In this document: positions 1-64,000 of the stretch, piece by piece
Position numbering within the stretch: position 1 is the stretch's first letter
How the letters are laid out: the number at the start of each line of letters is the position of its first letter
Assembly: GCA_035510735.1 (NCBI GenBank)
Contig: DATKGN010000004.1
Coordinates: forward strand, 92,705-156,704
DNA from: Patescibacteria group bacterium
GTDB lineage: Bacteria; Patescibacteriota; Microgenomatia; UBA10105; UBA927
Reading direction: 5' to 3'
Length of the DNA stretch: 64,000 bases
Program-made: the position numbers and the translations under genes
Notes under the pieces: generated by a model
Told to the model about the DNA's origin: nothing
What the model saw: the letters and a program-made list of their open reading frames with translations, nothing else
Databases searched by the model: none

Positions 1-57
1 GTTTTTTAGTTCATTAAACTTACGTAAGACATTTTAGTCAAATATAGAGGTAAATTT

Positions 58-984
58 ATGAAGTCGAATATATTTATCAAGTATCAAACAAAAGATTCTG
101 GTGGTTTTGATTTAACCACAATTGGAGAATCGTTTATAGGGATGGATTCTAATTTAAAGGATTTTTTTGAACTTTCTGGAATCGATGGCGAGCTTTTAGT
201 TAAAACTGAAAAAATATCTGAGGGTTCAGTATTAACTCATCAAGTTATTCATCTAGCTACATCGATGCCTTTTCATGACATACGTGAGTTGTTGGATTTT
301 TTATACGTCGTTGGAGCAGCAGAATATAAGATAGGGTCTGATTTTTTTCAGGCATTTGGCAGTGGATATAAAACAGTCAATGATTTTTTCAAGGAAAATC
401 CTTTGATTCTTGCTTCGATAGAATTGTTCCTAGGATATTATTTTACAAAATTAATGGACGCAGCTTCTTCTCAAAAGAATGGTCCAAAAAGTGACAATTC
501 TAATAGAAATATTCCGATGCGATATGCGAACGGGCTTCATAGAATGATTTTAGAGGGCAAATTTAGGAGAACGTTAAAACCGATAGTTGAAGGGAGCGCA
601 AGTGAAATAATTATTGGTAATAATCTTGAATTAAAAGATTCCTCACAAATAAACAGTGCAAATTTTGAGAACTATCTTCCAGAAGAAGAAAAAATCCTTC
701 CTGAGCTTGGAAATGGTACAACACATACATTTTTAGGGGAACTACTTGCTATACAGAGCACCAAGGGAGAAGTACTTAAGTTTAGGATTCACAACATTGA
801 TGAAAGATTTAATTTATTTACTGCATATCCAGCAGATGGTATGAATACAGAAAATTATATTCAATATTATAAAAAAGCAGTTAATATAACTGCTCAGGTA
901 ATTCGCGATTCGCTTTACAAAAAGCCAGAGTTGCAGATTTTATCAATAGAATTGACTCAACGAGACATGTTTGAGGGAAAATAA
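58..984 (+). CDS. hypothetical protein, translationally coupled to hsdR (14-nt overlap)
   Basis: 308-aa ORF with no recognisable motif. Its 3' end overlaps the hsdR start. AT-rich, like the rest of the island. Confidence 0.45.
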   Translation: MKSNIFIKYQTKDSGGFDLTTIGESFIGMDSNLKDFFELSGIDGELLVKTEKISEGSVLTHQVIHLATSMPFHDIRELLDFLYVVGAAEYKIGSDFFQAFGSGYKTVNDFFKENPLILASIELFLGYYFTKLMDAASSQKNGPKSDNSNRNIPMRYANGLHRMILEGKFRRTLKPIVEGSASEIIIGNNLELKDSSQINSANFENYLPEEEKILPELGNGTTHTFLGELLAIQSTKGEVLKFRIHNIDERFNLFTAYPADGMNTENYIQYYKKAVNITAQVIRDSLYKKPELQILSIELTQRDMFEGK

Positions 985-3925
985 ATATATGAAATTTAAC
1001 GAACAATATACAGTCGAAAAACACGTTATCAAATTCCTTTCCACAAATTTGGGTTATGAGTATATTGAACCTGATGAATTTGCTGAATTGAGAAGTTTGG
1101 AAAGTGAATACCTGATCGTTTCCCATCTTGCGGAAGCTATAAAGCGGATCAATAAAATTACTGATGATACAGAAGTACAAAGCGTTATTAGAGAAATAAA
1201 AAAAATTGATACAAACGAAGGTTTCCTAAAGCTCCTACGAGATGGCGTAAACCTTAAAGACACATTAACAGGTAAGATGCATGATTATCTGGTTGTTGAT
1301 TACGACAACATTGAAAATAATCGCTTCGTAGTGACCAATCAATTCTATTTTGAGGGCAATCTGGAAAATATAAGACCTGATATTTTAGTTTTTCTAAATG
1401 GTATTCCAATCGTTGATATTGAGGCAAAAAGCCCTACTGCTTCTACAACTGTTAGTTACGAAAATGCTATTGGTCAGATAATCCGCTATCAACGAGTAGC
1501 TATGAAACTATTCTGGCCGAATTGTTTTAATGTCGCGACAGATGGTTTAAAAACCGTTTATGCCACCACTTTCGCTCCAGAGCAGGATTTTTTGCAATGG
1601 AAAGACGAAGAACTTGAAAAAAAGCTCGATGGGCAGCTTGAAATGACTCTGACGTCTTTATTGGCAAAAGAAAGGTTATTAGACATAATCAAAAACTTTA
1701 TTGTTTTTGAGCAAACAAAAGATGGTCGAGTCAAAAAGATAGCTCGTTACCAACAGCTTCGTGCTACCAATAAAATTGTTGAACGAGTACAGGAAGGAAA
1801 AAAGAAACGAGGCTTAATCTGGCATACACAAGGATCAGGAAAATCTTTAACCATGTTTTTTGCCGCTTGGAAGCTTAGATTCGATAAGACACTCAAGAAT
1901 CCAAAAGTATTTGTTCTGGTTGATCGTATTGACCTTGATAACCAGATTTACGATTCATTCATCAATACTGGTGGTAAAAACGTGATTCGGGTTACTTCCC
2001 AGCGTGATCTCGCAAAAAAGATTACTAATGATGAGAGAGGAATTTTTATCTCTACCATTGAGAAGTTTAATGAGCTTCCCCTGCATCTTGACAATCCTAA
2101 TGAAAATATCATCGTTTTGTCTGACGAAGCTCACCGATCAAACGAGGGCGTAGCTGGAATTAAACTAAGAGATTCCATGCAAAAAGCCTTTTTCTTCGGC
2201 TTTACAGGTACGCCGATTGATAAAACAACTCTAAATACTCATCGAAACTTTGGACAAGAAGGTGAACGCTATCTTGATTACTATTCTATTCAACAGGCTA
2301 TTGATGACGGTGCAACACTGCCCGTAACGTATGAGGCTCGTCTTTCGAAATTCTTTATTGATGAACAAAAAATTGACCAACAATTTGACGAAATGACAAT
2401 CGATTTATCCCCAGAGCAAAAACAGTTAGTAATGCGACGTTATGGCAAAAAAGAGGCTCTTGTAAAGCTCGATAAACGCATGAAAGCTGTCGCACAAGAC
2501 ATTGTGGATCATTATAGACTCTACATCGAACCGAATGGTTTTAAGGCGCAAGTCGTCTGCTATGACCGAGAAGCTACAGCTAAATTCAAACAATTATTTG
2601 ATGAACTTATTCCAGCAGAATGGACAGAAGTTGTTTACTCACCCGGTGATCCGAACAGCGATCCAGAGAACTTGAGGAAATACAATACCAGCAAAGCTCA
2701 AAAAGAAAAGATTATTGATAAATTCAAAGATCCAAAAAGTTCTCTTAAATTACTTTTGGTCTGCGACATGCTTTTAACTGGATTTGATGCTCAAATTGAG
2801 CAAGCGATGTATTTGGATAAACCTTTACGAGATCATAACCTTTTGCAGGCTATTGCTCGTACAAATCGTGTATATCCAAACAAAGGGTGTGGAAAGATAA
2901 TTGATTACTACGGAATCACTAGAAACCTCTACGAAGCTCTTAACTTTGATGAAAGTATTATTGACTCTGCACTTATTGACCTTGATTCCCTTAAAGAAGA
3001 ATTTCTTGAGGTTCTTAACGAAATAAGAGAGATTTTTACTGGCATTAATCAAGAAGACCCATCAATTGAAAATTTGAGGCGATGCTTAAAAATCTTTATT
3101 GATAACGAAGGAAAACAACGCTATTTTACTGATAAATACTCCAGATTGAAGCTATTATTTGAAGTTTTGTCACCTGATCCGTTCCTTGCTGATTATATTA
3201 GGACATTCGAATGGATTACGAGCGTTTATATCGCCTTCCTTAATGATTTTAGACAAGAAAACTTGACTTTACAGGCTTTTCGAAGCGGTGACATTCCAAC
3301 TTTCGGAGAATACGGAGAAAAAGTTAAGAAACTGATTCAGGAACAGATTGATTATGAAGGAATCACAAAAAATTTCAGAGAGCTAAGGATCAATGATATC
3401 TATACTCTTGAGCGACTCGACAAGATGGAGGATGAAGAAAAAGCCTTGAATCTTGAAAAAATGCTCAAGCAAGAAATTTCTATTAACGTTGACACAAATC
3501 CTATATTTCAGAAATTCAGTGAGCGATTAACAGCTATCCGAAAAGAGTTTGAACAACACCAGATTGATCTTTCCGAAAGAATTAAGCGTTACTACGACTT
3601 GATGAACGATATTAAGAGCAAAGCAGACGAAGCCAAAGAAATGGGGCTTAATTTACGAGAATACGGACTGTTCGTTATATCTCAGGAATTTTTATCTAAA
3701 ACAGATCAACCAGTTCTATTAGCGTTATCTAAAGACCTTTCGAAAAGATTAGAGTCTATTCTTGATGAAGGTTGGCAAAATTCATCCAAACGAGAAGAAT
3801 TTCTTAAAGGTGTCAAGCAAATTATTCAAGAGCTTATCCTAAAAGACTATAAAGGTAAAATACAAGTCGAGGATTTCCCTAAATTTTTAAACAGACTTGT
3901 TGATATTGTTATTAAAAAATTCTGA
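971..3925 (+). CDS. hsdR: type I restriction enzyme R subunit (HsdR)
   Basis: N-terminal PD-(D/E)XK motif (RPDILVFLNGIPIVDIEAKS). SF2 motifs GSGKSLT (I), LSDEAHRS (II, DEAH) and QAIARTNR (VI). 984 aa, typical HsdR size. Confidence 0.85.
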   Translation: MRENKYMKFNEQYTVEKHVIKFLSTNLGYEYIEPDEFAELRSLESEYLIVSHLAEAIKRINKITDDTEVQSVIREIKKIDTNEGFLKLLRDGVNLKDTLTGKMHDYLVVDYDNIENNRFVVTNQFYFEGNLENIRPDILVFLNGIPIVDIEAKSPTASTTVSYENAIGQIIRYQRVAMKLFWPNCFNVATDGLKTVYATTFAPEQDFLQWKDEELEKKLDGQLEMTLTSLLAKERLLDIIKNFIVFEQTKDGRVKKIARYQQLRATNKIVERVQEGKKKRGLIWHTQGSGKSLTMFFAAWKLRFDKTLKNPKVFVLVDRIDLDNQIYDSFINTGGKNVIRVTSQRDLAKKITNDERGIFISTIEKFNELPLHLDNPNENIIVLSDEAHRSNEGVAGIKLRDSMQKAFFFGFTGTPIDKTTLNTHRNFGQEGERYLDYYSIQQAIDDGATLPVTYEARLSKFFIDEQKIDQQFDEMTIDLSPEQKQLVMRRYGKKEALVKLDKRMKAVAQDIVDHYRLYIEPNGFKAQVVCYDREATAKFKQLFDELIPAEWTEVVYSPGDPNSDPENLRKYNTSKAQKEKIIDKFKDPKSSLKLLLVCDMLLTGFDAQIEQAMYLDKPLRDHNLLQAIARTNRVYPNKGCGKIIDYYGITRNLYEALNFDESIIDSALIDLDSLKEEFLEVLNEIREIFTGINQEDPSIENLRRCLKIFIDNEGKQRYFTDKYSRLKLLFEVLSPDPFLADYIRTFEWITSVYIAFLNDFRQENLTLQAFRSGDIPTFGEYGEKVKKLIQEQIDYEGITKNFRELRINDIYTLERLDKMEDEEKALNLEKMLKQEISINVDTNPIFQKFSERLTAIRKEFEQHQIDLSERIKRYYDLMNDIKSKADEAKEMGLNLREYGLFVISQEFLSKTDQPVLLALSKDLSKRLESILDEGWQNSSKREEFLKGVKQIIQELILKDYKGKIQVEDFPKFLNRLVDIVIKKF

Positions 3926-4497
3926 TGAAACGACAGATAAGCTTACACAATAAAGTCATCAACTACTCAATCCGCAGGAGCAGGAGAGCCAAGCGGATGA
4001 GGTTAGCCGTCTATTGCGACGGTAATTTTATTGTTACTGTTCCCCAGATGTTTCCCTCTAACTCAGTTGACAGTTACGTAATTGCAAAATCACAATGGGT
4101 TATTTCCAAGCTCGATTTTTTTGAAGGACTAAACAAGAAGCAAAAATTAACTCTTGGGACTGATGGATATGATAAGTATAAGGAAAAAGCCTTAGAAATG
4201 GTTACAGAGAGGCTTACAGCTATTAATAACAAGCACTATAAATTAATGTTTAATAAGATTACTATCAAAAGTCAGAAAACACGCTGGGGAAGCTGTTCAA
4301 AGAAACAAAATCTTAACTTTAACTATAAAATTCTGTTCCTACCTCCCAAAATGCGGGATTACATCATGGTGCATGAGCTCTGTCATTTAAAAGAATTTAA
4401 TCATGCTAGCCGATTTTGGAGGCTTGTAGCAAAAGCTATGCCAGACTATACGAAAATTATTGGTGATTTGAAAGAAAAAGGTTTAACAATATCGTGA
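3925..4497 (+). CDS. DUF45/YgjP-like zinc metallohydrolase (HEXXH)
   Basis: HELCH (HEXXH) motif near the C-terminus. Start overlaps the hsdR stop (ATGA). This family commonly follows hsdR. Confidence 0.65.
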   Translation: MKRQISLHNKVINYSIRRSRRAKRMRLAVYCDGNFIVTVPQMFPSNSVDSYVIAKSQWVISKLDFFEGLNKKQKLTLGTDGYDKYKEKALEMVTERLTAINNKHYKLMFNKITIKSQKTRWGSCSKKQNLNFNYKILFLPPKMRDYIMVHELCHLKEFNHASRFWRLVAKAMPDYTKIIGDLKEKGLTIS

Positions 4498-4588
4498 ATA
4501 TAGAGTTAAGAGTATTATAAACGAAGCGATGTGAGCGTTAAACGTCGAGTAATCTTGGTTGTAGGCACAGAATGCATTGTAAAGATAA

Positions 4589-5059
4589 ATGAACTCAACA
4601 GAAATTATTTTTGATCCCCAGCTATTTTCTATTTGGAAAAAAGGTTTTCTGCCCAAAGATTGGCTCGCGTTGTATCCTACTATTTTTGATTCAGAAGATT
4701 TGCGATTAGCTCTCTCACAACCGCAATATCACTTCGCTGAATGGTTTACGGCAATTCATTATTTCAAGCTGGGATGGAATGCTCTCGTCGAACAATATAT
4801 TTATAAACCGCACGCGAGAAAACTTGTGATTATTGAAAAGTATTTAGGGAAGGAAGGTGTGGAATTTCTTCGCAAGAGTGAGGGTCGCGGTCGAATTCAA
4901 CCACCAGATTTGTTTTTATATCGTGGAGACGAATATTTTTTCGGAGAAATCAAAATGCCGTCTGATAAACTTCGCGACGAACAAAAAATATTTTTTGAAT
5001 CAATTGAGAAACACTTTAATACATCTGTGAGCATTATATATTTGAAAAAGCGCGTATAA
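4589..5059 (+). CDS. VRR-NUC-like nuclease domain protein
   Basis: C-terminal PDLFLY...GEIK...QK pattern resembling the VRR-NUC / PD-(D/E)XK core. Confidence 0.45.
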   Translation: MNSTEIIFDPQLFSIWKKGFLPKDWLALYPTIFDSEDLRLALSQPQYHFAEWFTAIHYFKLGWNALVEQYIYKPHARKLVIIEKYLGKEGVEFLRKSEGRGRIQPPDLFLYRGDEYFFGEIKMPSDKLRDEQKIFFESIEKHFNTSVSIIYLKKRV

Positions 5060-5112
5060 TCAGGCTATGTCTCAATATTACAATCCAAATCGCATATTAA
5101 ATAAACAACAAA

Positions 5113-6594
5113 ATGACGCTGTCTAAATCAGATTATCTTCTTTTCCTCAAACACCCCGCGTGGCTTTGGTTAAAAAAGCATGACAGACGAAAGCTGCCGC
5201 CCGTTGATGAAAATCTTCAAGCTGTCTTTGATGCCGGCCACATGTTTGAAAAGTATGCAGAGAAGTTATTCCCCGGCGGCGTTACTCTTGGGTTTTCTGA
5301 AGATGATTTTGATACGTATCTGAGTTTACCAGCACGAACGACACAGGCATTACGAGATGGCGCGACGACTATTTTCCAGGGGCGCTTTGAAAGCAACAAT
5401 ATAACGTGCATCTGCGATGTGGTGGTCAAAGTCAACGATTCAACCGTTGACCTCTATGAGATTAAATCCAGCACTGAAGCCAAAGAGCTCCACGAACATG
5501 ATCTCGCGTTTCAGATGATTGTGCTTGAAAGTTGCGGATATACCGTACGTACCATTAAAGTACTGCATGCCAACAATACGTATGTCCGTCAGGGAGCCAT
5601 TGACCCACAGCAACTGGTCATGTCTACGGATATCACGGAAACGGTGAAGGAGATGCGGGAAGATACTAAGTATCACATCACAAAAGCGCTGGAGGTGATG
5701 GCGGCACCGACCATTCCGGATATTTCGCCGATCCATGCCCAGTTTCAGTCATTGGGCGAATGGATAGAAATTTACAAGACATTCCATTCGGTGTCAGCCG
5801 GAAGCATTTATAGTCTGTGTCGGCTCAATGTGAAGCTTATTGAAGAGCTTGAGGATCGGCATATCGAAATGATTGCAGATATTCCTGAGGATATTGCACT
5901 GCGTCCCCAACAGAAGTTGCAGGTTCGCGCAACGAAAGAAAACAAGGTTCTTATTCGAGCATCCGACATTCGCACATTTCTCTCGCAATTTGTGTTTCCG
6001 CTCTACTTTCTTGACTACGAAACGCTCGCAAATGTGGTGCCGGAGTTTGATGGTACCCGTTCGTATCAGCAGGTACCATTCCAGTACTCGCTCCATATAT
6101 TGGATGCGCCCGGCAGCGAGGTGCGGCACGTGAGCTATCTTCATACAGAAAAAACAAACCCTGTCCTTCCGTTAAGTCAATCACTCCTATCCCATATCGG
6201 TACCACGGGGACTGTCCTCGTGTGGCATGAAAGTTTTGAAAAAGGACGCAATACCGAAATGGGTGAATTATTCCCTGAATTTAAAGCGTTTTATAGGGAG
6301 GTAAATAAGCGGATCATTGACTTGAAGATTCCCTTTTCCGAAGGATGGTATGTCCATAAAGACTTTTTAGGAAGTGCATCGATTAAAAAAGTATTGCCCG
6401 TCCTTGTTCCTGAACTTTCCTACACTGCCCTGGATATTCATGAAGGGAATTCGGCACAGCGTCTTTGGATGGAGACGGTGCTGGAAGGAGAACACGCGGC
6501 AGAACGCGCTAAAGTCTTCCAAAATCTCGATAAGTATTGTACACTGGACACACGTGCGATGGTACGCATTTACGAGAAATTGACTGCAATATGA
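5113..6594 (+). CDS. DUF2779-family PD-(D/E)XK (RecB-like) nuclease
   Basis: N-terminus LSKSDYLLFLKHPAWLWLKKH matches the characteristic DUF2779 start. D..DLYEIK nuclease motif. About 490 aa, typical for the family. Confidence 0.55.
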   Translation: MTLSKSDYLLFLKHPAWLWLKKHDRRKLPPVDENLQAVFDAGHMFEKYAEKLFPGGVTLGFSEDDFDTYLSLPARTTQALRDGATTIFQGRFESNNITCICDVVVKVNDSTVDLYEIKSSTEAKELHEHDLAFQMIVLESCGYTVRTIKVLHANNTYVRQGAIDPQQLVMSTDITETVKEMREDTKYHITKALEVMAAPTIPDISPIHAQFQSLGEWIEIYKTFHSVSAGSIYSLCRLNVKLIEELEDRHIEMIADIPEDIALRPQQKLQVRATKENKVLIRASDIRTFLSQFVFPLYFLDYETLANVVPEFDGTRSYQQVPFQYSLHILDAPGSEVRHVSYLHTEKTNPVLPLSQSLLSHIGTTGTVLVWHESFEKGRNTEMGELFPEFKAFYREVNKRIIDLKIPFSEGWYVHKDFLGSASIKKVLPVLVPELSYTALDIHEGNSAQRLWMETVLEGEHAAERAKVFQNLDKYCTLDTRAMVRIYEKLTAI

Positions 6595-6845
6595 GACCCA
6601 TGTCAGCAAAGAAATATCGTGAGACAACAAAGAAAATCGTTGTAGATCGTTTTGGTCCAGATAACGAGATGTATGCTCGCGCAAAAGAGCGTTTTGCTAC
6701 CGAAGCATACGTTTCGTCAGGATCGCTTCAACGACATATGCAAATACCATACTTTCGCGCACGATATATTCTCGACAGAATGATTGATGATAAGTTTTGT
6801 GAACCACAAGAAGGTGCAAAGCCTTGCAAAGTTCTTAAAAAATAA
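6591..6845 (+). CDS. small FtsK-gamma-like winged-helix DNA-binding protein
   Basis: SGSLQRHMQIPYFRARYILDRMIDDKF matches the FtsK gamma-domain pattern (S-x-LQR-x-IGYNRAARIID-ME). ATG overlaps the stop of the DUF2779 gene (ATGA). Confidence 0.45.
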   Translation: MRPMSAKKYRETTKKIVVDRFGPDNEMYARAKERFATEAYVSSGSLQRHMQIPYFRARYILDRMIDDKFCEPQEGAKPCKVLKK

Positions 6846-6885
6846 GTTCTATTATTTGTTGTCAATATTTTCGAATCAAGTTATT

Positions 6886-7470
6886 TTACTGAAGTTTTTG
6901 TTTCAATTCGCTTATTTTATTCTCCAATAAATTATTGGTATATAAAACTGGACGATCTGATCCTCTGGTGAGATAAATACTATCGTTTTCTTCATCAAAG
7001 CCGAATCCGAATTTTGATTCAACTTTCCCTTTCTTTGTTTTTATTTCATTTAATAATGTTCCCATTTCGTTATCGGAAAATAGCAACGATTTGAACCCCC
7101 ACCATTTATCCGGTGTGGTTTTGTCCAGTTTTATTCCGTTGCCTCTGGATAAGATCGGATATGGAGTGAAGAAAACGTAATAATCTGCAATACCTTCTTT
7201 GTATTTATAGAGAAAATTATTAAACCATGAAGAATGTTGATGGACGATTCGGTTGTTCCGTTTTGACGGGATTCCTTCGTATGATCGTGAACTTTTAATC
7301 TGAATGGTTAACGTTTTTTTCGTTTTGAGGTTATGGATTATCAAATCAACACCCTCCTGCTGTCGTGATAACGGAATATACAGAGAATACCCGTCTTTCT
7401 TTTTCAGTTCATTTTGCAGTATCAATGCAACCTTGTATTCGGAGAACGGTAAGGTGAATATAGAATCCAT
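6886..7470 (-). CDS. hypothetical protein, possible PD-(D/E)XK nuclease fold
   Basis: QEGVDLII...TLTIQIKSS resembles an E-D-(E/Q)xK core. No other recognisable motif. Confidence 0.35.
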   Translation of the reverse strand: MDSIFTLPFSEYKVALILQNELKKKDGYSLYIPLSRQQEGVDLIIHNLKTKKTLTIQIKSSRSYEGIPSKRNNRIVHQHSSWFNNFLYKYKEGIADYYVFFTPYPILSRGNGIKLDKTTPDKWWGFKSLLFSDNEMGTLLNEIKTKKGKVESKFGFGFDEENDSIYLTRGSDRPVLYTNNLLENKISELKQKLQ

Positions 7471-7528
7471 ATTTAGTGTATATTATACCGCTAAATAGAC
7501 TTTAGAGTGTATAATCAAGGGGATTTTT

Positions 7529-9199
7529 ATGGATTACCTTAAAGATGATCAACACTATATCAACCGCTATGATCTCCTAACTATAAAGGAGTGCCTCAAG
7601 GTAGTTGAAATGTTCCAGGCTGTCTACAACAAAACCCTTACTAGTAAAGAACTACAAGGCATGTCTAATCATGATAAATACAGTGATGTCACTAAGCTGA
7701 TGTATTGGCAGTTGTGGTTTATTCAGTCTCAAGAATTTAAAAATAAGAAAGAAACAATCAGGAAATGGATGGAGGATGATCGTATAAAGCAGGAAAAATA
7801 CGATAGTGCCATTGAGCCTCAGGCTATCCACTGCCCTTCATGCAAAGCAAAAATGCAGATAGCAGGATCTAAACATTTGGAAGATTATACAGATCAACCA
7901 ATGCGAGTGATGTTTCTCTTTCGCTGTACAAAATGTAAAAAGCAAGAATGGGTATACGAAGGTGGCGAAATAAGAGTATCGAAACCTGATCTCTGTTCTA
8001 AATGCAATAAAGAAATTGACGTCAAGCATACGAGGAAAGGCAAAGTTATTACTTGGACGAGAAAATGTAAGTTTTGTGGTCACACCGAAACCGAAGTAGA
8101 CGACTTTGAAAAGAGTGATAAAGAATACTTGCAAAAAGAGCAGGCAGAAAAAGAGTTATTGGAAAAATATCGCACTGCATTTTGTTTAACAGACGAGCAA
8201 GGAGAAAAGTTTTTATTTGAACTAGAAGCCATGGAATTCGCCGACCAAATACGCAACGAAGCAAAACAAAAATATGACAACAGTGCTTATCAACAAGTAA
8301 GTACACTGAAGAAGCTAACCATTGTTGAACTCGAAAAGCTCCTAACAAAAGTGTTAGAGAAAACAAGTTATATAAAGCTCTCCTTTACCGCTCCTGAAAT
8401 AGGACAGTTTATTTTTGCTCCATTTACGTTACAGGATGCCGATACGTCACGGAGGGAAAATATCAGCACGAGTACGCTTGAGAAACTCCTCAAAAGTACG
8501 TTAGAAAACACAAACTGGCGACTCGTAGATAGAGTAAGTTATCGGCTCGGTTTTCTCTCAGGAAGGCTGAAAGGATATGAACGAGAAGATGATTTATTAA
8601 AGCTGTACGAAAAGAAAAAAGAGCCACAAAAAGCAATAGACCCTGAAAAGCGAATGAAGTACAGTACGAGCACTTGGGTAAAACTTGCTGAAATGCAAGG
8701 AGAACATGAGGGAATAGATGCTACGAGAAAAAGACGATTAGAAAAAGAGCCAGAAGGATTTTTTCTGGATGCAGATGTTCATTACAACTGTGCAATTTGC
8801 TACGAAGGTCATTACGGGAACGAAATTTGGTGGAACTTAGATGGAATTCGTTGTGCTGATTGCTGGCATAACATTAAAGAAGGCGTTATACCACCGCTAA
8901 AGAAGCACTTGTTTGATAACGAAGGTGAGTGGATTTCAAATTCGCAATTAAAATCAAGGCATAACGTCCATCCCTCATCTGTTAAAAAACTACGGCGAGA
9001 GGGATTGTTGCATGGCAGAGATTTAAAGAGAGCAAACGGTTCAATTTATGAAACTATTTATTTGGTAAGCGAAAATCAGGAATTTCTTAAAAAATATCCT
9101 CGGATAAAGGAAAAGGAAAATCCAAACATAGTTACCTTGGATATATTTGGGCATGCAGTACAAATAGGCGAAGTGCCTAGTGAAGATAAAGGTAAATAA
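7529..9199 (+). CDS. zinc-ribbon-rich hypothetical protein (multiple CxxC pairs)
   Basis: CPSC...CTKC, CSKC...CKFC and CAIC...CADC Cys pairs. Lys/Glu-rich linkers. No catalytic motif seen. Confidence 0.5.
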   Translation: MDYLKDDQHYINRYDLLTIKECLKVVEMFQAVYNKTLTSKELQGMSNHDKYSDVTKLMYWQLWFIQSQEFKNKKETIRKWMEDDRIKQEKYDSAIEPQAIHCPSCKAKMQIAGSKHLEDYTDQPMRVMFLFRCTKCKKQEWVYEGGEIRVSKPDLCSKCNKEIDVKHTRKGKVITWTRKCKFCGHTETEVDDFEKSDKEYLQKEQAEKELLEKYRTAFCLTDEQGEKFLFELEAMEFADQIRNEAKQKYDNSAYQQVSTLKKLTIVELEKLLTKVLEKTSYIKLSFTAPEIGQFIFAPFTLQDADTSRRENISTSTLEKLLKSTLENTNWRLVDRVSYRLGFLSGRLKGYEREDDLLKLYEKKKEPQKAIDPEKRMKYSTSTWVKLAEMQGEHEGIDATRKRRLEKEPEGFFLDADVHYNCAICYEGHYGNEIWWNLDGIRCADCWHNIKEGVIPPLKKHLFDNEGEWISNSQLKSRHNVHPSSVKKLRREGLLHGRDLKRANGSIYETIYLVSENQEFLKKYPRIKEKENPNIVTLDIFGHAVQIGEVPSEDKGK

Positions 9200-9434
9200 C
9201 TACTGATCAAACTATATCAGTTAAGAATTGAGACACTCCTTTTTTATAGTGTCCCATTTGTCTCATTTAGCTTCGACTACGGGACACAAAAACCCCAGAA
9301 TCTGGTAGAATACAAGGTTGGAGTATGGTGGGGTTATAAGGACACTGGGGTTCCAGACTCACATGCTCCGCCTTCGCTCGCCGAAGCGAGCTACGGCGGA
9401 CGCTGTCCGCACTTGGTTTGAATATTGTTCAAGT

Positions 9435-10019
9435 ATGTCATTAATTAAAACAGGGATAAGCATTATCGGTGTGATCCTCGCGTTTGTCGCGTATATCCCG
9501 TATTTCCGGGATACGATTCAGGGAAAAACCACACCGCATATTTACAGCTGGTTTATCTGGGGATTTTTAACATCGATTGTGTATGCGCTCCAAGTCGCCG
9601 CAGGAGCAGGCGTCGGGTCATGGGTCACACTATCAGTTGCCGTCATATCGTTTCTTATATTTTTCCTGGGGCTCAAAAACGGAAAAAAGGATATTACGAA
9701 AACTGACACGGTATTCTTTGTTCTTTCCCTTATTGCATTATTCCTATGGTGGTTTGCCAAGCAACCCGTATTATCCGTCATCCTTGCGGTGTCCATCGAT
9801 ATGCTCGGATTTATTCCCACAATCAGAAAGTCATGGAACAAACCGTATTCAGAGACATTATCCTTATATGAAATAAATTCATTCCGGCATCTCTTAAGTT
9901 TATTTGCGCTTCAAACATACAATATCGTTACGTGGCTCAATCCCGCGGTATGGATTCTGGCGAACGGATTATTCAGTCTGATGTTACTGCTCAGGCGAAG
10001 AAGGATTGCTCAAAAATAA
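9435..10019 (+). CDS. polytopic integral membrane protein
   Basis: About 6-7 hydrophobic helices. Start moved to the internal ATG (MSLIKTG) after a structured 230-nt leader. Confidence 0.5.
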   Translation: MSLIKTGISIIGVILAFVAYIPYFRDTIQGKTTPHIYSWFIWGFLTSIVYALQVAAGAGVGSWVTLSVAVISFLIFFLGLKNGKKDITKTDTVFFVLSLIALFLWWFAKQPVLSVILAVSIDMLGFIPTIRKSWNKPYSETLSLYEINSFRHLLSLFALQTYNIVTWLNPAVWILANGLFSLMLLLRRRRIAQK

Positions 10020-10053
10020 TAGTTTCAGTTCCGTCGCAGGCCGTTATATATGT

Positions 10054-10515
10054 ATGATTACGAATAAAGACATTGAGTATCTAAAAATAGCCATAGAAAA
10101 TTCAAAAAAGTCATTTGAGGCGGGCAACTTTCCTGCGGGAGCCATAGTCGTAAAGGACGGTAAAATTCTCTCAACTGCCGTAAGTTCTCCCTATCCCGGA
10201 TTATTCCATGCAGATTCCAAAGCGGTGATAGAAGCGTTCAACAAAATAGGTCCATTAAAAGGCGCGACGCTCTATATTGGTCTTGAATCATGTCTCATGT
10301 GTGCGGGAGTTGCGTATTGGTCGGGGTTAAGAAGAATTGTTTACGCAGCACCAAAATCCAACGTGTCGGGTGATTATTATGAAACACCCCGAGATACATC
10401 CGAACTTATTACTTCTTTTAACGAACCAATTGAATTTCTTCACGTGCCGGAATGTGAAGAGGAAGCATTAAGAAATATTAGAGAGTGGGAAGAAAAATAT
10501 TTAAAAAAAATATAA
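10054..10515 (+). CDS. CMP/dCMP-type (cytidine/deoxycytidylate/TadA-like) zinc deaminase
   Basis: HAD...E (FHADSKAVIE) and ESCLMCAG zinc-binding motifs. Start chosen at the internal ATG to avoid overlap with the upstream gene. Confidence 0.7.
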   Translation: MITNKDIEYLKIAIENSKKSFEAGNFPAGAIVVKDGKILSTAVSSPYPGLFHADSKAVIEAFNKIGPLKGATLYIGLESCLMCAGVAYWSGLRRIVYAAPKSNVSGDYYETPRDTSELITSFNEPIEFLHVPECEEEALRNIREWEEKYLKKI

Positions 10516-10542
10516 GCTTCAATTCAGCTCTCTTCGCGAGAT

Positions 10543-11094
10543 ATGAAAAAAAAGACGAATATAAATAATAACATTTATCTATTTCTCGTATGTCTGGTTA
10601 GCGTAACTCTTCTTATTGATTTTCTCCTGAGCACGGGCGTCTTTATGAAAACGATAGATTTTTTCAACGAAGCAGAAAATACAAAAGTTAAGCAAAAATT
10701 TTACGCGGAAGTCAACACAATTTCCGGAATCCGGGTAAAACGGTTCGATACATTTGAAGGTATGGGTTTCGGAACTATAACCATTCTACATAAAGGTGAA
10801 GTTACATTATATTATGATCAAAATGGTCTTCCGTGGATCAGAGACATCGGTGAATTTGACACAGGATTTTTGTGTCCGAATAATACTATGTATCCGCTTG
10901 TATTAACGAAAAATAATAGTTTTTGGAAATTGTTTCCCTTCCAGGTTGTGAACCTTCGTCAGCTCGTTAATCATTATGATCAAATTATTTCAATCTTAAA
11001 GACGTTCCCGAAATCTCCCAACCCCAACTTTACAATTGACGTGCCGACCGGGATTTTTTCACATACGTCCTGCAACCTATATTTTAATAAGTAG
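10543..11094 (+). CDS. hypothetical N-terminally membrane-anchored protein
   Basis: N-terminal hydrophobic helix. No motif. Confidence 0.4.
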   Translation: MKKKTNINNNIYLFLVCLVSVTLLIDFLLSTGVFMKTIDFFNEAENTKVKQKFYAEVNTISGIRVKRFDTFEGMGFGTITILHKGEVTLYYDQNGLPWIRDIGEFDTGFLCPNNTMYPLVLTKNNSFWKLFPFQVVNLRQLVNHYDQIISILKTFPKSPNPNFTIDVPTGIFSHTSCNLYFNK

Positions 11095-11152
11095 GTTATT
11101 AGACTGTAAATGGCTCTTCGAAAAAATCTGGTGTTTTCTAATTTAACTATTC

Positions 11153-12424
11153 TTACGTCGGCGTCGCGCTGGGTGTCGCTGTGGTTGTAGGGTTCGCCGT
11201 CGGTGTTGTTGTAGGCGTCGGTGAGGGAGTTGCCCCTGCGGTCGGCGTTGGTGTATCGGTACCCGCCGGAGTCGGTGCCGGCGTTGATGCACTGCCGAAA
11301 ACAACACTCGGATTATAGTTATTTGCATCCGTAACGGCAAATGAACTTGTCGTATCCTGAACGGTAAGGGCGACGGTACCCGCGACCTGCGACACAACAG
11401 TGAAACTGGTCTGACCGCTTTGCGCCGTCGTGTCGTACGGGGGGGTGCTTCCGTTAATTTGAGTGCCTGCGTCACCCGAACTTACCGAAACGCGGATTGA
11501 ATCATCAGTTGATATGGCGTTTTTATTGCAATCCCGTATGTAGACCGTAAATGTAACGGTGGAGCCGACGGTAGTTGTGACCGGCGACGTCGGATAGATG
11601 TCGGAATACCAGGAGTTTGCGATACCGACGCCCGTCGTGCAATTGCCGTTTCCCGATGTGTTATTAGCGAACGTGATCGACGGGTTGTGGTTATGCGGAT
11701 CCGTAACGGTGAACGACCTTGACGTATCCGTGATGATATAGGTATCGATGCCCGTATTTGAAGAGAAGACGGGTATAGTGGCCTTGCCGTTTTGCGCCGT
11801 CACGGTCACCGGAGCGGTGGCGCCATTCACTTTCGCGCCTGAATCGGTATTGGTCAGTGTGACCGTCAGTGTATCATTGACCGGTGCGTTATTATTATTG
11901 CAGTCCAACAGTTCAACGGTAATCGTTGCTGTTGTGTTCACAAGAGCAGTATTCGTTGAGACAATCGCCTCCGAATTGTAGGCAGTTGGTATACCCACAC
12001 AGGAAGCCGGGGAGCTCGTTGATGTGGTGGTCGTATATATGGGGGCGATGGTTGGTGCCGGTGTATAGGTGGGGAGAGGAGGAAACGGGGTCGGCGTGAG
12101 ATATAACGTGTTGTCGCCACTGTCGCCTGCACCAAAATTACTGGAGGCACCCAGCAAGCCCGATTGAGACGGAGGTACCGTTTCAATGGCCTCAAACGGA
12201 TGAGCGGACCCTGAAGCATAATAAATATCATTTGAAGGAGCGTTCCCGTTTGTTTTCATCTGAGACAGAAGTTGGCCTCTCAACCGCATCGCAAACACGC
12301 CAAAGGCGCCCAGAGAAAGCGTGGTTACGAGAACAACGATGATCAGGATTTTATGAGCCTTGATTTGTGAAAAAACACTGTCTATCCGCTGGGGAAAACC
12401 ATCAAAATTTGGCAATTGCATCAC
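11153..12424 (-). CDS. Thr/Pro-rich cell-surface protein with N-terminal TM anchor
   Basis: TM helix near the N-terminus. Long T/S/P-rich low-complexity repeats (TPTPTAGATPSPTPTTTPT). Ig-like repeat character. Confidence 0.5.
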   Translation of the reverse strand: MMQLPNFDGFPQRIDSVFSQIKAHKILIIVVLVTTLSLGAFGVFAMRLRGQLLSQMKTNGNAPSNDIYYASGSAHPFEAIETVPPSQSGLLGASSNFGAGDSGDNTLYLTPTPFPPLPTYTPAPTIAPIYTTTTSTSSPASCVGIPTAYNSEAIVSTNTALVNTTATITVELLDCNNNNAPVNDTLTVTLTNTDSGAKVNGATAPVTVTAQNGKATIPVFSSNTGIDTYIITDTSRSFTVTDPHNHNPSITFANNTSGNGNCTTGVGIANSWYSDIYPTSPVTTTVGSTVTFTVYIRDCNKNAISTDDSIRVSVSSGDAGTQINGSTPPYDTTAQSGQTSFTVVSQVAGTVALTVQDTTSSFAVTDANNYNPSVVFGSASTPAPTPAGTDTPTPTAGATPSPTPTTTPTANPTTTATPSATPT

Positions 12425-12565
12425 GATGGAAAAATTATATCACTATTGTGAGCGGCGGATGTTCCTCTTGGTAATTTAGTTGACGCTACGGCAGCCAATC
12501 GCTGCTGAGTACAGTGACCGTAAACGGAGTTCTGATTGAATGATGCGGATAGAAATACCGATGAT

Positions 12566-14050
12566 TTATCTCTTTTCCGTGTTTGTCAGCTGCCGGTCGA
12601 TGTCGGTGAGCAGTTGGGCGGGTACGGTATCCGTCCTATACAATTCGGGAACAGCATTTCGCAGACTTCCATTCCCTGAGGGGTCCAGAAGTATGAGGAA
12701 TTTGGCGCCGATATCTGCAGCAATATTGGTACCCCAGATAGTGCCCCCGTGGCTTTCCACCAGTCCCTTCGCGAGAGTCATGCCGATGCCGGAATGGGGC
12801 ATGCCTGCGCGCGCCGAGCCCGAAACCCTGCGTTCGAAAATGAAATTAACGATGTCGAACAACCGTAAATCAAGACTGGTCCAGTCACCTGCAATTTTTT
12901 TCTCCGCATCTGTCAGATGGTCAAAATCTTCCTGCAACAGTTTTTGTTTTGACCGGAGAATCGCTGCAAAATCAAGTCCCGGACCGTTATCGCTCATCCG
13001 TACGGCGATGCAAGGCTCACCGTTAGCTGTGCATCGGGCAGCGGTTATGGCGACTGCCGGCTTGTCCACACGAGTATTCTCATCCTGGAACATGACGACG
13101 GTATTTTTGACGAACTGATAAAACAACAGGTGAAGCCCTGATTCATTCCCCGGGATGGTGAGGTCGGGCGCGATGTGGATGTCGATAGTGAATTCGGAAA
13201 TAGGCGTCTTTTTTGGATCATCAAGGTACGGATTACGGTATGTTACATTTTGGTAGTTGAGCGCACGAGCACGATTATTCCCAAACGCTCTGGCGGCTGC
13301 CTCGTCAGCGACCGTTTGTAGGACCTCGGTGAGATTGGCGTTTCCTTCGGGGAAGTTCCCCTCCGCCATATTGGCATACGCTTCAAACATCCATGATGCG
13401 CCCCGATGAAGCCCTGAAAAAATCCGGACGCCCATGCCGATGTTGCCCGGCTCTATTTGATCACGTTGTCGGCGTTTCGCTTCATTACTTTCCGCGTACA
13501 CTGCCAGATTCATAGCGAAGTTCGAAAATGCAGGAATAGCGTTTACATCATGTCCGAGATTGGCGCACAAATGCGACATGTCGGGATTATCAAGCAGCTG
13601 AAGATTATTATATGGATATGCATCAAAAGATCTGCTGCTTTGTTGGCTAGATCTTGGGTCAAAGAGATCGAGGGATACTGTGACAAGCCCGTCCCTGAGC
13701 TTATCGCGGTCATCAAACCAATTGAGCGTCTGCGTTTCGTTATAGGGAAGCGCAGCTAATTGTTCGGCAGTTAACGATGAGATGCGCTTGAAGACTCCCG
13801 AAACATGCGGTGAAGCTAAGATCTCAACCGCCCGGCGTGATCCGTCAATGATCTGCGTTCTAATGGATTCCCAAAGGAATGCTTCACGGTCGGGGTCTGT
13901 CATTGACGCCAGAATCCCGTCTATTTCCGCTCTCGCTCCGATCATATGTCGCTCCGCATCTGGTTTTTCCCAATACTGGGAGACCAGTCGGTTAAAGTCC
14001 GCGACTGAGTGGTTTTGTTCGGATCCGTCTTTTTGTTCTACATCCATCAT
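12566..14050 (-). CDS. GHKL/HATPase_c-domain protein (atypical soluble histidine-kinase-like ATPase)
   Basis: C-terminal DNGPGL (G1 box) and HSGIGMTLAKGLVESHGG (G2 box). No canonical HisKA H-box or TM segment. Large N-terminal domain of unknown function. Confidence 0.55.
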   Translation of the reverse strand: MMDVEQKDGSEQNHSVADFNRLVSQYWEKPDAERHMIGARAEIDGILASMTDPDREAFLWESIRTQIIDGSRRAVEILASPHVSGVFKRISSLTAEQLAALPYNETQTLNWFDDRDKLRDGLVTVSLDLFDPRSSQQSSRSFDAYPYNNLQLLDNPDMSHLCANLGHDVNAIPAFSNFAMNLAVYAESNEAKRRQRDQIEPGNIGMGVRIFSGLHRGASWMFEAYANMAEGNFPEGNANLTEVLQTVADEAAARAFGNNRARALNYQNVTYRNPYLDDPKKTPISEFTIDIHIAPDLTIPGNESGLHLLFYQFVKNTVVMFQDENTRVDKPAVAITAARCTANGEPCIAVRMSDNGPGLDFAAILRSKQKLLQEDFDHLTDAEKKIAGDWTSLDLRLFDIVNFIFERRVSGSARAGMPHSGIGMTLAKGLVESHGGTIWGTNIAADIGAKFLILLDPSGNGSLRNAVPELYRTDTVPAQLLTDIDRQLTNTEKR

Positions 14051-14159
14051 AAGTTGTCTCCGGTAAACATATCAAAGTATATCGCATTTTCCGGAGTTTT
14101 TCAACTATAGGCTAATTTGTAGCGTATTCCGCCCCGACCTAACGTGGACCCGGCAAGTC

Positions 14160-14220
14160 TTCGTACGCAGACTTGCCTGTCTACCTGTGCAGACAGGCGG
14201 AGGTCAGGGGAGTATACTTC
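14160..14220. repeat. intergenic hairpin + promoter-like module, copy 1 (CCTGTCTACCTGTGCAGACAGG ... GGGGAGTATACT)
   Basis: Inverted repeat cctgtct/agacagg at about 14177-14198 followed by ggggagtatact, 24 nt upstream of the DUF2207 ATG. Near-identical copies at about 19272, 22882 and 24533. Confidence 0.6.
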
Positions 14221-14233
14221 AAATAGCTTCCGT

Positions 14234-15934
14234 ATGAAAAAAGTACTTATTTTTATCCTTGCGCTGTTTTGCCTCGTTTTCCCTCTCGCTTCGCACGCCC
14301 AGGATTCGGAACATATTGAGAAATACGATACGAGCGTTGCTATCCGCAAGGACGGAACGATCCACGTCGCCGAACGTATAGAATATTTTTTCGATTCCCC
14401 GCGGCACGGCATATTCCGGGATATCCCGACCATAAAGACCAATGCTGACGGCAAAAAGTACCGGATGACGATCTCCGGTGAGTCGGTTACCGACGAAACG
14501 AACGGTCCCTACACATTTACCGTAACTCAAAACGGCGATACGGAAGAGTTAAAAATAGGCGATGCCGACCGAACCATAACCGGCACGCACCACTATGTGA
14601 TTACCTATGACGTCGCGGGCGCCCTCACGTATTTCCCTGGTCACGACGAGCTCTACTGGAATGCGGTGGGCACGCAGTGGACGGTGCCCGTGAGTGAAGC
14701 GTCCGTCATTGTGCGCTTACCTCAAGCGGTTGCCCAAAAAGATCTCAATGTCACCTGTTTTGTGGGGGTAGAGGGCGCCACAGGTAAGGATTGCACGGCT
14801 TCTCATACAGATTCCTCCGTAACGGTAACGGCGACCCTCGCACTTACCACGGGTGAAGGCGTGACCGTCGTCGTCGGATTCCCGAAGGGAATGGTTGCCG
14901 TCCTGGAACCAAAAGAGGTTGTCCCGTTTTTTGCGACACTCGCCGGCAAGATTACACTCCTTTTCATTATCATCGTTGCAATCTTCTGGTATATCGCGGC
15001 TCCCGTTCTCGTCATCCGCAAATGGTGGGTGAGCGGCCGGGATCCGAAGCCGGCGATGGGGGAAGCAGCGGCGTGGTTTAGTCCACCGAAGAATCAAAAA
15101 CTTAGAGATCTGACGCCTGCTGAGACCGGGACACTTGTTGATGAATCGGCGGATCTAAGGGACATCTATGCGACGCTTGTCGATTTGGCCCGACGGGGCT
15201 ATATGAAGATCATCGAAACGAAAAAGACCGTGTTTTTTTCAAAAACCACGGGGTATGATTTTCAAAAGCAAAAAGACTGGAAAAATGATCCGGGTGTGCA
15301 GCCCTTTGAAAAAGAACTTCTTGATGCCATTTTTGAAGACGGCGACCGTGTGAGCCTCAAGGATCTCGATCTTCATGACACGTTTGAAAAAGTAAAAACA
15401 GAAGTCTATACGTCGCTTGTCACTGACGGATTTTTCCCGGAGAACCCGCAGAGCGTACGGACGAAGTATTACGTTCTCGCATTTTTTGCACTGTTCACCG
15501 GGAATCTTATTCTCTTTCTTGTCGCCCTCCTGTTTGGTAAAAACATGCCCAGGAAAACGCAAGCGGGGGCGGAAGCGGCAGCAGTCGCCAGGTCACTTAA
15601 GAATTTTCTTGTGAGCCAGAACCGCGAGCTCGCGTTTCAGGCGAAAAACCAGATGATGTTTGAAAAGCTTCTCCCATTCGCCGTTGCCTTCGGGGTTGAG
15701 GAGATCTGGGCCGCCCGGTTTAAAAATCTTGCCCTGAAGCAGCCGAAGTGGTATGTCGCAAGCGGCAATGGGCCGTTTAATGCGGTATTTTTTGCACAAA
15801 GCATCGGGAGGTCGGCAAGCGTTTCGTTTGCGTCATCAGTGATGTCGAAATCCTCAAGCGGTTTTTCCTCAGGATTCTCAGGCGGCGGCTTCTCAGGCGG
15901 CGGCGGAGGCGGGGGCGGCGGGGGAAGCTGGTAG
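14234..15934 (+). CDS. DUF2207-family membrane protein with poly-Gly C-terminal tail
   Basis: Signal/TM N-terminus, beta-rich ectodomain with the HGIFRDIP motif, central TM helices and a GGGFSGGGGGGGGGGSW tail typical of DUF2207. Start at internal ATG 14234. Confidence 0.7.
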   Translation: MKKVLIFILALFCLVFPLASHAQDSEHIEKYDTSVAIRKDGTIHVAERIEYFFDSPRHGIFRDIPTIKTNADGKKYRMTISGESVTDETNGPYTFTVTQNGDTEELKIGDADRTITGTHHYVITYDVAGALTYFPGHDELYWNAVGTQWTVPVSEASVIVRLPQAVAQKDLNVTCFVGVEGATGKDCTASHTDSSVTVTATLALTTGEGVTVVVGFPKGMVAVLEPKEVVPFFATLAGKITLLFIIIVAIFWYIAAPVLVIRKWWVSGRDPKPAMGEAAAWFSPPKNQKLRDLTPAETGTLVDESADLRDIYATLVDLARRGYMKIIETKKTVFFSKTTGYDFQKQKDWKNDPGVQPFEKELLDAIFEDGDRVSLKDLDLHDTFEKVKTEVYTSLVTDGFFPENPQSVRTKYYVLAFFALFTGNLILFLVALLFGKNMPRKTQAGAEAAAVARSLKNFLVSQNRELAFQAKNQMMFEKLLPFAVAFGVEEIWAARFKNLALKQPKWYVASGNGPFNAVFFAQSIGRSASVSFASSVMSKSSSGFSSGFSGGGFSGGGGGGGGGGSW

Positions 15935-16009
15935 GCCGCTCGCCATCACGAACCCGTTCGTTAACGAATTACGTATTTCTCTCCGAACGCTACGAATACC
16001 CTTTTCCTT

Positions 16010-16693
16010 TTACGGGCAGTGGAGCTGCGTTTTGCAGGCGGTTTGCGCGGCGCCTGCAGGCAAACTATTACACGCACTGCATGCGGCATTCGCTGTGCCC
16101 GTGCCGGTTGCTGATGTGCCAGTCGTTGCGGCACCCGGTATCGTGATTGTTGTGAATTTAATATCGGTCGGAAGTGTAAATTGGGACATGTGAGGAGCCC
16201 AATCGGTGCACGAATAGGAAACGGTTTCGTTCATACCGACCCCCTGGTTTGCACCGGGCGTTGTACTTGGTTTTGGTGCATCGGCAAGGGCGATCTTAAA
16301 TCCCATTTTCGTCATACCCGTCCAGACGTAACTGTATCCGGAGTCAACAATCATGTGGGCCGTTATGGTGTTTCCCTGACTCTTTGTAGTAAAGTCCCCG
16401 CTCATTTTTCCCTGCACGGTATATACCGTGCCCGTGGTGTTTCCGTCTTGAGTGGTAAACGTACATGAGACTGGTTTACCGATCGACAAAAGATTTTTCA
16501 GCGTCCCCTGTGTTTGCGCCGCAGTCGCAGTCGTTACCATCGCGGTTGTTCCCGTAGGATTCGCGGTCGGACTTACCTGTGTTAACGTTTCTGGTGCGGG
16601 CGCTTTCATTGATTTACCCAGCATCATATACGCGCCGCCTCCGAGAAGAAGGAGGAGAATTATTACGATAGCAACAACAATTTTTTTATTCAT
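16010..16693 (-). CDS. secreted/anchored Thr-rich hypothetical protein
   Basis: N-terminal TM helix (MNKKIVVAIVIILLLLL) and T-rich linkers. Start at internal ATG. Confidence 0.45.
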   Translation of the reverse strand: MNKKIVVAIVIILLLLLGGGAYMMLGKSMKAPAPETLTQVSPTANPTGTTAMVTTATAAQTQGTLKNLLSIGKPVSCTFTTQDGNTTGTVYTVQGKMSGDFTTKSQGNTITAHMIVDSGYSYVWTGMTKMGFKIALADAPKPSTTPGANQGVGMNETVSYSCTDWAPHMSQFTLPTDIKFTTITIPGAATTGTSATGTGTANAACSACNSLPAGAAQTACKTQLHCP

Positions 16694-16961
16694 ATACCGC
16701 AAAAATAGCACAAGATAAGGATAAATGCAAACCGGGAGCTCATCTTTTTCTATTGTTCTTTAGATATCCCGTAGGGTATATACTGGGAGAGGTAACGCCT
16801 ATGGATCGATCACAGTATCGGATGTATCTGTTTTACTTTTAGACCGCCCGACCGGGCGGTTTTTGATGGTTGCTTAATGATCCGTCAGCTGACGGAGAGT
16901 TTAGAAACCATCAATCCCCATGAGAAAACATGGCGGATTTGTGGAGAGGAGGTGAAACGAA

Positions 16962-17657
16962 ATGAAAAAAATAGGTATAGCACTTTCCTTATGTTCTCTG
17001 GTTTTAGCGGTACTTGCGCTCAATTCTGTTCGGGTGTTTGCCAATGACTGGCAGGATCGCGGACACAGGGATAATGGTAAGCATTTTAACGGCGATTTCA
17101 ATACCGATAAACAATTGACGAGGTCAGCATGCGGCGACAAACTGGGTAAACCGATTATCGACGTGACCGAAAATGTACAGAACGACACTGATTCAGGATT
17201 CGGAGCTAACGTCTATTTCCCAAGCGCCGGAAATTACTGGAACGTCGAGAGCTACACCCGTCATATACAGGTGTGGCCGACCGGGGAAACGTCCTGGTGC
17301 GCCATTGTCCTTTATGATAACGGACACTTTAACGCATTTTATAAACAGACCGGTCCAGCAGGTACGGGAATTATCGGATCGGATGTTGACGGAGAAATGC
17401 ACGGCGGATACCGGGCGACGTTTAACGGTACGCTTCTCTCAACGACGCTGTGGTCAAAAAACGGTTTTGTCGGAACATTTAATTATGATTGCGACATAGC
17501 TGGGAATTGCGGTCCCGGTCGTGTCGACTGGGTAGGGCAATATTTTGGTCCGGGTTATACGGGTTTTGATCAACCGTGGTGGGGTTGGCAATATAAGGCC
17601 GGAGGTCACGGAACATGGGTAAACGCGCTTGAAGGTTCAACAGGAAATATCCTGTAA
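16962..17657 (+). CDS. secreted hypothetical protein (signal peptide)
   Basis: MKKIGIALSLCSLVLAVLALNSVRVFA signal peptide. Gly/aromatic-rich mature region. Confidence 0.45.
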   Translation: MKKIGIALSLCSLVLAVLALNSVRVFANDWQDRGHRDNGKHFNGDFNTDKQLTRSACGDKLGKPIIDVTENVQNDTDSGFGANVYFPSAGNYWNVESYTRHIQVWPTGETSWCAIVLYDNGHFNAFYKQTGPAGTGIIGSDVDGEMHGGYRATFNGTLLSTTLWSKNGFVGTFNYDCDIAGNCGPGRVDWVGQYFGPGYTGFDQPWWGWQYKAGGHGTWVNALEGSTGNIL

Positions 17658-17754
17658 GGATGCGTTTCGTATGTGCCTTAGTACGCGTAGCCTATCGGAA
17701 AAAGTGATAGGCGTGTGGTTGTGTTCTCTCCTCAGGGGTGTATACTACATTACA

Positions 17755-18207
17755 ATGATCGCTTCGGATTTCAGTTTACCGGACCAGGATGGAGTCACCC
17801 ATACTCTCGCTCAATATAAGGGGAAATGGGTTATTCTCTATTTTTACCCAAAAGACGATACGCCGGGATGCACCAAAGAAGCGTGTAATTTCCGCGACTC
17901 GATTGCCGAATATCAAAAATTGGGCGCCATAATTCTTGGCGTGTCCCGCGACAGCGTCAGCTCCCACAAAAAATTTGCCGATAAATATCACCTCAACTTT
18001 CCACTCCTCAGCGACGAAAGTACCAAGATGATACAAGCCTATGAAGCATGGGGAGAGAAGAAATTCATGGGAAAAACATTCACCGGGGTTCTTCGGACCA
18101 CATATCTCATTAATCCTGCGGGAGAAATTCAAAAGGTCTACAAAGACGTCAATCCCCTCGTTCATGCGGGCGAAATCCTCGCAGATCTCAAAAAGTCCGC
18201 AACGTAA
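17755..18207 (+). CDS. bcp: thiol peroxidase Bcp (peroxiredoxin)
   Basis: FSLPDQDG...KWVILYFYPKDDTPGCTKEAC peroxiredoxin active site. Start at internal ATG 17755. Confidence 0.8.
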   Translation: MIASDFSLPDQDGVTHTLAQYKGKWVILYFYPKDDTPGCTKEACNFRDSIAEYQKLGAIILGVSRDSVSSHKKFADKYHLNFPLLSDESTKMIQAYEAWGEKKFMGKTFTGVLRTTYLINPAGEIQKVYKDVNPLVHAGEILADLKKSAT

Positions 18208-18261
18208 TCCGATTGATTGATTATACTGAATCCATAAAGTGTGTTCCGATTAAGTCGGAGG

Positions 18262-18267
18262 TATAAT
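18262..18267 (+). promoter_or_regulatory. putative -10 element (TATAAT) within a GGAGGTATAATTT motif
   Basis: tataat 12 nt upstream of the RhuM-Fic start. Same GGAGTATAAT-type motif as upstream of several island genes. Confidence 0.35.
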
Positions 18268-18278
18268 TTGAGTAACGT

Positions 18279-19244
18279 ATGAAAAATAAATCCATAAAAA
18301 ATGACATCGTTATATATCAGGCTAAATCCGGTGCAATTGAGCTGAAAGGCGATTTTGCAAAAGAAACCATCTGGGCGACGCAGGCTCAGCTTGTTGATAT
18401 TTTTGAAATTGATCAGTCTGTAGCGTCAAGGCATATCAGTAACATATTTAACGATGGCGAGATATCAAAAGAAAGCAATATGCAAAAAATGCATAATGCA
18501 AATTCTGACAAACCAGTAATCTTATATTCACTTGATGTGATATTAGCCGTTGGTTATCGTGCTAATTCAGCACGAGCTATCCGCTTTCGTAAATGGGCGA
18601 CGCAGGTATTGAGAAACCATTTGATTAATGGTTATACGATTAACCGTTCACGCATCGCCAAAAATTACGGTAAATTTCTTAAAGCCGTTGAGCAGATAAA
18701 ACAGTTATTGCCTGAAAGCGGAAATGTGAGCACGGACAGCGCACTGGATCTCGTTTCGCTTTTTGCAAGCACGTGGATATCCCTTGAAGCATATGATACG
18801 TCGGTTTTGCCGGTGGCAGGCGCGACGCAAAAACAGGTTTCACTCACTGCACAGAATCTGGAGTCGGTTTTGAGAGAATTTAAGCATGAGTTGATGAAAC
18901 GGAAACAGGCGAGTGAGTTGTTCGGCCGGGAGCGGCAAGCGGATAGCTTTACGAGCATTGTCGGCAATGTATTTCAGTCATTTGGCGGGCGCGATGTGTA
19001 CCCGAGTGCAGAGGAAAAAGCGGCACATTTGTTGTATTTCGTCGTAAAAGATCATCCGTTTACCGACGGGAACAAACGGAATGGTGCGTTTGTGTTTATC
19101 TGGATTCTTAAGAAAGCGCGCCTCCTGAACGTTGGCCGTCTGACTCCTGAAGCTCTGACAGCGCTTACGTTATTGGTCGCAGAGAGCGATCCGAAAAATA
19201 AAGACAGAGTGATCGGGCTTATTTTGCTGCTTCTGAAAAAATAA
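18279..19244 (+). CDS. RhuM-family N-terminal domain fused to a Fic/Doc domain
   Basis: N-terminus matches the RhuM virulence-family start (IVIYQAKSGAIELKGDFAKETIWATQAQLVDIFE). C-terminal HPFTDGNKRNG Fic/Doc motif. Confidence 0.6.
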   Translation: MKNKSIKNDIVIYQAKSGAIELKGDFAKETIWATQAQLVDIFEIDQSVASRHISNIFNDGEISKESNMQKMHNANSDKPVILYSLDVILAVGYRANSARAIRFRKWATQVLRNHLINGYTINRSRIAKNYGKFLKAVEQIKQLLPESGNVSTDSALDLVSLFASTWISLEAYDTSVLPVAGATQKQVSLTAQNLESVLREFKHELMKRKQASELFGRERQADSFTSIVGNVFQSFGGRDVYPSAEEKAAHLLYFVVKDHPFTDGNKRNGAFVFIWILKKARLLNVGRLTPEALTALTLLVAESDPKNKDRVIGLILLLLKK

Positions 19245-19271
19245 TTAGAGCGCTTCCATTGACGATGGTAA

Positions 19272-19330
19272 ATGTATTTCGAACTAAGCTTGCCTGTCTA
19301 CCTGCGCAGACAGGCGTAGGTAGGGGATTT
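19272..19330. repeat. intergenic hairpin module, copy 2
   Basis: tgtatttcgaactaagcttgcctgtctacctgcgcagacaggcgtaggtagggg. The inverted repeat is identical to copy 1 apart from one loop base. Confidence 0.6.
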
Positions 19331-19426
19331 TGCCTCATTATCTCTAAAACACCGTGAATAGAGCCTATTTTTCACCCAAATTCATGATAAATTGACAAAA
19401 CACCGTGAATATGATAGTATACAGCC

Positions 19427-20317
19427 ATGGCTACTTCACGATTGATCACCGATAGGATACGGATATTAAAAACGCAATATGACCGTATGCGCGCCGGAAA
19501 AGATGCATTACTTGTGCTTATTGATGAAGCGGAGGTAGCGGAAAGCGTCTATAACTCCAACGCAATTGAGAACTCGACGCTCAGTCTCCCTGAAACGGAA
19601 AAAATATTGCTTGAAATGGAAGTTTCCCGGAATATTAGTGTGCGCGAAGTGTACGAAGCAAAAAATTTAGCCCGCGTAAGTGCTTATGTACGGGCATTAT
19701 CGAAAGACCGTGAACTGTCTAAAGAACTTATATGTGCACTTCACGGGATGCTTCTGGTTGGAATAGACGATACCATTGCCGGACGATTCAGGAAGGCAAA
19801 CGAATTTGTTCGCGTAGGCACATTTATCGCGCCAGCGCCTGAACATATAGATTTATTGATGGACCGGATGTTAGAAGAATATACGAGCAATCTGACGACG
19901 TATCCTCTGGATGCGATCGCGAGGTTTCATCTGGAGATTGAAACAATTCATCCGTTTAATGACGGCAACGGTCGTATCGGAAGAGCACTCATTAACCTAC
20001 AACTACAGCGCATCGGATTTCCAAACGTTATTATCCGGGATAAAGAAAAGCAGGAATATTATCGGGGATTTACGACGTACCGTGATGACAAAAAGACGCA
20101 AATCATGGAACGCGTGCTCACAAGAGCGATAATTGAATCACTGCACAAGAGGATTACCTATTTACAGGGAGAAGAAATACTGACGCTCGCGGCCTATGTC
20201 AAAGAGCATGGGTTCGGTGCTCCCACTGTATTTAATAAAGCACGCCGGCAAACAATCCCGGCCTTCCGCGAAAAGGGAGTGTGGAAAATAGGGAAAAATT
20301 ACAATCCTAAATCCTAA
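19427..20317 (+). CDS. Fic family protein (AMPylase/adenylyltransferase-type)
   Basis: Canonical HPFNDGNGRIGR Fic motif. Confidence 0.75.
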   Translation: MATSRLITDRIRILKTQYDRMRAGKDALLVLIDEAEVAESVYNSNAIENSTLSLPETEKILLEMEVSRNISVREVYEAKNLARVSAYVRALSKDRELSKELICALHGMLLVGIDDTIAGRFRKANEFVRVGTFIAPAPEHIDLLMDRMLEEYTSNLTTYPLDAIARFHLEIETIHPFNDGNGRIGRALINLQLQRIGFPNVIIRDKEKQEYYRGFTTYRDDKKTQIMERVLTRAIIESLHKRITYLQGEEILTLAAYVKEHGFGAPTVFNKARRQTIPAFREKGVWKIGKNYNPKS

Positions 20318-20377
20318 ATCTGAAATCTTAAATCCGATATTTATCTTGCCATGAACCATGAACCATGAACGATGAAC
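20303..20377. repeat. two short tandem heptamer arrays (AATCCTA-like x4; CATGAAC x4)
   Basis: aatcctaaatcctaaatctgaaatcttaaatcc straddles the Fic stop. catgaaccatgaaccatgaacgatgaaca lies about 15 nt downstream. Confidence 0.6.
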
Positions 20378-20466
20378 AATTTAATTTTCGAGCATGAGGG
20401 GAATCCTGTGCAGGATATATCCTATAATGTTGTTTTCCTCAGGTTTTTGTGCTATGATCCGGTCTC

Positions 20467-21195
20467 ATGACCATATCGGAAGCAGACAGTTATTTACCGG
20501 AGAGCCGTCAATTACAAGACGTTTTTGAGATTGCTCAAAAGACGCATTTTACTATCGGCACAACGCTTGCGGAGATTCAACGTGCCCCGTTTGAAAAGGT
20601 TTCCCGGGCGACTTCGGATTTCATCACGACATCCGTTGCCTATTTTGCCAACCGCGGTCACTCGGAGCTTGCGCAAACCATCGGAACGTGCGCATGGAGG
20701 ATGATAAACAGGAAAGAAGTATTCCCGATGTATACGGAGAATATTCCCGTTGTCTTACACAACTATTTTGAAATTCCTGTTAACAAAATTCTCACAATGA
20801 CCGCTCCGGGAGAACCGGTATCTTTAATAGGTGTATTTCCGAAGACCGAAATTAATAAAGTTGCAGGCTTTATCATATTTCCGCCCGAGTTTCCGCTCCG
20901 CGTGATGACCAGACCAGTCGAAGCGCTGGCCACTATATCCAGTATGGCGTCGCAAATCACGGATTATTCAAACGGCAGACTGTATATCGACGCTCCGAAT
21001 ATAAAGCTACGAGCACAGGCTTTTGAAGCAGATTTTTTGCTCCACGCCCGTCGGGAAATACCGGATTTGGAATTGTCTCCTGTATTTTCACCGCTTTTAC
21101 AACTTTATCCCAAGGGGATGGAGAGCTTAGTTCCGAAACAACGATACAATCCCAACGATAATCTTCCGCCAATCAGCTTTGTCACTCTTCCATAA
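20467..21195 (+). CDS. hypothetical protein
   Basis: 242-aa ORF with no motif. Coding-like composition. Confidence 0.4.
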   Translation: MTISEADSYLPESRQLQDVFEIAQKTHFTIGTTLAEIQRAPFEKVSRATSDFITTSVAYFANRGHSELAQTIGTCAWRMINRKEVFPMYTENIPVVLHNYFEIPVNKILTMTAPGEPVSLIGVFPKTEINKVAGFIIFPPEFPLRVMTRPVEALATISSMASQITDYSNGRLYIDAPNIKLRAQAFEADFLLHARREIPDLELSPVFSPLLQLYPKGMESLVPKQRYNPNDNLPPISFVTLP

Positions 21196-21237
21196 AAGAA
21201 GATAGGAGTGCGGATTTACCACTTTTGCGCGCGGCGA

Positions 21238-21957
21238 TCACTTCAGCGGTCCGACATCGAGAAGAAGAATTTCGGTGTCACCTGCGGCTTTAAGCGTTAG
21301 CTTCGATTCCTTCGTTATCATCGCCGCCGACAGAACGGGGGCATCTATGCCGTTGACCGCGAGCGGCGCGCCCTCCAATATATATAGATAGTATCCGCGT
21401 TTGGGGTCGAGGGTTTTGGAAACGTGTTTCCCATCAGTCAAAAATAATGAATATACGGCGGCATCGGATTTTATCCTGAGCGCGCCCGCGTCACTATTGG
21501 ATACAAGCGGAAGAAACTTGTCGGTCCGGTCAGTCTTCTCAACTTTTTTCTGCTCGACAGCAGGCTCATGATCGGGCCGGTCCGGCAGAAACCAGAGCTG
21601 AATGAACCGCATGGGCGCGTCCGGTTTATTATTAATTTCCGAGTGCCACATGCCCGTGCCGACCGTCGTGTGCTGGACCCAGCCTTTTTTGAGAATCCCG
21701 CCCAGGCCCCGTTCGTCCTCATGCCGGAATTCGCCCGCCGCCACATACGTGACGACCTCATTGTACCGGTGCGGGTGCAAGGGCCACACGGCGCCGGGAG
21801 ACAGGGTATCGTCGTTACACACCCGAAGACACCCGAACCGTTCAAATTTGGGATCGAAATATTGGTCAAAGGAAAAGTGCCACCGTCCGGCGAACGTGCC
21901 GTTTACTATTTCCCCGTGTGCCTTATATATGCTTTCCGGTTTACGGATGGTAATCAT
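21238..21957 (-). CDS. pirin-like cupin protein
   Basis: N-terminal cupin His pattern (HPHRYNEVVTYV...GE) and overall length typical of the pirin/YhhW family. Confidence 0.7.
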   Translation of the reverse strand: MITIRKPESIYKAHGEIVNGTFAGRWHFSFDQYFDPKFERFGCLRVCNDDTLSPGAVWPLHPHRYNEVVTYVAAGEFRHEDERGLGGILKKGWVQHTTVGTGMWHSEINNKPDAPMRFIQLWFLPDRPDHEPAVEQKKVEKTDRTDKFLPLVSNSDAGALRIKSDAAVYSLFLTDGKHVSKTLDPKRGYYLYILEGAPLAVNGIDAPVLSAAMITKESKLTLKAAGDTEILLLDVGPLK

Positions 21958-22113
21958 ATGAGACTTTAGTTTACCATTTTGTAAGCTATATTACATTTAG
22001 ACAGGGGAAACGTGTGAATCGGGCGTGAGGGGAGTAAAATTAACCCCTTGAGTCTAAGAGTACTGTGAATTACATAACAAAAATTTGAAATACCATACTC
22101 TATAATTTGATGA

Positions 22114-22770
22114 ATGGCGTATATCTTTTTAGATGAGAGTGGAGATTTGGGGTTCAAATCTGACAAAAGGAATTCAACATACTTCATTATTTCTGTTATT
22201 TCCTGTGAAGATAAGAAAAAGTTAGAAAAGGCAGTGAAAAAAGTTCATAGATCCCTTCGGAAAAAAGGTATTCGACTGTCCGCTGGTATACTTCATTGCT
22301 ATAAAGAAAAACCAGCTACGAGAAGAAAAATGTTACGTCTGTTGGCGGAATCAAAGATTTCAATTATGACTATTTGTTTAAACAAAAAGCGTGTCTACAC
22401 AAACTTACAGGAAGAAAAGCACGAACTATATAATTATGTGGTCAATATTCTTCTTGATAGAATAATGACAAAGCAACTTGTTATAAGTTCGGGAAGAATT
22501 TCACTTATTGCGTCTAAACGGGAAACGAATAAGTTCTTGAATGAGAATTTTTCTTCGTATCTTTCGGTTCAGGTTGAACGAAACCATAAAGTAAAGTTAG
22601 AAATACTCGTTCGTACCCCCGCAGCTGAAAAAAGCCTTCAGGCAGCTGATTTTGTCAGCTGGGCGATTTTTAAGAAGTATGAAAAGAACGATGACTCCTA
22701 TTATCGAATAATAAAGGATTTGATTATTGAGGAAAATATGCTTTTTGGCCCAAATACGACAAAACCCTAG
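22114..22770 (+). CDS. DUF3800-family protein (paralog A)
   Basis: N-terminal YIFLDESGD matches the conserved DES motif that defines DUF3800. Confidence 0.55.
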   Translation: MAYIFLDESGDLGFKSDKRNSTYFIISVISCEDKKKLEKAVKKVHRSLRKKGIRLSAGILHCYKEKPATRRKMLRLLAESKISIMTICLNKKRVYTNLQEEKHELYNYVVNILLDRIMTKQLVISSGRISLIASKRETNKFLNENFSSYLSVQVERNHKVKLEILVRTPAAEKSLQAADFVSWAIFKKYEKNDDSYYRIIKDLIIEENMLFGPNTTKP

Positions 22771-22881
22771 ACGCTATTTACGAGGAACCATCCGGAACCC
22801 CACGCCCAGGGAATTACTTGTCACTTACTATTATATCCCAGAAGTCAAAGTTAGCAAAATTAAGAGTTTACACTGGGCCGT

Positions 22882-22945
22882 CGAAGTGAGCGTGAGCCTG
22901 CCCGCCGAAGCCGGTGCTTTGTCTGCGTAGGCAGGGGGAGTATAA
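22882..22945. repeat. intergenic hairpin + promoter-like module, copy 3 (variant stem)
   Basis: gaagtgagcgtgagcctgcccgccgaagccggtgctttgtctgcgtaggcagggggagtataattt. Shares gagcgtgagc, the hairpin and GGGGGAGTATAATTT with copy 4. Confidence 0.55.
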
Positions 22946-22979
22946 TTTGGGAGAATATTAATAGTAATATTTTACTTGT

Positions 22980-23777
22980 ATGGTAGTTACAAAAACGAAG
23001 CTTCCAGTTGTATACATGGATGAAACCGGGAATAAGGAGTCTGATCGATTTTTTGTGGTTGGTTTTCTTAGTGTGAGTGACACAGAACAGCTAAATAGTG
23101 AATTGATGAGAATAAAAGAGCAAATAGAGGCCCTTTCTCGATTTAATAGATTAAAACATGTTCAAATGCTGAAAAGTGAAGGTGATATAGAACAGTTATA
23201 TAATTTTGCCAAATCTGCTGGCACATTTGAGTTGAAGTTTAAACATATCACAGAAGAAAATATTCGGTTTTTTAAAATATTAATAAAAATATTAATTCAT
23301 CGAATTGATTTTCGTTTTGATGCACTCGTTATTGACAGAAAAGATCCAAACTATCGGCATACAGACCTCTCTGACATGTATAAGATAATTACACACTTGT
23401 ACTTTAATCATAGATGTAAAGTAGGTTCTATTTTTGTTCCGGATAGTTTTGATTATCGATGGAATTGGGCATCTATGCTCAATAATCCACAAATAGTCGC
23501 GATTATTCCCAGTTCATCACATGCTTTATTAGCGCTTCAAACAGTTGACATCCTTACGGGGTTAGTGGCCCAAGGGTTAAAAAATAAAGCGGACTATACA
23601 AATAAGGACAAAGTGCGGGCCTCTTTGCTTAAAGTTTTTACTGAAGAAGCAAAGGTATCGATTGAGAAATCAGTTACGGTGAATAAACCAAAATATATAA
23701 GCATTTGGACGATAGACTTTTCAAGAACGAAAAAAGGAGCTCAAAGCATGGACAAAAAATCCAACCTTGGCTCCTAA
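22980..23777 (+). CDS. DUF3800-family protein (paralog B)
   Basis: N-terminal VVYMDETGN (DES-type motif). Similar length and architecture to the upstream paralog. Confidence 0.5.
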   Translation: MVVTKTKLPVVYMDETGNKESDRFFVVGFLSVSDTEQLNSELMRIKEQIEALSRFNRLKHVQMLKSEGDIEQLYNFAKSAGTFELKFKHITEENIRFFKILIKILIHRIDFRFDALVIDRKDPNYRHTDLSDMYKIITHLYFNHRCKVGSIFVPDSFDYRWNWASMLNNPQIVAIIPSSSHALLALQTVDILTGLVAQGLKNKADYTNKDKVRASLLKVFTEEAKVSIEKSVTVNKPKYISIWTIDFSRTKKGAQSMDKKSNLGS

Positions 23778-24089
23778 CAAGCTAATAATAACACGAAGGG
23801 AAGATAATTACAATTTATATATTTCGAGCGAGGGGTCACGTTAGAGCATAGAAGATAGATGTTTCTACCTCGAAGGTGGAAGTAGATAGTAAGGCCAACA
23901 AATTCGATATAAATAAAATAAGCCCCTTATAAGCTAGACGAGTTGCCTCGTGCAAGGCATGAAGCCTACTTTCACGTATAAGGAGCCTAATTACTTAGTT
24001 ACAGTATACCAAGAACTGTTAAGTTAACGCAAATAAGCACAATTTTCGTATTCCGAGTGTGAGGGGAGTATAGTGAGGTCATCTTCATT

Positions 24090-24443
24090 ATGAAATCACA
24101 TCTACAATTTGCCGAAGGGCTGATGCATCTCATGGATAGCAAGTTTAAGCTATTCGGCATCAAATTCGGCATCGACCCGTTTTTGGATTTCATTCCGGGT
24201 CTGGGAAGCCTGATCGGGGCATTCGTATCCTGTTACCTCTTTTGGATAGCCTACAAGTTGCACGTTCCGTCAAAAATTTATTGGCGGATGGGATGGCATA
24301 TATTTCTGGATTTCATACTCGGCGAACTACCGTTTATCGGATTCTTCTTTGACCTCTGGTACAAATCAAATGATATTAACCTCAAACTTCTGTACCCCTT
24401 CGTCGATCCTGAGGTTTTGGAAGGAGTGTTGGTTGAAGGATAG
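24090..24443 (+). CDS. DUF4112-like small membrane protein
   Basis: FGIKFGIDPFLDFIPGLGSLIGAFVS matches the DUF4112 core. Two TM helices. Confidence 0.5.
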   Translation: MKSHLQFAEGLMHLMDSKFKLFGIKFGIDPFLDFIPGLGSLIGAFVSCYLFWIAYKLHVPSKIYWRMGWHIFLDFILGELPFIGFFFDLWYKSNDINLKLLYPFVDPEVLEGVLVEG

Positions 24444-24532
24444 GGAGAGTTTACACTGCCTGCCCGTCTGAAGCCTCATGCGTAGGAGGGAGCTTGCCGA
24501 AGTAGCCTGCACTGAGCGTAGCCGAAGTGAAG

Positions 24533-24598
24533 TGTATTTCGAGCGTGAGCTTGCCTGTCTACCTGTGCAGACAGGCGCAGCCAGGGGGAGTATAATTT
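24533..24598. repeat. intergenic hairpin + promoter-like module, copy 4
   Basis: gtgtatttcgagcgtgagcttgcctgtctacctgtgcagacaggcgcagccagggggagtataatttt. The TATAAT lies about 13 nt before the RadC-like ATG. Confidence 0.6.
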
Positions 24599-24608
24599 TA
24601 ATGTATTT

Positions 24609-25292
24609 ATGCACAAGGATTTATACAAAAACGCCGGTCATAGAAAACGATTAAGAGACAGATTTTTACAATCAGGTTTTGATGGATTCGTAGACTACGA
24701 AATTATTGAACTACTTTTAACTCTTGGCACCCCTAGAAAAGACTGTAAACAGACGGCGAAAAATGCGATTAAAAAGTTTGGAGGGCTATATGGTACACTC
24801 GATGCCTCCCTTGAGGAATTACAAAAAATCAAGGGGATTGGACAATATAACGCATTCGGTTTGAAGTTGTTTCAAGCAATTACTGAGCGTCTTGCAAGAG
24901 AGCAAGTACCAAAAAAAATTACACTAAATTCTTTAAAGTCAGTAGCAAATTATTTACAGATGTCTATTGGTCGAAAAAAGAAAGAGTATTTTGTTATGTT
25001 GTCTATCGATTCACGGAACAATTTAATAAAGGTTAGTAATATTTCAGTTGGTTCGCTTAATGAAAGCGTAGTTCATCCAAGAGAGGTTTTTAAAGAAGCA
25101 ATTCAATCGTCCGCGGCACAGATATTAATCGCACATAATCATCCGTCAGACAATCCTGAAGCATCGCCCGAAGATGTTGCGCTCACACGACGCCTTGTGG
25201 AAGTGGCAAGAATTTTCGATATTCAGTTACTTGATCATATAATCGTAACTAAGAATAATTTTTTTAGTTTAAAAGAACAAAATTTAATTTAA
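24609..25292 (+). CDS. RadC-like JAB/MPN domain protein (UPF0758)
   Basis: HNHPSDNPEASPED JAMM-like motif. Helix-hairpin-helix GIGQYNAFG. Confidence 0.75.
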   Translation: MHKDLYKNAGHRKRLRDRFLQSGFDGFVDYEIIELLLTLGTPRKDCKQTAKNAIKKFGGLYGTLDASLEELQKIKGIGQYNAFGLKLFQAITERLAREQVPKKITLNSLKSVANYLQMSIGRKKKEYFVMLSIDSRNNLIKVSNISVGSLNESVVHPREVFKEAIQSSAAQILIAHNHPSDNPEASPEDVALTRRLVEVARIFDIQLLDHIIVTKNNFFSLKEQNLI

Positions 25293-25296
25293 GTTT

Positions 25297-25650
25297 ATGT
25301 CTGACATAAAAAAACTTACGAGAAAAATTATGAAATTTAGGGATGATCGAGATTGGAAGAAGTTTCATAATCCAAAAGATGTCGCCTTGTCACTAGTATT
25401 AGAGGCGACTGAGGTTTTAGAAAAATTTCAATGGAAAAATCAAAAGGAAACTGAAGAATATATAAGAACAAACAAGGCGGATATCGGCGAAGAACTAGCA
25501 GACGTTTTATATTGGATTTTACTAATGAGTTATGATCTCGATATAAATATTAACCGGGCCCTAGAAAATAAGATTAAGAAAAATGAAAGACATTATCCCG
25601 TAGATAAAGCAAAAGGCAAACATGTTAAATATACGGAGCTTAAAATATGA
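25297..25650 (+). CDS. MazG-like nucleoside-triphosphate pyrophosphohydrolase
   Basis: All-alpha NTP-PPase signature EATEVLEKF...EEYI...GEELADVLYWIL (EExxE...E..D). Confidence 0.65.
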   Translation: MSDIKKLTRKIMKFRDDRDWKKFHNPKDVALSLVLEATEVLEKFQWKNQKETEEYIRTNKADIGEELADVLYWILLMSYDLDININRALENKIKKNERHYPVDKAKGKHVKYTELKI

Positions 25651-27494
25651 TTCTCTACGATGCGGATATTGAACATTTTAGTGAAGATGTAATGCAGAAT
25701 CGCATTGCTGACCGCGCATCCGAAAAATATCAAGAATATTATAAGAGGCAACCAGGAAAGTCTGAATATCGTTCGTGGGCAATTTCATTGGCAATTTTAA
25801 ATAACAGCTTCATGTATGCCGGACTTAAAGACAATCATATAGTTGTCGAATATGAACTGCCATTTGCTTCACAAAGGATTGATGTATTATTGTTCGGACA
25901 TGATAGTGTCGGAAAAGAAAATATAGTAATAATGGAACTTAAACAATGGTCAAACGATAGCGTGAAAGACTCTGCTTCAGAAGGAAACATAATCGTTAAT
26001 TATGGAAGATTTGAAAAGGAACGACCTCATCCAGCTCTACAGGTGCAGGGTTATTATTTTGGCCTAAAGGATTTTGTTAAAATTTTTGATGAAACGAATG
26101 CACCAGAATTGAGCGCATCAGTATATGCACACAACTATTCAAAATACAAAGACGCTGTTTTACTTTCTCCTAAATATTCTGAATTAATCAAAACATTCCC
26201 CATATTTACAAAAGAAGACGCAATCGAACTAGGCAGATATCTTAATGAACGTCTGCACAACGGTAAGGGACAAATGGTTTATGAGCATTTTGCTAGGAGT
26301 CCGATTGGCCCATCAAAAAAACTTCTAGATCACACAAGTGAAATGATTAATAAGCGACAGATATTTAATTTAATAGATGATCAAATTGTTGCTTACAATA
26401 CCATAAAACACAAAGCGAAAGAGTTGGCTACAACAAAAAAGAAATCTGTTGTAATTGTAAAAGGTGGTCCAGGTACTGGGAAGTCTGTTATAGCATTAGA
26501 GGTTATGGGGGAACTATTGCGGCAAGGAAAAACTGTTTTTCATGCTACTGGAGGTTCAGCATTTACGAACACACTAAGGAAGATAGTCGGTATACGGGCG
26601 AAAGGTCTTTTTAAATTCTTCTTTAATTTCACCAAACTTCCTGATAATTCTGTCGACGTATTAATTTGCGATGAAGCTCATCGTATCCGCGAAAATAGTA
26701 ACGACTACGGCGTTCCATTCATGTTCAAATCACGTAATCCACAGATTGATGATTTAATACGTCCTGCAAGGCTATGCATATTCTTTATAGATGAGTTTCA
26801 GGTAGTAAGACCGAAAGAAGTTGGAAGTGTTGCAATGATTAAGGAGGCTGCTAAACGATTTGGGGTTAATGAATCTGAGATTTCTGAATTTGAGTTAAAA
26901 ACACAATTTCGCTGTTCAGGCTCAGATGCGTATTTGCAATGGATAGATAATATTTTGAATATTTGTGATTCTGATATTGCCTACATTGATCCTAAAATGG
27001 AATTCCGTATTTTTGACTCGCCATCAAAAATGTTGGAAGAAATTAGAATTAAAAATCGTGAGAAAAAGAACTCAGCAAGAATTGTTGCTGGATTTTGTTG
27101 GCCTTGGAGCAATCCGAACGCTGATGGTTCTCTTGTAAACGATGTAAAAATTGATAACTTTGAAATGCCTTGGGAGCAAAAAAATCAATTCTGGAAATGG
27201 GCAACTGACGATTCAGGAATGGAACAAGTTGGTACTGTATATACGGCACAGGGATTTGAATTTGACTACATAGGTGTAATCTTTGGAAAAGATTTAATCT
27301 ACGATGGTAATAAATGGGTTGCTATTCCAGAAAATTCTTATGACACTCAAGTTAAAAGAAAAAATTCAAATTTAGTAAATCATTTGAAACACATTTACAG
27401 AGTATTAATGACGAGAGCGCACAGAGGAGTCTTTGTTTATTTTATGGACAAGAGCACTGAGAAATATTTTAAAGAAAATTTGAATAGCAAATAA
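25647..27494 (+). CDS. DUF2075-type P-loop ATPase/helicase-like protein with N-terminal PD-(D/E)XK nuclease domain
   Basis: N-terminal IDVLLF...IMELKQ (D-E-K). Walker A GGPGTGKS. LICDEAHRI (DEAH-like). C-terminal YTAQGFEFDYIGVI. The 4-nt overlap with the MazG-like gene implies co-translation. Confidence 0.7.
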   Translation: MILYDADIEHFSEDVMQNRIADRASEKYQEYYKRQPGKSEYRSWAISLAILNNSFMYAGLKDNHIVVEYELPFASQRIDVLLFGHDSVGKENIVIMELKQWSNDSVKDSASEGNIIVNYGRFEKERPHPALQVQGYYFGLKDFVKIFDETNAPELSASVYAHNYSKYKDAVLLSPKYSELIKTFPIFTKEDAIELGRYLNERLHNGKGQMVYEHFARSPIGPSKKLLDHTSEMINKRQIFNLIDDQIVAYNTIKHKAKELATTKKKSVVIVKGGPGTGKSVIALEVMGELLRQGKTVFHATGGSAFTNTLRKIVGIRAKGLFKFFFNFTKLPDNSVDVLICDEAHRIRENSNDYGVPFMFKSRNPQIDDLIRPARLCIFFIDEFQVVRPKEVGSVAMIKEAAKRFGVNESEISEFELKTQFRCSGSDAYLQWIDNILNICDSDIAYIDPKMEFRIFDSPSKMLEEIRIKNREKKNSARIVAGFCWPWSNPNADGSLVNDVKIDNFEMPWEQKNQFWKWATDDSGMEQVGTVYTAQGFEFDYIGVIFGKDLIYDGNKWVAIPENSYDTQVKRKNSNLVNHLKHIYRVLMTRAHRGVFVYFMDKSTEKYFKENLNSK

Positions 27495-27640
27495 GTCAAA
27501 TGATTTATTAACTCCCCGGCCGTATGCCAGAGGAAATTGAAATTGTTGAGAAAAGCACAAAATAATTATGTATAAATTGTCACCGTCCGACTTCGTCCCA
27601 CATTACATTGGAACGGCGTCCAAGGGAGTAAAATATAAAT

Positions 27641-28312
27641 ATGTTTAAGGTATCTCCCTCGGACTTCGCGTACCTGTATGAAGAATGCAAGCATTGTTAT
27701 TATCTCAAGGTCAGGAGGGGAATTACACGACCGCAGGCGGTGATGCCGGGGATCTTTACCGCGATCAATACGCGGCTGCAAGGCATGCTGGTTGGAAAGG
27801 ACTTGCGGACACTTTCTCCGCTACTCCCCGAGGGGTTAGTTGAGAGTCAGGAGGGGTTTGTGGAGTCGGAGAAAGTTCCGGGGACAGAGGTGTATATCAA
27901 AGGAAAATATGACTTACTCGTTCTCCAGCCCGACGGCACGTACATGCTTGTCGATTTTAAATTAAGTCAGCCGAGCGAGGATAAAATTCCCAAGTATCAG
28001 ACCCAGCTCCAGGCGTATCACTATGCGTTTTTGCACCCGGCCAAAGGTGAAATTAAAAATATTACGAAGATGGGGCTTATCATCATGTATCCCGATAAAG
28101 TGAAATTTGAAGAGGGGACGGCCATCCTTTCTTTCCCGCCGAAGTGGATGGGTATTGATATTAACACGGATAAATTTTTAGACTTTATCAATTCGGTAAG
28201 TACGCTTCTCGAGGGTCCGACCCCGCCTGAAAATCCCAACTGCAAGTGGTGCAAATACAGGCATTTAGGCGAAGCGCTCAATTATCCGTCATCCTCCATC
28301 GATCCGTTTTAA
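27641..28312 (+). CDS. Cas4-like Fe-S PD-(D/E)XK nuclease (standalone)
   Basis: N-terminal CKHC and C-terminal CKWC cysteine pairs bracket a DLLVLQPDGTYMLVDFK nuclease core. Confidence 0.5.
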   Translation: MFKVSPSDFAYLYEECKHCYYLKVRRGITRPQAVMPGIFTAINTRLQGMLVGKDLRTLSPLLPEGLVESQEGFVESEKVPGTEVYIKGKYDLLVLQPDGTYMLVDFKLSQPSEDKIPKYQTQLQAYHYAFLHPAKGEIKNITKMGLIIMYPDKVKFEEGTAILSFPPKWMGIDINTDKFLDFINSVSTLLEGPTPPENPNCKWCKYRHLGEALNYPSSSIDPF

Positions 28313-28475
28313 CCCTTCGCTATTATTGTTATTTATACGTGATAATGATAGAACAGAGCTCATGGCCGGTGATTTTAAAGATCAAGGGGAATTAAAGGAA
28401 GAAATCCGCTCGGTACTCATTCCCGGTAATCTCGTTTGGGGTACGGGACTTTATGAAGGCAAATAGCCTTCTCTT

Positions 28476-29036
28476 GTGCAAAACGGTATTTTACGGGCAA
28501 TGGATGTCGGATTCGGATCCTGGTGGCTCACGCCGGATTGCATCGCGTTTGCCATATTATCTTCCGAGCCGCCCCTGGAAAGTTACAGAAGAGCACACCA
28601 TTCGGGCGCCGGACAATTAGGGATTCCCCCTGATCACAACCGGTGGAATTTTGATGTGGGTATTGTTGTAAAAAAAGATGCGGTGATACGGCGGTATCCG
28701 GATCAACTCCGGGCGGTTGGTGAGTTTTTTCACGATAAACCGAAAATGGCGAAACGGTTATATAGTTTTAATGAGGAAGGGACGGCGGTTTTCGGCATCC
28801 CCATTGCTGTGGACGCGGGAAAAACTATTCCATGGGGCGATGAAGCCCGCTTGTATGAGGAGAAAATAAATAATCAACGGGGGAATGCGCCGCGCATCAC
28901 GCCCGATCTTTGGGCAGGCATTTGCATATATGAAGATTGCTGGCCAACACTCAAAAAATGGCATAAAGAAGCGAAAAGAAGCGTCTCTGTTCCTATTTTC
29001 ACGCCTCAGGGCAAGTTATTAAGCATAGGATTCTAA
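28476..29036 (+). CDS. hypothetical protein
   Basis: 186-aa ORF. No motif. Start uncertain. Confidence 0.3.
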   Translation: MQNGILRAMDVGFGSWWLTPDCIAFAILSSEPPLESYRRAHHSGAGQLGIPPDHNRWNFDVGIVVKKDAVIRRYPDQLRAVGEFFHDKPKMAKRLYSFNEEGTAVFGIPIAVDAGKTIPWGDEARLYEEKINNQRGNAPRITPDLWAGICIYEDCWPTLKKWHKEAKRSVSVPIFTPQGKLLSIGF

Positions 29037-29053
29037 TTCACAGGGGAGCGGAA

Positions 29054-29491
29054 TTAATAGACAAACGGAATGAGGCGCTTCGTGCGGGATTTGTATGCGG
29101 CGTAATCCGTAAATTTTTCCGTAAGCAGTTTTTCTTCGATGGATATTTTTGTGAGAAGCACCACTATTTCCAAAATATATATGACCAACCGAATTGGCGT
29201 ATAAAAATCAAGGAGGAGTACGCCCATGACCAGAAGCCAGGCGGTGTACATCGGGTTCCGGATGTATTGGTACGGGCCGGAGTGAAGGAGCTTCGCCTGT
29301 TCGGCCGGCGTCGGGAACCCGCTAAACTTGCTGTTTCGCTTCATATGAATAATTGCCCACACACCGAGGATGATAGCCGCCAGTTCCACGATTGAGAGTG
29401 CGTAGTTGTTCGCAAACACCGGGCCGGTCGCAAAAAACAAGAAGAGGAAAAGGAGCTGGAAAAAGACGAGTAGAAAAGATTTAATTCTCAT
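29054..29491 (-). CDS. ICMT/PEMT-family membrane methyltransferase
   Basis: Polytopic membrane protein with an IRNPMYTAWLL (RHPxY-like) motif and a C-terminal EE...L segment typical of isoprenylcysteine carboxyl methyltransferase-like proteins. Confidence 0.6.
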   Translation of the reverse strand: MRIKSFLLVFFQLLFLFLFFATGPVFANNYALSIVELAAIILGVWAIIHMKRNSKFSGFPTPAEQAKLLHSGPYQYIRNPMYTAWLLVMGVLLLDFYTPIRLVIYILEIVVLLTKISIEEKLLTEKFTDYAAYKSRTKRLIPFVY

Positions 29492-29504
29492 TATTGCTTG
29501 CTCT

Positions 29505-29777
29505 CTATTGTAATTGGACCGTAAGCCGGTAACCCATGACCGATGCGATTTTTTCCAGGAGTCCGAGAGACGGATTCACACTGCCGGATTCAAGGCGGGC
29601 GATAGCTGACTGTTTCGTGCCGATTTTATCCGCGAGTTCTTTTTGAGTAATGCCTTTTTTGAGACGCGCGGCGATAAGACCGGAAATGACCTGGTAACGC
29701 GGCGTGAGTTTTTTGTATTCACGAGCGACGTCCTTATCCTTAAGTAATTCTGTTTTGAATCGGGTAAATGTTTTCAT
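29505..29777 (-). CDS. XRE-family helix-turn-helix transcriptional regulator
   Basis: GITQKELADKIGTKQSAIARLESG HTH_XRE signature. Confidence 0.7.
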   Translation of the reverse strand: MKTFTRFKTELLKDKDVAREYKKLTPRYQVISGLIAARLKKGITQKELADKIGTKQSAIARLESGSVNPSLGLLEKIASVMGYRLTVQLQ

Positions 29778-29906
29778 AGTAAGCGCTTACTCAAATATAA
29801 CATAGATGTTATATCTTTGTCAAGATTTCGATTTATGTTATCTGGTTTACTTTTTTTTGCAGGAATCCCGAAACAATGTTGAAGTAATACGGTATGATAG
29901 AAGCAT

Positions 29907-30572
29907 ATGAATGAAGCTGGCATCGATGCATATACAATTCGGGAATTAGAAATCGCACATCCTCCGGAAGTTCTGATCCGCGTCGGAGAGTTTCTGAAAT
30001 CCGCAAACTACACATACCATCAGGATTCGGGTGTAATCACCGGGACACAGAACATAGCGGAGTTAGAAGTCGCAGCATTGCCCGACAACCTCTCGACCGT
30101 GAATACTATTCCGGTGATTTTAGTCGGTCTCCATACTGACATCGATGCTTTGATTCCAAGTCCAGTGGCCAGTAATGCGAGAACCGTGACACTTGAGACA
30201 ATAGTGAAAGGTACGGTTACCAAACGGGACGTTATATACCGTGGGCAAGACGGGGATGTTATGAATACGAAGACCGTGTACCTAGTTCCCACGACAACGT
30301 TTGAAGGCGAGCCGACAATCGCGCCATTGGGGTCGGCAACGGGCAGGCGCCTGCGTGTCTATACGGATGATCCTCACAGTATTGTTGAGCACCCCGTCGG
30401 GGAGCCATCATTCATTCTCGTCTGTATCGGGAGTTATCTTGATAAACGGGACCGGGTGACATTTAACGACAATCATGAGCTTGAGTTTGAAAAAAATATG
30501 ATCAAAGCGGTCGCCGTCTTCGAGCGTCCGGGCGGCAGTCAACCTAGTCAACCTAACGTGACGTGGACGTAA
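29907..30572 (+). CDS. hypothetical protein
   Basis: 221-aa ORF. No motif. Confidence 0.35.
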   Translation: MNEAGIDAYTIRELEIAHPPEVLIRVGEFLKSANYTYHQDSGVITGTQNIAELEVAALPDNLSTVNTIPVILVGLHTDIDALIPSPVASNARTVTLETIVKGTVTKRDVIYRGQDGDVMNTKTVYLVPTTTFEGEPTIAPLGSATGRRLRVYTDDPHSIVEHPVGEPSFILVCIGSYLDKRDRVTFNDNHELEFEKNMIKAVAVFERPGGSQPSQPNVTWT

Positions 30573-30576
30573 TGTT

Positions 30577-31698
30577 TTACTTCTTTCCCTGAATTAATTG
30601 TGGAAGCAGGTCATTGGTAAGAGACTCAATACCTTCTTTTGTTTTTGTCGAGATAAATACGTAGGGCGTATCGCGGGCGAGAGCAATTAATTTTTCCCGG
30701 TCGATGGGGACGGCATCGATTTTGTTAAATACCCAGACTTCTTTGGTTTCCAATATTTCCAGCTGGTCGAGAATGTCGTTTACGACGCGGATCTTTTCCT
30801 TCATCAAGGGATCCGATACGTCGATCATGTGAAGGACGATGTCCGCGTGGGCCGACTCCATGAGCGTTGATTTGAACGCTTCAACGACGGAAGGCGGGAG
30901 ATTAGCGATAAAGCCGATGGTGTCGGAAATGAGGACCTTGCCGCCGAGACTCGGCATATAAATTTCCCCGACCGTGCTGTCGAGGGTGGCGAAAAGCGCA
31001 TTCTCGACAAGATGTTTTTTGTGGGTCAAAATATTAAACAGTGACGTTTTCCCGGCATTGGTGTAACCGACGATCGAAATGGTTTTCAAGCCTATTTGTT
31101 TCCGGTGATCCATCTGCCTAAATCGGGATGCCGCGGATTTGGCAAGTTCATCATGGGCGCGTTTGATTTCGCGTTTCCAGTGGCGCTGCATGAGCTCCGT
31201 ATTAGTTTCCCCGATTCCGCGCCCTCCGATGCCACCTCCCTGGCGCGAGAGCACCATCCCCATCCCGTAAATCCGCGGGCCCATGCTCTCCATCTTTGCC
31301 AACTCGATCTGAAGCTTCGCCTCCGTGGTCCGGGCATGAGCGGCGAATATCGCAAGGATGAGGTCGACCCGGTCCCAGATGGCGATATTTGGCCGGACGG
31401 TCCAGAACAACTTCATGAGGTTGAATTTCTGGCTCGGCTTCATCCTGCCGTTGAATATGATGATATCCACAGGATTATTTTTGAGATAAAAGTTTACTTC
31501 CTCCACCTTCCCCGGGCCGATGTAGGTTGCCGCAAATTCCTCGCCCTGCTGATGGATGAGGTCGGTGACCCGCGCATTGCCAAGAGTTGCGACGAGTTGC
31601 CAGAGCTCGGTGATGTCTTTTTCCATTTCAGCGCGGCTCATGCGCGGTCGCGCGAGATAGACGAAAAGAATGTTTAACGGGTGATCAATTGTTTCCAC
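30577..31698 (-). CDS. hflX: GTPase HflX
   Basis: GYTNAGKTSLFN (G1), DTIGFI (G3), NKID (G4) and the N-terminal HflX domain. Confidence 0.85.
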   Translation of the reverse strand: METIDHPLNILFVYLARPRMSRAEMEKDITELWQLVATLGNARVTDLIHQQGEEFAATYIGPGKVEEVNFYLKNNPVDIIIFNGRMKPSQKFNLMKLFWTVRPNIAIWDRVDLILAIFAAHARTTEAKLQIELAKMESMGPRIYGMGMVLSRQGGGIGGRGIGETNTELMQRHWKREIKRAHDELAKSAASRFRQMDHRKQIGLKTISIVGYTNAGKTSLFNILTHKKHLVENALFATLDSTVGEIYMPSLGGKVLISDTIGFIANLPPSVVEAFKSTLMESAHADIVLHMIDVSDPLMKEKIRVVNDILDQLEILETKEVWVFNKIDAVPIDREKLIALARDTPYVFISTKTKEGIESLTNDLLPQLIQGKK

Positions 31699-31720
31699 TA
31701 GTGCGCATTATAGTCCATAT

Positions 31721-32374
31721 GTGGTAAATATACGGCCGGAGTGCTCTTTTCTATTTGAAACGGACTATAATGTCAGTATCATGAACTTAGTAGTGGAGAC
31801 GGTGCGAGAGAGAGCAAAATTTGTTACAGCTCAAGTTGAGGATGGGATTTTTCTACCTGAACACGTCACACTACTTTGGTCTATTAATCAGAGAGCCCAC
31901 GTCATAGCGGAAAACGTCCGGCAAAAAGGTACTGCAATAACGCGCGATCCCGTTGATCCGTGGGTGCAGGGGTACACCGTGTTGCCGAAACCTGATCTGC
32001 GGATAGTGTTCATACAAGAGTCTCAGGATAGTTTAAAAAAAGGCCTCATGCTGGCACTCCACATATCGCATACGCTCGGATATCGGTTTAAAACCGATAT
32101 CCAATATAATCTTTGGGAAAATAGAATTGAACTATTTAGGATAGATTCCTATAAACGGCAACCGGTAGGCAGCAGTCCGATTATTGCGTATCGGTTCCGT
32201 GATCATCCACAGGACGGAACACGGATTCCTGCTGGGTTAAAATTGAGTGATATCGTTGCACCGATTGATAGATTGTTACAACTCGTTGAAACGGCGTCAG
32301 AGCATATCACGCGGACACTTGAACCTGTGTCGGTGGAGCTCCATCATAGTGTTCATTCCCTGAGCGTGATCTGA
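31721..32374 (+). CDS. hypothetical protein
   Basis: 217-aa ORF. No motif. Confidence 0.35.
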   Translation: MVNIRPECSFLFETDYNVSIMNLVVETVRERAKFVTAQVEDGIFLPEHVTLLWSINQRAHVIAENVRQKGTAITRDPVDPWVQGYTVLPKPDLRIVFIQESQDSLKKGLMLALHISHTLGYRFKTDIQYNLWENRIELFRIDSYKRQPVGSSPIIAYRFRDHPQDGTRIPAGLKLSDIVAPIDRLLQLVETASEHITRTLEPVSVELHHSVHSLSVI

Positions 32375-32423
32375 TAGTGAAGAACATCATAACTTCGTTG
32401 CCTTCGTAGTGTAAAATGAGAGT

Positions 32424-32822
32424 ATGAAACTGAACGTGCATCACGTGGCCTTCACAGTAAAAGATATCAAAGAATCTGTCTCATGGTATGAAGAAAAACT
32501 GGGTTTTACCGTGGCCCATTCATATAGCAAGAACGGAATGGACATCGCTCTTCTTGAAGGAAGCGGCATACATCTTGAGCTTATTTCCTACGGAAACAAT
32601 ACGGAGGCGCTTCCCGAATACAGGACCGATATTATGAGCGACATCCATGTTGTGGGAACGAAACACCTGTGTCTTGAAGTGGACAGTCTTGAAGAAAGTA
32701 TTACCGAATTAAAAACCAAAGGAGTGGAGTTTGTCACCGATATCGATACAGCGGCCTTCGGCGGACGGTATATATTTTTCACGGATTGTAACGGCATTCT
32801 TATTGAATTACATCAGTCGTAA
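32424..32822 (+). CDS. VOC/glyoxalase-family protein
   Basis: HHVAFTVKDIKESVSWYEEKLGF N-terminal glyoxalase/bleomycin-resistance fold signature. Confidence 0.7.
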   Translation: MKLNVHHVAFTVKDIKESVSWYEEKLGFTVAHSYSKNGMDIALLEGSGIHLELISYGNNTEALPEYRTDIMSDIHVVGTKHLCLEVDSLEESITELKTKGVEFVTDIDTAAFGGRYIFFTDCNGILIELHQS

Positions 32823-32836
32823 CAGCATATACAACT

Positions 32837-33718
32837 ATGGATAATAGAGCGGGAACAGTCGTAAACGTTACTACAACGGACGGATACGTGCTCCATGGAA
32901 ATTATTGTGGGGTCGAGAAGGCAACGACTGCGATTCTCCACATGCATGGGACCGGCGGCAATTTTTACGGGAACAATTTTTATACTGAAATAGCTAAAAC
33001 AGTGAATGAGGCAGGCGTTTCATATCTTACGACGAATAGCCACGGATCCGGCGTCTATGAATTTGAGGTGGGGACGCCGCTCTCGGGAATTTCCCTGGAA
33101 ATATTTGAAAATTGCCTTCTGGATATCGATGCGTGGATAGAATTTTTACTTGCCCGGGGTACGAAGTCCATTATACTTGAAGGCCACAGTTTCGGAATCG
33201 GAAAAGTGACGTATTACATGGCAAAAGGGAAATATAAGGACAAGGTGAAGGCGGTTATATTCTTAGGGACAAACGGGGTATTTCAAACACAACAGCAGTA
33301 TCTCGCAAAAAAAGGCGTGCCGCCTGAGGTGTATCTGGCCGAGGCGAACAAATTCATGGCGATGGGGAAGCCTACCGCAATTCTTGCCGACCCAACGGCG
33401 CTTTGTGGCTATTATCCGGCGAGTGCCCAAACGTATATCAATTTCTTCCGTGTGGCAAGCGAGATGTACAGGTCCACACAGATGGCAACGGGCGAGGATG
33501 GTGGGTACCGGCATCTCATCACGGTCCCTTTATTGTGGATTTTGGGTGATGATCCCCAGAAAGAATATCTCTTTGTGCCGTTTGAAGATGCGTTTGCGCT
33601 CGTCCGGTCGGAAAATCCTCAGGTCGCCATTCACCAGCTCACGAAATGCGATCACGGGTTAAACGGCCATGAAGAAGAGGCAGCAGCGCTCATCGCCGAT
33701 TTTCTCAAACATATCTAG
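32837..33718 (+). CDS. alpha/beta-hydrolase fold protein
   Basis: GHSFG nucleophile elbow and a downstream His. Confidence 0.6.
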   Translation: MDNRAGTVVNVTTTDGYVLHGNYCGVEKATTAILHMHGTGGNFYGNNFYTEIAKTVNEAGVSYLTTNSHGSGVYEFEVGTPLSGISLEIFENCLLDIDAWIEFLLARGTKSIILEGHSFGIGKVTYYMAKGKYKDKVKAVIFLGTNGVFQTQQQYLAKKGVPPEVYLAEANKFMAMGKPTAILADPTALCGYYPASAQTYINFFRVASEMYRSTQMATGEDGGYRHLITVPLLWILGDDPQKEYLFVPFEDAFALVRSENPQVAIHQLTKCDHGLNGHEEEAAALIADFLKHI

Positions 33719-34032
33719 CTTGATGTCGATTGGACGGTAATGTAATCTCCAAGTATAATTCCTTTTCTCTTAATCTCACTCGCCGGAAGCTCAACAACAT
33801 TTTGATACTTCGGGTTCCAAAAGAAAAGGCGGTTCGGGGGAAGTTCGCGCGTGAGTTTCACTACGCGGTTATCGTTATCCAGAATTAACACATCAATCGG
33901 GAACAAAACGCCGAACGTGTGGATACCCCAGCGCGTGGTGAAGAAGACGGGATAGATTTCTTTTGCTCCGATAAGGCCTTTTGATTTCTCAAAATCGGTA
34001 AGCAGAAATTTCATCTTGAGCATGATCATCAC
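33715..34032 (-). CDS. DUF192 (COG1430) family protein
   Basis: GLIGAKE...VFFTTRWGIHTFG...IDVLILDNDNRVV pattern of DUF192. Confidence 0.5.
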   Translation of the reverse strand: MMIMLKMKFLLTDFEKSKGLIGAKEIYPVFFTTRWGIHTFGVLFPIDVLILDNDNRVVKLTRELPPNRLFFWNPKYQNVVELPASEIKRKGIILGDYITVQSTSS

Positions 34033-34078
34033 ACTCTAATATACCGTTTTCGTTACATATCGGATAGTATAGGAGTAT

Positions 34079-34696
34079 ATGACAAAAAAACTCCTCGTTG
34101 AATTTATCGGGACCTTTTTTCTCGTTCTTGTTGTGTCGCTTTCCGGGAATCCGGTTGCCATTGGGTTTATCCTTATGGCGATGGTGTATATGGGGGGATA
34201 TATTTCGGGTGCCCACTATAATCCGGCGGTCACTGCGGGCCTGTGGGTATCAAAGAAAATCGGGGGACACGATGCTGTTAAATATATCGTTGCCCAACTG
34301 GCAGGGGGATTTGCTGCCGCAGGCGTGTATACATTTATTAATAAAAACTTTTTCCTGCCGGCACCGGGTGCTGGGGTGAGCTGGCTCGTCGCATTTATCG
34401 TTGAGATGCTCTTCACATTCGCGCTTGTGACGGTCGTCCACCATACGGCAGCGACAGAAAAAACAAAGGGGAATGACTATTACGGACTGGCGATCGGCAT
34501 GACCCTCCTTGCAGCGGCAGCGGCAGGGGGCCCGGTCTCGGGAGGCGCTTTTAATCCGGCTGTGGGCGTTTCACCCTTACTCTTTGATATCGGAGACATA
34601 AGTGCCCACCTCGGAAATATGCTTCTTTACGGCGCGGGACCCCTGGCCGGCGGACTCCTGGCCGGGTGGGCGTATGTGAAGATGAAGAACCTGTAA
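34079..34696 (+). CDS. aquaporin/MIP-family channel
   Basis: Two NPA boxes (HYNPAVT, FNPAVG). Six TM helices. Confidence 0.85.
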   Translation: MTKKLLVEFIGTFFLVLVVSLSGNPVAIGFILMAMVYMGGYISGAHYNPAVTAGLWVSKKIGGHDAVKYIVAQLAGGFAAAGVYTFINKNFFLPAPGAGVSWLVAFIVEMLFTFALVTVVHHTAATEKTKGNDYYGLAIGMTLLAAAAAGGPVSGGAFNPAVGVSPLLFDIGDISAHLGNMLLYGAGPLAGGLLAGWAYVKMKNL

Positions 34697-34724
34697 AGCG
34701 CGAATTCTGATATAATCATTTGTA

Positions 34725-35153
34725 ATGCAGAATACATTTGTGGCAACAAGTTCCATCACCATTAAAGCGCCGGTCGCGAGAGTCTGGGATGCGCTTACCA
34801 ATCCCGAGATGATTGCCAAATATTTGTTCGGGACGAAGACGGAAACCGACTGGAAGGTCGGAAGCCCCATCACCTATACAGGAGCTTGGGAGGGAAAGAC
34901 GTATCAGGATAAAGGCATGGTACTCGCAAACGTTCCGGAAAAACTATTGAAATCCACCTACTGGAGCAGTATGTCGGGAAAACCGGATAAGCCCGAAAAC
35001 TATCAGATTGTGACCTATACGCTTGTCCCTAACGGCAGCGAAACGACACTTACCGTGACTCAGGAACAAATCACCTCTGAAGCGGACCGTGATCACTCGG
35101 AGGACAACTGGAATGTGGTTCTTACAACAATGAAGAAATTGCTGGAAGCGTAA
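34725..35153 (+). CDS. SRPBCC/AHSA1-like domain protein
   Basis: ITIKAPVARVWDALTNPEMIAKY N-terminal signature of the Aha1/SRPBCC family. Confidence 0.6.
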   Translation: MQNTFVATSSITIKAPVARVWDALTNPEMIAKYLFGTKTETDWKVGSPITYTGAWEGKTYQDKGMVLANVPEKLLKSTYWSSMSGKPDKPENYQIVTYTLVPNGSETTLTVTQEQITSEADRDHSEDNWNVVLTTMKKLLEA

Positions 35154-35179
35154 AAAGGCTTTTTGTTATATTTTCCCTC

Positions 35180-36403
35180 ATGGAACCAGAACCTCCAAAA
35201 ACATCGTATTCATTCATCTTCGTTACGACCTTCCTGAATTTCCTGGGATTTTCTATCATCATCCCGGTGATTCCATTTCTTGTACAACGCTATGAACCCA
35301 ACCCCGGTTTAATCGCGCTCTACGTCGGATTTATTTTATCCTCGTATTCCCTGTGCCAATTTCTGGCAGCGCCGGCGCTTGGCGTGTTAAGCGACCGATT
35401 TGGGCGACGGCCGATACTCCTTATCAGTTTATTCGGCTCAGTTATCGGATATTTATTATTAGGTATCGGCGGATCGCTGAGTGTCCTTTTTATCGGCCGG
35501 ATTATCGACGGATTAACCGGCGGCAATATCTCGACGGTCTACGCGTATGTGTCCGATATCACCCCGCCTGAAAAACGGGGGAAATATTTCGGGATCATGG
35601 GCGCCGTCGGGGGCTTGGGATTCATGTTGGGGCCTGCAATCGGCGGACTTGCCGCGACGATTCACCTGTCGGCTCCGATGTATCTGGCTGCCGGCGTCAC
35701 TGCCGTCAATTTGTTGTGGGGATATTTTGTCCTCCCTGAGAGTCTCAAAAAAGAGCATGCGCTTGACCGCGTGGAACTCGCGCACCTCAATCCGTTCGGG
35801 CAGTTTGCGCACTTATTCACGATTTCGGTCCTTAAGATTTTATTCCCGGTCGTGTTCTTGTATTTTTTTGCCTCAACGATGTTCCAAGGAAATGTGTCGG
35901 TGTTCCTCAAGGATATTCTCTCGTGGGGTCCCAAAAATATCGGGTTTATGCTGTTCGTTGTCGGCATTGTTGATATTGTCGCTCAGGGATATATCACGCC
36001 AAAACTTTTACCACGATTCGGCGATATTGCGTTAGTCATTGCGGGAGCAATGGTAAATGGCGTAGGGATTGGGCTTATCGGACTGTTGGCACACATGCCG
36101 TCCATCGCCATTTTATTTACGGCGATTGTCATACTTAACATCGGCGACGGGATGTTCCAGCCGGCAATGGCCAGTCTCATCTCAAAATCAGTCGAACAGA
36201 AAAAACAGGGACGCGTCCAGGGCGCAAATCAGAGCATTCAGGCGATTTCTCGGGTGTTGGGGCCGCTTGCGGCTGCAGGTCTTTATCAGTACAACCGAGG
36301 GCTCCCGTATTTTGCAGCCGGTGTCGTTGTCATTATTGCAACCGGTGTCATTATCCGATATGTGGGGATTCTTCGGGCTGGTGAAGAAGGAGCGGCTGTA
36401 TGA
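35180..36403 (+). CDS. MFS transporter
   Basis: 12 TM helices. GVLSDRFGRRP MFS motif A. Confidence 0.8.
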   Translation: MEPEPPKTSYSFIFVTTFLNFLGFSIIIPVIPFLVQRYEPNPGLIALYVGFILSSYSLCQFLAAPALGVLSDRFGRRPILLISLFGSVIGYLLLGIGGSLSVLFIGRIIDGLTGGNISTVYAYVSDITPPEKRGKYFGIMGAVGGLGFMLGPAIGGLAATIHLSAPMYLAAGVTAVNLLWGYFVLPESLKKEHALDRVELAHLNPFGQFAHLFTISVLKILFPVVFLYFFASTMFQGNVSVFLKDILSWGPKNIGFMLFVVGIVDIVAQGYITPKLLPRFGDIALVIAGAMVNGVGIGLIGLLAHMPSIAILFTAIVILNIGDGMFQPAMASLISKSVEQKKQGRVQGANQSIQAISRVLGPLAAAGLYQYNRGLPYFAAGVVVIIATGVIIRYVGILRAGEEGAAV

Positions 36404-37236
36404 TCGCGACATTCGTTATCGCATTCCGGGAATTTTTGGAAGCATTCCTCATTGTCGGCGTATTTTTAGGAATCTCCCGGAAGATGGGACTCAAACGGGA
36501 GCGTGAAATAGCGATAGCAGCGGGGATTGGCATAGTTATTTCACTCATTCTTTCAACATGTACGTATTTCTTTGGCGGCTATGCGCGGGGTGTATTGACG
36601 GAAAAAAACGCAGATGTCCTTGAAAGTTATCTTCTTATATTCTCGGGACTATTTATCGCATACGTTGTTTTTTCGCTCCATGAAGTCATGAACCGCGGGC
36701 GCGGCCGTCTCATCATGACCGCCCACACGAAACTCCAGGCGGAAACGTTTGACGCAACGCTTTTCCTCACCATCATATTTCTCGTTGCGCGCGAAGGGTT
36801 TGAAATAGCACTCTTCACCGCAAGCGTTTCATTATTCACTGACTTCCTTGGGAATTTCCTGGGATTGTTGTTGGGATTTGCGGCGGGGGCGGCGGTCGGG
36901 CTCTCGACGTTTGCAACCTATCTCCGGTTTCCGATCGGGCGGGTGTTTCGCGCGACTGAGTATATGATTATACTCCTGGGAGCTTCACTTGTAGAAACCG
37001 GCACGACGAAGTTTCTTTCGACGCAGTTCGGGATCGAGCTCTCGCGCATCTGGTCATTTCACTTCACGTTTTTGCCGGGTGAGGATAGTTTCCTTGGGCA
37101 TATTCTCCAGGGGCTCTTCGGCGTGGACCGGGGATTCAGTGCGGCACGGCTCGCAATCATGCTTGTCTACATCAGTGTTATTTATCTTCTGTTTATCCGC
37201 AACCGGAGAATGACTACTCTACATAAGAGTGAGTGA
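36400..37236 (+). CDS. FTR1/EfeU-family iron permease
   Basis: Two RExxE motifs (REFLE, REGFE) in TM1 and TM4. The 4-nt overlap with the MFS gene implies translational coupling. Confidence 0.6.
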   Translation: MIATFVIAFREFLEAFLIVGVFLGISRKMGLKREREIAIAAGIGIVISLILSTCTYFFGGYARGVLTEKNADVLESYLLIFSGLFIAYVVFSLHEVMNRGRGRLIMTAHTKLQAETFDATLFLTIIFLVAREGFEIALFTASVSLFTDFLGNFLGLLLGFAAGAAVGLSTFATYLRFPIGRVFRATEYMIILLGASLVETGTTKFLSTQFGIELSRIWSFHFTFLPGEDSFLGHILQGLFGVDRGFSAARLAIMLVYISVIYLLFIRNRRMTTLHKSE

Positions 37237-37280
37237 AACAGCCGGTTTCGACAGTGAAAACGTGAATTCAACTCCCGGGT

Positions 37281-38366
37281 TTGATACAATGCGCTACGTT
37301 ACTTTCGATCACTATGATACCCGCTGATAACGAACATTTACTTGATCAAGCGTCCGGAAACGGGAACAAAGAAGGCCGGCAGATTGTCGAGCTTGTGAAG
37401 TTAATCCGTACTCCCGGTACAGCGGTCGCAATCGATGAAGAGGTAAAATCAACGGCGCTCGACCATGACCAGCTCATTCGTCCCCAAGAGAGCGGTATTC
37501 CGTTTATCATGCATCTGACACCGGCAGAGGCTATTCTTGCGATGGAGGCGAAGCGGACGGATATATCCGTCAAAAGCGGTATATGTCAGGCAGGGCTTAA
37601 TCTTCAGAATTTTACCTACGATCACGGGATGTTTACGGGGAATATGAAAAACATGGGTCCGAGAACTATCCGGGTGCCTGCGGGTTATGAGGTGCCGATC
37701 GGTTTTCCTTATTTTATGTCACAGCACGCCGATAATGCGACAATATTTTCCCGTATCACTAAATACCTTGAGCTAAATCCGCGTAATTCCATCTCATTCT
37801 TTCAACAGGCGGATATATCCGACAAAAACAATTTGACATGGATGTTTATTGAAACAGGGACATATCTCAAGTATGAATCTGTACGTTTTCAGAGCGGAAA
37901 AGATGATGATGTGATCAATCTTGATAATAGATTTCCGCGCGGGACCCAACGGGAACAACTCCATACATTTCTGAACATCACCCGGGTTGATGATCCGCGG
38001 CATTCTGTCCCGGTGAGCAGCGACAGAAAATTATTGTATACGCTTATGGAAACCAAGGGTCCGATTCATTATCCTGAGGGTGGCGGCATTGTTATCATGG
38101 GCGGGGCGGTTATCAACAAAGACGGTTCCGTGAAGTTGTTCAACCACGGCGACAGTGTGGTGGGTCAACATAGGAAGCACGGTAACGGATCTCGGGATCC
38201 TGCGCACACACTGGTTGGAGAATTTCTATTGCCGTATTGGGCCATTCATTTCGTGAGGCGAAGGGGAAGCCTTATTGGTCTCTGGTGCGATCCGGTTAAT
38301 TTGCATTGGGCAACGCCTGAAGGAAAACTTCTTGATAAAAAACAAACACCCCCTGAAGATAATTAG
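37281..38366 (+). CDS. hypothetical protein
   Basis: 361-aa ORF. No motif. Confidence 0.35.
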   Translation: MIQCATLLSITMIPADNEHLLDQASGNGNKEGRQIVELVKLIRTPGTAVAIDEEVKSTALDHDQLIRPQESGIPFIMHLTPAEAILAMEAKRTDISVKSGICQAGLNLQNFTYDHGMFTGNMKNMGPRTIRVPAGYEVPIGFPYFMSQHADNATIFSRITKYLELNPRNSISFFQQADISDKNNLTWMFIETGTYLKYESVRFQSGKDDDVINLDNRFPRGTQREQLHTFLNITRVDDPRHSVPVSSDRKLLYTLMETKGPIHYPEGGGIVIMGGAVINKDGSVKLFNHGDSVVGQHRKHGNGSRDPAHTLVGEFLLPYWAIHFVRRRGSLIGLWCDPVNLHWATPEGKLLDKKQTPPEDN

Positions 38367-38371
38367 TCCTA

Positions 38372-38408
38372 AACAGCGCTCAGGTGCGTTACCGGGCGCT
38401 GTTTTTTT
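38372..38408 (+). terminator. rho-independent terminator (aacagcgc...gcgctgtt + T7)
   Basis: Perfect 8-bp stem aacagcgc/gcgctgtt followed by ttttttt, immediately after the 37281-38366 CDS. Confidence 0.65.
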
Positions 38409-38559
38409 GATTGTCCGGCATCTATCTGTATGCCTTTCATACCCCAATCCGCCCTAGAGGTATGACATAACTAAACCGTGTCATTTATTGCCCAATCGTT
38501 TTCGTGTCCTCCTTTCACAGTCTACTCTACGGAAGAAATCTGAAAGTTTGCTTAAAAAA

Positions 38560-40080
38560 TTATGCAAATCCCGGAAAGAAATCCGTTTTTATGTGATCAC
38601 CCGGTACTCCCAAATCCCTAAGCATTTTTTCACCCGCCGTGACGAACGCGTTGGGTCCCGAAAGATAGAACATGCGTTCACGATAATCGGGAATTTCCGT
38701 CTGGATCATGGCGGCGTCTATCCGGCCCCGGCGCCCCTGCCAGTCGGGAGGGATTTGGGTGACGTCAGTCAATGTATAGACGGTTTTCATGCCGAGGGCG
38801 CTCTCTGCACTTTTAAAGACGTCGGCGTAAACGATTTCCGACGCGGTTTTATTTGTATAGAGAAGTACGATTGAACGCTTCTGATTTGAATCCAAAAGAT
38901 ACTTCACCATACTTCTGTACGGCGTGACACCGATGCCTCCGGCGATAAAGACCAATTTTTGGTTCGCGTTGCGTGGGAGCGTAAAGTCACCGGCAAGTTG
39001 GCCCGCTAATATTTTGGTATCGCTCGTGAGATTGAGAAGTGACCGCTTAAAACTGCTTGACGGATTGTTGAACCGCACGCCGATACGCATAGTATTCTCC
39101 GTCGGAGAGGACGCGAGCGTAAAGTATCTGCGGTTACCCCGGTCATCGGGGCTGGCATGACCCACCGTCCATTCCATATATTGGCCAGGCTCATAATGTG
39201 CTGGTTTATTAATCGCAAAGACAAAATCATAAATATTTGGGGTTAGTTGGATCTTTTCTTTGAGCATGAGGAGTAGTTTTTCCTTGGGACTCACAGCATA
39301 GGAGAACAGGTTGCCGATGAGAAGTGCGCTTTCCGGCGTCGTGTAGAGATTACTGAGATGTATTTGCGGCGAGAACAGAAATCCGACAATTGCTCCGTAC
39401 CATATCCGCAGGCCCTTTGTCGGTGGTGTCGTTAACGGTTCGGTCAGCATGATCGTCGCAAAAAATACGAGCGGTGAGTTTACAAATATTCTCTGAATTG
39501 ACGTTACGAGTGATACCCCGTGCAGAAGATTGGCAATTCCGATGGTTATAAGAGCGGCAACGGTAAAACTTCCGAATAAATCCGCTCGTCGAATTTTGCG
39601 GACAACGAGGAGTCCCCCGATAACAACGACCGGGAGCATAATGGCGGTTCCGACCCACCAGGAGGCTGATTGACCGATCGTTACGGATGTCACAAATACA
39701 GCCAGAGCGACCGGGTTAAATATGTGTTTTTTATGGAGTGCAAGAATGAATTTGGATGCCATCGTAAGCACTGCGGCCCAAAAGAGGAAAGACAGATCAG
39801 ACAGAGATCGGATCGGGGAAATGATGAGGGCGAGAATGAGCGCGGATATGTAAAACGATTCCACATTGGGAGGCGTTTCAAAGACAGACGCAAACACGGT
39901 GTTTGAAGCCCATCCGATAAACAACAGGAATGCGGTCGAGAAGAGGAGTGCATACGGGCTAAACGGGAGAAGTCCCATGAAACTTATGACAACCGCATAC
40001 CCCAAAAGCGCGATAAGGACGTAAAGGACCAGCCGGTACATCGTCGTATTGTTTAGAATTTCATCAATGAATTTCATCAT
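38560..40080 (-). CDS. membrane-anchored FAD/NAD(P)-binding oxidoreductase (ferredoxin-reductase-type flavoprotein domain)
   Basis: N-terminal half has 6-8 TM helices. C-terminal half has RRYFTLAS (RxYS FAD site) and FIAGGIGVTP (NAD-binding G-rich loop). Confidence 0.6.
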   Translation of the reverse strand: MMKFIDEILNNTTMYRLVLYVLIALLGYAVVISFMGLLPFSPYALLFSTAFLLFIGWASNTVFASVFETPPNVESFYISALILALIISPIRSLSDLSFLFWAAVLTMASKFILALHKKHIFNPVALAVFVTSVTIGQSASWWVGTAIMLPVVVIGGLLVVRKIRRADLFGSFTVAALITIGIANLLHGVSLVTSIQRIFVNSPLVFFATIMLTEPLTTPPTKGLRIWYGAIVGFLFSPQIHLSNLYTTPESALLIGNLFSYAVSPKEKLLLMLKEKIQLTPNIYDFVFAINKPAHYEPGQYMEWTVGHASPDDRGNRRYFTLASSPTENTMRIGVRFNNPSSSFKRSLLNLTSDTKILAGQLAGDFTLPRNANQKLVFIAGGIGVTPYRSMVKYLLDSNQKRSIVLLYTNKTASEIVYADVFKSAESALGMKTVYTLTDVTQIPPDWQGRRGRIDAAMIQTEIPDYRERMFYLSGPNAFVTAGEKMLRDLGVPGDHIKTDFFPGFA

Positions 40081-40817
40081 ACGAATACAGCAAATTTTTC
40101 AAAACCGCGGGTGTATGTCGCCAATCCTTTTGTATCTATCATATACCCCTCAAAGCCTTCGAGGTTGTCTATAAATTGTATACCCGGTTTACTCATGGCA
40201 AATGCTGCGGTCGCAAACCGGTCGGCTTCATAAACATTCGGTCCTACAACCGTCAGGCTTACGATATCCGTGACGGGTGTTTTCGTTTTTGGATTATAGA
40301 CATGATTTCCGCGTTCATAGGTGCCTGAAGTTGCGACCCCAAGGTTTCCGGTTGCTATAACCTTCACGATCTCTTTTGTGTTAAACGGGTTTCTGATGCC
40401 GACCGTCCAGGGTTTGCCCTTGTCATTTGTTCCCGACGTCTGAATATCTCCTCCGGCGTCGACGTAAAAATCATGGCAGCCTTTCCGTTTGAGCAGGTTT
40501 GCGGCGTTCCAAATTGCCCAGCCTTTGACGAGCCCTGAAGGGTCAAGAATGCCCCCCCTTTTAATTTCAAAGTATCCGTTTGTTTGTTTTTTTGTTTGGT
40601 CACAAAGCATGAGCACGGTTTTCATGTCCGGGCTGTAATCCTGTTTAGATATTTTTCCTTCATTAATTTTTGTTATCTCGCTGGTTTTTTTAAATGTACT
40701 GAATGTTTCATCAATATAGGAAAAATAATCGTAGACTTCATCGAAGACAGCGGGTGTTACGGCATCGACAATTTCCACACTCACATGCATATCCATGAGA
40801 ATTTTCGTCTGTTTCAT
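40077..40817 (-). CDS. apbE: FAD:protein FMN transferase ApbE
   Basis: ApbE-family signature including the GLVKGWA and DAGGDI motifs. Coupled (4-nt overlap) to the downstream oxidoreductase. Confidence 0.8.
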   Translation of the reverse strand: MKQTKILMDMHVSVEIVDAVTPAVFDEVYDYFSYIDETFSTFKKTSEITKINEGKISKQDYSPDMKTVLMLCDQTKKQTNGYFEIKRGGILDPSGLVKGWAIWNAANLLKRKGCHDFYVDAGGDIQTSGTNDKGKPWTVGIRNPFNTKEIVKVIATGNLGVATSGTYERGNHVYNPKTKTPVTDIVSLTVVGPNVYEADRFATAAFAMSKPGIQFIDNLEGFEGYMIDTKGLATYTRGFEKFAVFV

Positions 40818-40821
40818 AGCA

Positions 40822-41370
40822 TTAACGTGCCTGGTCCAGAGCTGACTGAAGGGACTGTCGGAATGCGAGACTAGAATCGGTTGCCCCTGAGACGATATCG
40901 ACCTGTGCGCTCTGCGCTTGTATCGCTTCTGATTTGAGATACGGCATGGCCTGTGAATTGATCATGATTGACGTGTTGCGGTCATGCGGATAATCCAAAA
41001 ATTGAACGTCCGTGATCTTTCCGCCTTGTATAGTGATTTTTACCTGGATGTTTCCGTAGTATGCGTCGGCTGAATTGCCGGTAAATTGTCCGTCTTTATA
41101 GCCACTATGGGCCGGCGTTGGAGTAGCGGTGGGTGTGGGCATGCTGGTTGCCGCTGGTTGCGGTTGGTGACTTATAGGTGTATTCGTCGGAGGGGGTGGA
41201 GAGCTAGCTGTAGCTGTAGGTGTGCTAATAGTGTTGAATGTCTGTCCCTGGGATTGCGAGGGCAAGGGCGCAATGACGCCGGAGGCGCCGTCGGCTCCTG
41301 TCAATTTTTGATTGAGCACATATGCGATGAATGTGATAACCACAAATGCGGATAACGCAAACCTTTTCAT
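40822..41370 (-). CDS. FMN-binding domain lipoprotein/secreted protein
   Basis: N-terminal TM/signal, T/P-rich linker, C-terminal FMN_bind domain (...VDIVSGATDSSLAFRQ with the Thr/Ser flavinylation-site context). Confidence 0.6.
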   Translation of the reverse strand: MKRFALSAFVVITFIAYVLNQKLTGADGASGVIAPLPSQSQGQTFNTISTPTATASSPPPPTNTPISHQPQPAATSMPTPTATPTPAHSGYKDGQFTGNSADAYYGNIQVKITIQGGKITDVQFLDYPHDRNTSIMINSQAMPYLKSEAIQAQSAQVDIVSGATDSSLAFRQSLQSALDQAR

Positions 41371-41442
41371 AATTATAAGAATACACGCGTATTCTGAAAT
41401 TCAGCTGAAAATCAGCGGTATATTTTAGCCGGTCCGAATACG

Positions 41443-42159
41443 TTATTTTTTCTTTCGGTTTCTGCGTCCGGCTTTCATATCCACCGTATTCATTTTGATA
41501 AACAAATACATGGGAACCACAGACCCGATTACGACAACAGCAATATAGACATACCATAAACGGATCCGGGTGATCTTGATAATGCTTCCCAAGAGCGGAT
41601 ATAAAATGGATTCAGGTATAGTGCCAAGCAGCGTTGCGGTAAAAAATGATAGTACGGATATATCGGTAAGTCCGGCAAGAAAACTGACGATGTTAAACGG
41701 AGCGGCGAGTGTTGCACGTGTGATAAAAATTCCCTTGGCACCGTTGTCATCGACATATTTTCTATAGATATGAAATACACGTGTCGAAAGAAGAGATGTA
41801 AACAGCCGCGTGCCAATAAACCGTGTTAAAGCATACGCAAACAGCGACGAGATGATCTGAGAAAACCAGACAAGAAAGAGTCCGGGCCAAAATCCGAAGA
41901 TGTACCCGGCTGCAATTTCGATAAGCGGCACGGGAAGCGGAAGCGGGGGGATTGCGGTACTTAAAAAAATAAGAAAAATAACGGCAAGCGGCGAAAGTAT
42001 GCCATAGGAGGTGATAAGAGATGACATCTGGCGGATGCCCCGTCTGGTAAAATAGTGCCTCCCCAGGAAAATGATAATAATAAGAACGATGATTGCGATG
42101 ATAACGGTAAGAATTGTCGCTGCACGACGGTATTTTTTGGGAATCGGAAATAATTTCAT
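41443..42159 (-). CDS. DedA/TVP38/TMEM64-family membrane protein
   Basis: IEIAAGYIFGFWPGLFLVWFSQIISSLFAYALTRFIG signature. Confidence 0.65.
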   Translation of the reverse strand: MKLFPIPKKYRRAATILTVIIAIIVLIIIIFLGRHYFTRRGIRQMSSLITSYGILSPLAVIFLIFLSTAIPPLPLPVPLIEIAAGYIFGFWPGLFLVWFSQIISSLFAYALTRFIGTRLFTSLLSTRVFHIYRKYVDDNGAKGIFITRATLAAPFNIVSFLAGLTDISVLSFFTATLLGTIPESILYPLLGSIIKITRIRLWYVYIAVVVIGSVVPMYLFIKMNTVDMKAGRRNRKKK

Positions 42160-42322
42160 AAACTCTTGATTACCAATAAGTATCTCATATAATGATATGC
42201 GTGAGAATCGTCAGTAAGTATAAAAAATATATTGCATTTTGCTGAATCGTTGCTGAATTTGGGTGGGTTGCATAAAAATACCCCGCCTAAACGGGGTATT
42301 TTTGATATGAACAACCTTTTTG

Positions 42323-42754
42323 TTATGGAGTAGGTTGTGGTGTCCCTGATGGAGATCCACTTCCCATACCAAACGTCGGATTGACCTGAATATTGGTCGC
42401 GGTGAATGTACCGTCACCATTATCCGTTCCGAAAGCCGAAATTCTTATTCCTGTTGCTAAATCACTTTTCGATCCGGTTGTTGCTTTATTGATCGATGTG
42501 GACGCGCCGACTAAAACAATTTTTGTGCTGCCGTCCTGCAATTTTACCGTGACTGATTTATCGTCACTGCTTAAAATATCGCCTGAGACCGGTCTGCCGC
42601 CGCTGCGATTTGTTCCAGAGCCGCGTTGTCCGAAAAGACCTGCCCCCCGTGTATACGATGAGCCTTTGCTTTTTTGGTACTGCATACCGGCAAAAAATCC
42701 TCCGGCTGCAACAACGATGACTAAAATGATCATGATGAGTGTGTTATTTTTCAT
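42323..42754 (-). CDS. hypothetical secreted protein
   Basis: N-terminal TM/signal. Gly/Ser-rich region. Confidence 0.35.
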   Translation of the reverse strand: MKNNTLIMIILVIVVAAGGFFAGMQYQKSKGSSYTRGAGLFGQRGSGTNRSGGRPVSGDILSSDDKSVTVKLQDGSTKIVLVGASTSINKATTGSKSDLATGIRISAFGTDNGDGTFTATNIQVNPTFGMGSGSPSGTPQPTP

Positions 42755-42779
42755 AAATACTTCACCTCCTTTCAGTGTT

Positions 42780-43841
42780 CTAGTTACTACTGATTCCTTT
42801 CACATATGTATCAAAAAATGCTATTGATCGTTCCATTGCAACCGTGAAATTCGGGTCGGCGATATTGTGATCTCCTCCCGGATAATTGTAATATTCAACC
42901 GTTTTCCCCAGCGCCGAAAGCTTATTTTTCAGGCTTACCGAAAATGCGACGGGAACCTCTTCATCGCTACCGCCCGTATGAATCTGGATGGGGATCGTTA
43001 TATCGGCGAGGTGGCTCGTCGGATCGATCGCCTGCCAGAAGGTAGGATTCGTTTGCGGCGTGCCGTATTGGTCGGTCAACCGTTTGCGGTAGTTATTTCT
43101 ATTGGCCAGCTCAGGCGGTGGGGGTTGATACGTTACCTGCCGCTGCCAGTTGTTCATAATATCATCGTAAGACCCGACGACGCCTCCCCAGATAACCGCG
43201 GCTTTCACGTCTTTTGTATCAACAACAATATCCCGGAGCGTAATGTTACCGCCCATTGAGTGTCCCCACATACCGATTTTTTTGGGATCCGCGTCTTTAT
43301 AGTGTTTCAGTGAGGAGAGAGCATTTAAGACGTCGATTGCGTAGGCGGGAGAATAGTACGCGCCCTCCGGTGTACCCTGTGAAGAACCGTTACCGCGGTA
43401 GTCAGATTTAAAGACGATGTATCCACTTCTTGCGATAGCTGCAACATATGCGACATATCGCTCTGTTGTACGGTAAATCGTTGGGGGAATGTAGCCGTGG
43501 TTAAAAATAATGACCGGCCAGCCTGTCGCCGGTTTCACGCCCGTGGGAACGGTGAGAAGTCCGTAAATTTTGAGTCCCTCTGACAGGTATGACGCGATAT
43601 ATTGATGATAATTTGTTCCGTCCGGTAACGTTTGTTCAATAGTAAGATCGCTTCCTGGATATGATTGTTTCCTCATAGTTGTTATGGCAAGCGGATTGTC
43701 AATTTCCTTTTGGGCGGGGGACGGGGCAGGCGATATCTCATGTGCTCCGGTTTTCACCGTCATAAATTTCCGCTGATATATAAATCCGAAGACCGCAAAG
43801 ACTGCAACTGTCCCCGCTATTACAACCCAAACTTTACTCAT
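42780..43841 (-). CDS. alpha/beta hydrolase (prolyl-oligopeptidase/dienelactone-hydrolase-like) with N-terminal TM anchor
   Basis: GHSMGG nucleophile elbow. Start moved to the internal ATG (MSKVW) to avoid a 100-nt overlap with the ABC permease gene. Coordinates may be off by 1 nt. Confidence 0.55.
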   Translation of the reverse strand: MSKVWVVIAGTVAVFAVFGFIYQRKFMTVKTGAHEISPAPSPAQKEIDNPLAITTMRKQSYPGSDLTIEQTLPDGTNYHQYIASYLSEGLKIYGLLTVPTGVKPATGWPVIIFNHGYIPPTIYRTTERYVAYVAAIARSGYIVFKSDYRGNGSSQGTPEGAYYSPAYAIDVLNALSSLKHYKDADPKKIGMWGHSMGGNITLRDIVVDTKDVKAAVIWGGVVGSYDDIMNNWQRQVTYQPPPPELANRNNYRKRLTDQYGTPQTNPTFWQAIDPTSHLADITIPIQIHTGGSDEEVPVAFSVSLKNKLSALGKTVEYYNYPGGDHNIADPNFTVAMERSIAFFDTYVKGISSN

Positions 43842-45057
43842 ATCGGAGAGCCTCAATCGGCTGCAAATCCGATGCTTTCTTTGCCGGGTACCAACCAAAG
43901 AGAATGCCAATAGCTGCCGAAACGATGAATGCAAGGAATATTGAAGAGAATGAAACGATAAAAAGAGAGCCCGAGATGGTCGCGATGATATACGAGGCCG
44001 CGATACCGAAAATAATGCCGATGGCGCCGCCAGTAAATGTCAGCATGATGGATTCGGATAAAAACTGCATCGTTATCGTATTTTTCTTTGCCCCGAGTGC
44101 TTTCCGAAGTCCGATTTCCCGTGTCCGTTCCGTTACTGTGACAAGCATAATGTTCATAATGCCGATACCGCCGACCAGAAGCGAGATAGCGGCAATTCCG
44201 GATAAGAGCGATGTGAACGTTCCCGTGGTAGCCGAAGCCGTGTTTAGAATGTCCTGTTGCGACATTATCGAAAAATCAGCCTGTGTGGGATCGTTAAATT
44301 TGTGGCGTGCGAGGAGAAAATAACCGACTTCATTCTGAGCCTGTGTCATGACATCAGAGCTTTTTGCCTCAAGCGCGATCGAGCTTAAATAGTCAACACC
44401 AAAAATTTCCTTCATCGCCGTTGTGAGAGGGACCATCACTATATCATCCTGATTCATAAATCCGGTTCCTCCTTTAGACTGGGTAATACCGATGATCGTA
44501 AATGACTGGCCGCTGATCCTAATTGTTTGTCCGATTGGTGTGGCGCCGTCGCCGAATAAGTCGCTTACGACCTGAGGACCGATAACCGCGACCTTTGTGT
44601 CTCCGTCAACGTCGCGTTGCGTAATAAAACTGCCGGTATCAATTGTGACTTTATGGACATCAGTGTAGACAGGCGTGACGCCGACTATCTGAGTATTCGT
44701 ATTATTACTGCCGGTTGTGACCTGGCTTCTCCGCTGTAATTCGGGTGAAACGGTTTTTATGGTCGTAATTGCCGCCGACGTTTTAATCGCGTTTGCATCA
44801 TCAAGCGTGAGCGTCGTGCCGCCGCCTGATGCCCCCCTTACCGCGCCGGTCCGCTGGGCGGTCGGCTGAATTGTTAGGAGATTTGCGCCCAATGATTGGA
44901 TTTGATTTTGGACGGACTGCTGTGTTGCCTGTCCCAATGAAACGAGAGCGATGACGCTGCCGATGCCGATGACAATGCCGAGGATCGCAAGGCCTGTCCG
45001 CATTTTATTGACCGTGAGTGTGCCGAAGCTTTCCTGTATGAGTTCAATTGGTTCCAT
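43834..45057 (-). CDS. ABC transporter permease, MacB/FtsX-type
   Basis: N-terminal TM, large periplasmic domain and C-terminal FtsX-like 3-TM bundle. Confidence 0.8.
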   Translation of the reverse strand: MEPIELIQESFGTLTVNKMRTGLAILGIVIGIGSVIALVSLGQATQQSVQNQIQSLGANLLTIQPTAQRTGAVRGASGGGTTLTLDDANAIKTSAAITTIKTVSPELQRRSQVTTGSNNTNTQIVGVTPVYTDVHKVTIDTGSFITQRDVDGDTKVAVIGPQVVSDLFGDGATPIGQTIRISGQSFTIIGITQSKGGTGFMNQDDIVMVPLTTAMKEIFGVDYLSSIALEAKSSDVMTQAQNEVGYFLLARHKFNDPTQADFSIMSQQDILNTASATTGTFTSLLSGIAAISLLVGGIGIMNIMLVTVTERTREIGLRKALGAKKNTITMQFLSESIMLTFTGGAIGIIFGIAASYIIATISGSLFIVSFSSIFLAFIVSAAIGILFGWYPAKKASDLQPIEALRYE

Positions 45058-45060
45058 AGT

Positions 45061-45774
45061 TTAATGTATTACCTTTTGTCGTTTGTGATTGGAACTATCT
45101 TCTATGATTTTTCCGTCGCGGACATGAATAATCCGTTTTGCGTGTTGTGCTATATCCGGCTCATGGGTAATCATGACGATCGTATGTCCTTCATTGTTTA
45201 ACTTCTGGAAAATTGCCATTACTTCTTCAGCCTGGGCGCTTGCGATATTTCCCGTCGGTTCATCGGCAAGAATAATTGCCGGATTTAAGACGAGCGCACG
45301 CGCAATCGCGACCCGTTGCTGCTGTCCTCCGGATATCTGATTTGATGTATGGTGGATTCGGTCCCCCAAGCCAACCATGGTCAGAAATTTTATGGCGGTT
45401 GGCTCCCGCTCTTCCCTCGGTACGCCTGCATACATCATAGGGAGCATGACGTTCCGGAGCACTGTTGTACGCGGCAACAGATTAAACGCCTGAAAGACAA
45501 ATCCTATTTTTCGGTTCCTGATATCTGCAAGTTTGTCGTCAGTCAGATTCTCGACATTTTCTCCGTCTAATATATATTCTCCCTTCGTTGGTAAATCGAG
45601 TGCCCCGAGTATATGCATAAGTGTTGATTTGCCCGATCCTGATGGACCCATGATCGCAACAAATTCGCTTTTATTGATATTAAAGGAGACGTCATCCAGG
45701 GCGACTGTTTCGACCGAATCCATTTTATAAATTTTCGACAGATGATGCGTCTCAATGATTGAATGTACGGCCAT
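45061..45774 (-). CDS. ABC transporter ATP-binding protein (MacB/LolD-type)
   Basis: Walker A GPSGSGKST, signature LSGGQQQRVAIARAL, Walker B ILADEPT. Confidence 0.85.
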   Translation of the reverse strand: MAVHSIIETHHLSKIYKMDSVETVALDDVSFNINKSEFVAIMGPSGSGKSTLMHILGALDLPTKGEYILDGENVENLTDDKLADIRNRKIGFVFQAFNLLPRTTVLRNVMLPMMYAGVPREEREPTAIKFLTMVGLGDRIHHTSNQISGGQQQRVAIARALVLNPAIILADEPTGNIASAQAEEVMAIFQKLNNEGHTIVMITHEPDIAQHAKRIIHVRDGKIIEDSSNHKRQKVIH

Positions 45775-45780
45775 GTGGTA

Positions 45781-47118
45781 TTATCCTCCTACCCGTCGTA
45801 CGGTCGTTCCGCCGCCTCCGCCGCCGCCTCCGCCAAATCCGCGGCCTCCCAGCGCACTGAATGGGGAAGTGCCTGTTGAGGTTGTCGTTGTCGCGCCACC
45901 GATAACAGCTGTTACGACTGTATCACCATCGCTTAATCCTGATGTGATTTCCGTTTGGGTATCATTAGAGTCGCCGATCGTGACCGGCACCGAACTCATC
46001 ACGCCGTTTTTGAGTACCCTGACCGTTGTCGCGCCATTGGTCGTTACGACGGCTGCCGACGGGACAAGGAGTACATTATCTTTGACGTTTGTAATAATTT
46101 TGGCGTCAATCGCCATATTTGAGTATATGCCGTTCGGCGCCGAGTCAAGTTTGATATATGCCGGATACGTTGTCACTCCCGAACTGACAACGCCCGAGGT
46201 ATCAATGCTTACAATGACCCCGGTAAATGTTTTACTAGGAAATGCATCCATGGTAAGCGTTGCTTTATTATTGACGGCCACTTTCGGTGCATCGGTTTCG
46301 TTTATATTAACAATAGCAACAGGAGTAGCGGCGGTTTTGATATTTGCTATCCTCTGTGATGTTGAAGTGCCTGAAGAATTTGTCTGTGCGGTCAATACGG
46401 AGCCAACCTGAAGCGAGAGGCCGTTTAAGACTCCTGAAATCGGTGCGTAAATGGTCGGTGATGATTGCAAATAACTTGCCCACGCGCTACCCACCGATGT
46501 TTGCGCCGCAGTTATGGCGCCTTGTTGGTTTTTGTATTTAGCTTCTGTAGACAACCAGTCATCGTTCGTGCTTATATATTGCGGAAGCGTTCTATTCCCT
46601 GTATTCGGTGAACCGTCAGGGTTTGTGAATGTAGAGTTTTGCGCAATATTCATATACGTATTCCATTGGGTAAACATTGTTGATTGGAGCGCAAACATTG
46701 CGGCATTTGCGTTATCGAGGTTATTTTTTGCACCCTGATAACTCGCAAGGGCCTGAGCACTTCTCTGTTTTCCGTCCATATCAAGGTCAACGTCGGCAAT
46801 TGCATCGCCGGATTTCACCGTTTGTCCGTTTTGTACGTAAATTTTTGTAACGACCCCGGATGTCTGTGTCGTCACCTGGGCGCTATTAGCGCTGGATATA
46901 TTGCCTGATGCTGCGACCGAGGTAACGAGCGTACCCTTCGTTGCGGTGTCCGTTTGATATGTTGGCTGTTTTGTCGTATTACCGATGGTTTTTGAGTAGA
47001 TAAACCATCCGAGTGCTGCAAGAAGAAGGACGATAAAAATTTTTGTTGCTGCGGGACTTTTGATAAACCAATCCTTTATACCGCTAAGTTTTTCCATCAA
47101 TGAGTTCTTTTGATTCAT
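45781..47118 (-). CDS. HlyD/MacA-family periplasmic adaptor with poly-Gly C-terminal tail
   Basis: N-terminal TM, coiled-coil and beta-barrel regions of membrane-fusion proteins. Ends GGRGFGGGGGGGGGTTVRRVGG. Confidence 0.7.
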   Translation of the reverse strand: MNQKNSLMEKLSGIKDWFIKSPAATKIFIVLLLAALGWFIYSKTIGNTTKQPTYQTDTATKGTLVTSVAASGNISSANSAQVTTQTSGVVTKIYVQNGQTVKSGDAIADVDLDMDGKQRSAQALASYQGAKNNLDNANAAMFALQSTMFTQWNTYMNIAQNSTFTNPDGSPNTGNRTLPQYISTNDDWLSTEAKYKNQQGAITAAQTSVGSAWASYLQSSPTIYAPISGVLNGLSLQVGSVLTAQTNSSGTSTSQRIANIKTAATPVAIVNINETDAPKVAVNNKATLTMDAFPSKTFTGVIVSIDTSGVVSSGVTTYPAYIKLDSAPNGIYSNMAIDAKIITNVKDNVLLVPSAAVVTTNGATTVRVLKNGVMSSVPVTIGDSNDTQTEITSGLSDGDTVVTAVIGGATTTTSTGTSPFSALGGRGFGGGGGGGGGTTVRRVGG

Positions 47119-47174
47119 AGATAAAATGAATGATACATACGTAAACTGAAAGCAAGCTGAATCCGATAAGCGAT

Positions 47175-48218
47175 TTATGCCAATTTTCTTTGATGGATTG
47201 GCAAATGGACAATAAACGTACTCCCGTGACCTGATTTGCTTTCGACGCTTATAGATCCATGATGCACGTCAGTGATTTTTTTTGCAATAGATAAGCCAAG
47301 ACCGTAGCCTCCTTCTTGCTCTCTAGCGCGAGCTGTATCTGCGCGATAAAACCTATCAAAAATATGAGGAATGTCTTTTTGTGCAATACCGATTCCCTCA
47401 TCATGAACGCGTATCGTGATGTCTCCGTCGGTACGCTTTGCGACAACTGTGATCTTAGTTTTTCCATCAGAGTATTTAATTGCGTTATCTAAGAGAATAA
47501 CCAACAGGTCGATGAGATATTCTTTACTTCCTGTCATCGCAAGCCCGTTTGTTTGATTTTGTATTGTAACCTGCTTCACTTTTGCCTGTGGCGTCACACG
47601 CTGTATGGCTCCGGTCGTAATCTCCGAGAGTGATACCGTAGTAAATGCAATCTTTACATTTGGTTGTTGATATTGAACAAGTTCAAGCAGCGAGTCTGAC
47701 AGCGATTGTAGTTTATTTACCTGTCCTATGCTTCCTGAGAGGAGTTCTCTTGCGGTCGCAAGCGTAAGTTTTTTATCACGAAGATTTACCTCAATTGAAC
47801 TTTTGAGCGCGGTAAGCGGTGTCCGCAGTTCATGTGATGCATCGGATATAAACCGGTTTTGCTCGTCAACCATCTGTTGAATAGGCGTGAGCGTCCGGCC
47901 GGCTAATATATATCCGAGGCCGCCGGATATAAAGAAAATTGCTCCATTGACGACAAACAAGATTAGTAGTACCCGGTGTTCAGTTTCCAGAACCAGATCG
48001 GGATCCATCGTAATAGGTGGCGGAGGGAGTTGGGCGCTACCGGGTTGGACTAATCCCTCATCCAATAAGCGCCGTTCGATTCGGGTGCGCTGGGCCCGTG
48101 CAAACCGGTCAACTTCACTTGTGAGTACGCGATATATGACCACACTAAACGCAATACTGACAATCATGATGATGAGGAGATACCATGCGGTTAATTTTAG
48201 CCGTGCAGATCGAAACAT
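47175..48218 (-). CDS. sensor histidine kinase
   Basis: TM N-terminus. HisKA H-box SHELRTPL. HATPase G boxes (GGYGLGLSI). Confidence 0.8.
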   Translation of the reverse strand: MFRSARLKLTAWYLLIIMIVSIAFSVVIYRVLTSEVDRFARAQRTRIERRLLDEGLVQPGSAQLPPPPITMDPDLVLETEHRVLLILFVVNGAIFFISGGLGYILAGRTLTPIQQMVDEQNRFISDASHELRTPLTALKSSIEVNLRDKKLTLATARELLSGSIGQVNKLQSLSDSLLELVQYQQPNVKIAFTTVSLSEITTGAIQRVTPQAKVKQVTIQNQTNGLAMTGSKEYLIDLLVILLDNAIKYSDGKTKITVVAKRTDGDITIRVHDEGIGIAQKDIPHIFDRFYRADTARAREQEGGYGLGLSIAKKITDVHHGSISVESKSGHGSTFIVHLPIHQRKLA

Positions 48219-48225
48219 ATTGTTG

Positions 48226-48900
48226 TTAACTTCCTATTTTATACCCAAAACCGCGCAGCGTCAGGAGAAGCGGTTTTTTGTTTTTAAACGGATTGTCGAT
48301 TTTATTTCTGAGATTCCGCATATAGACCTCCACGGTATTCGGGAGAATGTTTGCATCATAATCCCACACGTGTGCAATAATTTGCTCTTTTGTGAGTATT
48401 TGATTTGCATGGCGCATGAGGTATTCAAGGAGGGCAAATTCTTTGCTAGACAGGAAAATGGCTATATCTCCTCTTTTTACCTCAAATGATTGGGTATTCA
48501 TAGTGAGGTCTGACACCACCAGGGTGGTACTGAGCGTGCTTTTCGGACGCCTGATTAACGCTCTAATCCTTGCGAGCATTTCTTCAAATGAAAACGGTTT
48601 TGTAAGATAATCATCGGCTCCTGAATCAAGGCCGGTGATCTTATCCTGAATTTGCCCTTTGGCGGTGAGAATGAGAATCGGTGTATGGATCCGTTTGGCG
48701 CGGAGCTCCTTGCAGATGGAGAGACCATTCATACCGGGGAGCATGAGATCAAGGATCATGAGGTCGTATTCCTCAGTTGAAGCCAAATCAAATCCCTCCG
48801 TACCCGTATAGGCCACATCGACCGCATATTTTTCCTGTTCGAGGCCTTTCTTTATTGATGTTGCAATAGTGTGTTCGTCTTCAATAACGAGAATTCTCAT
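48226..48900 (-). CDS. OmpR-family response regulator
   Basis: Receiver domain (MRILVIEDE...DLMLPG) plus winged-helix C-terminus. Start at internal ATG. Confidence 0.8.
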   Translation of the reverse strand: MRILVIEDEHTIATSIKKGLEQEKYAVDVAYTGTEGFDLASTEEYDLMILDLMLPGMNGLSICKELRAKRIHTPILILTAKGQIQDKITGLDSGADDYLTKPFSFEEMLARIRALIRRPKSTLSTTLVVSDLTMNTQSFEVKRGDIAIFLSSKEFALLEYLMRHANQILTKEQIIAHVWDYDANILPNTVEVYMRNLRNKIDNPFKNKKPLLLTLRGFGYKIGS

Positions 48901-49110
48901 ACAACCCGTATTATACTCAATTAGCTGAATATAAGCTGAAAAATAGGGGTATCCAGGCAATTTTTCTTTACTTGGATTATTACCTGTGGGCATCGGGCGC
49001 GGATTCTTTCGATCGTGTAGATAATCTATAATTTCAGGAAAAACAGATCAGTGTTTGCTGATTAACAGCTATTTGTTTTACTATAAAGACGGTAGCGGTT
49101 ATTATTTCTT

Positions 49111-49581
49111 ATGATTACCTGCACATTTGAAAAGGGACAAAAGGCAAGCCTCCGTCATGTCGTTGTCCATATGATTGTCGAAAAAGACGGCGCATTGCTG
49201 TTGGAAAAGAGAACGGGAGACATGCTCGAGACCGGGAAGTGGGGGTTGCCGAGCGGTTTTTTGGAGCGGGATGAGACTGCATCGGAAGGCGCGCTACGGG
49301 AGTTACGCGAAGAGACCGGCTGGGAGGGGAAAGTTATTAATCTTTTCCGCATTAATACGAATCCGAATCGTCCGAAAGAGGATAGGCAGAATATTGCGAT
49401 TGAATTTCTTATTAAGCCGATTAGAAAGATAGGTGAAGCAGATCACGAATCATCACGCGTTGAATGGATTCCGATTGATAAATTATTGCCATTGGGCGAG
49501 TTTGCATTTGATCATGGGGAAAGTATCGGGCATTATCTGAAATACAGAAAGAAGCCTTTTCCGTTGCCGATTTTGGATTAA
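49111..49581 (+). CDS. NUDIX hydrolase
   Basis: Nudix box GLPSGFLERDETASEGALRELREETG. Confidence 0.7.
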   Translation: MITCTFEKGQKASLRHVVVHMIVEKDGALLLEKRTGDMLETGKWGLPSGFLERDETASEGALRELREETGWEGKVINLFRINTNPNRPKEDRQNIAIEFLIKPIRKIGEADHESSRVEWIPIDKLLPLGEFAFDHGESIGHYLKYRKKPFPLPILD

Positions 49582-49597
49582 TCGCAATACTGCAGTT

Positions 49598-50221
49598 ATG
49601 AAATACATCGATCTTACTCACACATTCACCGATAATATGCCCGTTGTTCCTGGTGACCCGGCAACTTCATTAAAACAGATTACTACTATTGAAAAAAATG
49701 GATATACGGATCATCTCCTTACCACGGTTATGCATGTTGGTACTCATTTAGACGCGCCACTCCATATGATTCCTGGAGGAAAATATATAGATGAGATGCC
49801 TGTTGAGCATTTTGTTGGACCGGGTGTAGTTATTGATGTCCGCGGAAAGAATCTGATAGACGAGACTGTTTTGATCGGAAGCAATGTAAGGACGGGGAGT
49901 ATTCTTCTGTTATATACCGGTATGTCCGAACAATTCAGAACGGATACATATAATACCGCGTATCCACGGATTTCGGAATCGTTCGCTAAGGCGGTTGTTG
50001 ACGCTGGAGTCAAAATCATCGGTATTGATATGCTTAGTCCCGACATAGAGGAAACATTTCCTGTTCATAAAATATTGCTTTCCAAAGAAGTTCTTATTAT
50101 AGAAAATCTCACAAACCTTGAATCACTTATCGGAGTAAAAAATTTTGAAGTATTGGCATTTCCCATGAAGCTTCATGCTGAAGCCGCACCCGTTCGGGTT
50201 GTTGCACGAATCCCTAATTAG
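49598..50221 (+). CDS. cyclase-family protein (kynurenine-formamidase-like)
   Basis: HVGTHLDAPLH metal-binding motif. Confidence 0.65.
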   Translation: MKYIDLTHTFTDNMPVVPGDPATSLKQITTIEKNGYTDHLLTTVMHVGTHLDAPLHMIPGGKYIDEMPVEHFVGPGVVIDVRGKNLIDETVLIGSNVRTGSILLLYTGMSEQFRTDTYNTAYPRISESFAKAVVDAGVKIIGIDMLSPDIEETFPVHKILLSKEVLIIENLTNLESLIGVKNFEVLAFPMKLHAEAAPVRVVARIPN

Positions 50222-50257
50222 ACCTTCCTCCCTGTTCGTGATATCCTTCCGTTTGCA

Positions 50258-52081
50258 ATGAGTGATATAGATGAAATTAAATCCAGACTCAATATTGTTG
50301 ACCTCATCGGCAAGCACGTAAAACTTAAGAAGGCCGGCCGGAATTTTAAAGGCTTATGTCCTTTTCATGGTGAAAAAACTCCTTCATTTGTCGTCAGCCC
50401 TGACCGGCAGATTTTTCATTGCTTCGGATGCGGTAAAGGAGGAACCATCTTTGACTTTTTTATGGAATTTCATCACGTCGATTTTGCTGAGGCCCTGGAA
50501 GAGCTTGCAACTGTAGCTGGTGTCAAACTGACAAGAAGTTCGTTTGCATCTGGCGAGAGCAGCGTGAAGCAAAAGATCTATGAGGTAAATCATCTTGCAA
50601 GTGAGTATTACCACTACGTCCTTATGAAGCATCCGTCAGGACAACGCGGGCTCATGTATCTCAAAAACCGCGGTATCTCGGATAAATCCATGAAAACGTT
50701 TTCTCTGGGCTACAGTCCAAACAGTTGGGACGGACTATATAATTTTTTACGGAAGAAGGGCTATGACGATGAGATCATGGAGAAAGCAGGACTTGTCATC
50801 CGGATGGACAGGCAGACGGCAAGCGGAAGAGGTTATTACGACCGGTTTCGGGGGCGGGTGATGTTTACGCTCAAAGACCACCGCGGGAATGTGGTTGGGT
50901 TTGCCGGACGGGTTCTTGATCCGAACGCGAAAGAAGCGAAATACATTAATACGCAGGAAACGCCTGTGTACCTTAAAAGTAATCTTTTGTATGCACTTGA
51001 TGTAACAAAAGATGCAATTCAAAAAGCGAACGAAGCTGTTGTCATGGAGGGAGAACTTGATGTAATTTCATCTTTTCAGGCGGGAATTCCCAATGTCGTT
51101 GCCATTAAAGGTTCCGCGCTAACAGAGGGGCATGTCAGGCTCCTTCGGCGGTTTACCGAACGGTTAACGTTTGCTCTTGACAGCGATATGGCGGGTGACG
51201 CGGCAGCCAGGCGGGGGATTGAAATCGCCGATCACGCAGGACTTGACATGAAAGTCGTGACGCTGCCCTCCGGGAAAGATCCCGATGATGCCGCCCGTGA
51301 AAATCCTGGGCTTCTCAAGAAAGCGATTAAAGACGCAGAGCCCATTTATGATTATTTCCTCGCATCCGTCAAAAAGCGGTTTGACCTTAACTCCACATTC
51401 GGGAAACGGAAAGCAAGCGAAGAACTGATGCCCGTGATCGCGAAAATAGATAATCCGATCGTGCAGAATCACTATGTTAAAAAGATTGCCACACTCCTTG
51501 ATACGTCAGAGGTTGCAATAGATGATAGTCTTGAGCGGGTAGAGCGGGGGTTGCCGCGCGAGAAGCAGGCGCAGCAGGGTGAAGCGACAGCACAAAATAC
51601 GATTCTCTCCCGTCCTGACAAATTAGAGGCATATCTTTTGGCGATGCTTCTTCAGGGGAAGACGACAGACCTCTTCGAAGATTTACAGGAGGCCGGACTT
51701 CTTCCTGAATTTAACAACCCAGCGATTTTGAAGATTATTGACAGCCTTGTGACCTATCTATCGCCGAAAGATGGGGAACCCGAGGGGGCGAAAGTATTTC
51801 TTCTTCGGGATTTCGCCGATTCACTGCCGGCGGAGCTTCTGCCGACGTTAGATGAAGCATGTCTCTGGGATATTGCTGACTTTTTAAGCGATGAGGAATT
51901 ATTTATGCGTGAATGGTTGCGGACGCTCAAAGATTTCCATAAAGTCGTATTACGGCGGAAGATCCAGGATCTTACAAAGGGTACGCAAAATGATTCCCTT
52001 GATTCTTCAAAGTCGGCAAATTTGCAACGGCAACTTACTAAATTGACCGATACGTTACGGGGTCTGGATAAGTCAAGCTAG
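50258..52081 (+). CDS. dnaG: DNA primase DnaG
   Basis: Zinc ribbon [11 protein letters not shown]...CFGCG. TOPRIM EGELD...DSDMAGD. Confidence 0.9.
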
Positions 52082-52184
52082 ATTTGATATACTTCACAAG
52101 AACCAAGCGGGATTCACTGTCGGGTATACATCGGCGAGTTTCGGCTCTCTGACTGCATACGCTAACAGGAATCTACGGTACAAT

Positions 52185-53273
52185 ATGACCAAACAACGCA
52201 CACTTGCAACTGTTGCTGATCTCATTCACGAAGGCAAAGAAAACGGCTTCGTGACCCAGGAAGACATCCTCTTCCTTTACCCCAAGCCAGAAGAACGCAT
52301 CAAAGAGCTTGATCAACTGTACGATAAACTCATCAGGGCCGGGATTGACGTCTTTGAAACTACCTCCCAGGAAACCGATAAAGAAGCGACAAAAAGCATT
52401 CAGGATCTGGAAAAAGAGATAGAAGCCCTCGCAAAAGCGACCAGTGAAGGTGTATCAGATCCGGTCCGGATGTATCTTAAAGAAATCGGGCGGATACCGC
52501 TTCTTACATTCGCCGATGAGATTTCACTTGCGAAGCGATATGAAAAAGGTGACCGGAAAGCGAAGAAAAAACTTATCGAATCAAACCTCCGTCTCGTTGT
52601 ATCTATCGCGAAAAAATATATCGGCCGCGGCATGTCACTTTTGGATCTTATCCAGGAAGGAAATCAGGGATTAATCCGCGCCGTTGAAAAATACGATTGG
52701 CGGAAGGGTTATAAATTCTCGACATACGCGACCTGGTGGATACGGCAGGCGATTACGCGCGCAATAGCCGATCAGGCGCGCACGATCAGGATTCCTGTCC
52801 ACATGGTTGAAACGATCAACCGGTTTGTGAGGGCTTCCCGCCGGCTCATGCAGGATTTGGGACGCGAACCCACTCCCGAGGAAATTGCAAAAGTCATGGA
52901 AGTCGACGTCACGAAAGTCCGGGAGATTATGAAAGTGTCCCAGGAGCCGACCTCTCTTGAGACTCCGGTCGGCGATGAAGAGGATAGTCATTTGGGTGAT
53001 TTTATTTCCGATCCGGGTCCGACACCGTATGAACAGACGAGCCGGCAGTTATTAAAAGAACATATGGAAGAAGTGCTGACGACTCTCTCCGACCGTGAAA
53101 AGAAAGTACTTATCTTACGATTTGGTTTGGAAGATGGAAGACCACGGACTCTTGAAGAAGTCGGTGCACAGTTCGGCGTTACCCGTGAGCGCATCCGACA
53201 AATTGAAGCGAAAGCCCTTCGGAAACTCCGCCACCCGTCTCGTTCGAAGAAGCTGAAAGACTATTTGGAATAA
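52185..53273 (+). CDS. rpoD: RNA polymerase sigma-70 factor RpoD (short form)
   Basis: Regions 2-4 conserved ([18 protein letters not shown], RpoD box, region 4 HTH). Follows dnaG as in the conserved MMS operon. Confidence 0.9.
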
Positions 53274-53777
53274 TTACTTGGCCCCAAGAATCCGCATCAA
53301 TTGTGGCGTTATTTCCGATGATCCTTCCTTATTATTATATATTGTGAGATGCGGGATGCGCACGGGTTCAAAGAGGGCGCTCATATGCCTCAGATACGGA
53401 AGTCCCAGGTTGAAATAGTTTCGTTTCATATACCGTTTTTCCCGGATCGGATTATCGGTTGTAACGAGGATAAATTGTGTAGAGGGAATCGCATCCAATA
53501 ATTGCCTCCGCATGAATTCTTTGATAAACGCCTGATGGACGACGAGCTTTGTTTCTTTGTGCATCAATTTTTTAATTGACGCCACCATATTTTCGATAAA
53601 AGCCTTCCGCATATCATCGGTTATTATTTTTTTCTCGTAGAGGGCTTGTTTCATCTCTTCCGGCAGATCGTCGTCGCCATTATAATGGATATAGCCAAAT
53701 TCGCGTTCAATAACCTTCGCGACATACGATTTGCCCGCGCCCGGGAGGCCAAAAACGACAATGAGTTGACTCTTCAT
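53274..53777 (-). CDS. P-loop NTPase, putative small-molecule/nucleotide kinase
   Basis: Walker A GLPGAGKS near the N-terminus. Start at internal ATG. No further specific motif. Confidence 0.5.
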   Translation of the reverse strand: MKSQLIVVFGLPGAGKSYVAKVIEREFGYIHYNGDDDLPEEMKQALYEKKIITDDMRKAFIENMVASIKKLMHKETKLVVHQAFIKEFMRRQLLDAIPSTQFILVTTDNPIREKRYMKRNYFNLGLPYLRHMSALFEPVRIPHLTIYNNKEGSSEITPQLMRILGAK

Positions 53778-53835
53778 GGCGATCATTGTATCAAATTTCA
53801 GATATAAACCCTTACGCACATGGTAAAATAACGGC

Positions 53836-55014
53836 ATGACGAAAACCCTCGTGAGCTGTGTTGTGGGATTACTCCTTGGAGTTGTGGGTGCCGTTGCATT
53901 TATTTATTTCGGCGGATCGCTTCCTCTTCGGTTTGATAACCCCGCCCTTGCGACACTCAATATCAATAAACCACAGGTTGTCGGATTTTTACCGTACTGG
54001 CTCCTTGATAAAGCGGATAAACCGTATGAGCAGTACATTACGACGCTCACGTATTTCGGCTTGTCTCTCAACAATGACGGAACCATTATGAAACTTACCA
54101 ATCCACAGGAAGAGGAACCAGGATGGACGACGCTCAAAGGTGACGCATATGCTAAACGGATTGCCGACGGCAAAAAAGCAAACTTAAAACAATCGCTTCT
54201 GATCATCAGCGGCGATGATTCTATAATTCATGACGTGCTTCAGGATCCGGTCACAAGCGCCAATAATTTGATGGGCGACGTTGCCCCGATTATGAAAGAT
54301 AAAGGGTTCACCGACCTCAATCTTGATATCGAAAGCTTTATGGCAGCCTCACCAAGCGGACAGGCAGCGTTTACCCAGTTTGTTAGAACGGTAAAAGACG
54401 CGCTGGTTGCCCAACATCTCGGAACGTTGACGTTGGATCTTATCCCCATTTCTCTTGTCAAGTCGACACTCTATGATGCGAAGGCACTTGGAGCGCTCGC
54501 CGATTCAATTGTTCTTATGACCTATGATTATCATTACACCGGATCGTTTACCGCCGGAGCCATTGCGCCGGTCGGAGGGTCGGGAACAACAGTTGAATAT
54601 GACGTTGAGACCGCGGTGAAAGAGGCGCTCAAAGTTATGCCGAAAGAAAAAATACTTCTCGGAATTCCTCTTTATGGTTATGAATGGGAAACGATCGATA
54701 GCGCGACAGAATCAGCAACCATTCCCGGCGGATCGGCAACGGCAAGTACCAGGCGTGTTGCCGAAATTCTCGCGTCGTGTACCAATTGCACCCGTGGGAT
54801 TGATCCCGTATCCCGCGAACCGTACGTCATTTATCCGGAAGGCGATTATTACAATGAACTCTACTATGAAGATGAATCGTCGATGAAGGAAAAAATCGCT
54901 TTGGCCCAAAAATATAATCTCGGGGGCGTCGCACTGTGGGCATTGGGATACGAGGATGATACGATGCTTAAGCCTCTTGTCACCTACAAAAATTCTATTT
55001 CGTTATCATGGTGA
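53836..55014 (+). CDS. GH18-like glycoside hydrolase domain protein with N-terminal TM anchor
   Basis: DLNLDIE (DxxDxE catalytic-type motif) and MTYDYHYTGS typical of GH18/YaaH-like proteins. Confidence 0.55.
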   Translation: MTKTLVSCVVGLLLGVVGAVAFIYFGGSLPLRFDNPALATLNINKPQVVGFLPYWLLDKADKPYEQYITTLTYFGLSLNNDGTIMKLTNPQEEEPGWTTLKGDAYAKRIADGKKANLKQSLLIISGDDSIIHDVLQDPVTSANNLMGDVAPIMKDKGFTDLNLDIESFMAASPSGQAAFTQFVRTVKDALVAQHLGTLTLDLIPISLVKSTLYDAKALGALADSIVLMTYDYHYTGSFTAGAIAPVGGSGTTVEYDVETAVKEALKVMPKEKILLGIPLYGYEWETIDSATESATIPGGSATASTRRVAEILASCTNCTRGIDPVSREPYVIYPEGDYYNELYYEDESSMKEKIALAQKYNLGGVALWALGYEDDTMLKPLVTYKNSISLSW

Positions 55015-55056
55015 TACACAAAATTTAAACTACAATCAATTACACCCATGCAATTC

Positions 55057-55722
55057 TTATTGCAGTGGGTGAACGAAGTAAACGCTTCGCGTAGGATCGT
55101 CTATGTTTGCGCGGTGACCCGCTGTCAGATTCCAAACGTGCGTATTATTGTCATTGTCGACAAGCGCGAATTTGAGAGATCCTGTTTTAACGGTTATGGA
55201 CATATCGGAATCAATGACGTTAATGATCGCTGTCCCGGAATTAATTGATACCAATGTGTGTAAAGCGCGAACAGACATGGGATACCCGCTATCCGTGACA
55301 TCGTACTGAATTTTGCCGCTTTTTTGCTCCAGAACCATATCCGTGGGAAACAGATTAGCAAACGCAAGCTCCGCGTTTTGGTTAAGTGTAGCGGTTACGA
55401 TTCCGCTTACCGTCGCGACGGCTATCCCATTTTCATCGGTTGCGACAGATTCGCCGGTCAGGATTTGCCCACCAGGAGTAGCATCCTGATACGAATCATT
55501 AGTACGCGTCAGCTGCGTTACTTTGTTGTGGAGAATTGTTAACGTGCCGCTTACCGATTGAGATGGGGGAGTGAGAATAAACGGCGTCGGTGAAACCGCC
55601 GGTGATTGAGACGTCATTGAAGTTGGAGTATATGAATTATTGGTATGGCGGATATATTGGAATCCCCACACAGCGATAACGCCGATTGCAAAGAAGAGGG
55701 TGGTAAGTAAGAAGTTTTTCAC
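55057..55722 (-). CDS. secreted hypothetical protein
   Basis: N-terminal TM/signal. T/S-rich region. Confidence 0.35.
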   Translation of the reverse strand: MKNFLLTTLFFAIGVIAVWGFQYIRHTNNSYTPTSMTSQSPAVSPTPFILTPPSQSVSGTLTILHNKVTQLTRTNDSYQDATPGGQILTGESVATDENGIAVATVSGIVTATLNQNAELAFANLFPTDMVLEQKSGKIQYDVTDSGYPMSVRALHTLVSINSGTAIINVIDSDMSITVKTGSLKFALVDNDNNTHVWNLTAGHRANIDDPTRSVYFVHPLQ

Positions 55723-55793
55723 ATAGTGATTATATCATTGGTAGCGCACTAAAACGCTTAAGAATCTGGTATAATACGAACGTTCTTTTACAT

Positions 55794-56091
55794 TCCCCTG
55801 TAGCTCAACGGTAGAGCGGCTTCCTGTCACAAGGCAGCGCCAAATAGCAATATTTGGATGAACATCGGGCTAATTCGGGGGACTCCTGCACCGCGTTGGT
55901 TTAGGACAATCCCGAGCTAAATTTCTTTTGCAACGCAAATGGACTCGTCCTGAGCGAGGTCGAAGGATAAATGTGTAGAGACTATATACCCGACTCCCGA
56001 TTTTATCGGGATGATGAGATAGTCCAGTCTTTTTGGTAACAGAAAGCAAACTGTAAGAAGAAGGTTGCAGGTTCGAATCCTGCCGGGGGAG
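55794..56091 (+). tRNA. tRNA-Asn(GUU) interrupted by a group I intron (exons 55794-55827 and 56054-56091)
   Basis: The joined exons give a canonical 72-nt cloverleaf. Acceptor UCCCCUG/CGGGGGA, D-stem GCUC/GAGC, anticodon stem GCUUC/GAAGA, loop CUGUUAA, T-arm GCAGG-UUCGAAU-CCUGC, discriminator G. Very similar to E. coli tRNA-Asn. Confidence 0.7.
55828..56053 (+). ncRNA. group I (self-splicing-type) intron in the tRNA-Asn anticodon loop, ORF-less, about 226 nt
   Basis: 5' exon ends in U and intron ends in G. P1 hairpin cugu/gcag with a U.G at the splice site. P-like aauucggggga. P7 candidate ggacu (55941-45) with aguCC in the S-like element gagauaguCC (56016-25). 55842-55855 aaatagcaatattt resembles the start of the Tetrahymena LSU intron. 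Confidence 0.6.
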
Positions 56092-56118
56092 CAATTTCTA
56101 CGGATTTCTTCGGATTTT
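56086..56118. repeat. 33-bp direct repeat, copy A (overlaps tRNA-Asn 3' end), putative attL-like site
   Basis: ggggagcaatttctacggatttcttcggatttt. Identical copy at 61616-61648. Confidence 0.7.
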
Positions 56119-56143
56119 ATTACCCTCTGATATACTGCTATTA

Positions 56144-57919
56144 GTGAATAAAGAACTCCTCGAAATACTTTCAGGGTTTAAGCGAACGGTACGGCTCATG
56201 GATAGGTCAGAGAAGATCACGTTGGTTGTGGCCTCCGTTCTCATGCTTATAACCGGCGTGCTGACCAACTTGCCTGCAATAATTTTAGGCCGGTTAGTCG
56301 ACACATTGGTCGGTCATCCGAGTATTCAATTTAGTGCAGCGATTCCGTTTATCGGTCTCATTGTTGTCATCATCATTATCCGTGAGGTGCTCACAGTTAT
56401 CAGAAAATATCTTGTGGAAAACATTGCTGCGCTTACGGAAAAGAAACAAACCGTCGCCGTCATTGACCATCTCTTAAAAACAGATATAGCTGTGATAAAT
56501 GAACAACAGATTGGCTCATTACATGGAAAGGTATTCCGCTCCATTGAAGGTCTGGTGAGTCTGATTAAACTTGGTTTTCTGGATTTTTTTCCCGTATTTT
56601 TTAGTGGCATTGCGGCTATAGCAATAGCATTTTTGCAGAAGCCGCTCCTGGCGTCGGTGATGATACTCGTCATACCCACCGGTCTTTTTATCATCATAAA
56701 ACAAATATCTTCACAAAAGGGCTTACGGGTCGCATTTCTTCGGAAACAGGAGACGATTGATGGAGCTGTGGTAGAAATGCTGGGAGGCCTGGAAACGGTG
56801 AGGGTCGCCAACACCACTGATCAGGAGGTTGGGAAAATCGAGCTCGTCGCGGAAGAGTTACGTAAAAAAGAGATTAAGCATCATATAGCCATGGCCCTGT
56901 TTGATTCTGCAAAATACCTGAATGAGGGATTTTTCTATATTTTAGTTATCAGTCTATCCATACTGTTTTCAGCTCAAGGACTCATCAGCCGCGGCGACAT
57001 ACTTGTATATTCCATACTTTTTTTGAGTATCACCGGCCCACTGCGGGAGATTCACCGGATCCTTGATGAGGCCCATGAAAGTTCCATCAGGGTAAATGAC
57101 TTATATGATCTATTAGGAGAGCCTATTGATGAATCATTTAAAACTACCGCAGGAGGAGTGTCTTCTTTGCCAAAAAGAAAAAATGTCATTGAAATTAATA
57201 AATTATCCTTTAGCTATCCGACAAAGAAGATTAAAGTTTTGGACGGTATCAACTTAACTATTAAATCAGGAGAAAAGATTGGTATCGCAGGTGCCTCTGG
57301 ATGTGGAAAGAGCACACTCATAAAAATCCTTTTACGGCTAGTCCACGGTTATTCCGGCAATGTTACTCTTTTTGGCAAAGACTTGCAGAGTATAACGAGG
57401 GATGAAATTGGCCAGAAAATTGCCTACGTCCCGCAAAAAGATTACATTTTTTCCGGAACGATAAAAGAAAATATCATATATGGGTGTTTCCGGACAGATG
57501 TTTCCGAAGAAGAAGTTATATCTGCGGCTAAGAAGGCTCATGTTTATAAAGAAATCGTTGATTCCTTGGGCGGTTTGAATGGCAGAGTTGGAGAAAATGG
57601 TAATAATCTCAGCGGTGGCCAAAAACAGAGGTTGGCAATAGCCAGGCTGATACTAAAGTCACCGGAGTTATTTATCTTTGATGAAGCAACTTCCGCCCTT
57701 GATAATACCAATGAAGATCTGATTCAGAAAAATATAGAAGAGCTCTATAAGGATAAAACGATGATTACGATTGCACATCGGCTAACCACGCTCAAAAATA
57801 CCGACCGAATATTTGTGCTTGGTCAAGGGCATATAGTGCAAGAAGGAACGTTTGAGGAGTTATCCCATAAAAAGGGGCTTTTCCAGGATTTTTTACAGCA
57901 AAGGATAGAAAAGGTCTAA
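56144..57919 (+). CDS. ABC transporter ATP-binding/permease fusion (type I exporter, peptide/bacteriocin-exporter-like without peptidase domain)
   Basis: 6-TM N-terminal domain. Walker A GASGCGKST, LSGGQKQRLAIARL, Walker B IFDEATS. Confidence 0.8.
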   Translation: MNKELLEILSGFKRTVRLMDRSEKITLVVASVLMLITGVLTNLPAIILGRLVDTLVGHPSIQFSAAIPFIGLIVVIIIIREVLTVIRKYLVENIAALTEKKQTVAVIDHLLKTDIAVINEQQIGSLHGKVFRSIEGLVSLIKLGFLDFFPVFFSGIAAIAIAFLQKPLLASVMILVIPTGLFIIIKQISSQKGLRVAFLRKQETIDGAVVEMLGGLETVRVANTTDQEVGKIELVAEELRKKEIKHHIAMALFDSAKYLNEGFFYILVISLSILFSAQGLISRGDILVYSILFLSITGPLREIHRILDEAHESSIRVNDLYDLLGEPIDESFKTTAGGVSSLPKRKNVIEINKLSFSYPTKKIKVLDGINLTIKSGEKIGIAGASGCGKSTLIKILLRLVHGYSGNVTLFGKDLQSITRDEIGQKIAYVPQKDYIFSGTIKENIIYGCFRTDVSEEEVISAAKKAHVYKEIVDSLGGLNGRVGENGNNLSGGQKQRLAIARLILKSPELFIFDEATSALDNTNEDLIQKNIEELYKDKTMITIAHRLTTLKNTDRIFVLGQGHIVQEGTFEELSHKKGLFQDFLQQRIEKV

Positions 57920-58158
57920 GCAAGTGCGATTCCACTTTGTAATTTCTTTATCTCCTCCCACCGTTGTCTCAATTCACCAATATATCGCAAGTCCTGAAAT
58001 GCCTGAATAATACAGTCGAATTGAAAAGAATCAACCATTATAGTAATTCGAGGTACGGGGAGCAAAATTATTTGGAGCATATTGACAACCTATTTCAGTA
58101 ATCGCGGATGGACGTTCGAACCTCTGATATAATTGAGTAGCAGATTTCATTCCGACGT

Positions 58159-58677
58159 ATGGCAAGTGGTGACCTTATTTTAAAAGCTAAACAACAATCA
58201 ACGTATATTCTATTGATAATTGGACTACTTCTTATAATTGCCTCGCTATTTGTGGCGTTTATTAGCGGATTGCAATTTACGACTTGGTATTTATTAAGTA
58301 TTGGAATAATTTTTGTTATTTTTTCCATCCTTTATCTTGCTAACCCAGGGTATTTGTTGTTAACAAAGGAAGGAATAACAATAAAATATTCTTTATTTAA
58401 AAAATTGCAGACATATAAATGGACTGATATTAAAGATTTTAAAATTTTTGAGAAAAAATTAAATCCGAGAAATGTAACTCTTACAAAAGTTGTAGGCTAT
58501 GTGTTTACAGAAAAATATGTAAATCAATTAGATGGAATTTCTAAATTAGATGCAGAATTTAGCAGAAAGCACAGTATGGAGGATGGTGCGGTTGGATATG
58601 GAGAAAATTATGGCATGGAGGTAACAGGATCGTGCACATTACTTAATCAATGGAGTGCAAAATATAGTAAGGTATAA
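58159..58677 (+). CDS. small membrane protein, possible bacterial PH-like domain
   Basis: Two N-terminal TM helices followed by a soluble beta-rich segment. Confidence 0.35.
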   Translation: MASGDLILKAKQQSTYILLIIGLLLIIASLFVAFISGLQFTTWYLLSIGIIFVIFSILYLANPGYLLLTKEGITIKYSLFKKLQTYKWTDIKDFKIFEKKLNPRNVTLTKVVGYVFTEKYVNQLDGISKLDAEFSRKHSMEDGAVGYGENYGMEVTGSCTLLNQWSAKYSKV

Positions 58678-58801
58678 GTTATTTTTAATCGCCTAATTAG
58701 TATAATAAATAGTCCGAACATCCTCTACCGCTTGGAGCATTTTAATTTTGGAGCATATTGATGCCCCAATTCTTATTACAGTTTACTTCCAAAGGCGATT
58801 A

Positions 58802-59569
58802 TTATTGTTGTTTCTTAACATCTTTGCAGGTAATTGTTAGGTAGCCAATAAAAAGAATAATAAGAATAGTTAAGACTATACTCGTTCGTCCAGTACCAAA
58901 TCCAATACCACCCATATCTGAAGTTCGTCCAAACCAGTCAGCAAATGATGCACCGAACGGTCGAGTCACAATATAGGCAGCCCAGAAAGTCAGTACTTCA
59001 TTAACGCGAAATAGTTTGTGTGCTACCAATGGCAGAGCAAACAATATTGCAAATAGAATTCCTGAAGTTAAATAACCTAAATTTAACGTGATTGCAGTCA
59101 TATCACCTGTTGCAGTACCAAGCGCAAACGTCACTATGACAGTAGCCCAGTAAAATAATTCGCGGCGTGGAGTGTAAATACTATGGATAGAGAGAGTTTT
59201 CTCAGTTTTGTACCAAAAAATAAAGATAATAGTCAATACAATTGCGAAGGATATGGTTGAGATTAGATACGGAATACCTAAAACTATGTGCATCACGTCA
59301 GCAGTCATAGTCCCAAATATGGCAACCATGGTGACAGTGAGCCAATAAATCCAGGCAACGTATTTCCGAACCGAAAACTGTAGCACAATGGCGACAGCAA
59401 ATCCAATGCCTCCTACTACTACAGCGATAACTGGGTTAATATGATGGACCAAGAAGTCAGAAGTTGACTCACCCATTGCCGTCGTGAGTAGTATCATGAT
59501 CCAGAAGAAGATGGTAATTTGGGGTACCTTTAGAAATCCTTGTGTCGTTAGTATCTTTTTAAGATTCAT
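58802..59569 (-). CDS. polytopic membrane protein (COG4705-like, uncharacterised)
   Basis: About 8 TM helices. No catalytic motif. Confidence 0.4.
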   Translation of the reverse strand: MNLKKILTTQGFLKVPQITIFFWIMILLTTAMGESTSDFLVHHINPVIAVVVGGIGFAVAIVLQFSVRKYVAWIYWLTVTMVAIFGTMTADVMHIVLGIPYLISTISFAIVLTIIFIFWYKTEKTLSIHSIYTPRRELFYWATVIVTFALGTATGDMTAITLNLGYLTSGILFAILFALPLVAHKLFRVNEVLTFWAAYIVTRPFGASFADWFGRTSDMGGIGFGTGRTSIVLTILIILFIGYLTITCKDVKKQQ

Positions 59570-59662
59570 TTGTAATATGTGAAATATCTGACGGTTATTT
59601 ACCGATGGAATAATAATACCCTTTCTGTGATCGTATCTCTAGAGCAAAGCAGAAGTGCTATA

Positions 59663-59833
59663 TCAGAAATTTAAGATTAAATAGTTTCGAACATCGTCTA
59701 CTGCTCGGAGCAAAAGTTGATTATCGGCGTAATTTAGTATTGTATCAAAGGGTTTTATAGCTTCATAGTGCACCGTTTCACCATCTACCTTAAGGTTCTG
59801 AAGTACAAGTTTAACTAACTGACGTTTTTTCAT
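59663..59833 (-). CDS. small ORF (56 aa), hypothetical. An upstream in-frame start-less remnant suggests a decayed gene
   Basis: ATG preceded by AAGGTG. Translation MKKRQLVKLVLQNLKVDGETVHYEAIKPFDTILNYADNQLLLRAVDDVRNYLILNF. Not in the supplied ORF track (<60 aa). Confidence 0.2.
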   Translation of the reverse strand: MKKRQLVKLVLQNLKVDGETVHYEAIKPFDTILNYADNQLLLRAVDDVRNYLILNF

Positions 59834-60163
59834 CACCTTCAGAACGGATGAACAACCATATGCCCGTTTGGATAGTTCTAGCAGGTATAGCCGTAATGTA
59901 GTATTTATCTTCAGCCTCTTGAAGCTTAAATAGGCGGGTATCTCGTTCGGTTATTTTATTCCGTAGCGACTGGTAAAACTTGTCGTACTCATCATCAGTA
60001 ATTCTACCGCCAAAAACATGTCTCTATATCCTGTCCTGAAGAATATATATAATACTTCTCATTACATAACGCGTGTCTGCATTATTCCGGTGACACAAAA
60101 TATTGTTATTTTAAAGCTGACGCCATTAAGCTTGCACACATGTTCCATAAAGCCTAAAAACAT

Positions 60164-61333
60164 ATGAAATTTCATTTCACGAATGGGAGTATTCGTAAAT
60201 TATTGCCTAGTAAATATCATTTGTTGTTGTCTATTTTTTCAATCTTCATTACCCTGGCTTTATTGGAAATTGTTTTGCAAATTGACTTCAGGCTAAAACA
60301 AAAATTTCAGTCTTCCCCGGTTCTCACGGAAACAGAAGAGATGCTCAGTGAATATGAAAATATAGAATATGAGTATCGCCCATATATTTTATGGAGAGCA
60401 AAGCCTAACGTTTACACAAAATATTACAGTACGAATAGTCTGGGTTTGCGCGGTAACGAATTCCAAAAAGAAAAGAGTCCAAATGTTTTTCGGATTATTC
60501 TCTTAGGGGGATCCGCGGCCTGGGGCTATGACGCCGGTTCGAATGAAAATACAATTAGCGTTCAATTAGAAAATATACTTCAAAAACAATTCTCTGAATC
60601 AAATAAGAAAATAGAAATTTATAATTTTGCAGAAAGTGGATATACCTCTTCACAGGAGATTATACTCTGGAATGAAATAAGCGATTATAATCCGGATCTT
60701 GTTATCCACTATACCGGTTATAATGACATTTTTGCAGGAGTTTACAGACTGAAGCCGGGATGGAATCACCATTTTATTCAAGAAGATTTGATCCTTTCAA
60801 AGGATAATTGGCATATCATTTTTACCTTGCTCAGTGTGCAAATTGATACTATGCTTCAAAATTTTCGATTATATGATTTGATTAAAGGAAAATTTTTTAG
60901 CGCCCCTCGCATAACTTCAATCGCTAGCAATGGTACAAGGACCTATTCTAATTTAGGAGAAATAGCTAATATCTTCGTGAAGAATATGTTTTTCTCTCAA
61001 CAGATAGCAAAAAGCAAAAACATCCGTTTCCTGATTGTATTGCAACCGTCAATTTTTACGGATCAAAAAATATTAACGAACCAAGAAAAGAAAATCTTTG
61101 ACGAATTTAACACAGCGTTTCCTTTGTCAGCAAACTACTTTCGCGACGGTTATCAAGATTTAGCCAACGGTCTCACACAGCTTGATATTCCCTTTATGGA
61201 CGGTTCAACCTTTTTTAAGGACGAACAAAATACGATATATTATGATACGGTTCATTATACTGACACAGGAAATACACAGGTTGCAGAATCGCTGGCAAAT
61301 TTAATTATTAGCGAAGGACTCCTTGACAAATGA
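60164..61333 (+). CDS. SGNH/GDSL-like hydrolase-fold protein with N-terminal TM anchor
   Basis: N-terminal TM. IILLGGSAAWG block resembling SGNH block I. C-terminal DxxH-like DTVHYT. Confidence 0.45.
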   Translation: MKFHFTNGSIRKLLPSKYHLLLSIFSIFITLALLEIVLQIDFRLKQKFQSSPVLTETEEMLSEYENIEYEYRPYILWRAKPNVYTKYYSTNSLGLRGNEFQKEKSPNVFRIILLGGSAAWGYDAGSNENTISVQLENILQKQFSESNKKIEIYNFAESGYTSSQEIILWNEISDYNPDLVIHYTGYNDIFAGVYRLKPGWNHHFIQEDLILSKDNWHIIFTLLSVQIDTMLQNFRLYDLIKGKFFSAPRITSIASNGTRTYSNLGEIANIFVKNMFFSQQIAKSKNIRFLIVLQPSIFTDQKILTNQEKKIFDEFNTAFPLSANYFRDGYQDLANGLTQLDIPFMDGSTFFKDEQNTIYYDTVHYTDTGNTQVAESLANLIISEGLLDK

Positions 61334-61615
61334 GATAAGAAATATACCTCTTACTTTATACCTATTCTATTTCGTTTCAGAATTGAATTGATATGTGTAG
61401 ATATAATCGGGTCTATGCTTTTTTTAGCTGCCCGCCCTAGAACCAGATAATTGATGCTCATTTGGACGAGGTAGTAAACGCACTTGTAAAAGTCGTAGAG
61501 ATAACATCAAAGGGTCAGGCGTAAGCTGGTTGTAGTTGGAAGGTTTCAAATACCGTCTGAATGTTCTGTAAGCTAAAACCAAACTCTATTTTATGATTAC
61601 GGAACATATCTACTA

Positions 61616-61648
61616 GGGGAGCAATTTCTACGGATTTCTTCGGATTTT
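61616..61648. repeat. 33-bp direct repeat, copy B (putative attR-like site)
   Basis: Identical to 56086-56118. Lies at the far edge of the AT-rich 5.5-kb segment. Confidence 0.7.
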
Positions 61649-61671
61649 CTTGCTTCTGTTATAATTTCTCC

Positions 61672-62589
61672 ATGAGAACAACAGATAATATCGCAGTTAT
61701 AGATAAGTATTTATCAATAGTTAAGAGTTATTATCCTGATGTTTCTGCCGATACCATAACGGTATTTCAGGATGGGTATGACCACGACGTTTTATTGATA
61801 AATACGCGTCAGGCATTTCGATTTCCTCGCACGAAAGATCACGGGAAAAAAGATCTTGTAGAAAATATATTTTTACGTGAGTTCGCGCCGTCTTCTCCGA
61901 TCACGGTACAAGAGATGACCGGTCAAGCTGATCCAAAAACCGGTATTGAGTATCAAATGTACCGATACATACAAGGCGTTCAACTCTCAACGAAAATCGC
62001 TTCAACTCTTACAGAACAGGAATTAGCAAACATAGCGATAGACATGGGAAAATTTTTAACTACACTGCACTCTTTTTCGCTCGTTGAAGCACGCTCGATG
62101 GGGATGGACGAACTTGATCCTAAGACGTATTGGAAGTACTTTGAAAGCCTTTTTGGAAAAATCAGTGTGACAATCTTCTCGTTATTATCAACAAACGAAC
62201 AACGTTGGATAGAGGAGCTTGTAAAAGATTACGTCAGCATAACAAGAGACAACCCTTTCGAGTTAAGAGTAACTCATTCCGATCTTCTTGCAGAACATAT
62301 AGTTGTTGATGAAACAACCCACAAGCTTAATGGTGTTATTGATTTCTCTTTGCGTATCGCTGATCCTGCAAATGACTTTAAATTTTTTGATAGATATGCA
62401 CCCATTTTCCTCCAAACAGTCTACAAGAACTATTTACCTGTAGATGAATATTTTGATCAGAGGAGAAGATTTTATGCAGCGTATGTTCCGGTTGTTAATC
62501 TTTATGAATCGATTGAAAGGAAGGACAACAAAATAACAGAGATATATCTAACTCAATTGAAAGAATATATTTTTCAAAGTAGCTTATAG
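61672..62589 (+). CDS. aminoglycoside-phosphotransferase (APH)-family kinase
   Basis: Brenner motif HSDLLAEHIVV and downstream GVIDFS (DFG-like) characteristic of the APH/choline-kinase fold. Confidence 0.65.
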   Translation: MRTTDNIAVIDKYLSIVKSYYPDVSADTITVFQDGYDHDVLLINTRQAFRFPRTKDHGKKDLVENIFLREFAPSSPITVQEMTGQADPKTGIEYQMYRYIQGVQLSTKIASTLTEQELANIAIDMGKFLTTLHSFSLVEARSMGMDELDPKTYWKYFESLFGKISVTIFSLLSTNEQRWIEELVKDYVSITRDNPFELRVTHSDLLAEHIVVDETTHKLNGVIDFSLRIADPANDFKFFDRYAPIFLQTVYKNYLPVDEYFDQRRRFYAAYVPVVNLYESIERKDNKITEIYLTQLKEYIFQSSL

Positions 62590-62613
62590 ATAATCCCAGT
62601 AAGTGAGCAACTT

Positions 62614-63201
62614 CTATGGATTTGATACTTTTTGGCCCCGGATGGGTTCGTAACTCACTTTTTCCTCTCCATCAACAAGTATTTTTTTAAACTGTGCGGG
62701 CAACGCATTCGCTTTGTGCATTAATGGTCCATCTTGGAGATTGAAATGGATGTGTGGTTGAGTCGTATTTCCGGTATTACCGCATAAACCTATTACATCA
62801 CCCTGCTTGACCTTATCGCCAATTTTTACTCGTATTGAATTATGTTTGAAATGACATAGAAGACTATATTCTCCGTTTTGGTGATCGATAATAATTGCAT
62901 TCCCTACACCGACGCTCCGGTCACGTTCTCCCGGAAGTACGTCAATTGACCCGTTAATGATTTGTATAACTAATCCGTCACCCGGAGCGAGCACTTCTTT
63001 CCCAAAAACCTTAAACTCCACAAGTTTTATTTCTTTTCCTGTATTTTCCATTCGAAAATCGTATGCATACAGTTGGTTTTGGGGGCCTTGCTCAGCTGGG
63101 CGTACATGATTATTTGTATCAGTAGTTCTGCCGCCGTTACTTACTAACCATGTACCGTGAAACGGAAGAATAAGATGTGTTTTTGTTTGGTAATCCATCA
63201 T
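62614..63201 (-). CDS. M23/LytM-family peptidase
   Basis: HxxxD...GNTGNTTQPHIHF motif set of M23 metallopeptidases. Confidence 0.75.
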   Translation of the reverse strand: MMDYQTKTHLILPFHGTWLVSNGGRTTDTNNHVRPAEQGPQNQLYAYDFRMENTGKEIKLVEFKVFGKEVLAPGDGLVIQIINGSIDVLPGERDRSVGVGNAIIIDHQNGEYSLLCHFKHNSIRVKIGDKVKQGDVIGLCGNTGNTTQPHIHFNLQDGPLMHKANALPAQFKKILVDGEEKVSYEPIRGQKVSNP

Positions 63202-63260
63202 TTAGATTATACAGTAATAGGTCCGAACATCCTCTACAGTTTGGAGCGCATTGGACTAAA

Positions 63261-63920
63261 TTATTCAGGTTTTGCCGCTTCAGAACGCGTCCCGACATAT
63301 GGATAATGATCCCCGGGTGATGCAAAATTTAAATGGAGGAGTCTTTCATTATTAGGAAAACTGGCATAAACATACCTATCACCACAACGGGAATCAAGCA
63401 AACGGCTCTCGGTTCTCTCTTTGTCAAAAAAATCTCCTGTTAAATCCCAACTATCTATTGATGCGATAATATACGTAGATAATCTTTGTCCCTGCAGCCC
63501 CAAAAATCCTAAGACTTCGCGGGCAACACCGTCCGAACCGTTTCGTAGAGGAGCGTCTATAGAAGTCTCAACGCCGATCCAGCCTCCGCCGCTACGTTCT
63601 TGTGTAATTGGTGCGCCCTCGCGTTTTGTGAAACTGCCAAACTCCGGAAATATTCTTTCAAGTAAATGTAGTCCTTCAGGGTCGGTTAATTCGTTTGAGA
63701 TATATACCAATTTCCCTCCGCCTTGTTCAAACGTTTTTAGGTGTTTTTCGTTCCAATCGCACTGAGGCACAATGAACGGCTGTTCCGCTCGTTTTCCGTA
63801 CACTTCGTATTTTGCCTGCCAATATCGGGTAAGAAGTTCCGGCGTATGAGGTCCTTCTTTCACCGCCAGCGTCAATTTTTCTAACAGAGCAATTGCTACC
63901 TGTGTATTTGTTTCTCTCAT
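63261..63920 (-). CDS. hypothetical protein
   Basis: 219-aa ORF. No motif. Confidence 0.35.
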   Translation of the reverse strand: MRETNTQVAIALLEKLTLAVKEGPHTPELLTRYWQAKYEVYGKRAEQPFIVPQCDWNEKHLKTFEQGGGKLVYISNELTDPEGLHLLERIFPEFGSFTKREGAPITQERSGGGWIGVETSIDAPLRNGSDGVAREVLGFLGLQGQRLSTYIIASIDSWDLTGDFFDKERTESRLLDSRCGDRYVYASFPNNERLLHLNFASPGDHYPYVGTRSEAAKPE

Positions 63921-64000
63921 ATATTGTATTTAAGGAATTAGAATCATTTGTCTTACACAACTTGCTGAGCCGGAATCTTGATCTGCAGCATCAATAGCGC

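Follow-up and report, generated by a model that had tools for sequence, protein, structure and literature searches.

A RadC-MazG-DUF2075 cassette from a Patescibacteria genome as a probable variant of Nhi-type anti-phage enzymes

Results

In a 64,000-nt stretch of a Patescibacteria group bacterium contig (hereafter the window), we examined three consecutive forward-strand genes at 24609–27494 encoding RadC, a MazG-like pyrophosphatase and a DUF2075 nuclease-helicase. We give an even chance to the reading that they form a single operon and move horizontally as a cassette of the nucleic-acid-targeting defense type, which would be linked to DNA modification and in which the MazG-like partner would sanitize the nucleotide pool. 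The cassette probably represents a variant of the Nhi-type anti-phage enzymes already known, and its pyrophosphatase-helicase pairing, conserved across bacteria and archaea, appears to be undescribed.

Layout and genomic setting of the cassette

The junctions can be read directly from the sequence. RadC (24609–25292, + strand, 227 aa) ends in a TAA lying 4 nt before the ATG of the MazG-like gene (25297–25650, +, 117 aa), whose TGA overlaps the ATG of the DUF2075 gene (25647–27494, +, 615 aa) in an ATGA at 25647–25650; a gap of 146 nt then leads to a Cas4-like gene (27641–28312, +, 223 aa). GC content is 0.34–0.41 over 22–28 kb vs 0.45–0.51 in the flanks. The four reading frames of the original prediction and the domains that they encode were found in place, as were the overlap at ATGA, the AT-rich block and a hairpin repeat upstream, and Pfam and NCBIfam profile searches agreed with its domain assignments. 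The setting is rich in defense genes, in keeping with the role proposed there: also encoded in the window are HsdR, a YgjP-like protein, DUF2779, two Fic proteins (one SoFic-like) and two DUF3800 proteins, and elsewhere the module adjoins AbiEii, OLD, TIR, HNH and RM genes.

Immediately upstream lies a 53-nt repeat (24550..24602, +) with the hairpin CCTGTCT-N8-AGACAGG and a promoter-like CAGACA-17-TATAAT at 24568–24596, which is likely the promoter of the RadC-MazG-DUF2075 operon. The repeat occurs three times in the window (at 14172, 19289 and 24550), and its fold scored no better than those of shuffled sequences (z = −0.98). Among the other 183 fetched loci, it recurred only on contigs of the same organism (L178–L181). 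The hairpin/promoter module noted originally is thus real, but it is a genome-specific intergenic element and not a feature of the module.

MazG-like and DUF2075 genes form a conserved two-gene unit

We then considered the 75 homologous DUF2075 loci with sufficient upstream sequence. A MazG-like gene was found at 70 of them (42–79% identity), directly adjacent and on the same strand at 60, often with the same 4-nt overlap. Paired loci came from Patescibacteria, Omnitrophota, Acidobacteriota, Nitrospirota, Bacteroidota, Bacillota, DPANN archaea and Bathyarchaeia. The pair was kept at 25–34% identity on plasmids of Priestia, Bacillus thuringiensis/cereus and Halalkalicoccus, a range that also includes the deposited record of Microcystis phage Mwe-JY31, and a reverse search starting from MazG recovered a DUF2075 partner at three of the four plasmid matches examined. 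Several relatives below 40% identity, in Hymenobacter, Streptomyces, Nocardiopsis and Methanosphaera, lacked MazG, which we count against our best explanation. The MazG-like and DUF2075 genes are therefore a real and deeply conserved two-gene unit, in which the pyrophosphatase is an almost obligate upstream partner, often translationally coupled. Loss of this adjacency among homologs had been named originally as grounds for refutation; its conservation at these loci, on plasmids and in a phage does not refute the original claim. Bacterial and archaeal homologs share 60–73% identity, suggesting horizontal transfer rather than vertical inheritance of a housekeeping function.

RadC as the fixed third member within the window's clade

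RadC matched PF04002 (7.7e-42) and UPF0758_N (1.5e-10) in Pfam, NCBIfam PRK00024 (218.6 bits, cutoff 180) and PDB 2qlc (1.1e-22). It consists of an N-terminal HhH-type domain and a JAB/MPN+ metallo-enzyme domain with an intact motif (E159, H176-x-H178, S186-x-x-D189), and is 100% identical to the RadC of a Patescibacteria MAG. In some bacteria RadC belongs to the competence regulon; to our knowledge it has no known biochemical activity.

A RadC gene was present within 8 kb at 20 of the 82 loci, and three gene orders occurred among them. In the clade of the window the full RadC-MazG-DUF2075 arrangement recurs with unrelated flanks each time, as it did again for two further RadC matches whose contigs differed in length from those of all DUF2075 matches listed, and the closest RadC homologs share contigs with DUF2075 homologs. 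The third member is fixed within this clade: RadC, an accessory that stands first in the gene order. Another clade carries a LexA/S24 autopeptidase domain fused to the effector, a fusion that we confirmed and that excludes RadC (0/17 vs 20/65, Fisher p = 0.009, without correction for phylogeny); this exclusivity may simply reflect phylogeny.

The effector is a predicted nuclease-helicase of Nhi-like architecture

The DUF2075 protein matched SLFN-g3_helicase (PF09848, 1.7e-80, Pfam) and belongs to a family of 624 clusters at E≤1e-30. Residues ~60–145 correspond to a NERD-type PD-(D/E)XK nuclease domain (E68, D79, E97-L-K99), and residues 266–601 to an SF1 P-loop helicase of the Schlafen group-3/DUF2075 type, with Walker A GGPGTGKS at 273–280 and Walker B DEAH at 342–345. 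The nuclease residues E68, D79, E97 and K99 are invariant across 42 effector sequences, down to 25% identity, and 19 of the 42 matched NERD (best 6e-6), in agreement with the N-terminal nuclease predicted for this protein. PADLOC models gave weak or partial matches only (PDC-S41 at 1.7e-20, AbiO and Nhi at ~1e-13). By its residues and profile matches, the effector joins a nuclease of the NERD-type PD-(D/E)XK class to an SF1 helicase, which is the architecture of Nhi and Nhi-like proteins, but on a separate branch. The trio had been proposed as part of a combination without a recognized name; this holds for RadC-MazG-DUF2075 in PADLOC v2 and in the searchable literature, but not for the effector, whose architecture is known.

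The MazG-like protein resembles a house-cleaning pyrophosphatase

The MazG-like protein, an all-alpha NTP pyrophosphohydrolase by homology, matched PF12643 at 7.9e-16, with Pfam MazG and dUTPase_2 also matching, and aligned over its full length with PDB 4qgp (2.3e-20) and DCTPP1/RS21-C6 (3e-17). Its metal-binding residues E36, E39, E66 and D69 are intact, and the EXXE...EXXD catalytic residues are invariant in 58 sequences, mouse RS21-C6 included. None of the PADLOC models matched it. DCTPP1 prevents misincorporation of methylated dCTP (PMC13291643, PMC4491611). Because of this homology and the intact catalytic residues, we read the protein as a house-cleaning DCTPP1/RS21-C6 homolog, for which a role in removing modified dCTP would fit better than bulk NTP depletion. 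Of the original proposal of (d)NTP hydrolysis in abortive infection, the MazG-family domain thus stands, but NTP depletion is not the best reading given the DCTPP1/RS21-C6 match and the constitutive co-translation with the nuclease.

A Cas4-like neighbor marks an apparent insertion hot spot

The Cas4-like gene had been included in the candidate module. Its product matched PDDEXK_1 (2e-10, Pfam) and reached 33.6 bits against the cas4 model TIGR00372 (cutoff 65); its invariant residues are D91, D105-x-K107, Q122...Y126 and four cysteines in CxxC...CxxC (16, 19, 201, 204). DUF2075 was present at none of the 55 informative loci found via the Cas4-like gene, its upstream neighbors were unrelated defense cargo in four look-ups, and the 146-nt spacer preceding it holds its own promoter-like site. 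Because of the missing DUF2075, the variable cargo and the score below the cas4 cutoff, we place it outside the module: rather than belonging to the cassette, it is a separate conserved gene and island anchor, mostly of Patescibacteria where named. The annotated neighborhoods contained no gene called as cas.

A 28-nt duplicate of its first nine codons (MYKLSPSDF, the family consensus) lies at 27569..27596 (+), 72 nt upstream of the real start; a search for the 5′ pattern returned 2 matches vs 0.13 expected. Five other loci (L009, L095, L130, L143 and L172) show this duplication too, likewise sharp-edged and with cargo separating the two copies. The duplicate looks like a recombination or insertion scar, and the 5′ end of the Cas4-like gene (its first ~28 bp) like an insertion hot spot for variable defense cargo, where defense cassettes would accumulate.

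Discussion

A proposed modification-linked defense cassette and its alternatives

The cassette could work as follows. The helicase would load onto foreign DNA, which the nuclease would degrade, and the system would be tied to base-modified DNA. We infer the latter link because HNH and McrB-N-like modification-dependent nucleases recur as additional partners, and because phages escape the related Nhi-like protein by losing a DNA methylase. At 13 loci an HNH gene follows directly after the module. In Priestia, MazG is immediately preceded by a DUF3578 gene whose product matches the PADLOC "Type IV methyl-directed restriction enzyme", and a published study reports modification-dependent restriction endonucleases (MDREs) adjoining DUF2075 (PMC6765204). 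The MazG-like enzyme would hydrolyze non-canonical dNTPs (5-methyl-, 5-hydroxymethyl- or otherwise modified dCTP), either in self-protection, keeping modified nucleotides from degraded foreign DNA out of the host chromosome, or by starving phages that build modified DNA. RadC, through its HhH DNA-binding and JAB metalloprotease-like domains, may be a regulatory accessory analogous to the LexA/S24 autopeptidase domain fused to the effector elsewhere.

Several observations count against defense and would suit a module by which ultra-small symbionts scavenge DNA and salvage nucleotides: the nuclease-helicase would unwind and degrade imported or foreign DNA to supply salvage, the DCTPP1-like enzyme would clear modified dNTPs from the salvaged pool, RadC would help to process the DNA, and defense would be at most a by-product. 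The closest relatives come mainly from Patescibacteria, Omnitrophota and DPANN archaea, ultra-small symbionts that acquire DNA from outside and have no de novo nucleotide synthesis; identity is 69–89% across more than 120 clusters, an unusual degree of conservation for a defense gene; and we found no relatives in IMG/VR viral contigs. In favor of salvage, RadC also passes a housekeeping equivalog model (PRK00024), and the role of DCTPP1 is pool sanitation. Salvage is nonetheless unlikely in our view: flanks differ in every genome, the cassette sits among AbiEii, OLD, TIR, HNH, RM and Fic genes, the block in the window is AT-rich relative to its flanks, the pair occurs within RM clusters on plasmids of free-living Bacillus, Priestia and haloarchaea as well as in a phage record, and the bacterial-archaeal identity points to horizontal transfer. 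Abortive infection as first envisaged, with the MazG-like enzyme depleting canonical (d)NTPs upon infection while the nuclease-helicase attacks nucleic acid, could draw on the (d)NTP hydrolysis of MazG-family enzymes (Pfam MazG, MazG-like and dUTPase_2 matches), on the weak AbiO-like PADLOC matches and on dNTP depletion as an established defense strategy (dCTP deaminase, dGTPase). We judge it distinctly unlikely, as the 117-aa DCTPP1-type enzyme has no sensor or regulatory domain, is matched by no PADLOC model and has as closest solved relatives house-cleaning enzymes that prefer modified dCTP; it is moreover co-translated with the effector, so uncontrolled bulk depletion would be constitutively toxic.

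The trio might instead serve its carrier element rather than the host, as an anti-restriction, establishment or addiction module that processes entering DNA or acts as toxin and antidote, the nuclease-helicase being the toxin and MazG or RadC the antidote. It moves as a unit among unrelated contexts, its order is antidote-first with translational coupling, RadC-like JAB proteins are common on mobile elements, and Bro-N and small HTH-like genes lie nearby at two loci (L001 and L003). Yet many defense systems are equally mobile, no integrase, relaxase or replication genes accompany the trio at the loci examined, and the RadC of the window is a full-length UPF0758 protein rather than one of the short kind found on mobile elements; such a role is quite improbable. 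That the genes are chance neighbors without a functional unit is scarcely credible: it holds only for the Cas4-like gene, with its spacer, promoter-like site and absence of DUF2075, and is refuted for the trio by the neighborhood counts, with MazG-DUF2075 adjacency at 70/75 loci across two domains of life and RadC in three independent gene orders with reciprocal linkage.

Comparison with known systems

Like DCTPP1/RS21-C6 and archaeal 4qgp, the MazG-like protein has the EXXE...EXXD signature and conserved aromatics (W20 and W46); unlike DCTPP1/RS21-C6, it is a stand-alone 117-aa prokaryotic protein within a nuclease-helicase operon, with its substrate specificity predicted from homology only, which counts against our best explanation. 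RadC-like DinG helicases are another case, independent of this one, in which a RadC JAB domain is associated with a DNA helicase (PMC11981726), but there RadC is fused to the SF2 helicase DinG, whereas here a separate full-length UPF0758 protein stands beside an SF1 DUF2075 helicase. The 223-aa neighbor shares with Cas4 a RecB-like PD-(D/E)XK core, the QxxxY motif and N- and C-terminal cysteines, arranged 2+2 rather than 1+3. Type IV (modification-dependent) restriction systems with NTPase partners (McrBC, GmrSD and the PUA/DUF3427-HNH enzymes described beside DUF2075 in PMC6765204) resemble the module family in its recurrent HNH_2/HNH and McrB-N-like DUF3578 partners; unlike them, the proteins of the window showed no recognized modified-base reader domain, and there the module has no HNH partner. 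Modification dependence is here a prediction.

The PADLOC candidate PDC-S41 is also a DUF2075 nuclease-helicase (~650 aa, candidate single-gene defense). Its model matched the window effector only partially, in two stretches, but matched a neighboring paralog at locus L023 end to end (8.9e-288); the genuine Nhi-like/PDC-S41 lineage is a paralog of the effector, sometimes directly downstream of the module. Nhi (Staphylococcus epidermidis SERP2475, Bari et al. 2022) and Nhi-like (Bacillus cereus FSL H8-0482, Millman et al. 2022) are experimentally validated anti-phage enzymes and share with the effector a single polypeptide of ~600 aa, with an N-terminal PD-(D/E)XK nuclease and a DUF2075/SF1 helicase, located in defense islands. 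The PADLOC Nhi model covered ~200 aa of the effector (3.9e-13), and verified Nhi-like showed 25% identity over 100 aa (BLASTP, E = 7e-7); this distant relationship to verified Nhi-like and to the PADLOC Nhi, AbiO and PDC-S41 models counts against our best explanation. The sensitivity of Nhi-like to methylation of phage DNA parallels the modification-linked partners of the module family. Nhi and Nhi-like act as single genes, whereas the family of the window nearly always comes with a MazG-like partner, and often with RadC or an S24 domain.

Genomic context of the RadC–MazG–DUF2075 cassette

An operon coupling a pyrophosphatase to a nuclease-helicase is conserved, mobile between unrelated contexts, situated in defence-rich regions and found beside modification-dependent nucleases. 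In the window, it forms part of a cassette of three forward-strand genes (24609–27494) encoding RadC (227 aa, 24609–25292; Pfam RadC JAB and UPF0758_N, and NCBIfam), a MazG-like protein (117 aa, 25297–25650; PF12643, 7.9e-16) and a DUF2075/Schlafen group-3 helicase, here called the effector (615 aa, 25647–27494; PF09848, 1.7e-80). A Cas4-like gene follows on the same strand (223 aa, 27641–28312; PDDEXK_1, 2e-10). The original prediction of four co-directional ORFs with these domains was thus upheld by Pfam and NCBIfam. Reading the junctions from the sequence, we found 4 nt between the RadC stop and the MazG start, the predicted overlap of the MazG stop with the DUF2075 start in the form ATGA, and a 146-nt spacer between DUF2075 and the Cas4-like gene. 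The AT-rich block described there is also real, with a GC content of 0.34–0.41 over 22–28 kb versus 0.45–0.51 in the flanks. The same four-gene locus is present on further assemblies of this organism, and its RadC is 100% identical to a Patescibacteria-group MAG protein.

A conserved hairpin and promoter module had been described ahead of the AT-rich block. It exists as a 53-nt repeat combining a hairpin with a promoter-like −10 element, in three copies (14172–14224, 19289–19341 and 24550–24602) that precede a DUF2207 membrane-protein gene, a Fic gene and RadC, respectively, the last placing the promoter-like site just 5′ of the RadC start codon. Among the fetched loci, the repeat was confined to contigs of the window’s own organism, which makes it a genome-specific element rather than a part of the module, and the intergenic fold was no better than that of shuffled sequences (z = −0.98); on these two grounds we ruled it out as a component. 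In this Patescibacteria genome, the repeat may serve as a shared regulatory or REP-like element. Rfam returned no RNA family in the cassette region.

Pfam and PADLOC showed the first 28 kb of the window to be rich in defence-type genes. These include a Type I restriction HsdR with a YgjP-like metallopeptidase, a DUF2779 gene, a RhuM/Fic gene and a SoFic-like Fic gene (PADLOC SoFic 1.7e-30, PDC-S04 7e-34), which occupy 971–6594 and 18279–20317. The DUF2779 protein belongs to a Cas4-like Fe-S nuclease family. Two DUF3800 genes (22114–22770 and 22980–23777) may be another resident of defence islands; the 265-aa copy matches PADLOC PDC-M04A weakly (2.7e-9), and DUF3800 genes adjoin the cassette and the Cas4-like gene in unrelated contigs too, including L182 (7952–8671; labels of this type denote homologous loci fetched for comparison, each with its own coordinates). 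Elsewhere in the window, a group I catalytic intron on the forward strand (55813–56046; Rfam 74 bits, E = 6.3e-17, full model) sits between ORFs at 55057–55722 (reverse strand) and 56144–57919 (forward strand), with no rRNA or tRNA detected nearby. A 36-nt repeat lies 3′ of the intron (56086–56121) and recurs at 61616–61651, and the AT-rich right end holds a second repeat family, made up of 38-nt direct repeats with 63–82% identity (58701–58738, 59674–59711 and 63210–63247).

The MazG–DUF2075 pair is conserved in bacteria and archaea

Scanning from the DUF2075 side with one genome per GTDB species yielded 80 loci at 42–79% identity, drawn from Patescibacteria, Omnitrophota, Acidobacteriota, Nitrospirota, Bacteroidota, Planctomycetota, Bacillota (Parageobacillus), DPANN archaea, Bathyarchaeia and others. 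Neighbours were counted by iterative HMM searches over six-frame ORFs in 82 non-redundant loci. Adjacency of MazG and DUF2075, on which the original prediction depended, proved to be conserved: a MazG-like gene was present in 70 of the 75 loci with at least 400 nt upstream of DUF2075, and in 60 of those it was directly adjacent on the same strand, often with the identical 4-nt overlap. Searches that began with MazG found a DUF2075 gene in three of four plasmid neighbourhoods. At lower identity, the pair persists on a Priestia plasmid, as DUF3578–MazG–DUF2075 within a restriction-modification cluster; on Bacillus thuringiensis and B. cereus megaplasmids, as HNH–MazG–DUF2075 or MazG–HNH–DUF2075; on a Halalkalicoccus plasmid; and in the deposited genome of the Microcystis phage Mwe-JY31, whose full-length match has 32% identity. 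Scanned viral contigs of IMG/VR gave no relatives. MazG is missing from several relatives at no more than 39% identity (Hymenobacter, Streptomyces, Nocardiopsis and Methanosphaera), some of which have DUF3883-type partners instead.

Two further arrangements were seen. One Omnitrophota contig (CAVYLG010000005.1; L021 and L057) carries two MazG–DUF2075(S24) modules about 17 kb apart. In the P2/186-like temperate Vibrio phage 10N.286.55.A5_PE003 (L193, 1519–3848), two HNH endonuclease genes precede a MazG-like gene (36% identity to that of the window) in the integrase–CI accessory region, alongside a Type II restriction endonuclease and a HEPN protein; the MazG-like enzyme thus partners nucleases without DUF2075 too.

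A Mantel mirror-tree comparison against DUF2075 distances gave correlations of 0.46 for MazG, 0.82 for RadC and 0.51 for the Cas4-like protein, all of them significant, so that this measure fails to distinguish real components from co-resident genes. From the neighbourhoods, MazG–DUF2075 is the conserved core, and RadC is a fixed accessory in the window’s clade.

RadC and S24 peptidase domains as possible alternative regulators

The cassette RadC is full-length (PRK00024 218.6 bits, cutoff 180; TIGR00608 191.6 bits, cutoff 133.85), aligns to the solved RadC JAB domain (2qlc) and, in translation, retains an intact JAB/MPN+ motif (E159, H176, H178, S186 and D189). It was found within 8 kb of DUF2075 in 20 of the 82 loci, in three arrangements: RadC–MazG–DUF2075, MazG–RadC–DUF2075, and, in Woesearchaeota, MazG–DUF2075 with a convergent RadC overlapping the 3′ end. 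The 120 closest RadC homologues (at least 70% identity) lay largely on contigs shared with DUF2075 matches. Two RadC contigs whose lengths agreed with none of the listed DUF2075 matches, one from Jorgensenbacteria, again showed RadC–MazG–DUF2075, with unrelated flanks (AbiEii and a C39 peptidase versus TIR and Top1B), and within the window’s clade the trio is reciprocal.

Seventeen loci (L017, L019–L025, L027, L029, L035, L037, L038, L041, L042, L057 and L087) encode a longer effector of about 795 aa, whose C-terminal 180 aa or so form a LexA/UmuD-type S24 peptidase with a GxSMEP...KR motif (Pfam 3.5e-9 to 3.9e-8). These 17 all lacked RadC, which was present in 20 of the remaining 65 loci (Fisher p = 0.009, a value that ignores kinship among loci). 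From this pattern, the JAB and S24 peptidases would seem to substitute for one another as regulators, perhaps by sensing RecA–ssDNA. To our knowledge, RadC has been without an assigned function for decades; it here gains a helicase-nuclease partner and, in the S24 autopeptidase, a possible functional analogue. A review describes RadC domains fused to DinG helicases and a structure like that of JAMM proteases, not nucleases (PMC11981726).

The Cas4-like gene adjoins a probable insertion hot spot

The Cas4-like gene had been proposed as a fourth member of the module, and this part of the prediction did not hold. A metagenome scan from the Cas4-like side returned 83 loci; DUF2075 was absent from all 55 that had 3 kb or more of flank, which were the ones counted. 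From the DUF2075 side, the Cas4-like gene came within 8 kb in 17 of 82 loci, on either side and in either orientation, and all four genes occurred together in nine. It is a conserved neighbour, not a cassette component. Upstream of it, each of four annotated neighbourhoods carried unrelated cargo: a reverse transcriptase with an EcoRI-type methylase and a GmrSD-N/HNH protein; Tsp45I with Mrr; DUF3800 with an HATPase protein; and Fic. Housekeeping genes (GreA, AspRS, RpoB and RpoC) lay downstream of it in two of these neighbourhoods, L096 and L097.

The first nine codons of the gene (ATGTAYAARYTNTCNCCNTCNGAYTTYG; MYKLSPSDF) are duplicated as a sharp-edged direct repeat of 27–30 bp. In the window, the copies lie at 27569–27596 and 27641–27668 with 45 nt between them (two matches against 0.13 expected), and at least five other independent loci show the same duplication. 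The spacing varies from about 49 nt in L095 (copies at 6928 and 7004), through about 0.3 kb in L143 (8004 and 8293), where the interval is a degenerate copy of the Cas4-like gene, to cargo of 1.7–2.4 kb comprising Fic-type genes in L172 (5084 and 7489) and an unannotated 338-aa gene adjoining Fic in L130 (6264 and 8001). In L009 (12180 and 13851), the Cas4-like gene itself lies between the copies together with a Bro-N gene. The repeat looks like an att-type core or insertion scar at a site-specific hot spot for defence cargo; no recombinase was identified. Such a hot spot would account for the presence of defence cassettes, this one included, beside the gene. The genomes concerned are mostly Patescibacteria where named, and the site could aid the mining of genomes of this group (CPR) for new systems.

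The 223-aa protein has a RecB-type core (D91, D105-x-K107 and Q122...Y126) and four invariant cysteines (C16, C19, C201 and C204) in a CxxC...CxxC pattern, by which it could bind a metal or an Fe-S cluster. Its cysteines differ from the 1 + 3 arrangement of Cas4 (C...CxxCx5C), it scored 33.6 bits against a cutoff of 65 for TIGR00372, and the PADLOC Cas4 models matched weakly (8.7e-9 at best). We therefore rejected it as a true Cas4. No Cas family was found among the called genes within 5–7 kb on either side in five annotated Cas4-like neighbourhoods.

A DCTPP1-like partner, modification-linked nucleases and possible roles

The MazG-like protein scores 58.5 bits against a PF12643 cutoff of 27 and aligns end to end with the archaeal pyrophosphatase 4qgp (2.3e-20) and with DCTPP1/RS21-C6 (3e-17). 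All of 58 sequences compared, RS21-C6 and 4qgp among them, share the metal-binding EXXE...EXXD residues (E36, E39, E66 and D69), which identifies the protein, at the level of sequence, as a DCTPP1-like pyrophosphatase with intact catalytic residues. DCTPP1 hydrolyses methylated and other base-modified dCTP, preventing misincorporation (PMC13291643, PMC4491611).

Genes linked to DNA modification adjoin the pair. In 13 loci altogether, the gene next downstream of the effector encodes an HNH endonuclease from one of three unrelated families. One is a 231-aa protein with a C-terminal HNH motif and an N-terminal domain of no assigned family (L009 9857–10558, L010, L011, L013, L021, L027, L046, L065 and others); its gene, which the window lacks, has a 4-nt overlap with the DUF2075 stop among the window’s closest relatives; two HNH_2 families take the same place in other clades. 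The N-terminal domains of these HNH partners may read modified bases. The DUF3578 protein upstream of MazG in Priestia matches the PADLOC entry ‘Type IV methyl-directed restriction enzyme’. Modification-dependent endonucleases adjoining DUF2075 NTPases have already been published (PMC6765204), as has the escape of a phage from Nhi-like, a verified anti-phage nuclease-helicase of B. cereus, by loss of its DNA methylase.

We favour a modification-linked nuclease-helicase defence with a pool-sanitising pyrophosphatase and a RadC/S24 proteolytic regulator, and as a whole give it an even chance of being correct. The helicase-nuclease would degrade foreign DNA, the MazG-like pyrophosphatase would remove modified dNTPs, and RadC or the S24 domain would regulate the effector by proteolysis. 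Removing modified dNTPs could ensure that the host chromosome lacks the mark attacked by the system or its HNH partners, or could starve phages that need such nucleotides. The earlier idea of dNTP depletion or abortive infection is improbable, since a small, unregulated, co-translated enzyme of the house-cleaning type fits it less well.

It is rather doubtful that the DCTPP1-like enzyme is itself the self-protection part of a modification-dependent nuclease-helicase, with RadC and S24 as interchangeable proteolytic switches. By destroying modified dNTPs, both those set free when foreign DNA is degraded and those that a phage makes, it would then keep such bases out of the host chromosome. Self DNA would not be methyl-marked, DNA with modified bases would be foreign by definition, and RadC in trans or the LexA-like S24 domain in cis would gate the effector. 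The main rival is a role in DNA scavenging and nucleotide salvage, which we judge unlikely; in its favour, the closest relatives cluster in ultra-small symbionts and the sequence is unusually well conserved. A cassette serving mobile-element addiction or anti-restriction seems to us very improbable. Under the favoured modification-linked defence, the pairing points to nucleotide-pool sanitation as one element of immune self/non-self discrimination. That one whole DUF2075 branch is nearly always accompanied by a DCTPP1-like pyrophosphatase, in bacteria and archaea, is an overlooked rule.

Relation of the effector to known nuclease-helicases

Schlafen-type (DUF2075) nuclease-helicases are validated anti-phage effectors related to the human antiviral SLFN proteins. 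The N-terminal residues E68, D79 and E97-L-K99 are invariant across 42 effector homologues, down to 25% identity. Of the 42 N-terminal domains, 19 matched Pfam NERD, a PD-(D/E)XK family (best 6.2e-6; window protein 0.07), and three matched Shedu SduA_C; one Bacillus megaplasmid effector has a weak GIY-YIG match (2.6e-4, under the Pfam cutoff) in place of NERD. The C-terminal two-thirds form the DUF2075 SF1 helicase, with PF09848 covering aa 266–601 and Walker A (GGPGTGKS) and DEAH motifs invariant among homologues. With 624 clusters at 50% identity (E ≤ 1e-30), this is a moderately large family. AlphaFold2 modelled the 615-aa protein poorly from 17 aligned sequences (mean pLDDT 50.6, pTM 0.38). 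PDB profile searches gave only spurious designed-armadillo matches for the N-terminal domain and, for the full-length effector, SLFN5 alone (weakly, 0.0052).

The original prediction had not recognised the combination as a named system. For the combination this stands: the DCTPP1-like partner, the RadC/S24 alternation and the wide spread across bacteria and archaea are not in PADLOC v2.0.0, and the searchable literature held no paper pairing MazG with DUF2075 or Schlafen in this sense and nothing relevant on MazG with modification-dependent restriction or anti-phage helicases. The effector itself is of a known kind, that of the Nhi-type nuclease-helicases.

The PADLOC models for Nhi, AbiO and PDC-S41 (a PADLOC candidate family) match the effector only partially. 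PDC-S41 aligns in two partial stretches (1.7e-20) rather than end to end. A paralogous DUF2075 nuclease-helicase, directly downstream of the MazG–DUF2075(S24) pair in three loci (L020 10400–12394, L023 3954–5930 and L029 2520–4496), is in L023 a full-length PDC-S41 member (8.9e-288) that aligns with the verified B. cereus Nhi-like protein at 6e-40; PDC-S41 and Nhi-like thus seem to form a single lineage. We rejected membership of the effector in that lineage, as the PDC-S41 model and the verified Nhi-like protein match the window protein only in part. The effector shares both features of Nhi (from Staphylococcus epidermidis) and Nhi-like, an N-terminal PD-(D/E)XK nuclease and a DUF2075/SF1 helicase. 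However, the Nhi model reaches it only over 259–461 (3.9e-13), short of family membership, and BLASTP against the verified Nhi-like sequence, taken from the supplement of its paper, gave 25% identity over 100 aa (E = 7e-7), around the Walker motifs only. The verified Nhi-like construct is a single gene, whereas the effector has a MazG-like companion in 70 of 75 loci.

Follow-up and report, generated by a model that had tools for sequence, protein, structure and literature searches.

A compact group I intron between positions 35 and 36 of a tRNA-Asn(GUU) gene in a Patescibacteria genome

Two tRNA-like halves that lie 226 nucleotides apart raise the question of which tRNA they encode, where exactly the sequence between them begins and ends, and whether this sequence is built as a catalytic RNA. 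The halves are located in a stretch of 64,000 nucleotides (the window), across which ARAGORN at default settings reports no tRNA. A first-pass annotation, made from the letters alone, had proposed a tRNA-Asn(GUU) gene split by an ORF-less group I intron. Our analysis leads to the same main reading, to which we assign a probability of about 0.93: positions 55794-56091 hold a tRNA-Asn(GUU) gene of Microgenomates-type CPR Patescibacteria, in which a compact group I ribozyme of 226 nt without an ORF separates U35 from U36. The locus combines a group I core with helices P1 to P9, a junction with U(-1) and omegaG, a tRNA of Asn identity and a host from the phylum Patescibacteria; the coordinates of all features are collected in Table 1.

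When joined (55794-55827 with 56054-56091), the halves form a cloverleaf of 72 nt with the anticodon loop CUGUUAA, which ARAGORN calls tRNA-Asn(gtt), just as the two segments had initially been read by eye. The junction was examined by combining 12 possible 5' exon ends with 12 possible 3' exon starts and running each of the 144 joins through ARAGORN. The program is permissive and accepted many of these joins as tRNA; 55827|56054 is the only one that unites U(-1) and omegaG with a standard anticodon in a 7-nt loop that has U33 and a purine at 37. A custom split-tRNA finder, which combines the U(-1)/omegaG rule with the T arm, acceptor complementarity and the stems of the D and anticodon arms, independently returned 55827|56054 for the window, with the anticodon GTT and without an equal-scoring alternative. 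The insertion site at 35/36 is thus confirmed, together with the earlier description of an insert of 226 nt that follows a U (U55827) and ends in G (G56053). Several further properties of the joined molecule are those of a tRNA-Asn: its anticodon loop has U33 and A37, and the discriminator base G73, an Asn identity element outside the anticodon, is present. CCA is not encoded, G73 being followed by CAA. The anticodon stem (55820-55823 / 56057-56060) spans the intron and abuts P1. A G27.A43 mismatch is common to the relatives described below and is thus a trait of the lineage, not a defect.

The inserted sequence matches the Rfam family of group I introns (RF00028, Intron_gpI) at 55813-56046 over the full length of the model (1-253), at a score of 74 bits (gathering score 50) and an E-value of 6.3e-17; no other RNA-family match was obtained in the 64 kb of the window, even with the cutoff relaxed to E<=0.1. 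The first-pass annotation had suggested this covariance search as well as a search for a P3-P9 fold; the latter yielded a map of all helices, including the long-range pairings P3 and P7. Its P1, in which the exon end pairs with an internal guide gcag and a U.G pair (U55827.G55834) marks the splice site, stands as described, and the four P1 pairs are invariant in nine of nine related sequences. The P1 aligned by Rfam (55817-55825 / 55832-55839) is longer, lacks the U.G pair and leaves the splice site undefined; it was replaced by the CUGU/gcag helix. Between the start of the 3' exon (UAAG) and the P1 loop, no convincing complementarity for a P10 was found. For P7, the strands ggacu and agucc had been suggested: the 3' strand was essentially right (UAGUC, 56020-56024), and the 5' strand was wrong, the actual strand being GACUA (55980-55984) within the conserved block TAAATGTGTAGAGACTATATACC, which is common to the published Asp introns discussed below. 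In the J8/7-P7' region, the block TGATGAGATAGTCCA is identical in published Patescibacteria introns. P8 is 58-73% paired on the alignments, and its poor alignment follows from its length, which varies among the relatives.

The description of the intron as ORF-less holds as well. The sole ORF in the region runs antisense (55870-56094, 74 aa, TTG start), and a homing endonuclease is excluded because an intron of 226 nt is too short for one. Taken alone, the intron has a modest thermodynamic z-score of -2.2, which is unsurprising for a pseudoknotted ribozyme; the P7 pseudoknot lies outside what a minimum-free-energy fold can represent.

Table 1. Coordinates of the split tRNA gene, its intron and the neighboring genes in the window.
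Feature	Position	Strand	Remarks
dnaG	50258-52081		upstream of the split tRNA gene
rpoD	52185-53273		upstream of the split tRNA gene
Small kinase-like gene	53274-53837	-	upstream of the split tRNA gene
GH18 glycosidase gene	53836-55014		upstream of the split tRNA gene
Hypothetical gene	55057-55722	-	upstream of the split tRNA gene
Extended -10-like promoter motif (putative)	55767..55775	+	TGgTATAAT, read from sequence; 18 nt upstream of the tRNA 5' end
5' exon, tRNA-Asn(GUU)	55794..55827	+	acceptor 5' strand, D arm, anticodon-stem 5' strand, C32 U33 G34 U35
Group I intron	55828..56053	+	226 nt, ORF-less; RF00028 match, covariation
P1	55824-55827 / 55834-55837	+	exon CUGU with internal guide gcag; loop cacaag; U55827.G55834 wobble at the 5' splice site
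P2 hairpin	55840..55857	+	7 bp, GCAA (GNRA) loop; 7/7 pairs change on both sides among relatives
P3	55865-55869 / 55989-55993	+	UCGGG / CCCGA; 3/5 pairs compensatory (Asn set); 100% paired (Asp alignment)
P4	55875-55880 / 55910-55915	+	encloses P5; RF00028 and covariation
P5	55884-55888 / 55902-55906	+	inside P4; covariation
P6	55916-55917 / 55973-55974	+	base pairs covary, GC/GU vs GG/CC
P6a	55924-55930 / 55961-55967	+	extension of P6, length differs among relatives; RF00028 and fold
P7, guanosine-binding helix	55980-55984 / 56020-56024	+	GACUA / UAGUC; invariant in 9/9 and 6/6 sequences
J7/3	55985..55988	+	4 nt (UAUA) between P7 and the P3 3' strand
P8 hairpin	55995..56011	+	7 bp; fold
J8/7 and P7 3' strand	56012..56024	+	UGAUGAGA, then UAGUC (56020-56024)
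P9.0-like pairing	56026-56028 / 56050-56052	+	encloses P9; 2/3 pairs compensatory
P9	56029-56035 / 56040-56046	+	GUAA loop; 6/7 pairs compensatory
omegaG	56053	+	terminal intron nucleotide; G before TAA invariant in 9/9 relatives
3' exon	56054..56091	+	U36 A37 A38, anticodon-stem 3' strand, variable loop, T arm, acceptor 3' strand, G73
ABC transporter gene	56144-57919		downstream of the split tRNA gene

Relatives of the intron were collected from metagenomes by scanning for the core of its compact form, GAGACTA followed after 15-45 nt by GATGAKATAGTCC, a pattern that matched at least 120 contigs. Among the 120 contigs listed, at least 9-10 hold a tRNA-Asn(GTT) gene with an intron at 35/36, whose length ranges from 178 to 352 nt. 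The exons of one relative (L085) match those of the window at 97% and 95% identity, and an ENA metagenome contig (L001) represents the same locus with an intron of identical score. The core also occurs in other genes: one match (L031) is a 23S rRNA gene, and about 27 of 124 compact-core regions, among the matches listed, were flagged as 23S by BLAST against this sequence.

The window sequence and eight of the metagenomic split tRNA-Asn genes make up the Asn covariation set, in which the structure derived from the window sequence places 90.4% of the cells in standard pairs, compared with 38-50% in controls whose 3' partners are shifted by 1-3 columns; none of 500 shuffles reaches the observed values. 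The slid-partner controls of both alignments used here (35-52% paired overall) are biased toward the structure, as the window sequence was its source. The count of pairs that change on both sides, which amounts to 41 of 78, is unaffected by this bias. Compensatory changes are found in P2, P3, P4, P5, the base of P6, P9.0 and P9, in the acceptor stem (4/7 pairs) and in all four tested pairs of the anticodon stem across the intron, which is paired in 100% of the cells; such upkeep of helices among relatives indicates selection. P1 and P7, which hold the splice site and bind the guanosine, never vary, as would be expected from these roles. In the second alignment, made jointly with published Asp introns, 92.6% of the helix cells are paired at a mean column identity of 67%, and P3, P4, P6 and P7 reach 100%.

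The host of the gene was judged from the DnaG protein encoded upstream. Among the GTDB species representatives, the named organisms with a related DnaG are Candidatus Woesebacteria (58% identity), Roizmanbacteria, Paceibacterota and Patescibacteria/Parcubacteria MAGs. As the best match (L006, 95%) and a few others bear generic or conflicting titles, the assignment to Patescibacteria is based on the named relatives; according to a lineage check, Woesebacteria belong to the Microgenomates group of this phylum. None of 15 DnaG-related loci scanned among the GTDB species representatives contains a group I intron. One of them, from a Patescibacteria MAG (L016), is the only one with a tRNA-Asn nearby: here, dnaG, rpoD and a small ORF are followed by an intron-less tRNA-Asn(GTT), which equals the joined exons of the window in the length of every segment and is identical to them at 45 of 72 positions. 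Synteny and equal segment lengths both speak for the split gene being the usual tRNA-Asn gene of its lineage.

Split tRNA genes of this kind have been described before. The number of types of bacterial tRNA group I introns has grown from the four classical ones to 21 (Williams, 2020; bioRxiv 10.1101/2020.01.27.920355), and the statement of the first-pass annotation that they are known mainly from Leu(UAA), fMet, Arg and Ile tRNAs is therefore outdated. The same annotation regarded Asn(GUU) as an unusual host and 35/36 as an unusual site, which is likewise superseded: the class is listed as Asn.4Ug in Williams (2020), and 35/36 tRNA introns of Patescibacteria are the main subject of a recent study (Nakagawa et al., mSystems 2026, PMC13011429; preprint 10.1101/2025.07.03.662931). 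In 95 complete Patescibacteria genomes, its authors found 35/36 group I introns in 15 tRNA-Asn(GUU) and 3 tRNA-Asp(GUC) genes, which tRNAscan-SE, ARAGORN and tFind miss or mislabel. Precise self-splicing in vitro was demonstrated for an Asn intron (GCA_016700035.1) and an Asp intron (GCA_001029755.1); for the latter, the ligated junction was sequenced, and a mutation of omegaG to C blocked the reaction (Nakagawa et al., 2026). The window gene is a further example of this published and experimentally characterized class, and neither its kind nor its insertion site is new.

With the published Asn introns, the window intron shares the phylum, the tRNA, the insertion point and the failure of the finders, and also the CUGU|...gcag P1 with its U.G pair, omegaG right before UAA and the J8/7-P7' block GGATGATGAGATAGTCCA. 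Most of these introns, including GCA_016700035.1 and the Microgenomatia intron GCA_016700135.1, have an insert of the P7.1/P7.2 type of about 30 nt between P7 and P3', whereas the window intron has 4 nt at this place. In the introns with the insert, P4/P6 read ttgcggg / tccgcagc, against ttcgggg / tcccgagc in the window, and exact blocks of >=10 nt shared with the validated Asn intron add up to only 18 nt. The published Asn introns also include a compact one that belongs to a second subfamily (GCA_030583765.1; Nakagawa et al., 2026). The closest published relatives of the window intron are two Microgenomatia introns in tRNA-Asp(GUC), also at 35/36 (GCA_001029755.1, 196 nt; GCA_030583725.1, 184 nt), with 74-82% identity over aligned columns and 51-76 nt in exact blocks of >=10 nt, among them GGCTAATTCGGGG, AATCCCGAGCTAAAT and TAAATGTGTAGAGACTATATACC. 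They are likewise compact, without P7.1/P7.2, with a 4-bp P1 (CCUGU/ggcag) and with GNRA loops on P2 and P9. They differ in the 3' exon, which starts with CAC (Asp) instead of UAA (Asn), in their shorter P6a and in the sequences of the peripheral helices.

Helices P7.1 and P7.2, placed between P7 and P3', define the subgroups IA1 and IA2. Both are absent from the window intron, as only 4 nt (55985-55988) separate P7 and P3', so that its architecture is not that of IA1 or IA2. In several respects it resembles the classical IC3 introns, such as those of Azoarcus tRNA-Ile(CAU) and Nostoc/Anabaena tRNA-Leu(UAA). These, too, are small, ORF-less ribozymes in the anticodon loop that have a P2, lack P5abc and P7.1/P7.2, carry GNRA loops on P2 and P9 and use the anticodon stem in place of a long P10; an IC3-labelled Ile2 intron also shares the motif GUGUAGAGACU. 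Unlike the window intron, however, the classical IC3 introns are inserted at 33/34, 34/35 or 36/37, and an exact-block comparison with the Nostoc Leu intron found no long shared blocks. Membership in IC3, suggested by the compactness and GUGUAGAGACU, was not adopted, as the nearest relatives are Patescibacteria introns that were not placed in IC by Nakagawa et al. (2026). By homology, IA3-like is the likelier label: these authors assign no Patescibacteria tRNA intron to IC, and their supplement contains an IA3-labelled intron that is equally compact.

The boundaries of the gene can be drawn in other ways, and two of them lead to a different tRNA. If the 5' exon ended at U55825 and the 3' exon started at U56052, the host would be a tRNA-Thr(UGU) with an intron at 33/34. 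ARAGORN takes this join as tRNA-Thr(tgt), the split-tRNA finder gives an equal-scoring TGT alternative in six relatives, and the ambiguity between Thr(UGU) at 33/34 and Asn at 35/36 is documented as common, tFind and ARAGORN often choosing Thr (Nakagawa et al., 2026). With the Thr boundary, however, the last intron base would be C56051 and not G, and U55825 would stand opposite A and not G in P1. For the window and three relatives (L044, L057, L085), GTT is the only solution with U(-1) and omegaG. Moreover, the body of the tRNA is Asn-like, as it starts with UCC and carries the discriminator G73; its 5' half resembles, by eye, published tRNA-Asn exons of Patescibacteria, and the junction of published Asn members was verified by sequencing the spliced product (Nakagawa et al., 2026). 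The Thr reading is thus exceedingly unlikely. In its intron mode (-i), ARAGORN reports yet another gene, a tRNA-Asp(gtc) i(36,212) at 55794-56092, that is, a tRNA-Asp(GUC) with an intron of 212 nt from tRNA position 36. This call places C55828 at position -1, leaves P9 and omegaG in the exon, does not produce a standard anticodon arm and contradicts the covarying anticodon stem 55820-55823 / 56057-56060. A like miscall is tabulated for published cases (Nakagawa et al., 2026, Table 1). Both the U(-1)/omegaG rule and the covarying stem already refute the Asp call, which has virtually no chance of being right and is regarded as a boundary error.

The tRNA-Asn(GUU) reading leaves room for a gene in decay, whose intron no longer splices while a functional tRNA-Asn is encoded elsewhere in the genome. 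The 64 kb covered would allow for a second tRNA-Asn beyond them, P1 is short and has no evident P10 partner, and the tRNA carries the mismatch at 27.43. This mismatch, however, is found across the lineage, the compensatory changes that maintain the helices among relatives indicate selection, and the core blocks J3/4-P4, P6, J6/7-P7 and J8/7-P7' are identical or nearly identical to those of introns proven to splice. [quoted passage not shown] We therefore consider a pseudogene very unlikely.

For this gene, protein-free splicing is proposed by homology. In the folded precursor, the exon-end CUGU would pair with the internal guide gcag and form P1 with U55827.G55834, and an exogenous guanosine bound in P7 would attack after U55827. 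G56053 (omegaG) would then take the same P7 site, and the freed 3'-OH of U35 would attack after G56053, which would ligate the exons to the 72-nt tRNA with the loop CUGUUAA and the anticodon GUU. During these steps, the anticodon stem, paired across the intron, would keep the two exons together, and maturation would probably be completed by removal of the 5' leader by RNase P and by CCA addition. Catalysis is strongly suggested because the closest published relative self-splices in vitro at the same position. A P1 of only 4 bp without an evident P10 counts against splicing of the window copy; the short P1 is of no concern, since a 4-bp CCUGU/ggcag helix also serves as P1 in the validated Asp intron.

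The main value of the locus is practical and concerns annotation and genome completeness. Since default finders miss the gene and the intron-aware mode reports a tRNA-Asp, a MAG of this organism would seem to be without tRNA-Asn, which would skew completeness estimates based on tRNAs, a caveat likewise made by Nakagawa et al. (2026). In addition, the locus is one more Microgenomates-type example and shows that the compact form lacking P7.1/P7.2 occurs in tRNA-Asn too, next to the published tRNA-Asp introns of Microgenomatia. A regulatory role of such introns has been raised, as a speculation only (Nakagawa et al., 2026). For the reduced CPR genome behind the window, it would mean that the split gene is the sole tRNA-Asn, that the decoding of all Asn codons depends on a guanosine-dependent ribozyme and that the intron is kept as a control at the RNA level, coupling the supply of tRNA-Asn to the GTP or nucleotide state, a scenario that we consider a long shot. 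Better grounded is the movement of the intron itself. Introns of one compact lineage occupy the tRNA-Asn gene of the window and tRNA-Asp genes of other Microgenomatia, all with the CUGU target, which points to occasional HEG-independent hopping between tRNAs with GUN anticodons via this target. This reading also fits the published intron tree, which hints at movement between GUN-anticodon tRNAs (Nakagawa et al., 2026).

As to expression of the gene, a scan for two-hexamer promoters found no full sigma-70 site upstream of it, and the extended -10-like motif listed in Table 1 is the putative promoter element.

The compact group I core, the form without P7.1 and P7.2 that is found in the window intron, is abundant in metagenome contigs. 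In a scan for the pattern GAGACTA, 15-45 nt, GATGAKATAGTCC, at least 120 contigs (L021-L140) were matched, and the flanks were examined in 124 regions, comprising 123 core matches and the window itself. Besides tRNA genes, the hosts include rRNA genes, with 23S rRNA-like flanks in about 27 of the 124 regions (among the matches listed, plus the window). Three contigs (L027, L054 and L097) each hold two matches on the same strand, spaced roughly 320-710 nt apart, which suggests closely spaced introns within a single gene, probably one encoding rRNA.

Hosts of the compact core and a promoter-like motif at the window tRNA gene
Feature	Location	Strand	Remark
tRNA-Asn genes interrupted at 35/36	9 contigs		among matches listed
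tRNA-Lys(UUU) split at 34/35	L101:~983	+	
tRNA-Lys(UUU) split at 34/35	L130		weaker call
CAU-anticodon tRNA split at 33/34	L117:~3121	+	
LSU rRNA gene, 4,324 nt	L031		carries compact core match
TGgTATAAT, extended -10-like motif	window 55767-55775		18 nt 5' of tRNA start

The interrupted tRNA-Asn(GUU) gene of the window is poorly handled by a standard tRNA finder. Without its intron mode, ARAGORN returned no tRNA at 55794-56092; with the -i option, it reported a tRNA-Asp(gtc) whose intron, placed at position 36, would be 212 nt long. Both the boundary and the isotype are miscalled here, and miscalls of the same kind are listed for Patescibacteria in Table 1 of Nakagawa et al. (2026; PMC13011429). 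At the top of the anticodon stem, tRNA positions 27 and 43 (window 55819 and 56061) form a G.A mismatch. Purine-purine mismatches at 27.43 are also present in four carriers related to the window gene (L085, L057, L138 and, as A.G, L044) and in the tRNA-Asn published for the Microgenomatia genome GCA_016700135.1. Because it recurs in relatives, the mismatch appears, from these sequence comparisons, to be characteristic of the lineage and not a sign of damage.

CCA is not encoded in the window gene. No recognisable -35 element accompanies the extended -10-like motif, a two-hexamer scan reported no promoter for the gene, and no terminator-like hairpin was found 3' of it.

A natural intron-less comparator is provided by a Patescibacteria MAG (L016:223-3828), in which dnaG, rpoD and a small ORF are followed by tRNA-Asn(GTT); the gene order is that of the window, whereas the tRNA gene is uninterrupted. 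Among the other DnaG-related loci (L006, L009, L011, L014, L018 and L019), several have record titles that read 'uncultured Gammaproteobacteria', 'Pseudomonadales', 'Verrucomicrobiales' or 'Bacteroidota'. The DnaG of these oddly titled loci, including the 95% match L006, groups with Woesebacteria and other Patescibacteria MAGs, and the titles are probably placeholders or mis-assigned taxonomy.

Across the window (1-64000), G+C ranges from 34% to 51% among 2-kb bins. Low values occur at 1-10, 22-28 and 58-62 kb, high values at 12-16 and 30-32 kb; these swings possibly represent islands or rRNA-free compositional domains.

Follow-up and report, generated by a model that had tools for sequence, protein, structure and literature searches.

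Bacterial tRNA genes can act as hot spots at which islands accrete in tandem, as in the asn-tRNA islands of enterobacteria, and integrase-less elements of this kind are known as the CIMEs of streptococci. In another type of system, that of propagated or 'mobile' promoters, identical upstream regions are found before unrelated genes. Patescibacteria possess tiny genomes with few recognised mobile elements, and the gain and shuffling of their accessory genes are therefore poorly understood. Here we analysed a 64,000-nucleotide stretch of a Patescibacteria genome (the window), for which a preliminary description had proposed an att-flanked 5.5-kb island at a tRNA-Asn gene. At a probability of roughly 0.55, we instead consider that small gene modules form a variable AT-rich array anchored by tRNA-Asn, and that the 33-bp repeat found there is the best-preserved junction unit heading them.

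The tRNA-Asn gene and the repeat at its 3' end

ARAGORN detected no tRNA in the window, because a group I intron interrupts the tRNA-Asn gene. In silico joining of positions 55794-55827 to 56054-56092 yielded a canonical 73-nt tRNA-Asn(GTT), which matches the tRNA of the sister-species strains L064 and L065, a gene with no intron, at 100% identity. The 5' exon of this tRNA-Asn(GUU) (55794..55827), the intron at anticodon-loop position 35/36 (55828..56053; Rfam RF00028, 74 bits, E 6e-17) and the 3' exon (56054..56092), at whose last base the homology to relatives ends, all lie on the + strand. Group I introns at position 35/36 of Patescibacteria tRNA-Asn have been described (Nakagawa et al., 2026; PMC13011429), in a paper whose abstract does not take the region downstream of tRNA-Asn as a subject. 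The intron of the window occupies exactly the same position, its gene is likewise missed by standard tRNA finders, and it is an already known part of the locus with no difference from that family.

The perfect 33-bp direct repeat reported at the tRNA-Asn 3' end was confirmed. The window holds two copies of GGGGAGCAATTTCTACGGATTTCTTCGGATTTT and no more, at 56086-56118 and at 61616-61648 on the + strand, and the number of chance matches expected in it is 0 even when 3 mismatches are allowed; in a repeat search the match between the copies extended to 36 nt at 97%. Copy 1 covers the last 6 nt of the tRNA, i.e. the last five acceptor-stem bases and the discriminator (56086-56091), so that only 6 nt of the repeat lie inside tRNA-Asn and 27 nt outside. 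The repeat represents the consensus of a junction unit composed of the tRNA-Asn tail GGGGAGCA and ATTTCTACGGATTTCTTCGGATTTT, that is, the last tRNA-Asn bases (GGGGAG), then CA, then a 25-nt motif that holds two 10-bp direct repeats (ACGGATTTCT and TCGGATTTT). Copy 1 of the unit (56086..56118, + strand; nhmmer 45.6 bits) consists of GGGGAGCA plus the 25-nt motif and heads an ABC exporter. Copy 2 (61597..61648, + strand), which heads an APH-like kinase, additionally carries a left arm, ttacggaacatatctacta, before GGGGAGCA and the motif, the previously noted repeat being its 61616-61648 portion.

That the repeat is an artefact of assembly or chance is scarcely credible. Two short-read contigs (L002 and L006) do end at, or close to, the repeat and the tRNA, but zero chance matches are expected, the motif is kept in many other organisms, and independent assemblies from five samples (ENA, JGI and Logan) share the same arrangement, which refutes this explanation.

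Comparison with relatives established that the tRNA-Asn 3' end is, as had been supposed, genuinely a hot spot of insertion in this lineage. In three sets of relatives sharing the dnaG-rpoD-GH18-221aa flank, all homology to the window ceases precisely at the 3' end of the tRNA, beyond which different genes are found; in L064, L065 and L068 the homology stops at 56092. The sister-species strains L064 and L065 represent an occupied and an empty site, the difference between them being a 398-bp GIY-YIG insertion. This insertion is bordered on both sides by 18 bp duplicated from the tRNA 3' end, AATCCTGCCGGGGGAGCA, a sequence that lies entirely inside the tRNA and of which a third copy is present in L064. 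In L068, a 73% relative, a large serine recombinase gene abuts the same tRNA. The window array may have arisen likewise, through successive insertions at the 3' end of tRNA-Asn, and the GGAGCA that all units carry would then be the scar of such events.

The statement that the islet lacks an integrase also proved correct, as none was present among its proteins in Pfam or PHROGs. Precomputed Pfam annotations revealed no recombinase family in the next 10 kb, and a motif scan detected no tyrosine-recombinase box in ~250 kb of related loci. The recombinase motif scan of the window ORFs gave a single short, weak match far upstream (15781-16143), and the divergent neighbour of the tRNA encodes a 221-aa protein without a recombinase domain. 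The recombinase responsible for the insertions would probably be supplied in trans.

Gene modules between and beyond the repeat copies

Pfam analysis supported the reported gene content of the islet, namely the ABC exporter, a 172-aa membrane protein, a DUF347 protein and a GDSL/SGNH hydrolase, and identified an APH followed by a peptidase M23 beyond the second copy. Module 1, the ABC exporter (ABC_membrane plus ABC_tran; 56144..57919, + strand), is at least 70% identical across Micro- and Parcubacteria and is a highly conserved CPR gene, not typical island cargo; its 87% ortholog in L061 has a junction on each side. A conserved micro-ORF (MVDSFQFDCIIQAFQDLRYIGELRQRWEEIKKLQ..., 57916..58038, − strand) forms part of what we term a 'class b' junction. 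It shows 81% nucleotide identity to L057, where its context is different, and has 102 cluster representatives, nearly all of them short proteins, with no Pfam or NCBIfam family. The class b remnant itself (ccattatagtaattcgaggtacGGGGAGCA, 58034..58064, + strand) is without the 25-nt motif and of the same type as junctions in L032, L007, L008, L030 and L061. Module 2 encodes the 172-aa membrane protein (58159..58677, + strand; 30% GC) and is followed by a 'class c' junction (AGTCCGAACATCCTCTACCGCTTGGAGCA, 58712..58739, + strand; nhmmer 25.3 bits), which is 89% identical to an L064 junction located behind an unrelated gene and was also recovered as repeat family D2 in the repeat search of the window. 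The DUF347 membrane protein constitutes module 3 (58802..59569, − strand; PF03988, 5.5e-47), with a further class c junction at 59684..59712 (+ strand; nhmmer 26.5 bits), and the GDSL/SGNH-like hydrolase module 4 (60164..61333, + strand), preceded over ~450 nt by short ORFs only. Module 5, beyond copy 2, comprises the APH-family phosphotransferase (61672..62589, + strand; PF01636), whose orthologs sit in other arrays with or without the motif, as well as the peptidase M23 (62614..63201, − strand). The last class c junction detected (63220..63247, + strand) matches the end of the low-GC stretch. All 31 class c matches (31/31) lie on the tRNA strand, many of them directly after stop codons, and in L070 these junctions are inverted along with the tRNA.

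The DNA between the copies is thus a mosaic of at least four modules (ABC exporter, 172-aa protein, DUF347 and SGNH hydrolase), separated by degenerate junctions in which GGAGCA is kept and the motif lost. The array continues past copy 2, through APH and M23, to ~63,250; by synteny, which resumes at a NUDIX gene ~11 kb from the tRNA, its length is ~11 kb. Base composition bore out the description of the islet as AT-rich (37.7% GC versus 44.5% upstream) but not its limits. The ABC exporter has a GC content of 41.7%, near that of the genome, GC falls only after ~57 kb and remains low for 1.6 kb beyond copy 2, to ~63,250, and other upstream 5.5-kb windows reach 36.1%; the compositional boundaries therefore differ from the repeats.

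These data bear directly on the proposal of a single 5.5-kb island inserted at the tRNA-Asn 3' end, in which the repeats would be attL and attR and the integrase would have been lost or the element mobilised in trans, as in CIMEs. The proposal accounts for a perfect direct repeat overlapping the tRNA end, for a region missing from syntenic relatives, for the absence of an integrase inside it and, by analogy, for the 3'-end insertions with target duplication in the sister species. We nevertheless regard it as unlikely. The repeat shares no more than 6 nt with the tRNA, versus an 18-nt duplication entirely within the tRNA in the sister species; junction remnants, four internal and one external, interrupt and outrun the supposed island; low GC runs past its second end; and its first gene is a conserved CPR exporter of near-genome GC. 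Nor was an empty site carrying a single repeat beside tRNA-Asn found for the array, the only clean pair being that of the different, 398-bp insertion: none of five contigs of the population showed a tRNA-unit-APH arrangement, the SGNH side being upstream of APH in all five, and syntenic relatives without the array genes diverge at the tRNA end but hold other insertions there. No circular junction for the window array was found. Finally, each copy is identical to the consensus of a motif family that occurs at 35 distinct loci of other organisms, often in arrays, so their identity does not imply recent duplication and they are not the private attL/attR pair of one element. Overall, the att-flanked island is only partly supported.

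Distribution of the unit and its association with predicted promoters

The 22-nt core of the unit was identical in 8 other species genomes, including Gottesman- and Amesbacteria and others, and in 39 metagenome contigs, together representing 35 distinct loci, a sample that is biased to well-kept copies because it was seeded with the exact 22-mer. A full tRNA-Asn lies upstream on the same strand at 14/35 loci and partial copies at 2 more; the only other tRNA found near units was one tRNA-Ser, which adjoins a tRNA-Asn remnant. One-strand arrays of 2-6 units spaced by 0.7-2 kb were present in L007/L020/L031, L026, L030/L045, L035 and L008, the first of these groups carrying 5-6 units with one or two genes after each. 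GGAGC or a near variant is kept in 32/33 units that do not adjoin a tRNA, and the number of 10-bp repeats is 2 or 3 depending on the copy. The 25-nt motif is absent altogether from the arrays of the nearest relatives (L064-L070). The unit is hence conserved, linked to tRNA-Asn, array-forming and located beside predicted promoters.

To our knowledge, no promoter has been mapped in these organisms. An extended −10 box, TGnTATA(A/C)T, was found 7-23 nt after the motif in 20/43 distinct units, in 17 of these at 9-13 nt (mode 11), and a start codon within 6-10 nt of the box in 16 of those 20. Both window copies fit this pattern, being situated 9 and 8 bp, respectively, upstream of the TG of the boxes TGATATACT (56128..56136, + strand), 7 nt before the GTG of the ABC exporter, and TGTTATAAT (61657..61665, + strand), 6 nt before the ATG of APH. 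From these spacings, the unit would lie at about −24 to −56 of two predicted leaderless-type promoters. The units have no good −35 hexamer, and the motif-to-(−10) spacing varies. The L061 ortholog of the ABC exporter displays the same arrangement of −10 box and GTG, and its homology to the window starts there, excluding the motif. Orthologs keep their own −10 box where the motif is absent, and as identical genes are found both with the motif and without it, the latter would be required neither for their expression nor for their place in an array.

A possible, though doubtful, alternative is that the repeat is purely cis-regulatory, i.e. an upstream promoter element or a regulator site on the 10-bp repeats without any role in gene movement, and that homologous recombination has reshuffled an array of ordinary accessory DNA beside a tRNA. 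Such a regulator could, for example, be an activator of the OmpR/PhoB type that takes the place of the −35. This explanation is consistent with the position of about half of the units relative to box and start codon, with the variation from 2 to 3 in the number of 10-bp repeats and with the absence of a recombinase nearby. It would also fit the conservation of the whole copy-2 unit, including its left arm, before the APH ortholog of L057, where the upstream genes differ. Likewise, the unit lacks the dyad symmetry or hairpin of usual recombinase core sites or attC: its folding energy as single-stranded DNA is 0 kcal/mol, class c junctions show no folding advantage over shuffled sequences, and the inverted-repeat score of left arm versus motif reached a summed z of ~2.2 over 49 units, individual units not being significant. 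However, a purely regulatory role leaves unexplained the tRNA-Asn tail GGAGCA on every unit and the tRNA-Asn or remnant just upstream, on the same strand, at 16/35 loci; moreover, about half of the units have no −10 box at that distance, and genes retain their own box without the motif. The preliminary description had named a widespread promoter/UTR-like motif as evidence against its island, and such a motif is indeed what we found, though one tied to tRNA-Asn neighbourhoods. In an array anchored by tRNA-Asn, the motif may serve as an upstream promoter or activator site, as a recombination junction, or as both.

A bolder form of the array reading, which we put forward tentatively, is that Microgenomates-type Patescibacteria possess an integron-like gene-capture platform at the tRNA-Asn 3' end, in which a recombinase with its gene elsewhere would insert and reshuffle cassettes of one or two genes, each bearing a promoter; the unit (tRNA-like arm, GGAGCA and 25-nt motif) would be both the recombination site and the upstream half of the cassette promoter.

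Comparison with known systems

In these data, a conserved 33-nt unit appears to connect tRNA-Asn with arrays of accessory genes that have separate predicted promoters, among them an exporter, aminoglycoside-phosphotransferase-type kinases, hydrolases and glyoxalase-like proteins. If this is true, the locus would be a lineage-wide hot spot of gene gain, recognisable in any assembly by its sequence tag, and would offer a candidate promoter architecture consisting of an extended −10, a leaderless start and a conserved upstream motif. Were the motif only regulatory, the result would be a more modest one, a variable region of an ordinary kind beside a tRNA, with a promoter element common to its genes.

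As in tRNA hot spots and CIMEs, insertions at the tRNA 3' end duplicate the tRNA end, as seen in the sister strains, repeat copies occur in series, modules carry no recombinase of their own and the region is missing in relatives. Unlike in those systems, most array modules hold a single gene or a pair (0.4-2 kb), the bulk of the unit is located past the tRNA 3' end, it is conserved across genera and coupled to a predicted promoter, and a cognate integrase was not identified for the window genome. With chromosomal integrons (IntI, attI, attC) the arrays share single-gene modules on the same strand, a recurrent short element, one fixed anchor and an accessory cargo of kinases, hydrolases, glyoxalase-like proteins and exporters; the same-strand arrangement applies to L007/L020/L031 and only in part to the window, where DUF347 and M23 are on the other strand. 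In contrast to integrons, the anchor is a tRNA gene with no adjoining intI, the units do not fold as attC hairpins, and the modules bear their own predicted promoters, some being inverted or of two genes. As with mobile promoters, a shared upstream sequence of ~33-85 nt precedes genes that are unrelated to one another, its distance from the −10 box and start codon being fixed. Mobile promoters, however, are dispersed with insertion sequences, whereas the unit described here bears a tail from tRNA-Asn and clusters on the downstream side of that gene.

The direct repeat and the intron-split tRNA-Asn

The 33-bp sequence GGGGAGCAATTTCTACGGATTTCTTCGGATTTT is present exactly twice in the window, at 56086–56118 and 61616–61648, both times on the plus strand and perfectly conserved as the preliminary description had reported, and chance would be expected to yield no match in the window even with three mismatches allowed. 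ARAGORN reported no tRNA in the window, since the tRNA-Asn gene next to the first copy is split by a group I intron. The intron was located by Rfam at 55813–56046 (74 bits), and joining of 55794–55827 to 56054–56092 restored a canonical 73-nt tRNA-Asn(GTT), which puts the intron at 55828–56053, between anticodon positions 35 and 36. An intron at this position is already published for Patescibacteria tRNA-Asn (PMC13011429). An intron-less tRNA identical to the spliced tRNA-Asn of the window is present in a relative; loci L064 and L065, two of the contigs collected for comparison, share its exons without the intron, and the tRNA-Asn of a further relative (L068) carries a shorter one. As the spliced gene ends at 56092, copy 1 covers the final five bases of the acceptor stem together with the discriminator base, and the overlap with the tRNA end proposed earlier was thereby confirmed.

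The 22-nt core TCTACGGATTTCTTCGGATTTT of the motif that follows the tRNA tail was found without mismatch in eight other species-representative genomes (Gottesmanbacteria, Amesbacteria and other Patescibacteria) and in 39 metagenome contigs. After removal of near-identical contigs, the exact-core matches represented 35 distinct loci, window included; the locus collections were seeded with this 22-mer and covered 8–20 kb around each match. A profile built from the motif copies detected further degenerate copies close by and on the same strand, giving arrays of five to six (L007, L020 and L031), three (L026, L030/L045 and L035) or two copies (L008), which lie 0.7–2 kb apart with one or two genes in between. 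Some copies contain three instead of two 10-bp direct repeats. Both window copies correspond to the family consensus, and their perfect identity alone is therefore no sign of a recent duplication.

A complete tRNA-Asn, either intron-less or with a group I intron, was located upstream and on the same strand in 14 of the 35 loci, many of those lacking it being short contigs with scant upstream sequence, and partial or atypical tRNA-Asn 3' ends were seen in two more. The sole other tRNA across these loci was one tRNA-Ser with a tRNA-Asn 3' remnant behind it. In 32 of the 33 distinct exact-core units situated away from a tRNA, the motif is directly preceded by GGAGC, which is how tRNA-Asn ends at its 3' side, or by a close variant of it. 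The repeated unit is therefore the tRNA-Asn tail plus the motif, copied away from the tRNA. Our literature search yielded no publication that describes, for Patescibacteria, a motif or an array linked to tRNA-Asn.

A mosaic islet within a longer array

The gene content of the islet (56086–61648) was as described previously, namely an ABC exporter, two small membrane proteins, small ORFs regarded as decayed and an SGNH-like hydrolase. Its AT-richness was borne out by a GC content of 37.7% vs 44.5% upstream, but the boundaries of the AT-rich region proved loose: the exporter gene has 41.7% GC, low GC runs on to ∼63,250, beyond copy 2, and other 5.5-kb stretches of the window go down to 36.1%.

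Between the two copies lie junction remnants in which GGAGCA is kept and the motif is gone. One of them (‘class b’, 58034–58064) is joined to a conserved minus-strand micro-ORF, and two others (‘class c’, 58712–58739 and 59684–59712) share the consensus AGTCCGAACATCCTCTACnGCTCGGAGCA. A further class c junction is found at 63220–63247, past the genes for the APH-like kinase and peptidase M23. The DNA between the copies is mosaic, and the array extends beyond the islet. A class c profile gave 31 matches over all loci (E < 0.05), all on the strand of the tRNA and the motif and many of them a few nucleotides after a stop codon. Direct reading of the frames indicates that the class c peptide frame is shut by stop codons wherever the motif follows.

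The micro-ORF at the class b junction (57916–58038, minus strand) encodes ∼40 aa (36–42 aa) with the conserved sequence ..IIQxFQDLRYIGELRQRWxEIKKLQ.. and reads away from GGGGAGCA. It recurs in L057 (2937–3093), where the block is 81% identical and set in a different context, and in an intergenic region of L064 (6791–6987, reverse-complement coordinates). The 102 cluster representatives that it matched are nearly all short proteins, with the match at the C terminus, and neither Pfam nor NCBIfam has a family for it. The ∼450 nt from the second internal class c junction to the SGNH gene (59714–60163) contain only short ORFs without any family match, one of them a 57-aa ORF on the minus strand that crosses the class c junction, and are probably decayed coding sequence.

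The first gene of the islet, the ABC exporter (56144–57919), keeps an identity of at least 70% among Micro- and Parcubacteria, an unusually high conservation. Conserved synteny of tRNA-Asn, unit and exporter was considered and rejected, as the 76–87% orthologs sit elsewhere in unrelated contexts without tRNA or motif. In the 87% ortholog (L061), homology to the window begins at the −10 box (56128) and excludes the motif, the GTG start and −10 box are kept, and ∼70-nt class b junctions flank the gene on both sides. Among orthologs of the APH gene, one has the full unit and the same left arm with different upstream genes (L057), one has a degenerate unit and, 7 nt after its stop codon, a class c junction (L058), and one has no motif (L054). 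A DHFR-like gene and an AAA kinase gene were likewise each found with and without the motif. Hence, a gene and its −10 box behave as one block, and the motif behaves as a separate boundary block.

Divergence of relatives at the tRNA-Asn 3' end

Relatives of the window were identified by orthologs of the 221-aa protein adjoining the tRNA, with identities of 81% (L064–L067), 73% (L068, a 1.22-Mb contig) and 59% (L070), all in a conserved dnaG-rpoD-kinase-GH18 synteny. In every one of them nucleotide homology to the window stops at the 3' end of tRNA-Asn (56092), with different genes beyond. Right-hand synteny resumes at a NUDIX gene (L001, ∼10,275), and the far edge of the variable region is therefore placed beyond the window, at a distance of ∼11 kb from the tRNA.

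L064 and L065 encode an identical 221-aa protein and thus represent two strains of a sister species. In L065 the tRNA is directly joined to AGGTTGTATTTAGAACG..., and in L064 it is followed by a 398-bp segment, a second AATCCTGCCGGGGGAGCA and then AGGTTGTATTTAGAACG... as in L065 (L064 5887–6302, reverse complement, vs the L065 contig end). The inserted segment holds only a 99-aa GIY-YIG gene (PF01541). The two strains thus show the site occupied and empty, and the target duplication of 18 bp falls wholly inside the tRNA-Asn 3' end. A third tRNA-end copy is found 1.5 kb further in L064, where class c junctions stand after most small genes. GIY-YIG genes were also seen in L011, where the gene separates tRNA-Asn from the unit, and in L029, where it lies immediately ahead of the unit.

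In L068, a 541-aa large serine recombinase gene (7423–9048, locus coordinates) abuts the tRNA, its called 3' end covering, in antisense orientation, the 3' exon of tRNA-Asn and some of the intron. An HTH_17 excisionase-like gene is located 8 kb from it, and the recombinase-bearing element extends past the 10 kb of readable sequence. In L070, tRNA-Asn and four class c junctions are inverted as a group. Divergence at the tRNA end was also seen in other pairs whose tRNAs are identical (L034 vs L010, with a 14-nt duplication in L010, and L040 vs L050). Two loci contain tRNA-Asn 3' halves with ∼30-nt insertions in the T-loop region (L041, ∼40–110; L011, 3922–4010), and L011 has a second, displaced 3' half 20 nt past the intact tRNA; these altered halves look like remnants of earlier integrations elsewhere within the tRNA.

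The island reading of the preliminary description was partly upheld: insertions concentrate at the end of tRNA-Asn, a hot spot for them, the region lacks synteny with relatives, and no recombinase is detectable in the islet, as stated earlier, or in the following 10 kb. However, the repeat does not mark the limits of a single 5.5-kb element, and the exporter gene that comes first is conserved in CPR bacteria. A repeat widespread as a promoter-like motif had been named as evidence against an island, and such a motif is what was encountered across genomes. An origin of the islet from a phage or plasmid was also rejected: the motif is absent from IMG/VR, the matches of the tRNA 3' 17-mer were confined to tRNA clusters of phages and a single Mu-like contig that lacks an integrase, and PHROGs assigned no mobile-element function to the islet proteins. 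L047 (6455 nt) carries at both ends the unit and the first ∼250 nt of the same gene, as compared with L016; a circular element was discarded as the ends are 97–99% identical but the arms differ, and a duplication, a rearrangement or a join made during assembly may account for L047.

Taken together, the facts most likely reflect a variable array that is anchored at tRNA-Asn and made up of small modules, each with its own promoter. Among its junction units, the 33-bp repeat would be the best preserved, and the window array would have grown by insertion at the tRNA end, as the sister strains and the recombinase-bearing element of L068 suggest.

Promoter linkage and the role of the motif

Of 43 distinct units, 20 have a TGnTATA(A/C)T box after the motif, at a distance of 9–13 nt in 17 of these 20 (mode 11), and in 16 of the 20 the start codon of a long ORF lies 6–10 nt past the box (mode 6). 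Both window copies fit this pattern, with box TGATATACT at 56128 and GTG at 56144 for copy 1, and box TGTTATAAT at 61657 and ATG at 61672 for copy 2. Such a leaderless-type arrangement was found for only six genes in the whole window, and the exporter, whose GTG lies 7 nt past an extended −10 box, appears from its sequence to have a leaderless start.

A transcriptional role of the 25-nt motif would be favoured by where it lies with respect to the −10 box, by the varying number of its direct repeats and by the fact that it is conserved together with APH. We rejected a −35 hexamer at a fixed place within the motif, as no register combines a good, credible hexamer with a constant 16–18-bp spacer; if active in transcription, the motif would work as an upstream or activator site. 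The window has another repeat family, in which a hairpin (GCCTGTCT..AGACAGGC) precedes GGGGAGTATA(C/A)T; it is located just upstream of plus-strand genes at 14172–14224, 19289–19341, 22925–22948 and 24550–24602 and looks like another promoter-associated repeat; similar hairpins precede the exporter ortholog of a Shapirobacteria locus (L059). The window also contains a minus-strand operon (43834–48993) of an OmpR-type response regulator (48226–48993), a histidine kinase, a membrane-fusion protein and a MacB-type ABC transporter, conserved in L068. As this operon has no motif copy in its vicinity, it could not be connected with the 10-bp direct repeats.

An attC-like palindrome between the arms upstream of GGAGCA and the reverse complement of the motif was rejected (summed z ∼2.2, individual units not significant), as was an attC hairpin, the single-stranded DNA fold of the unit giving 0 kcal/mol and class c junctions folding no better than shuffles. 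Transposon-like terminal inverted repeats, suggested by the class b arm and the sequence just after some tRNAs, were dismissed, the similarity residing in TATA-like −10 boxes on either strand and the conserved micro-ORF. Derivation of class c arms from the tRNA T-arm was not upheld beyond resemblance, scores to the tRNA 3' half being not significant for most units. The unit differs from a classical recombinase site in having neither dyad symmetry nor a hairpin, and no recombinase was found in ∼250 kb of collected loci, in a search by sequence motifs in which profiles were used only where precomputed Pfam existed. The tRNA tail in every unit, the linkage to tRNA-Asn, the same-strand arrays and the gene homology blocks that start just after the motif speak for a recombination junction, and the motif may serve in transcription, as a recombination junction or in both capacities.
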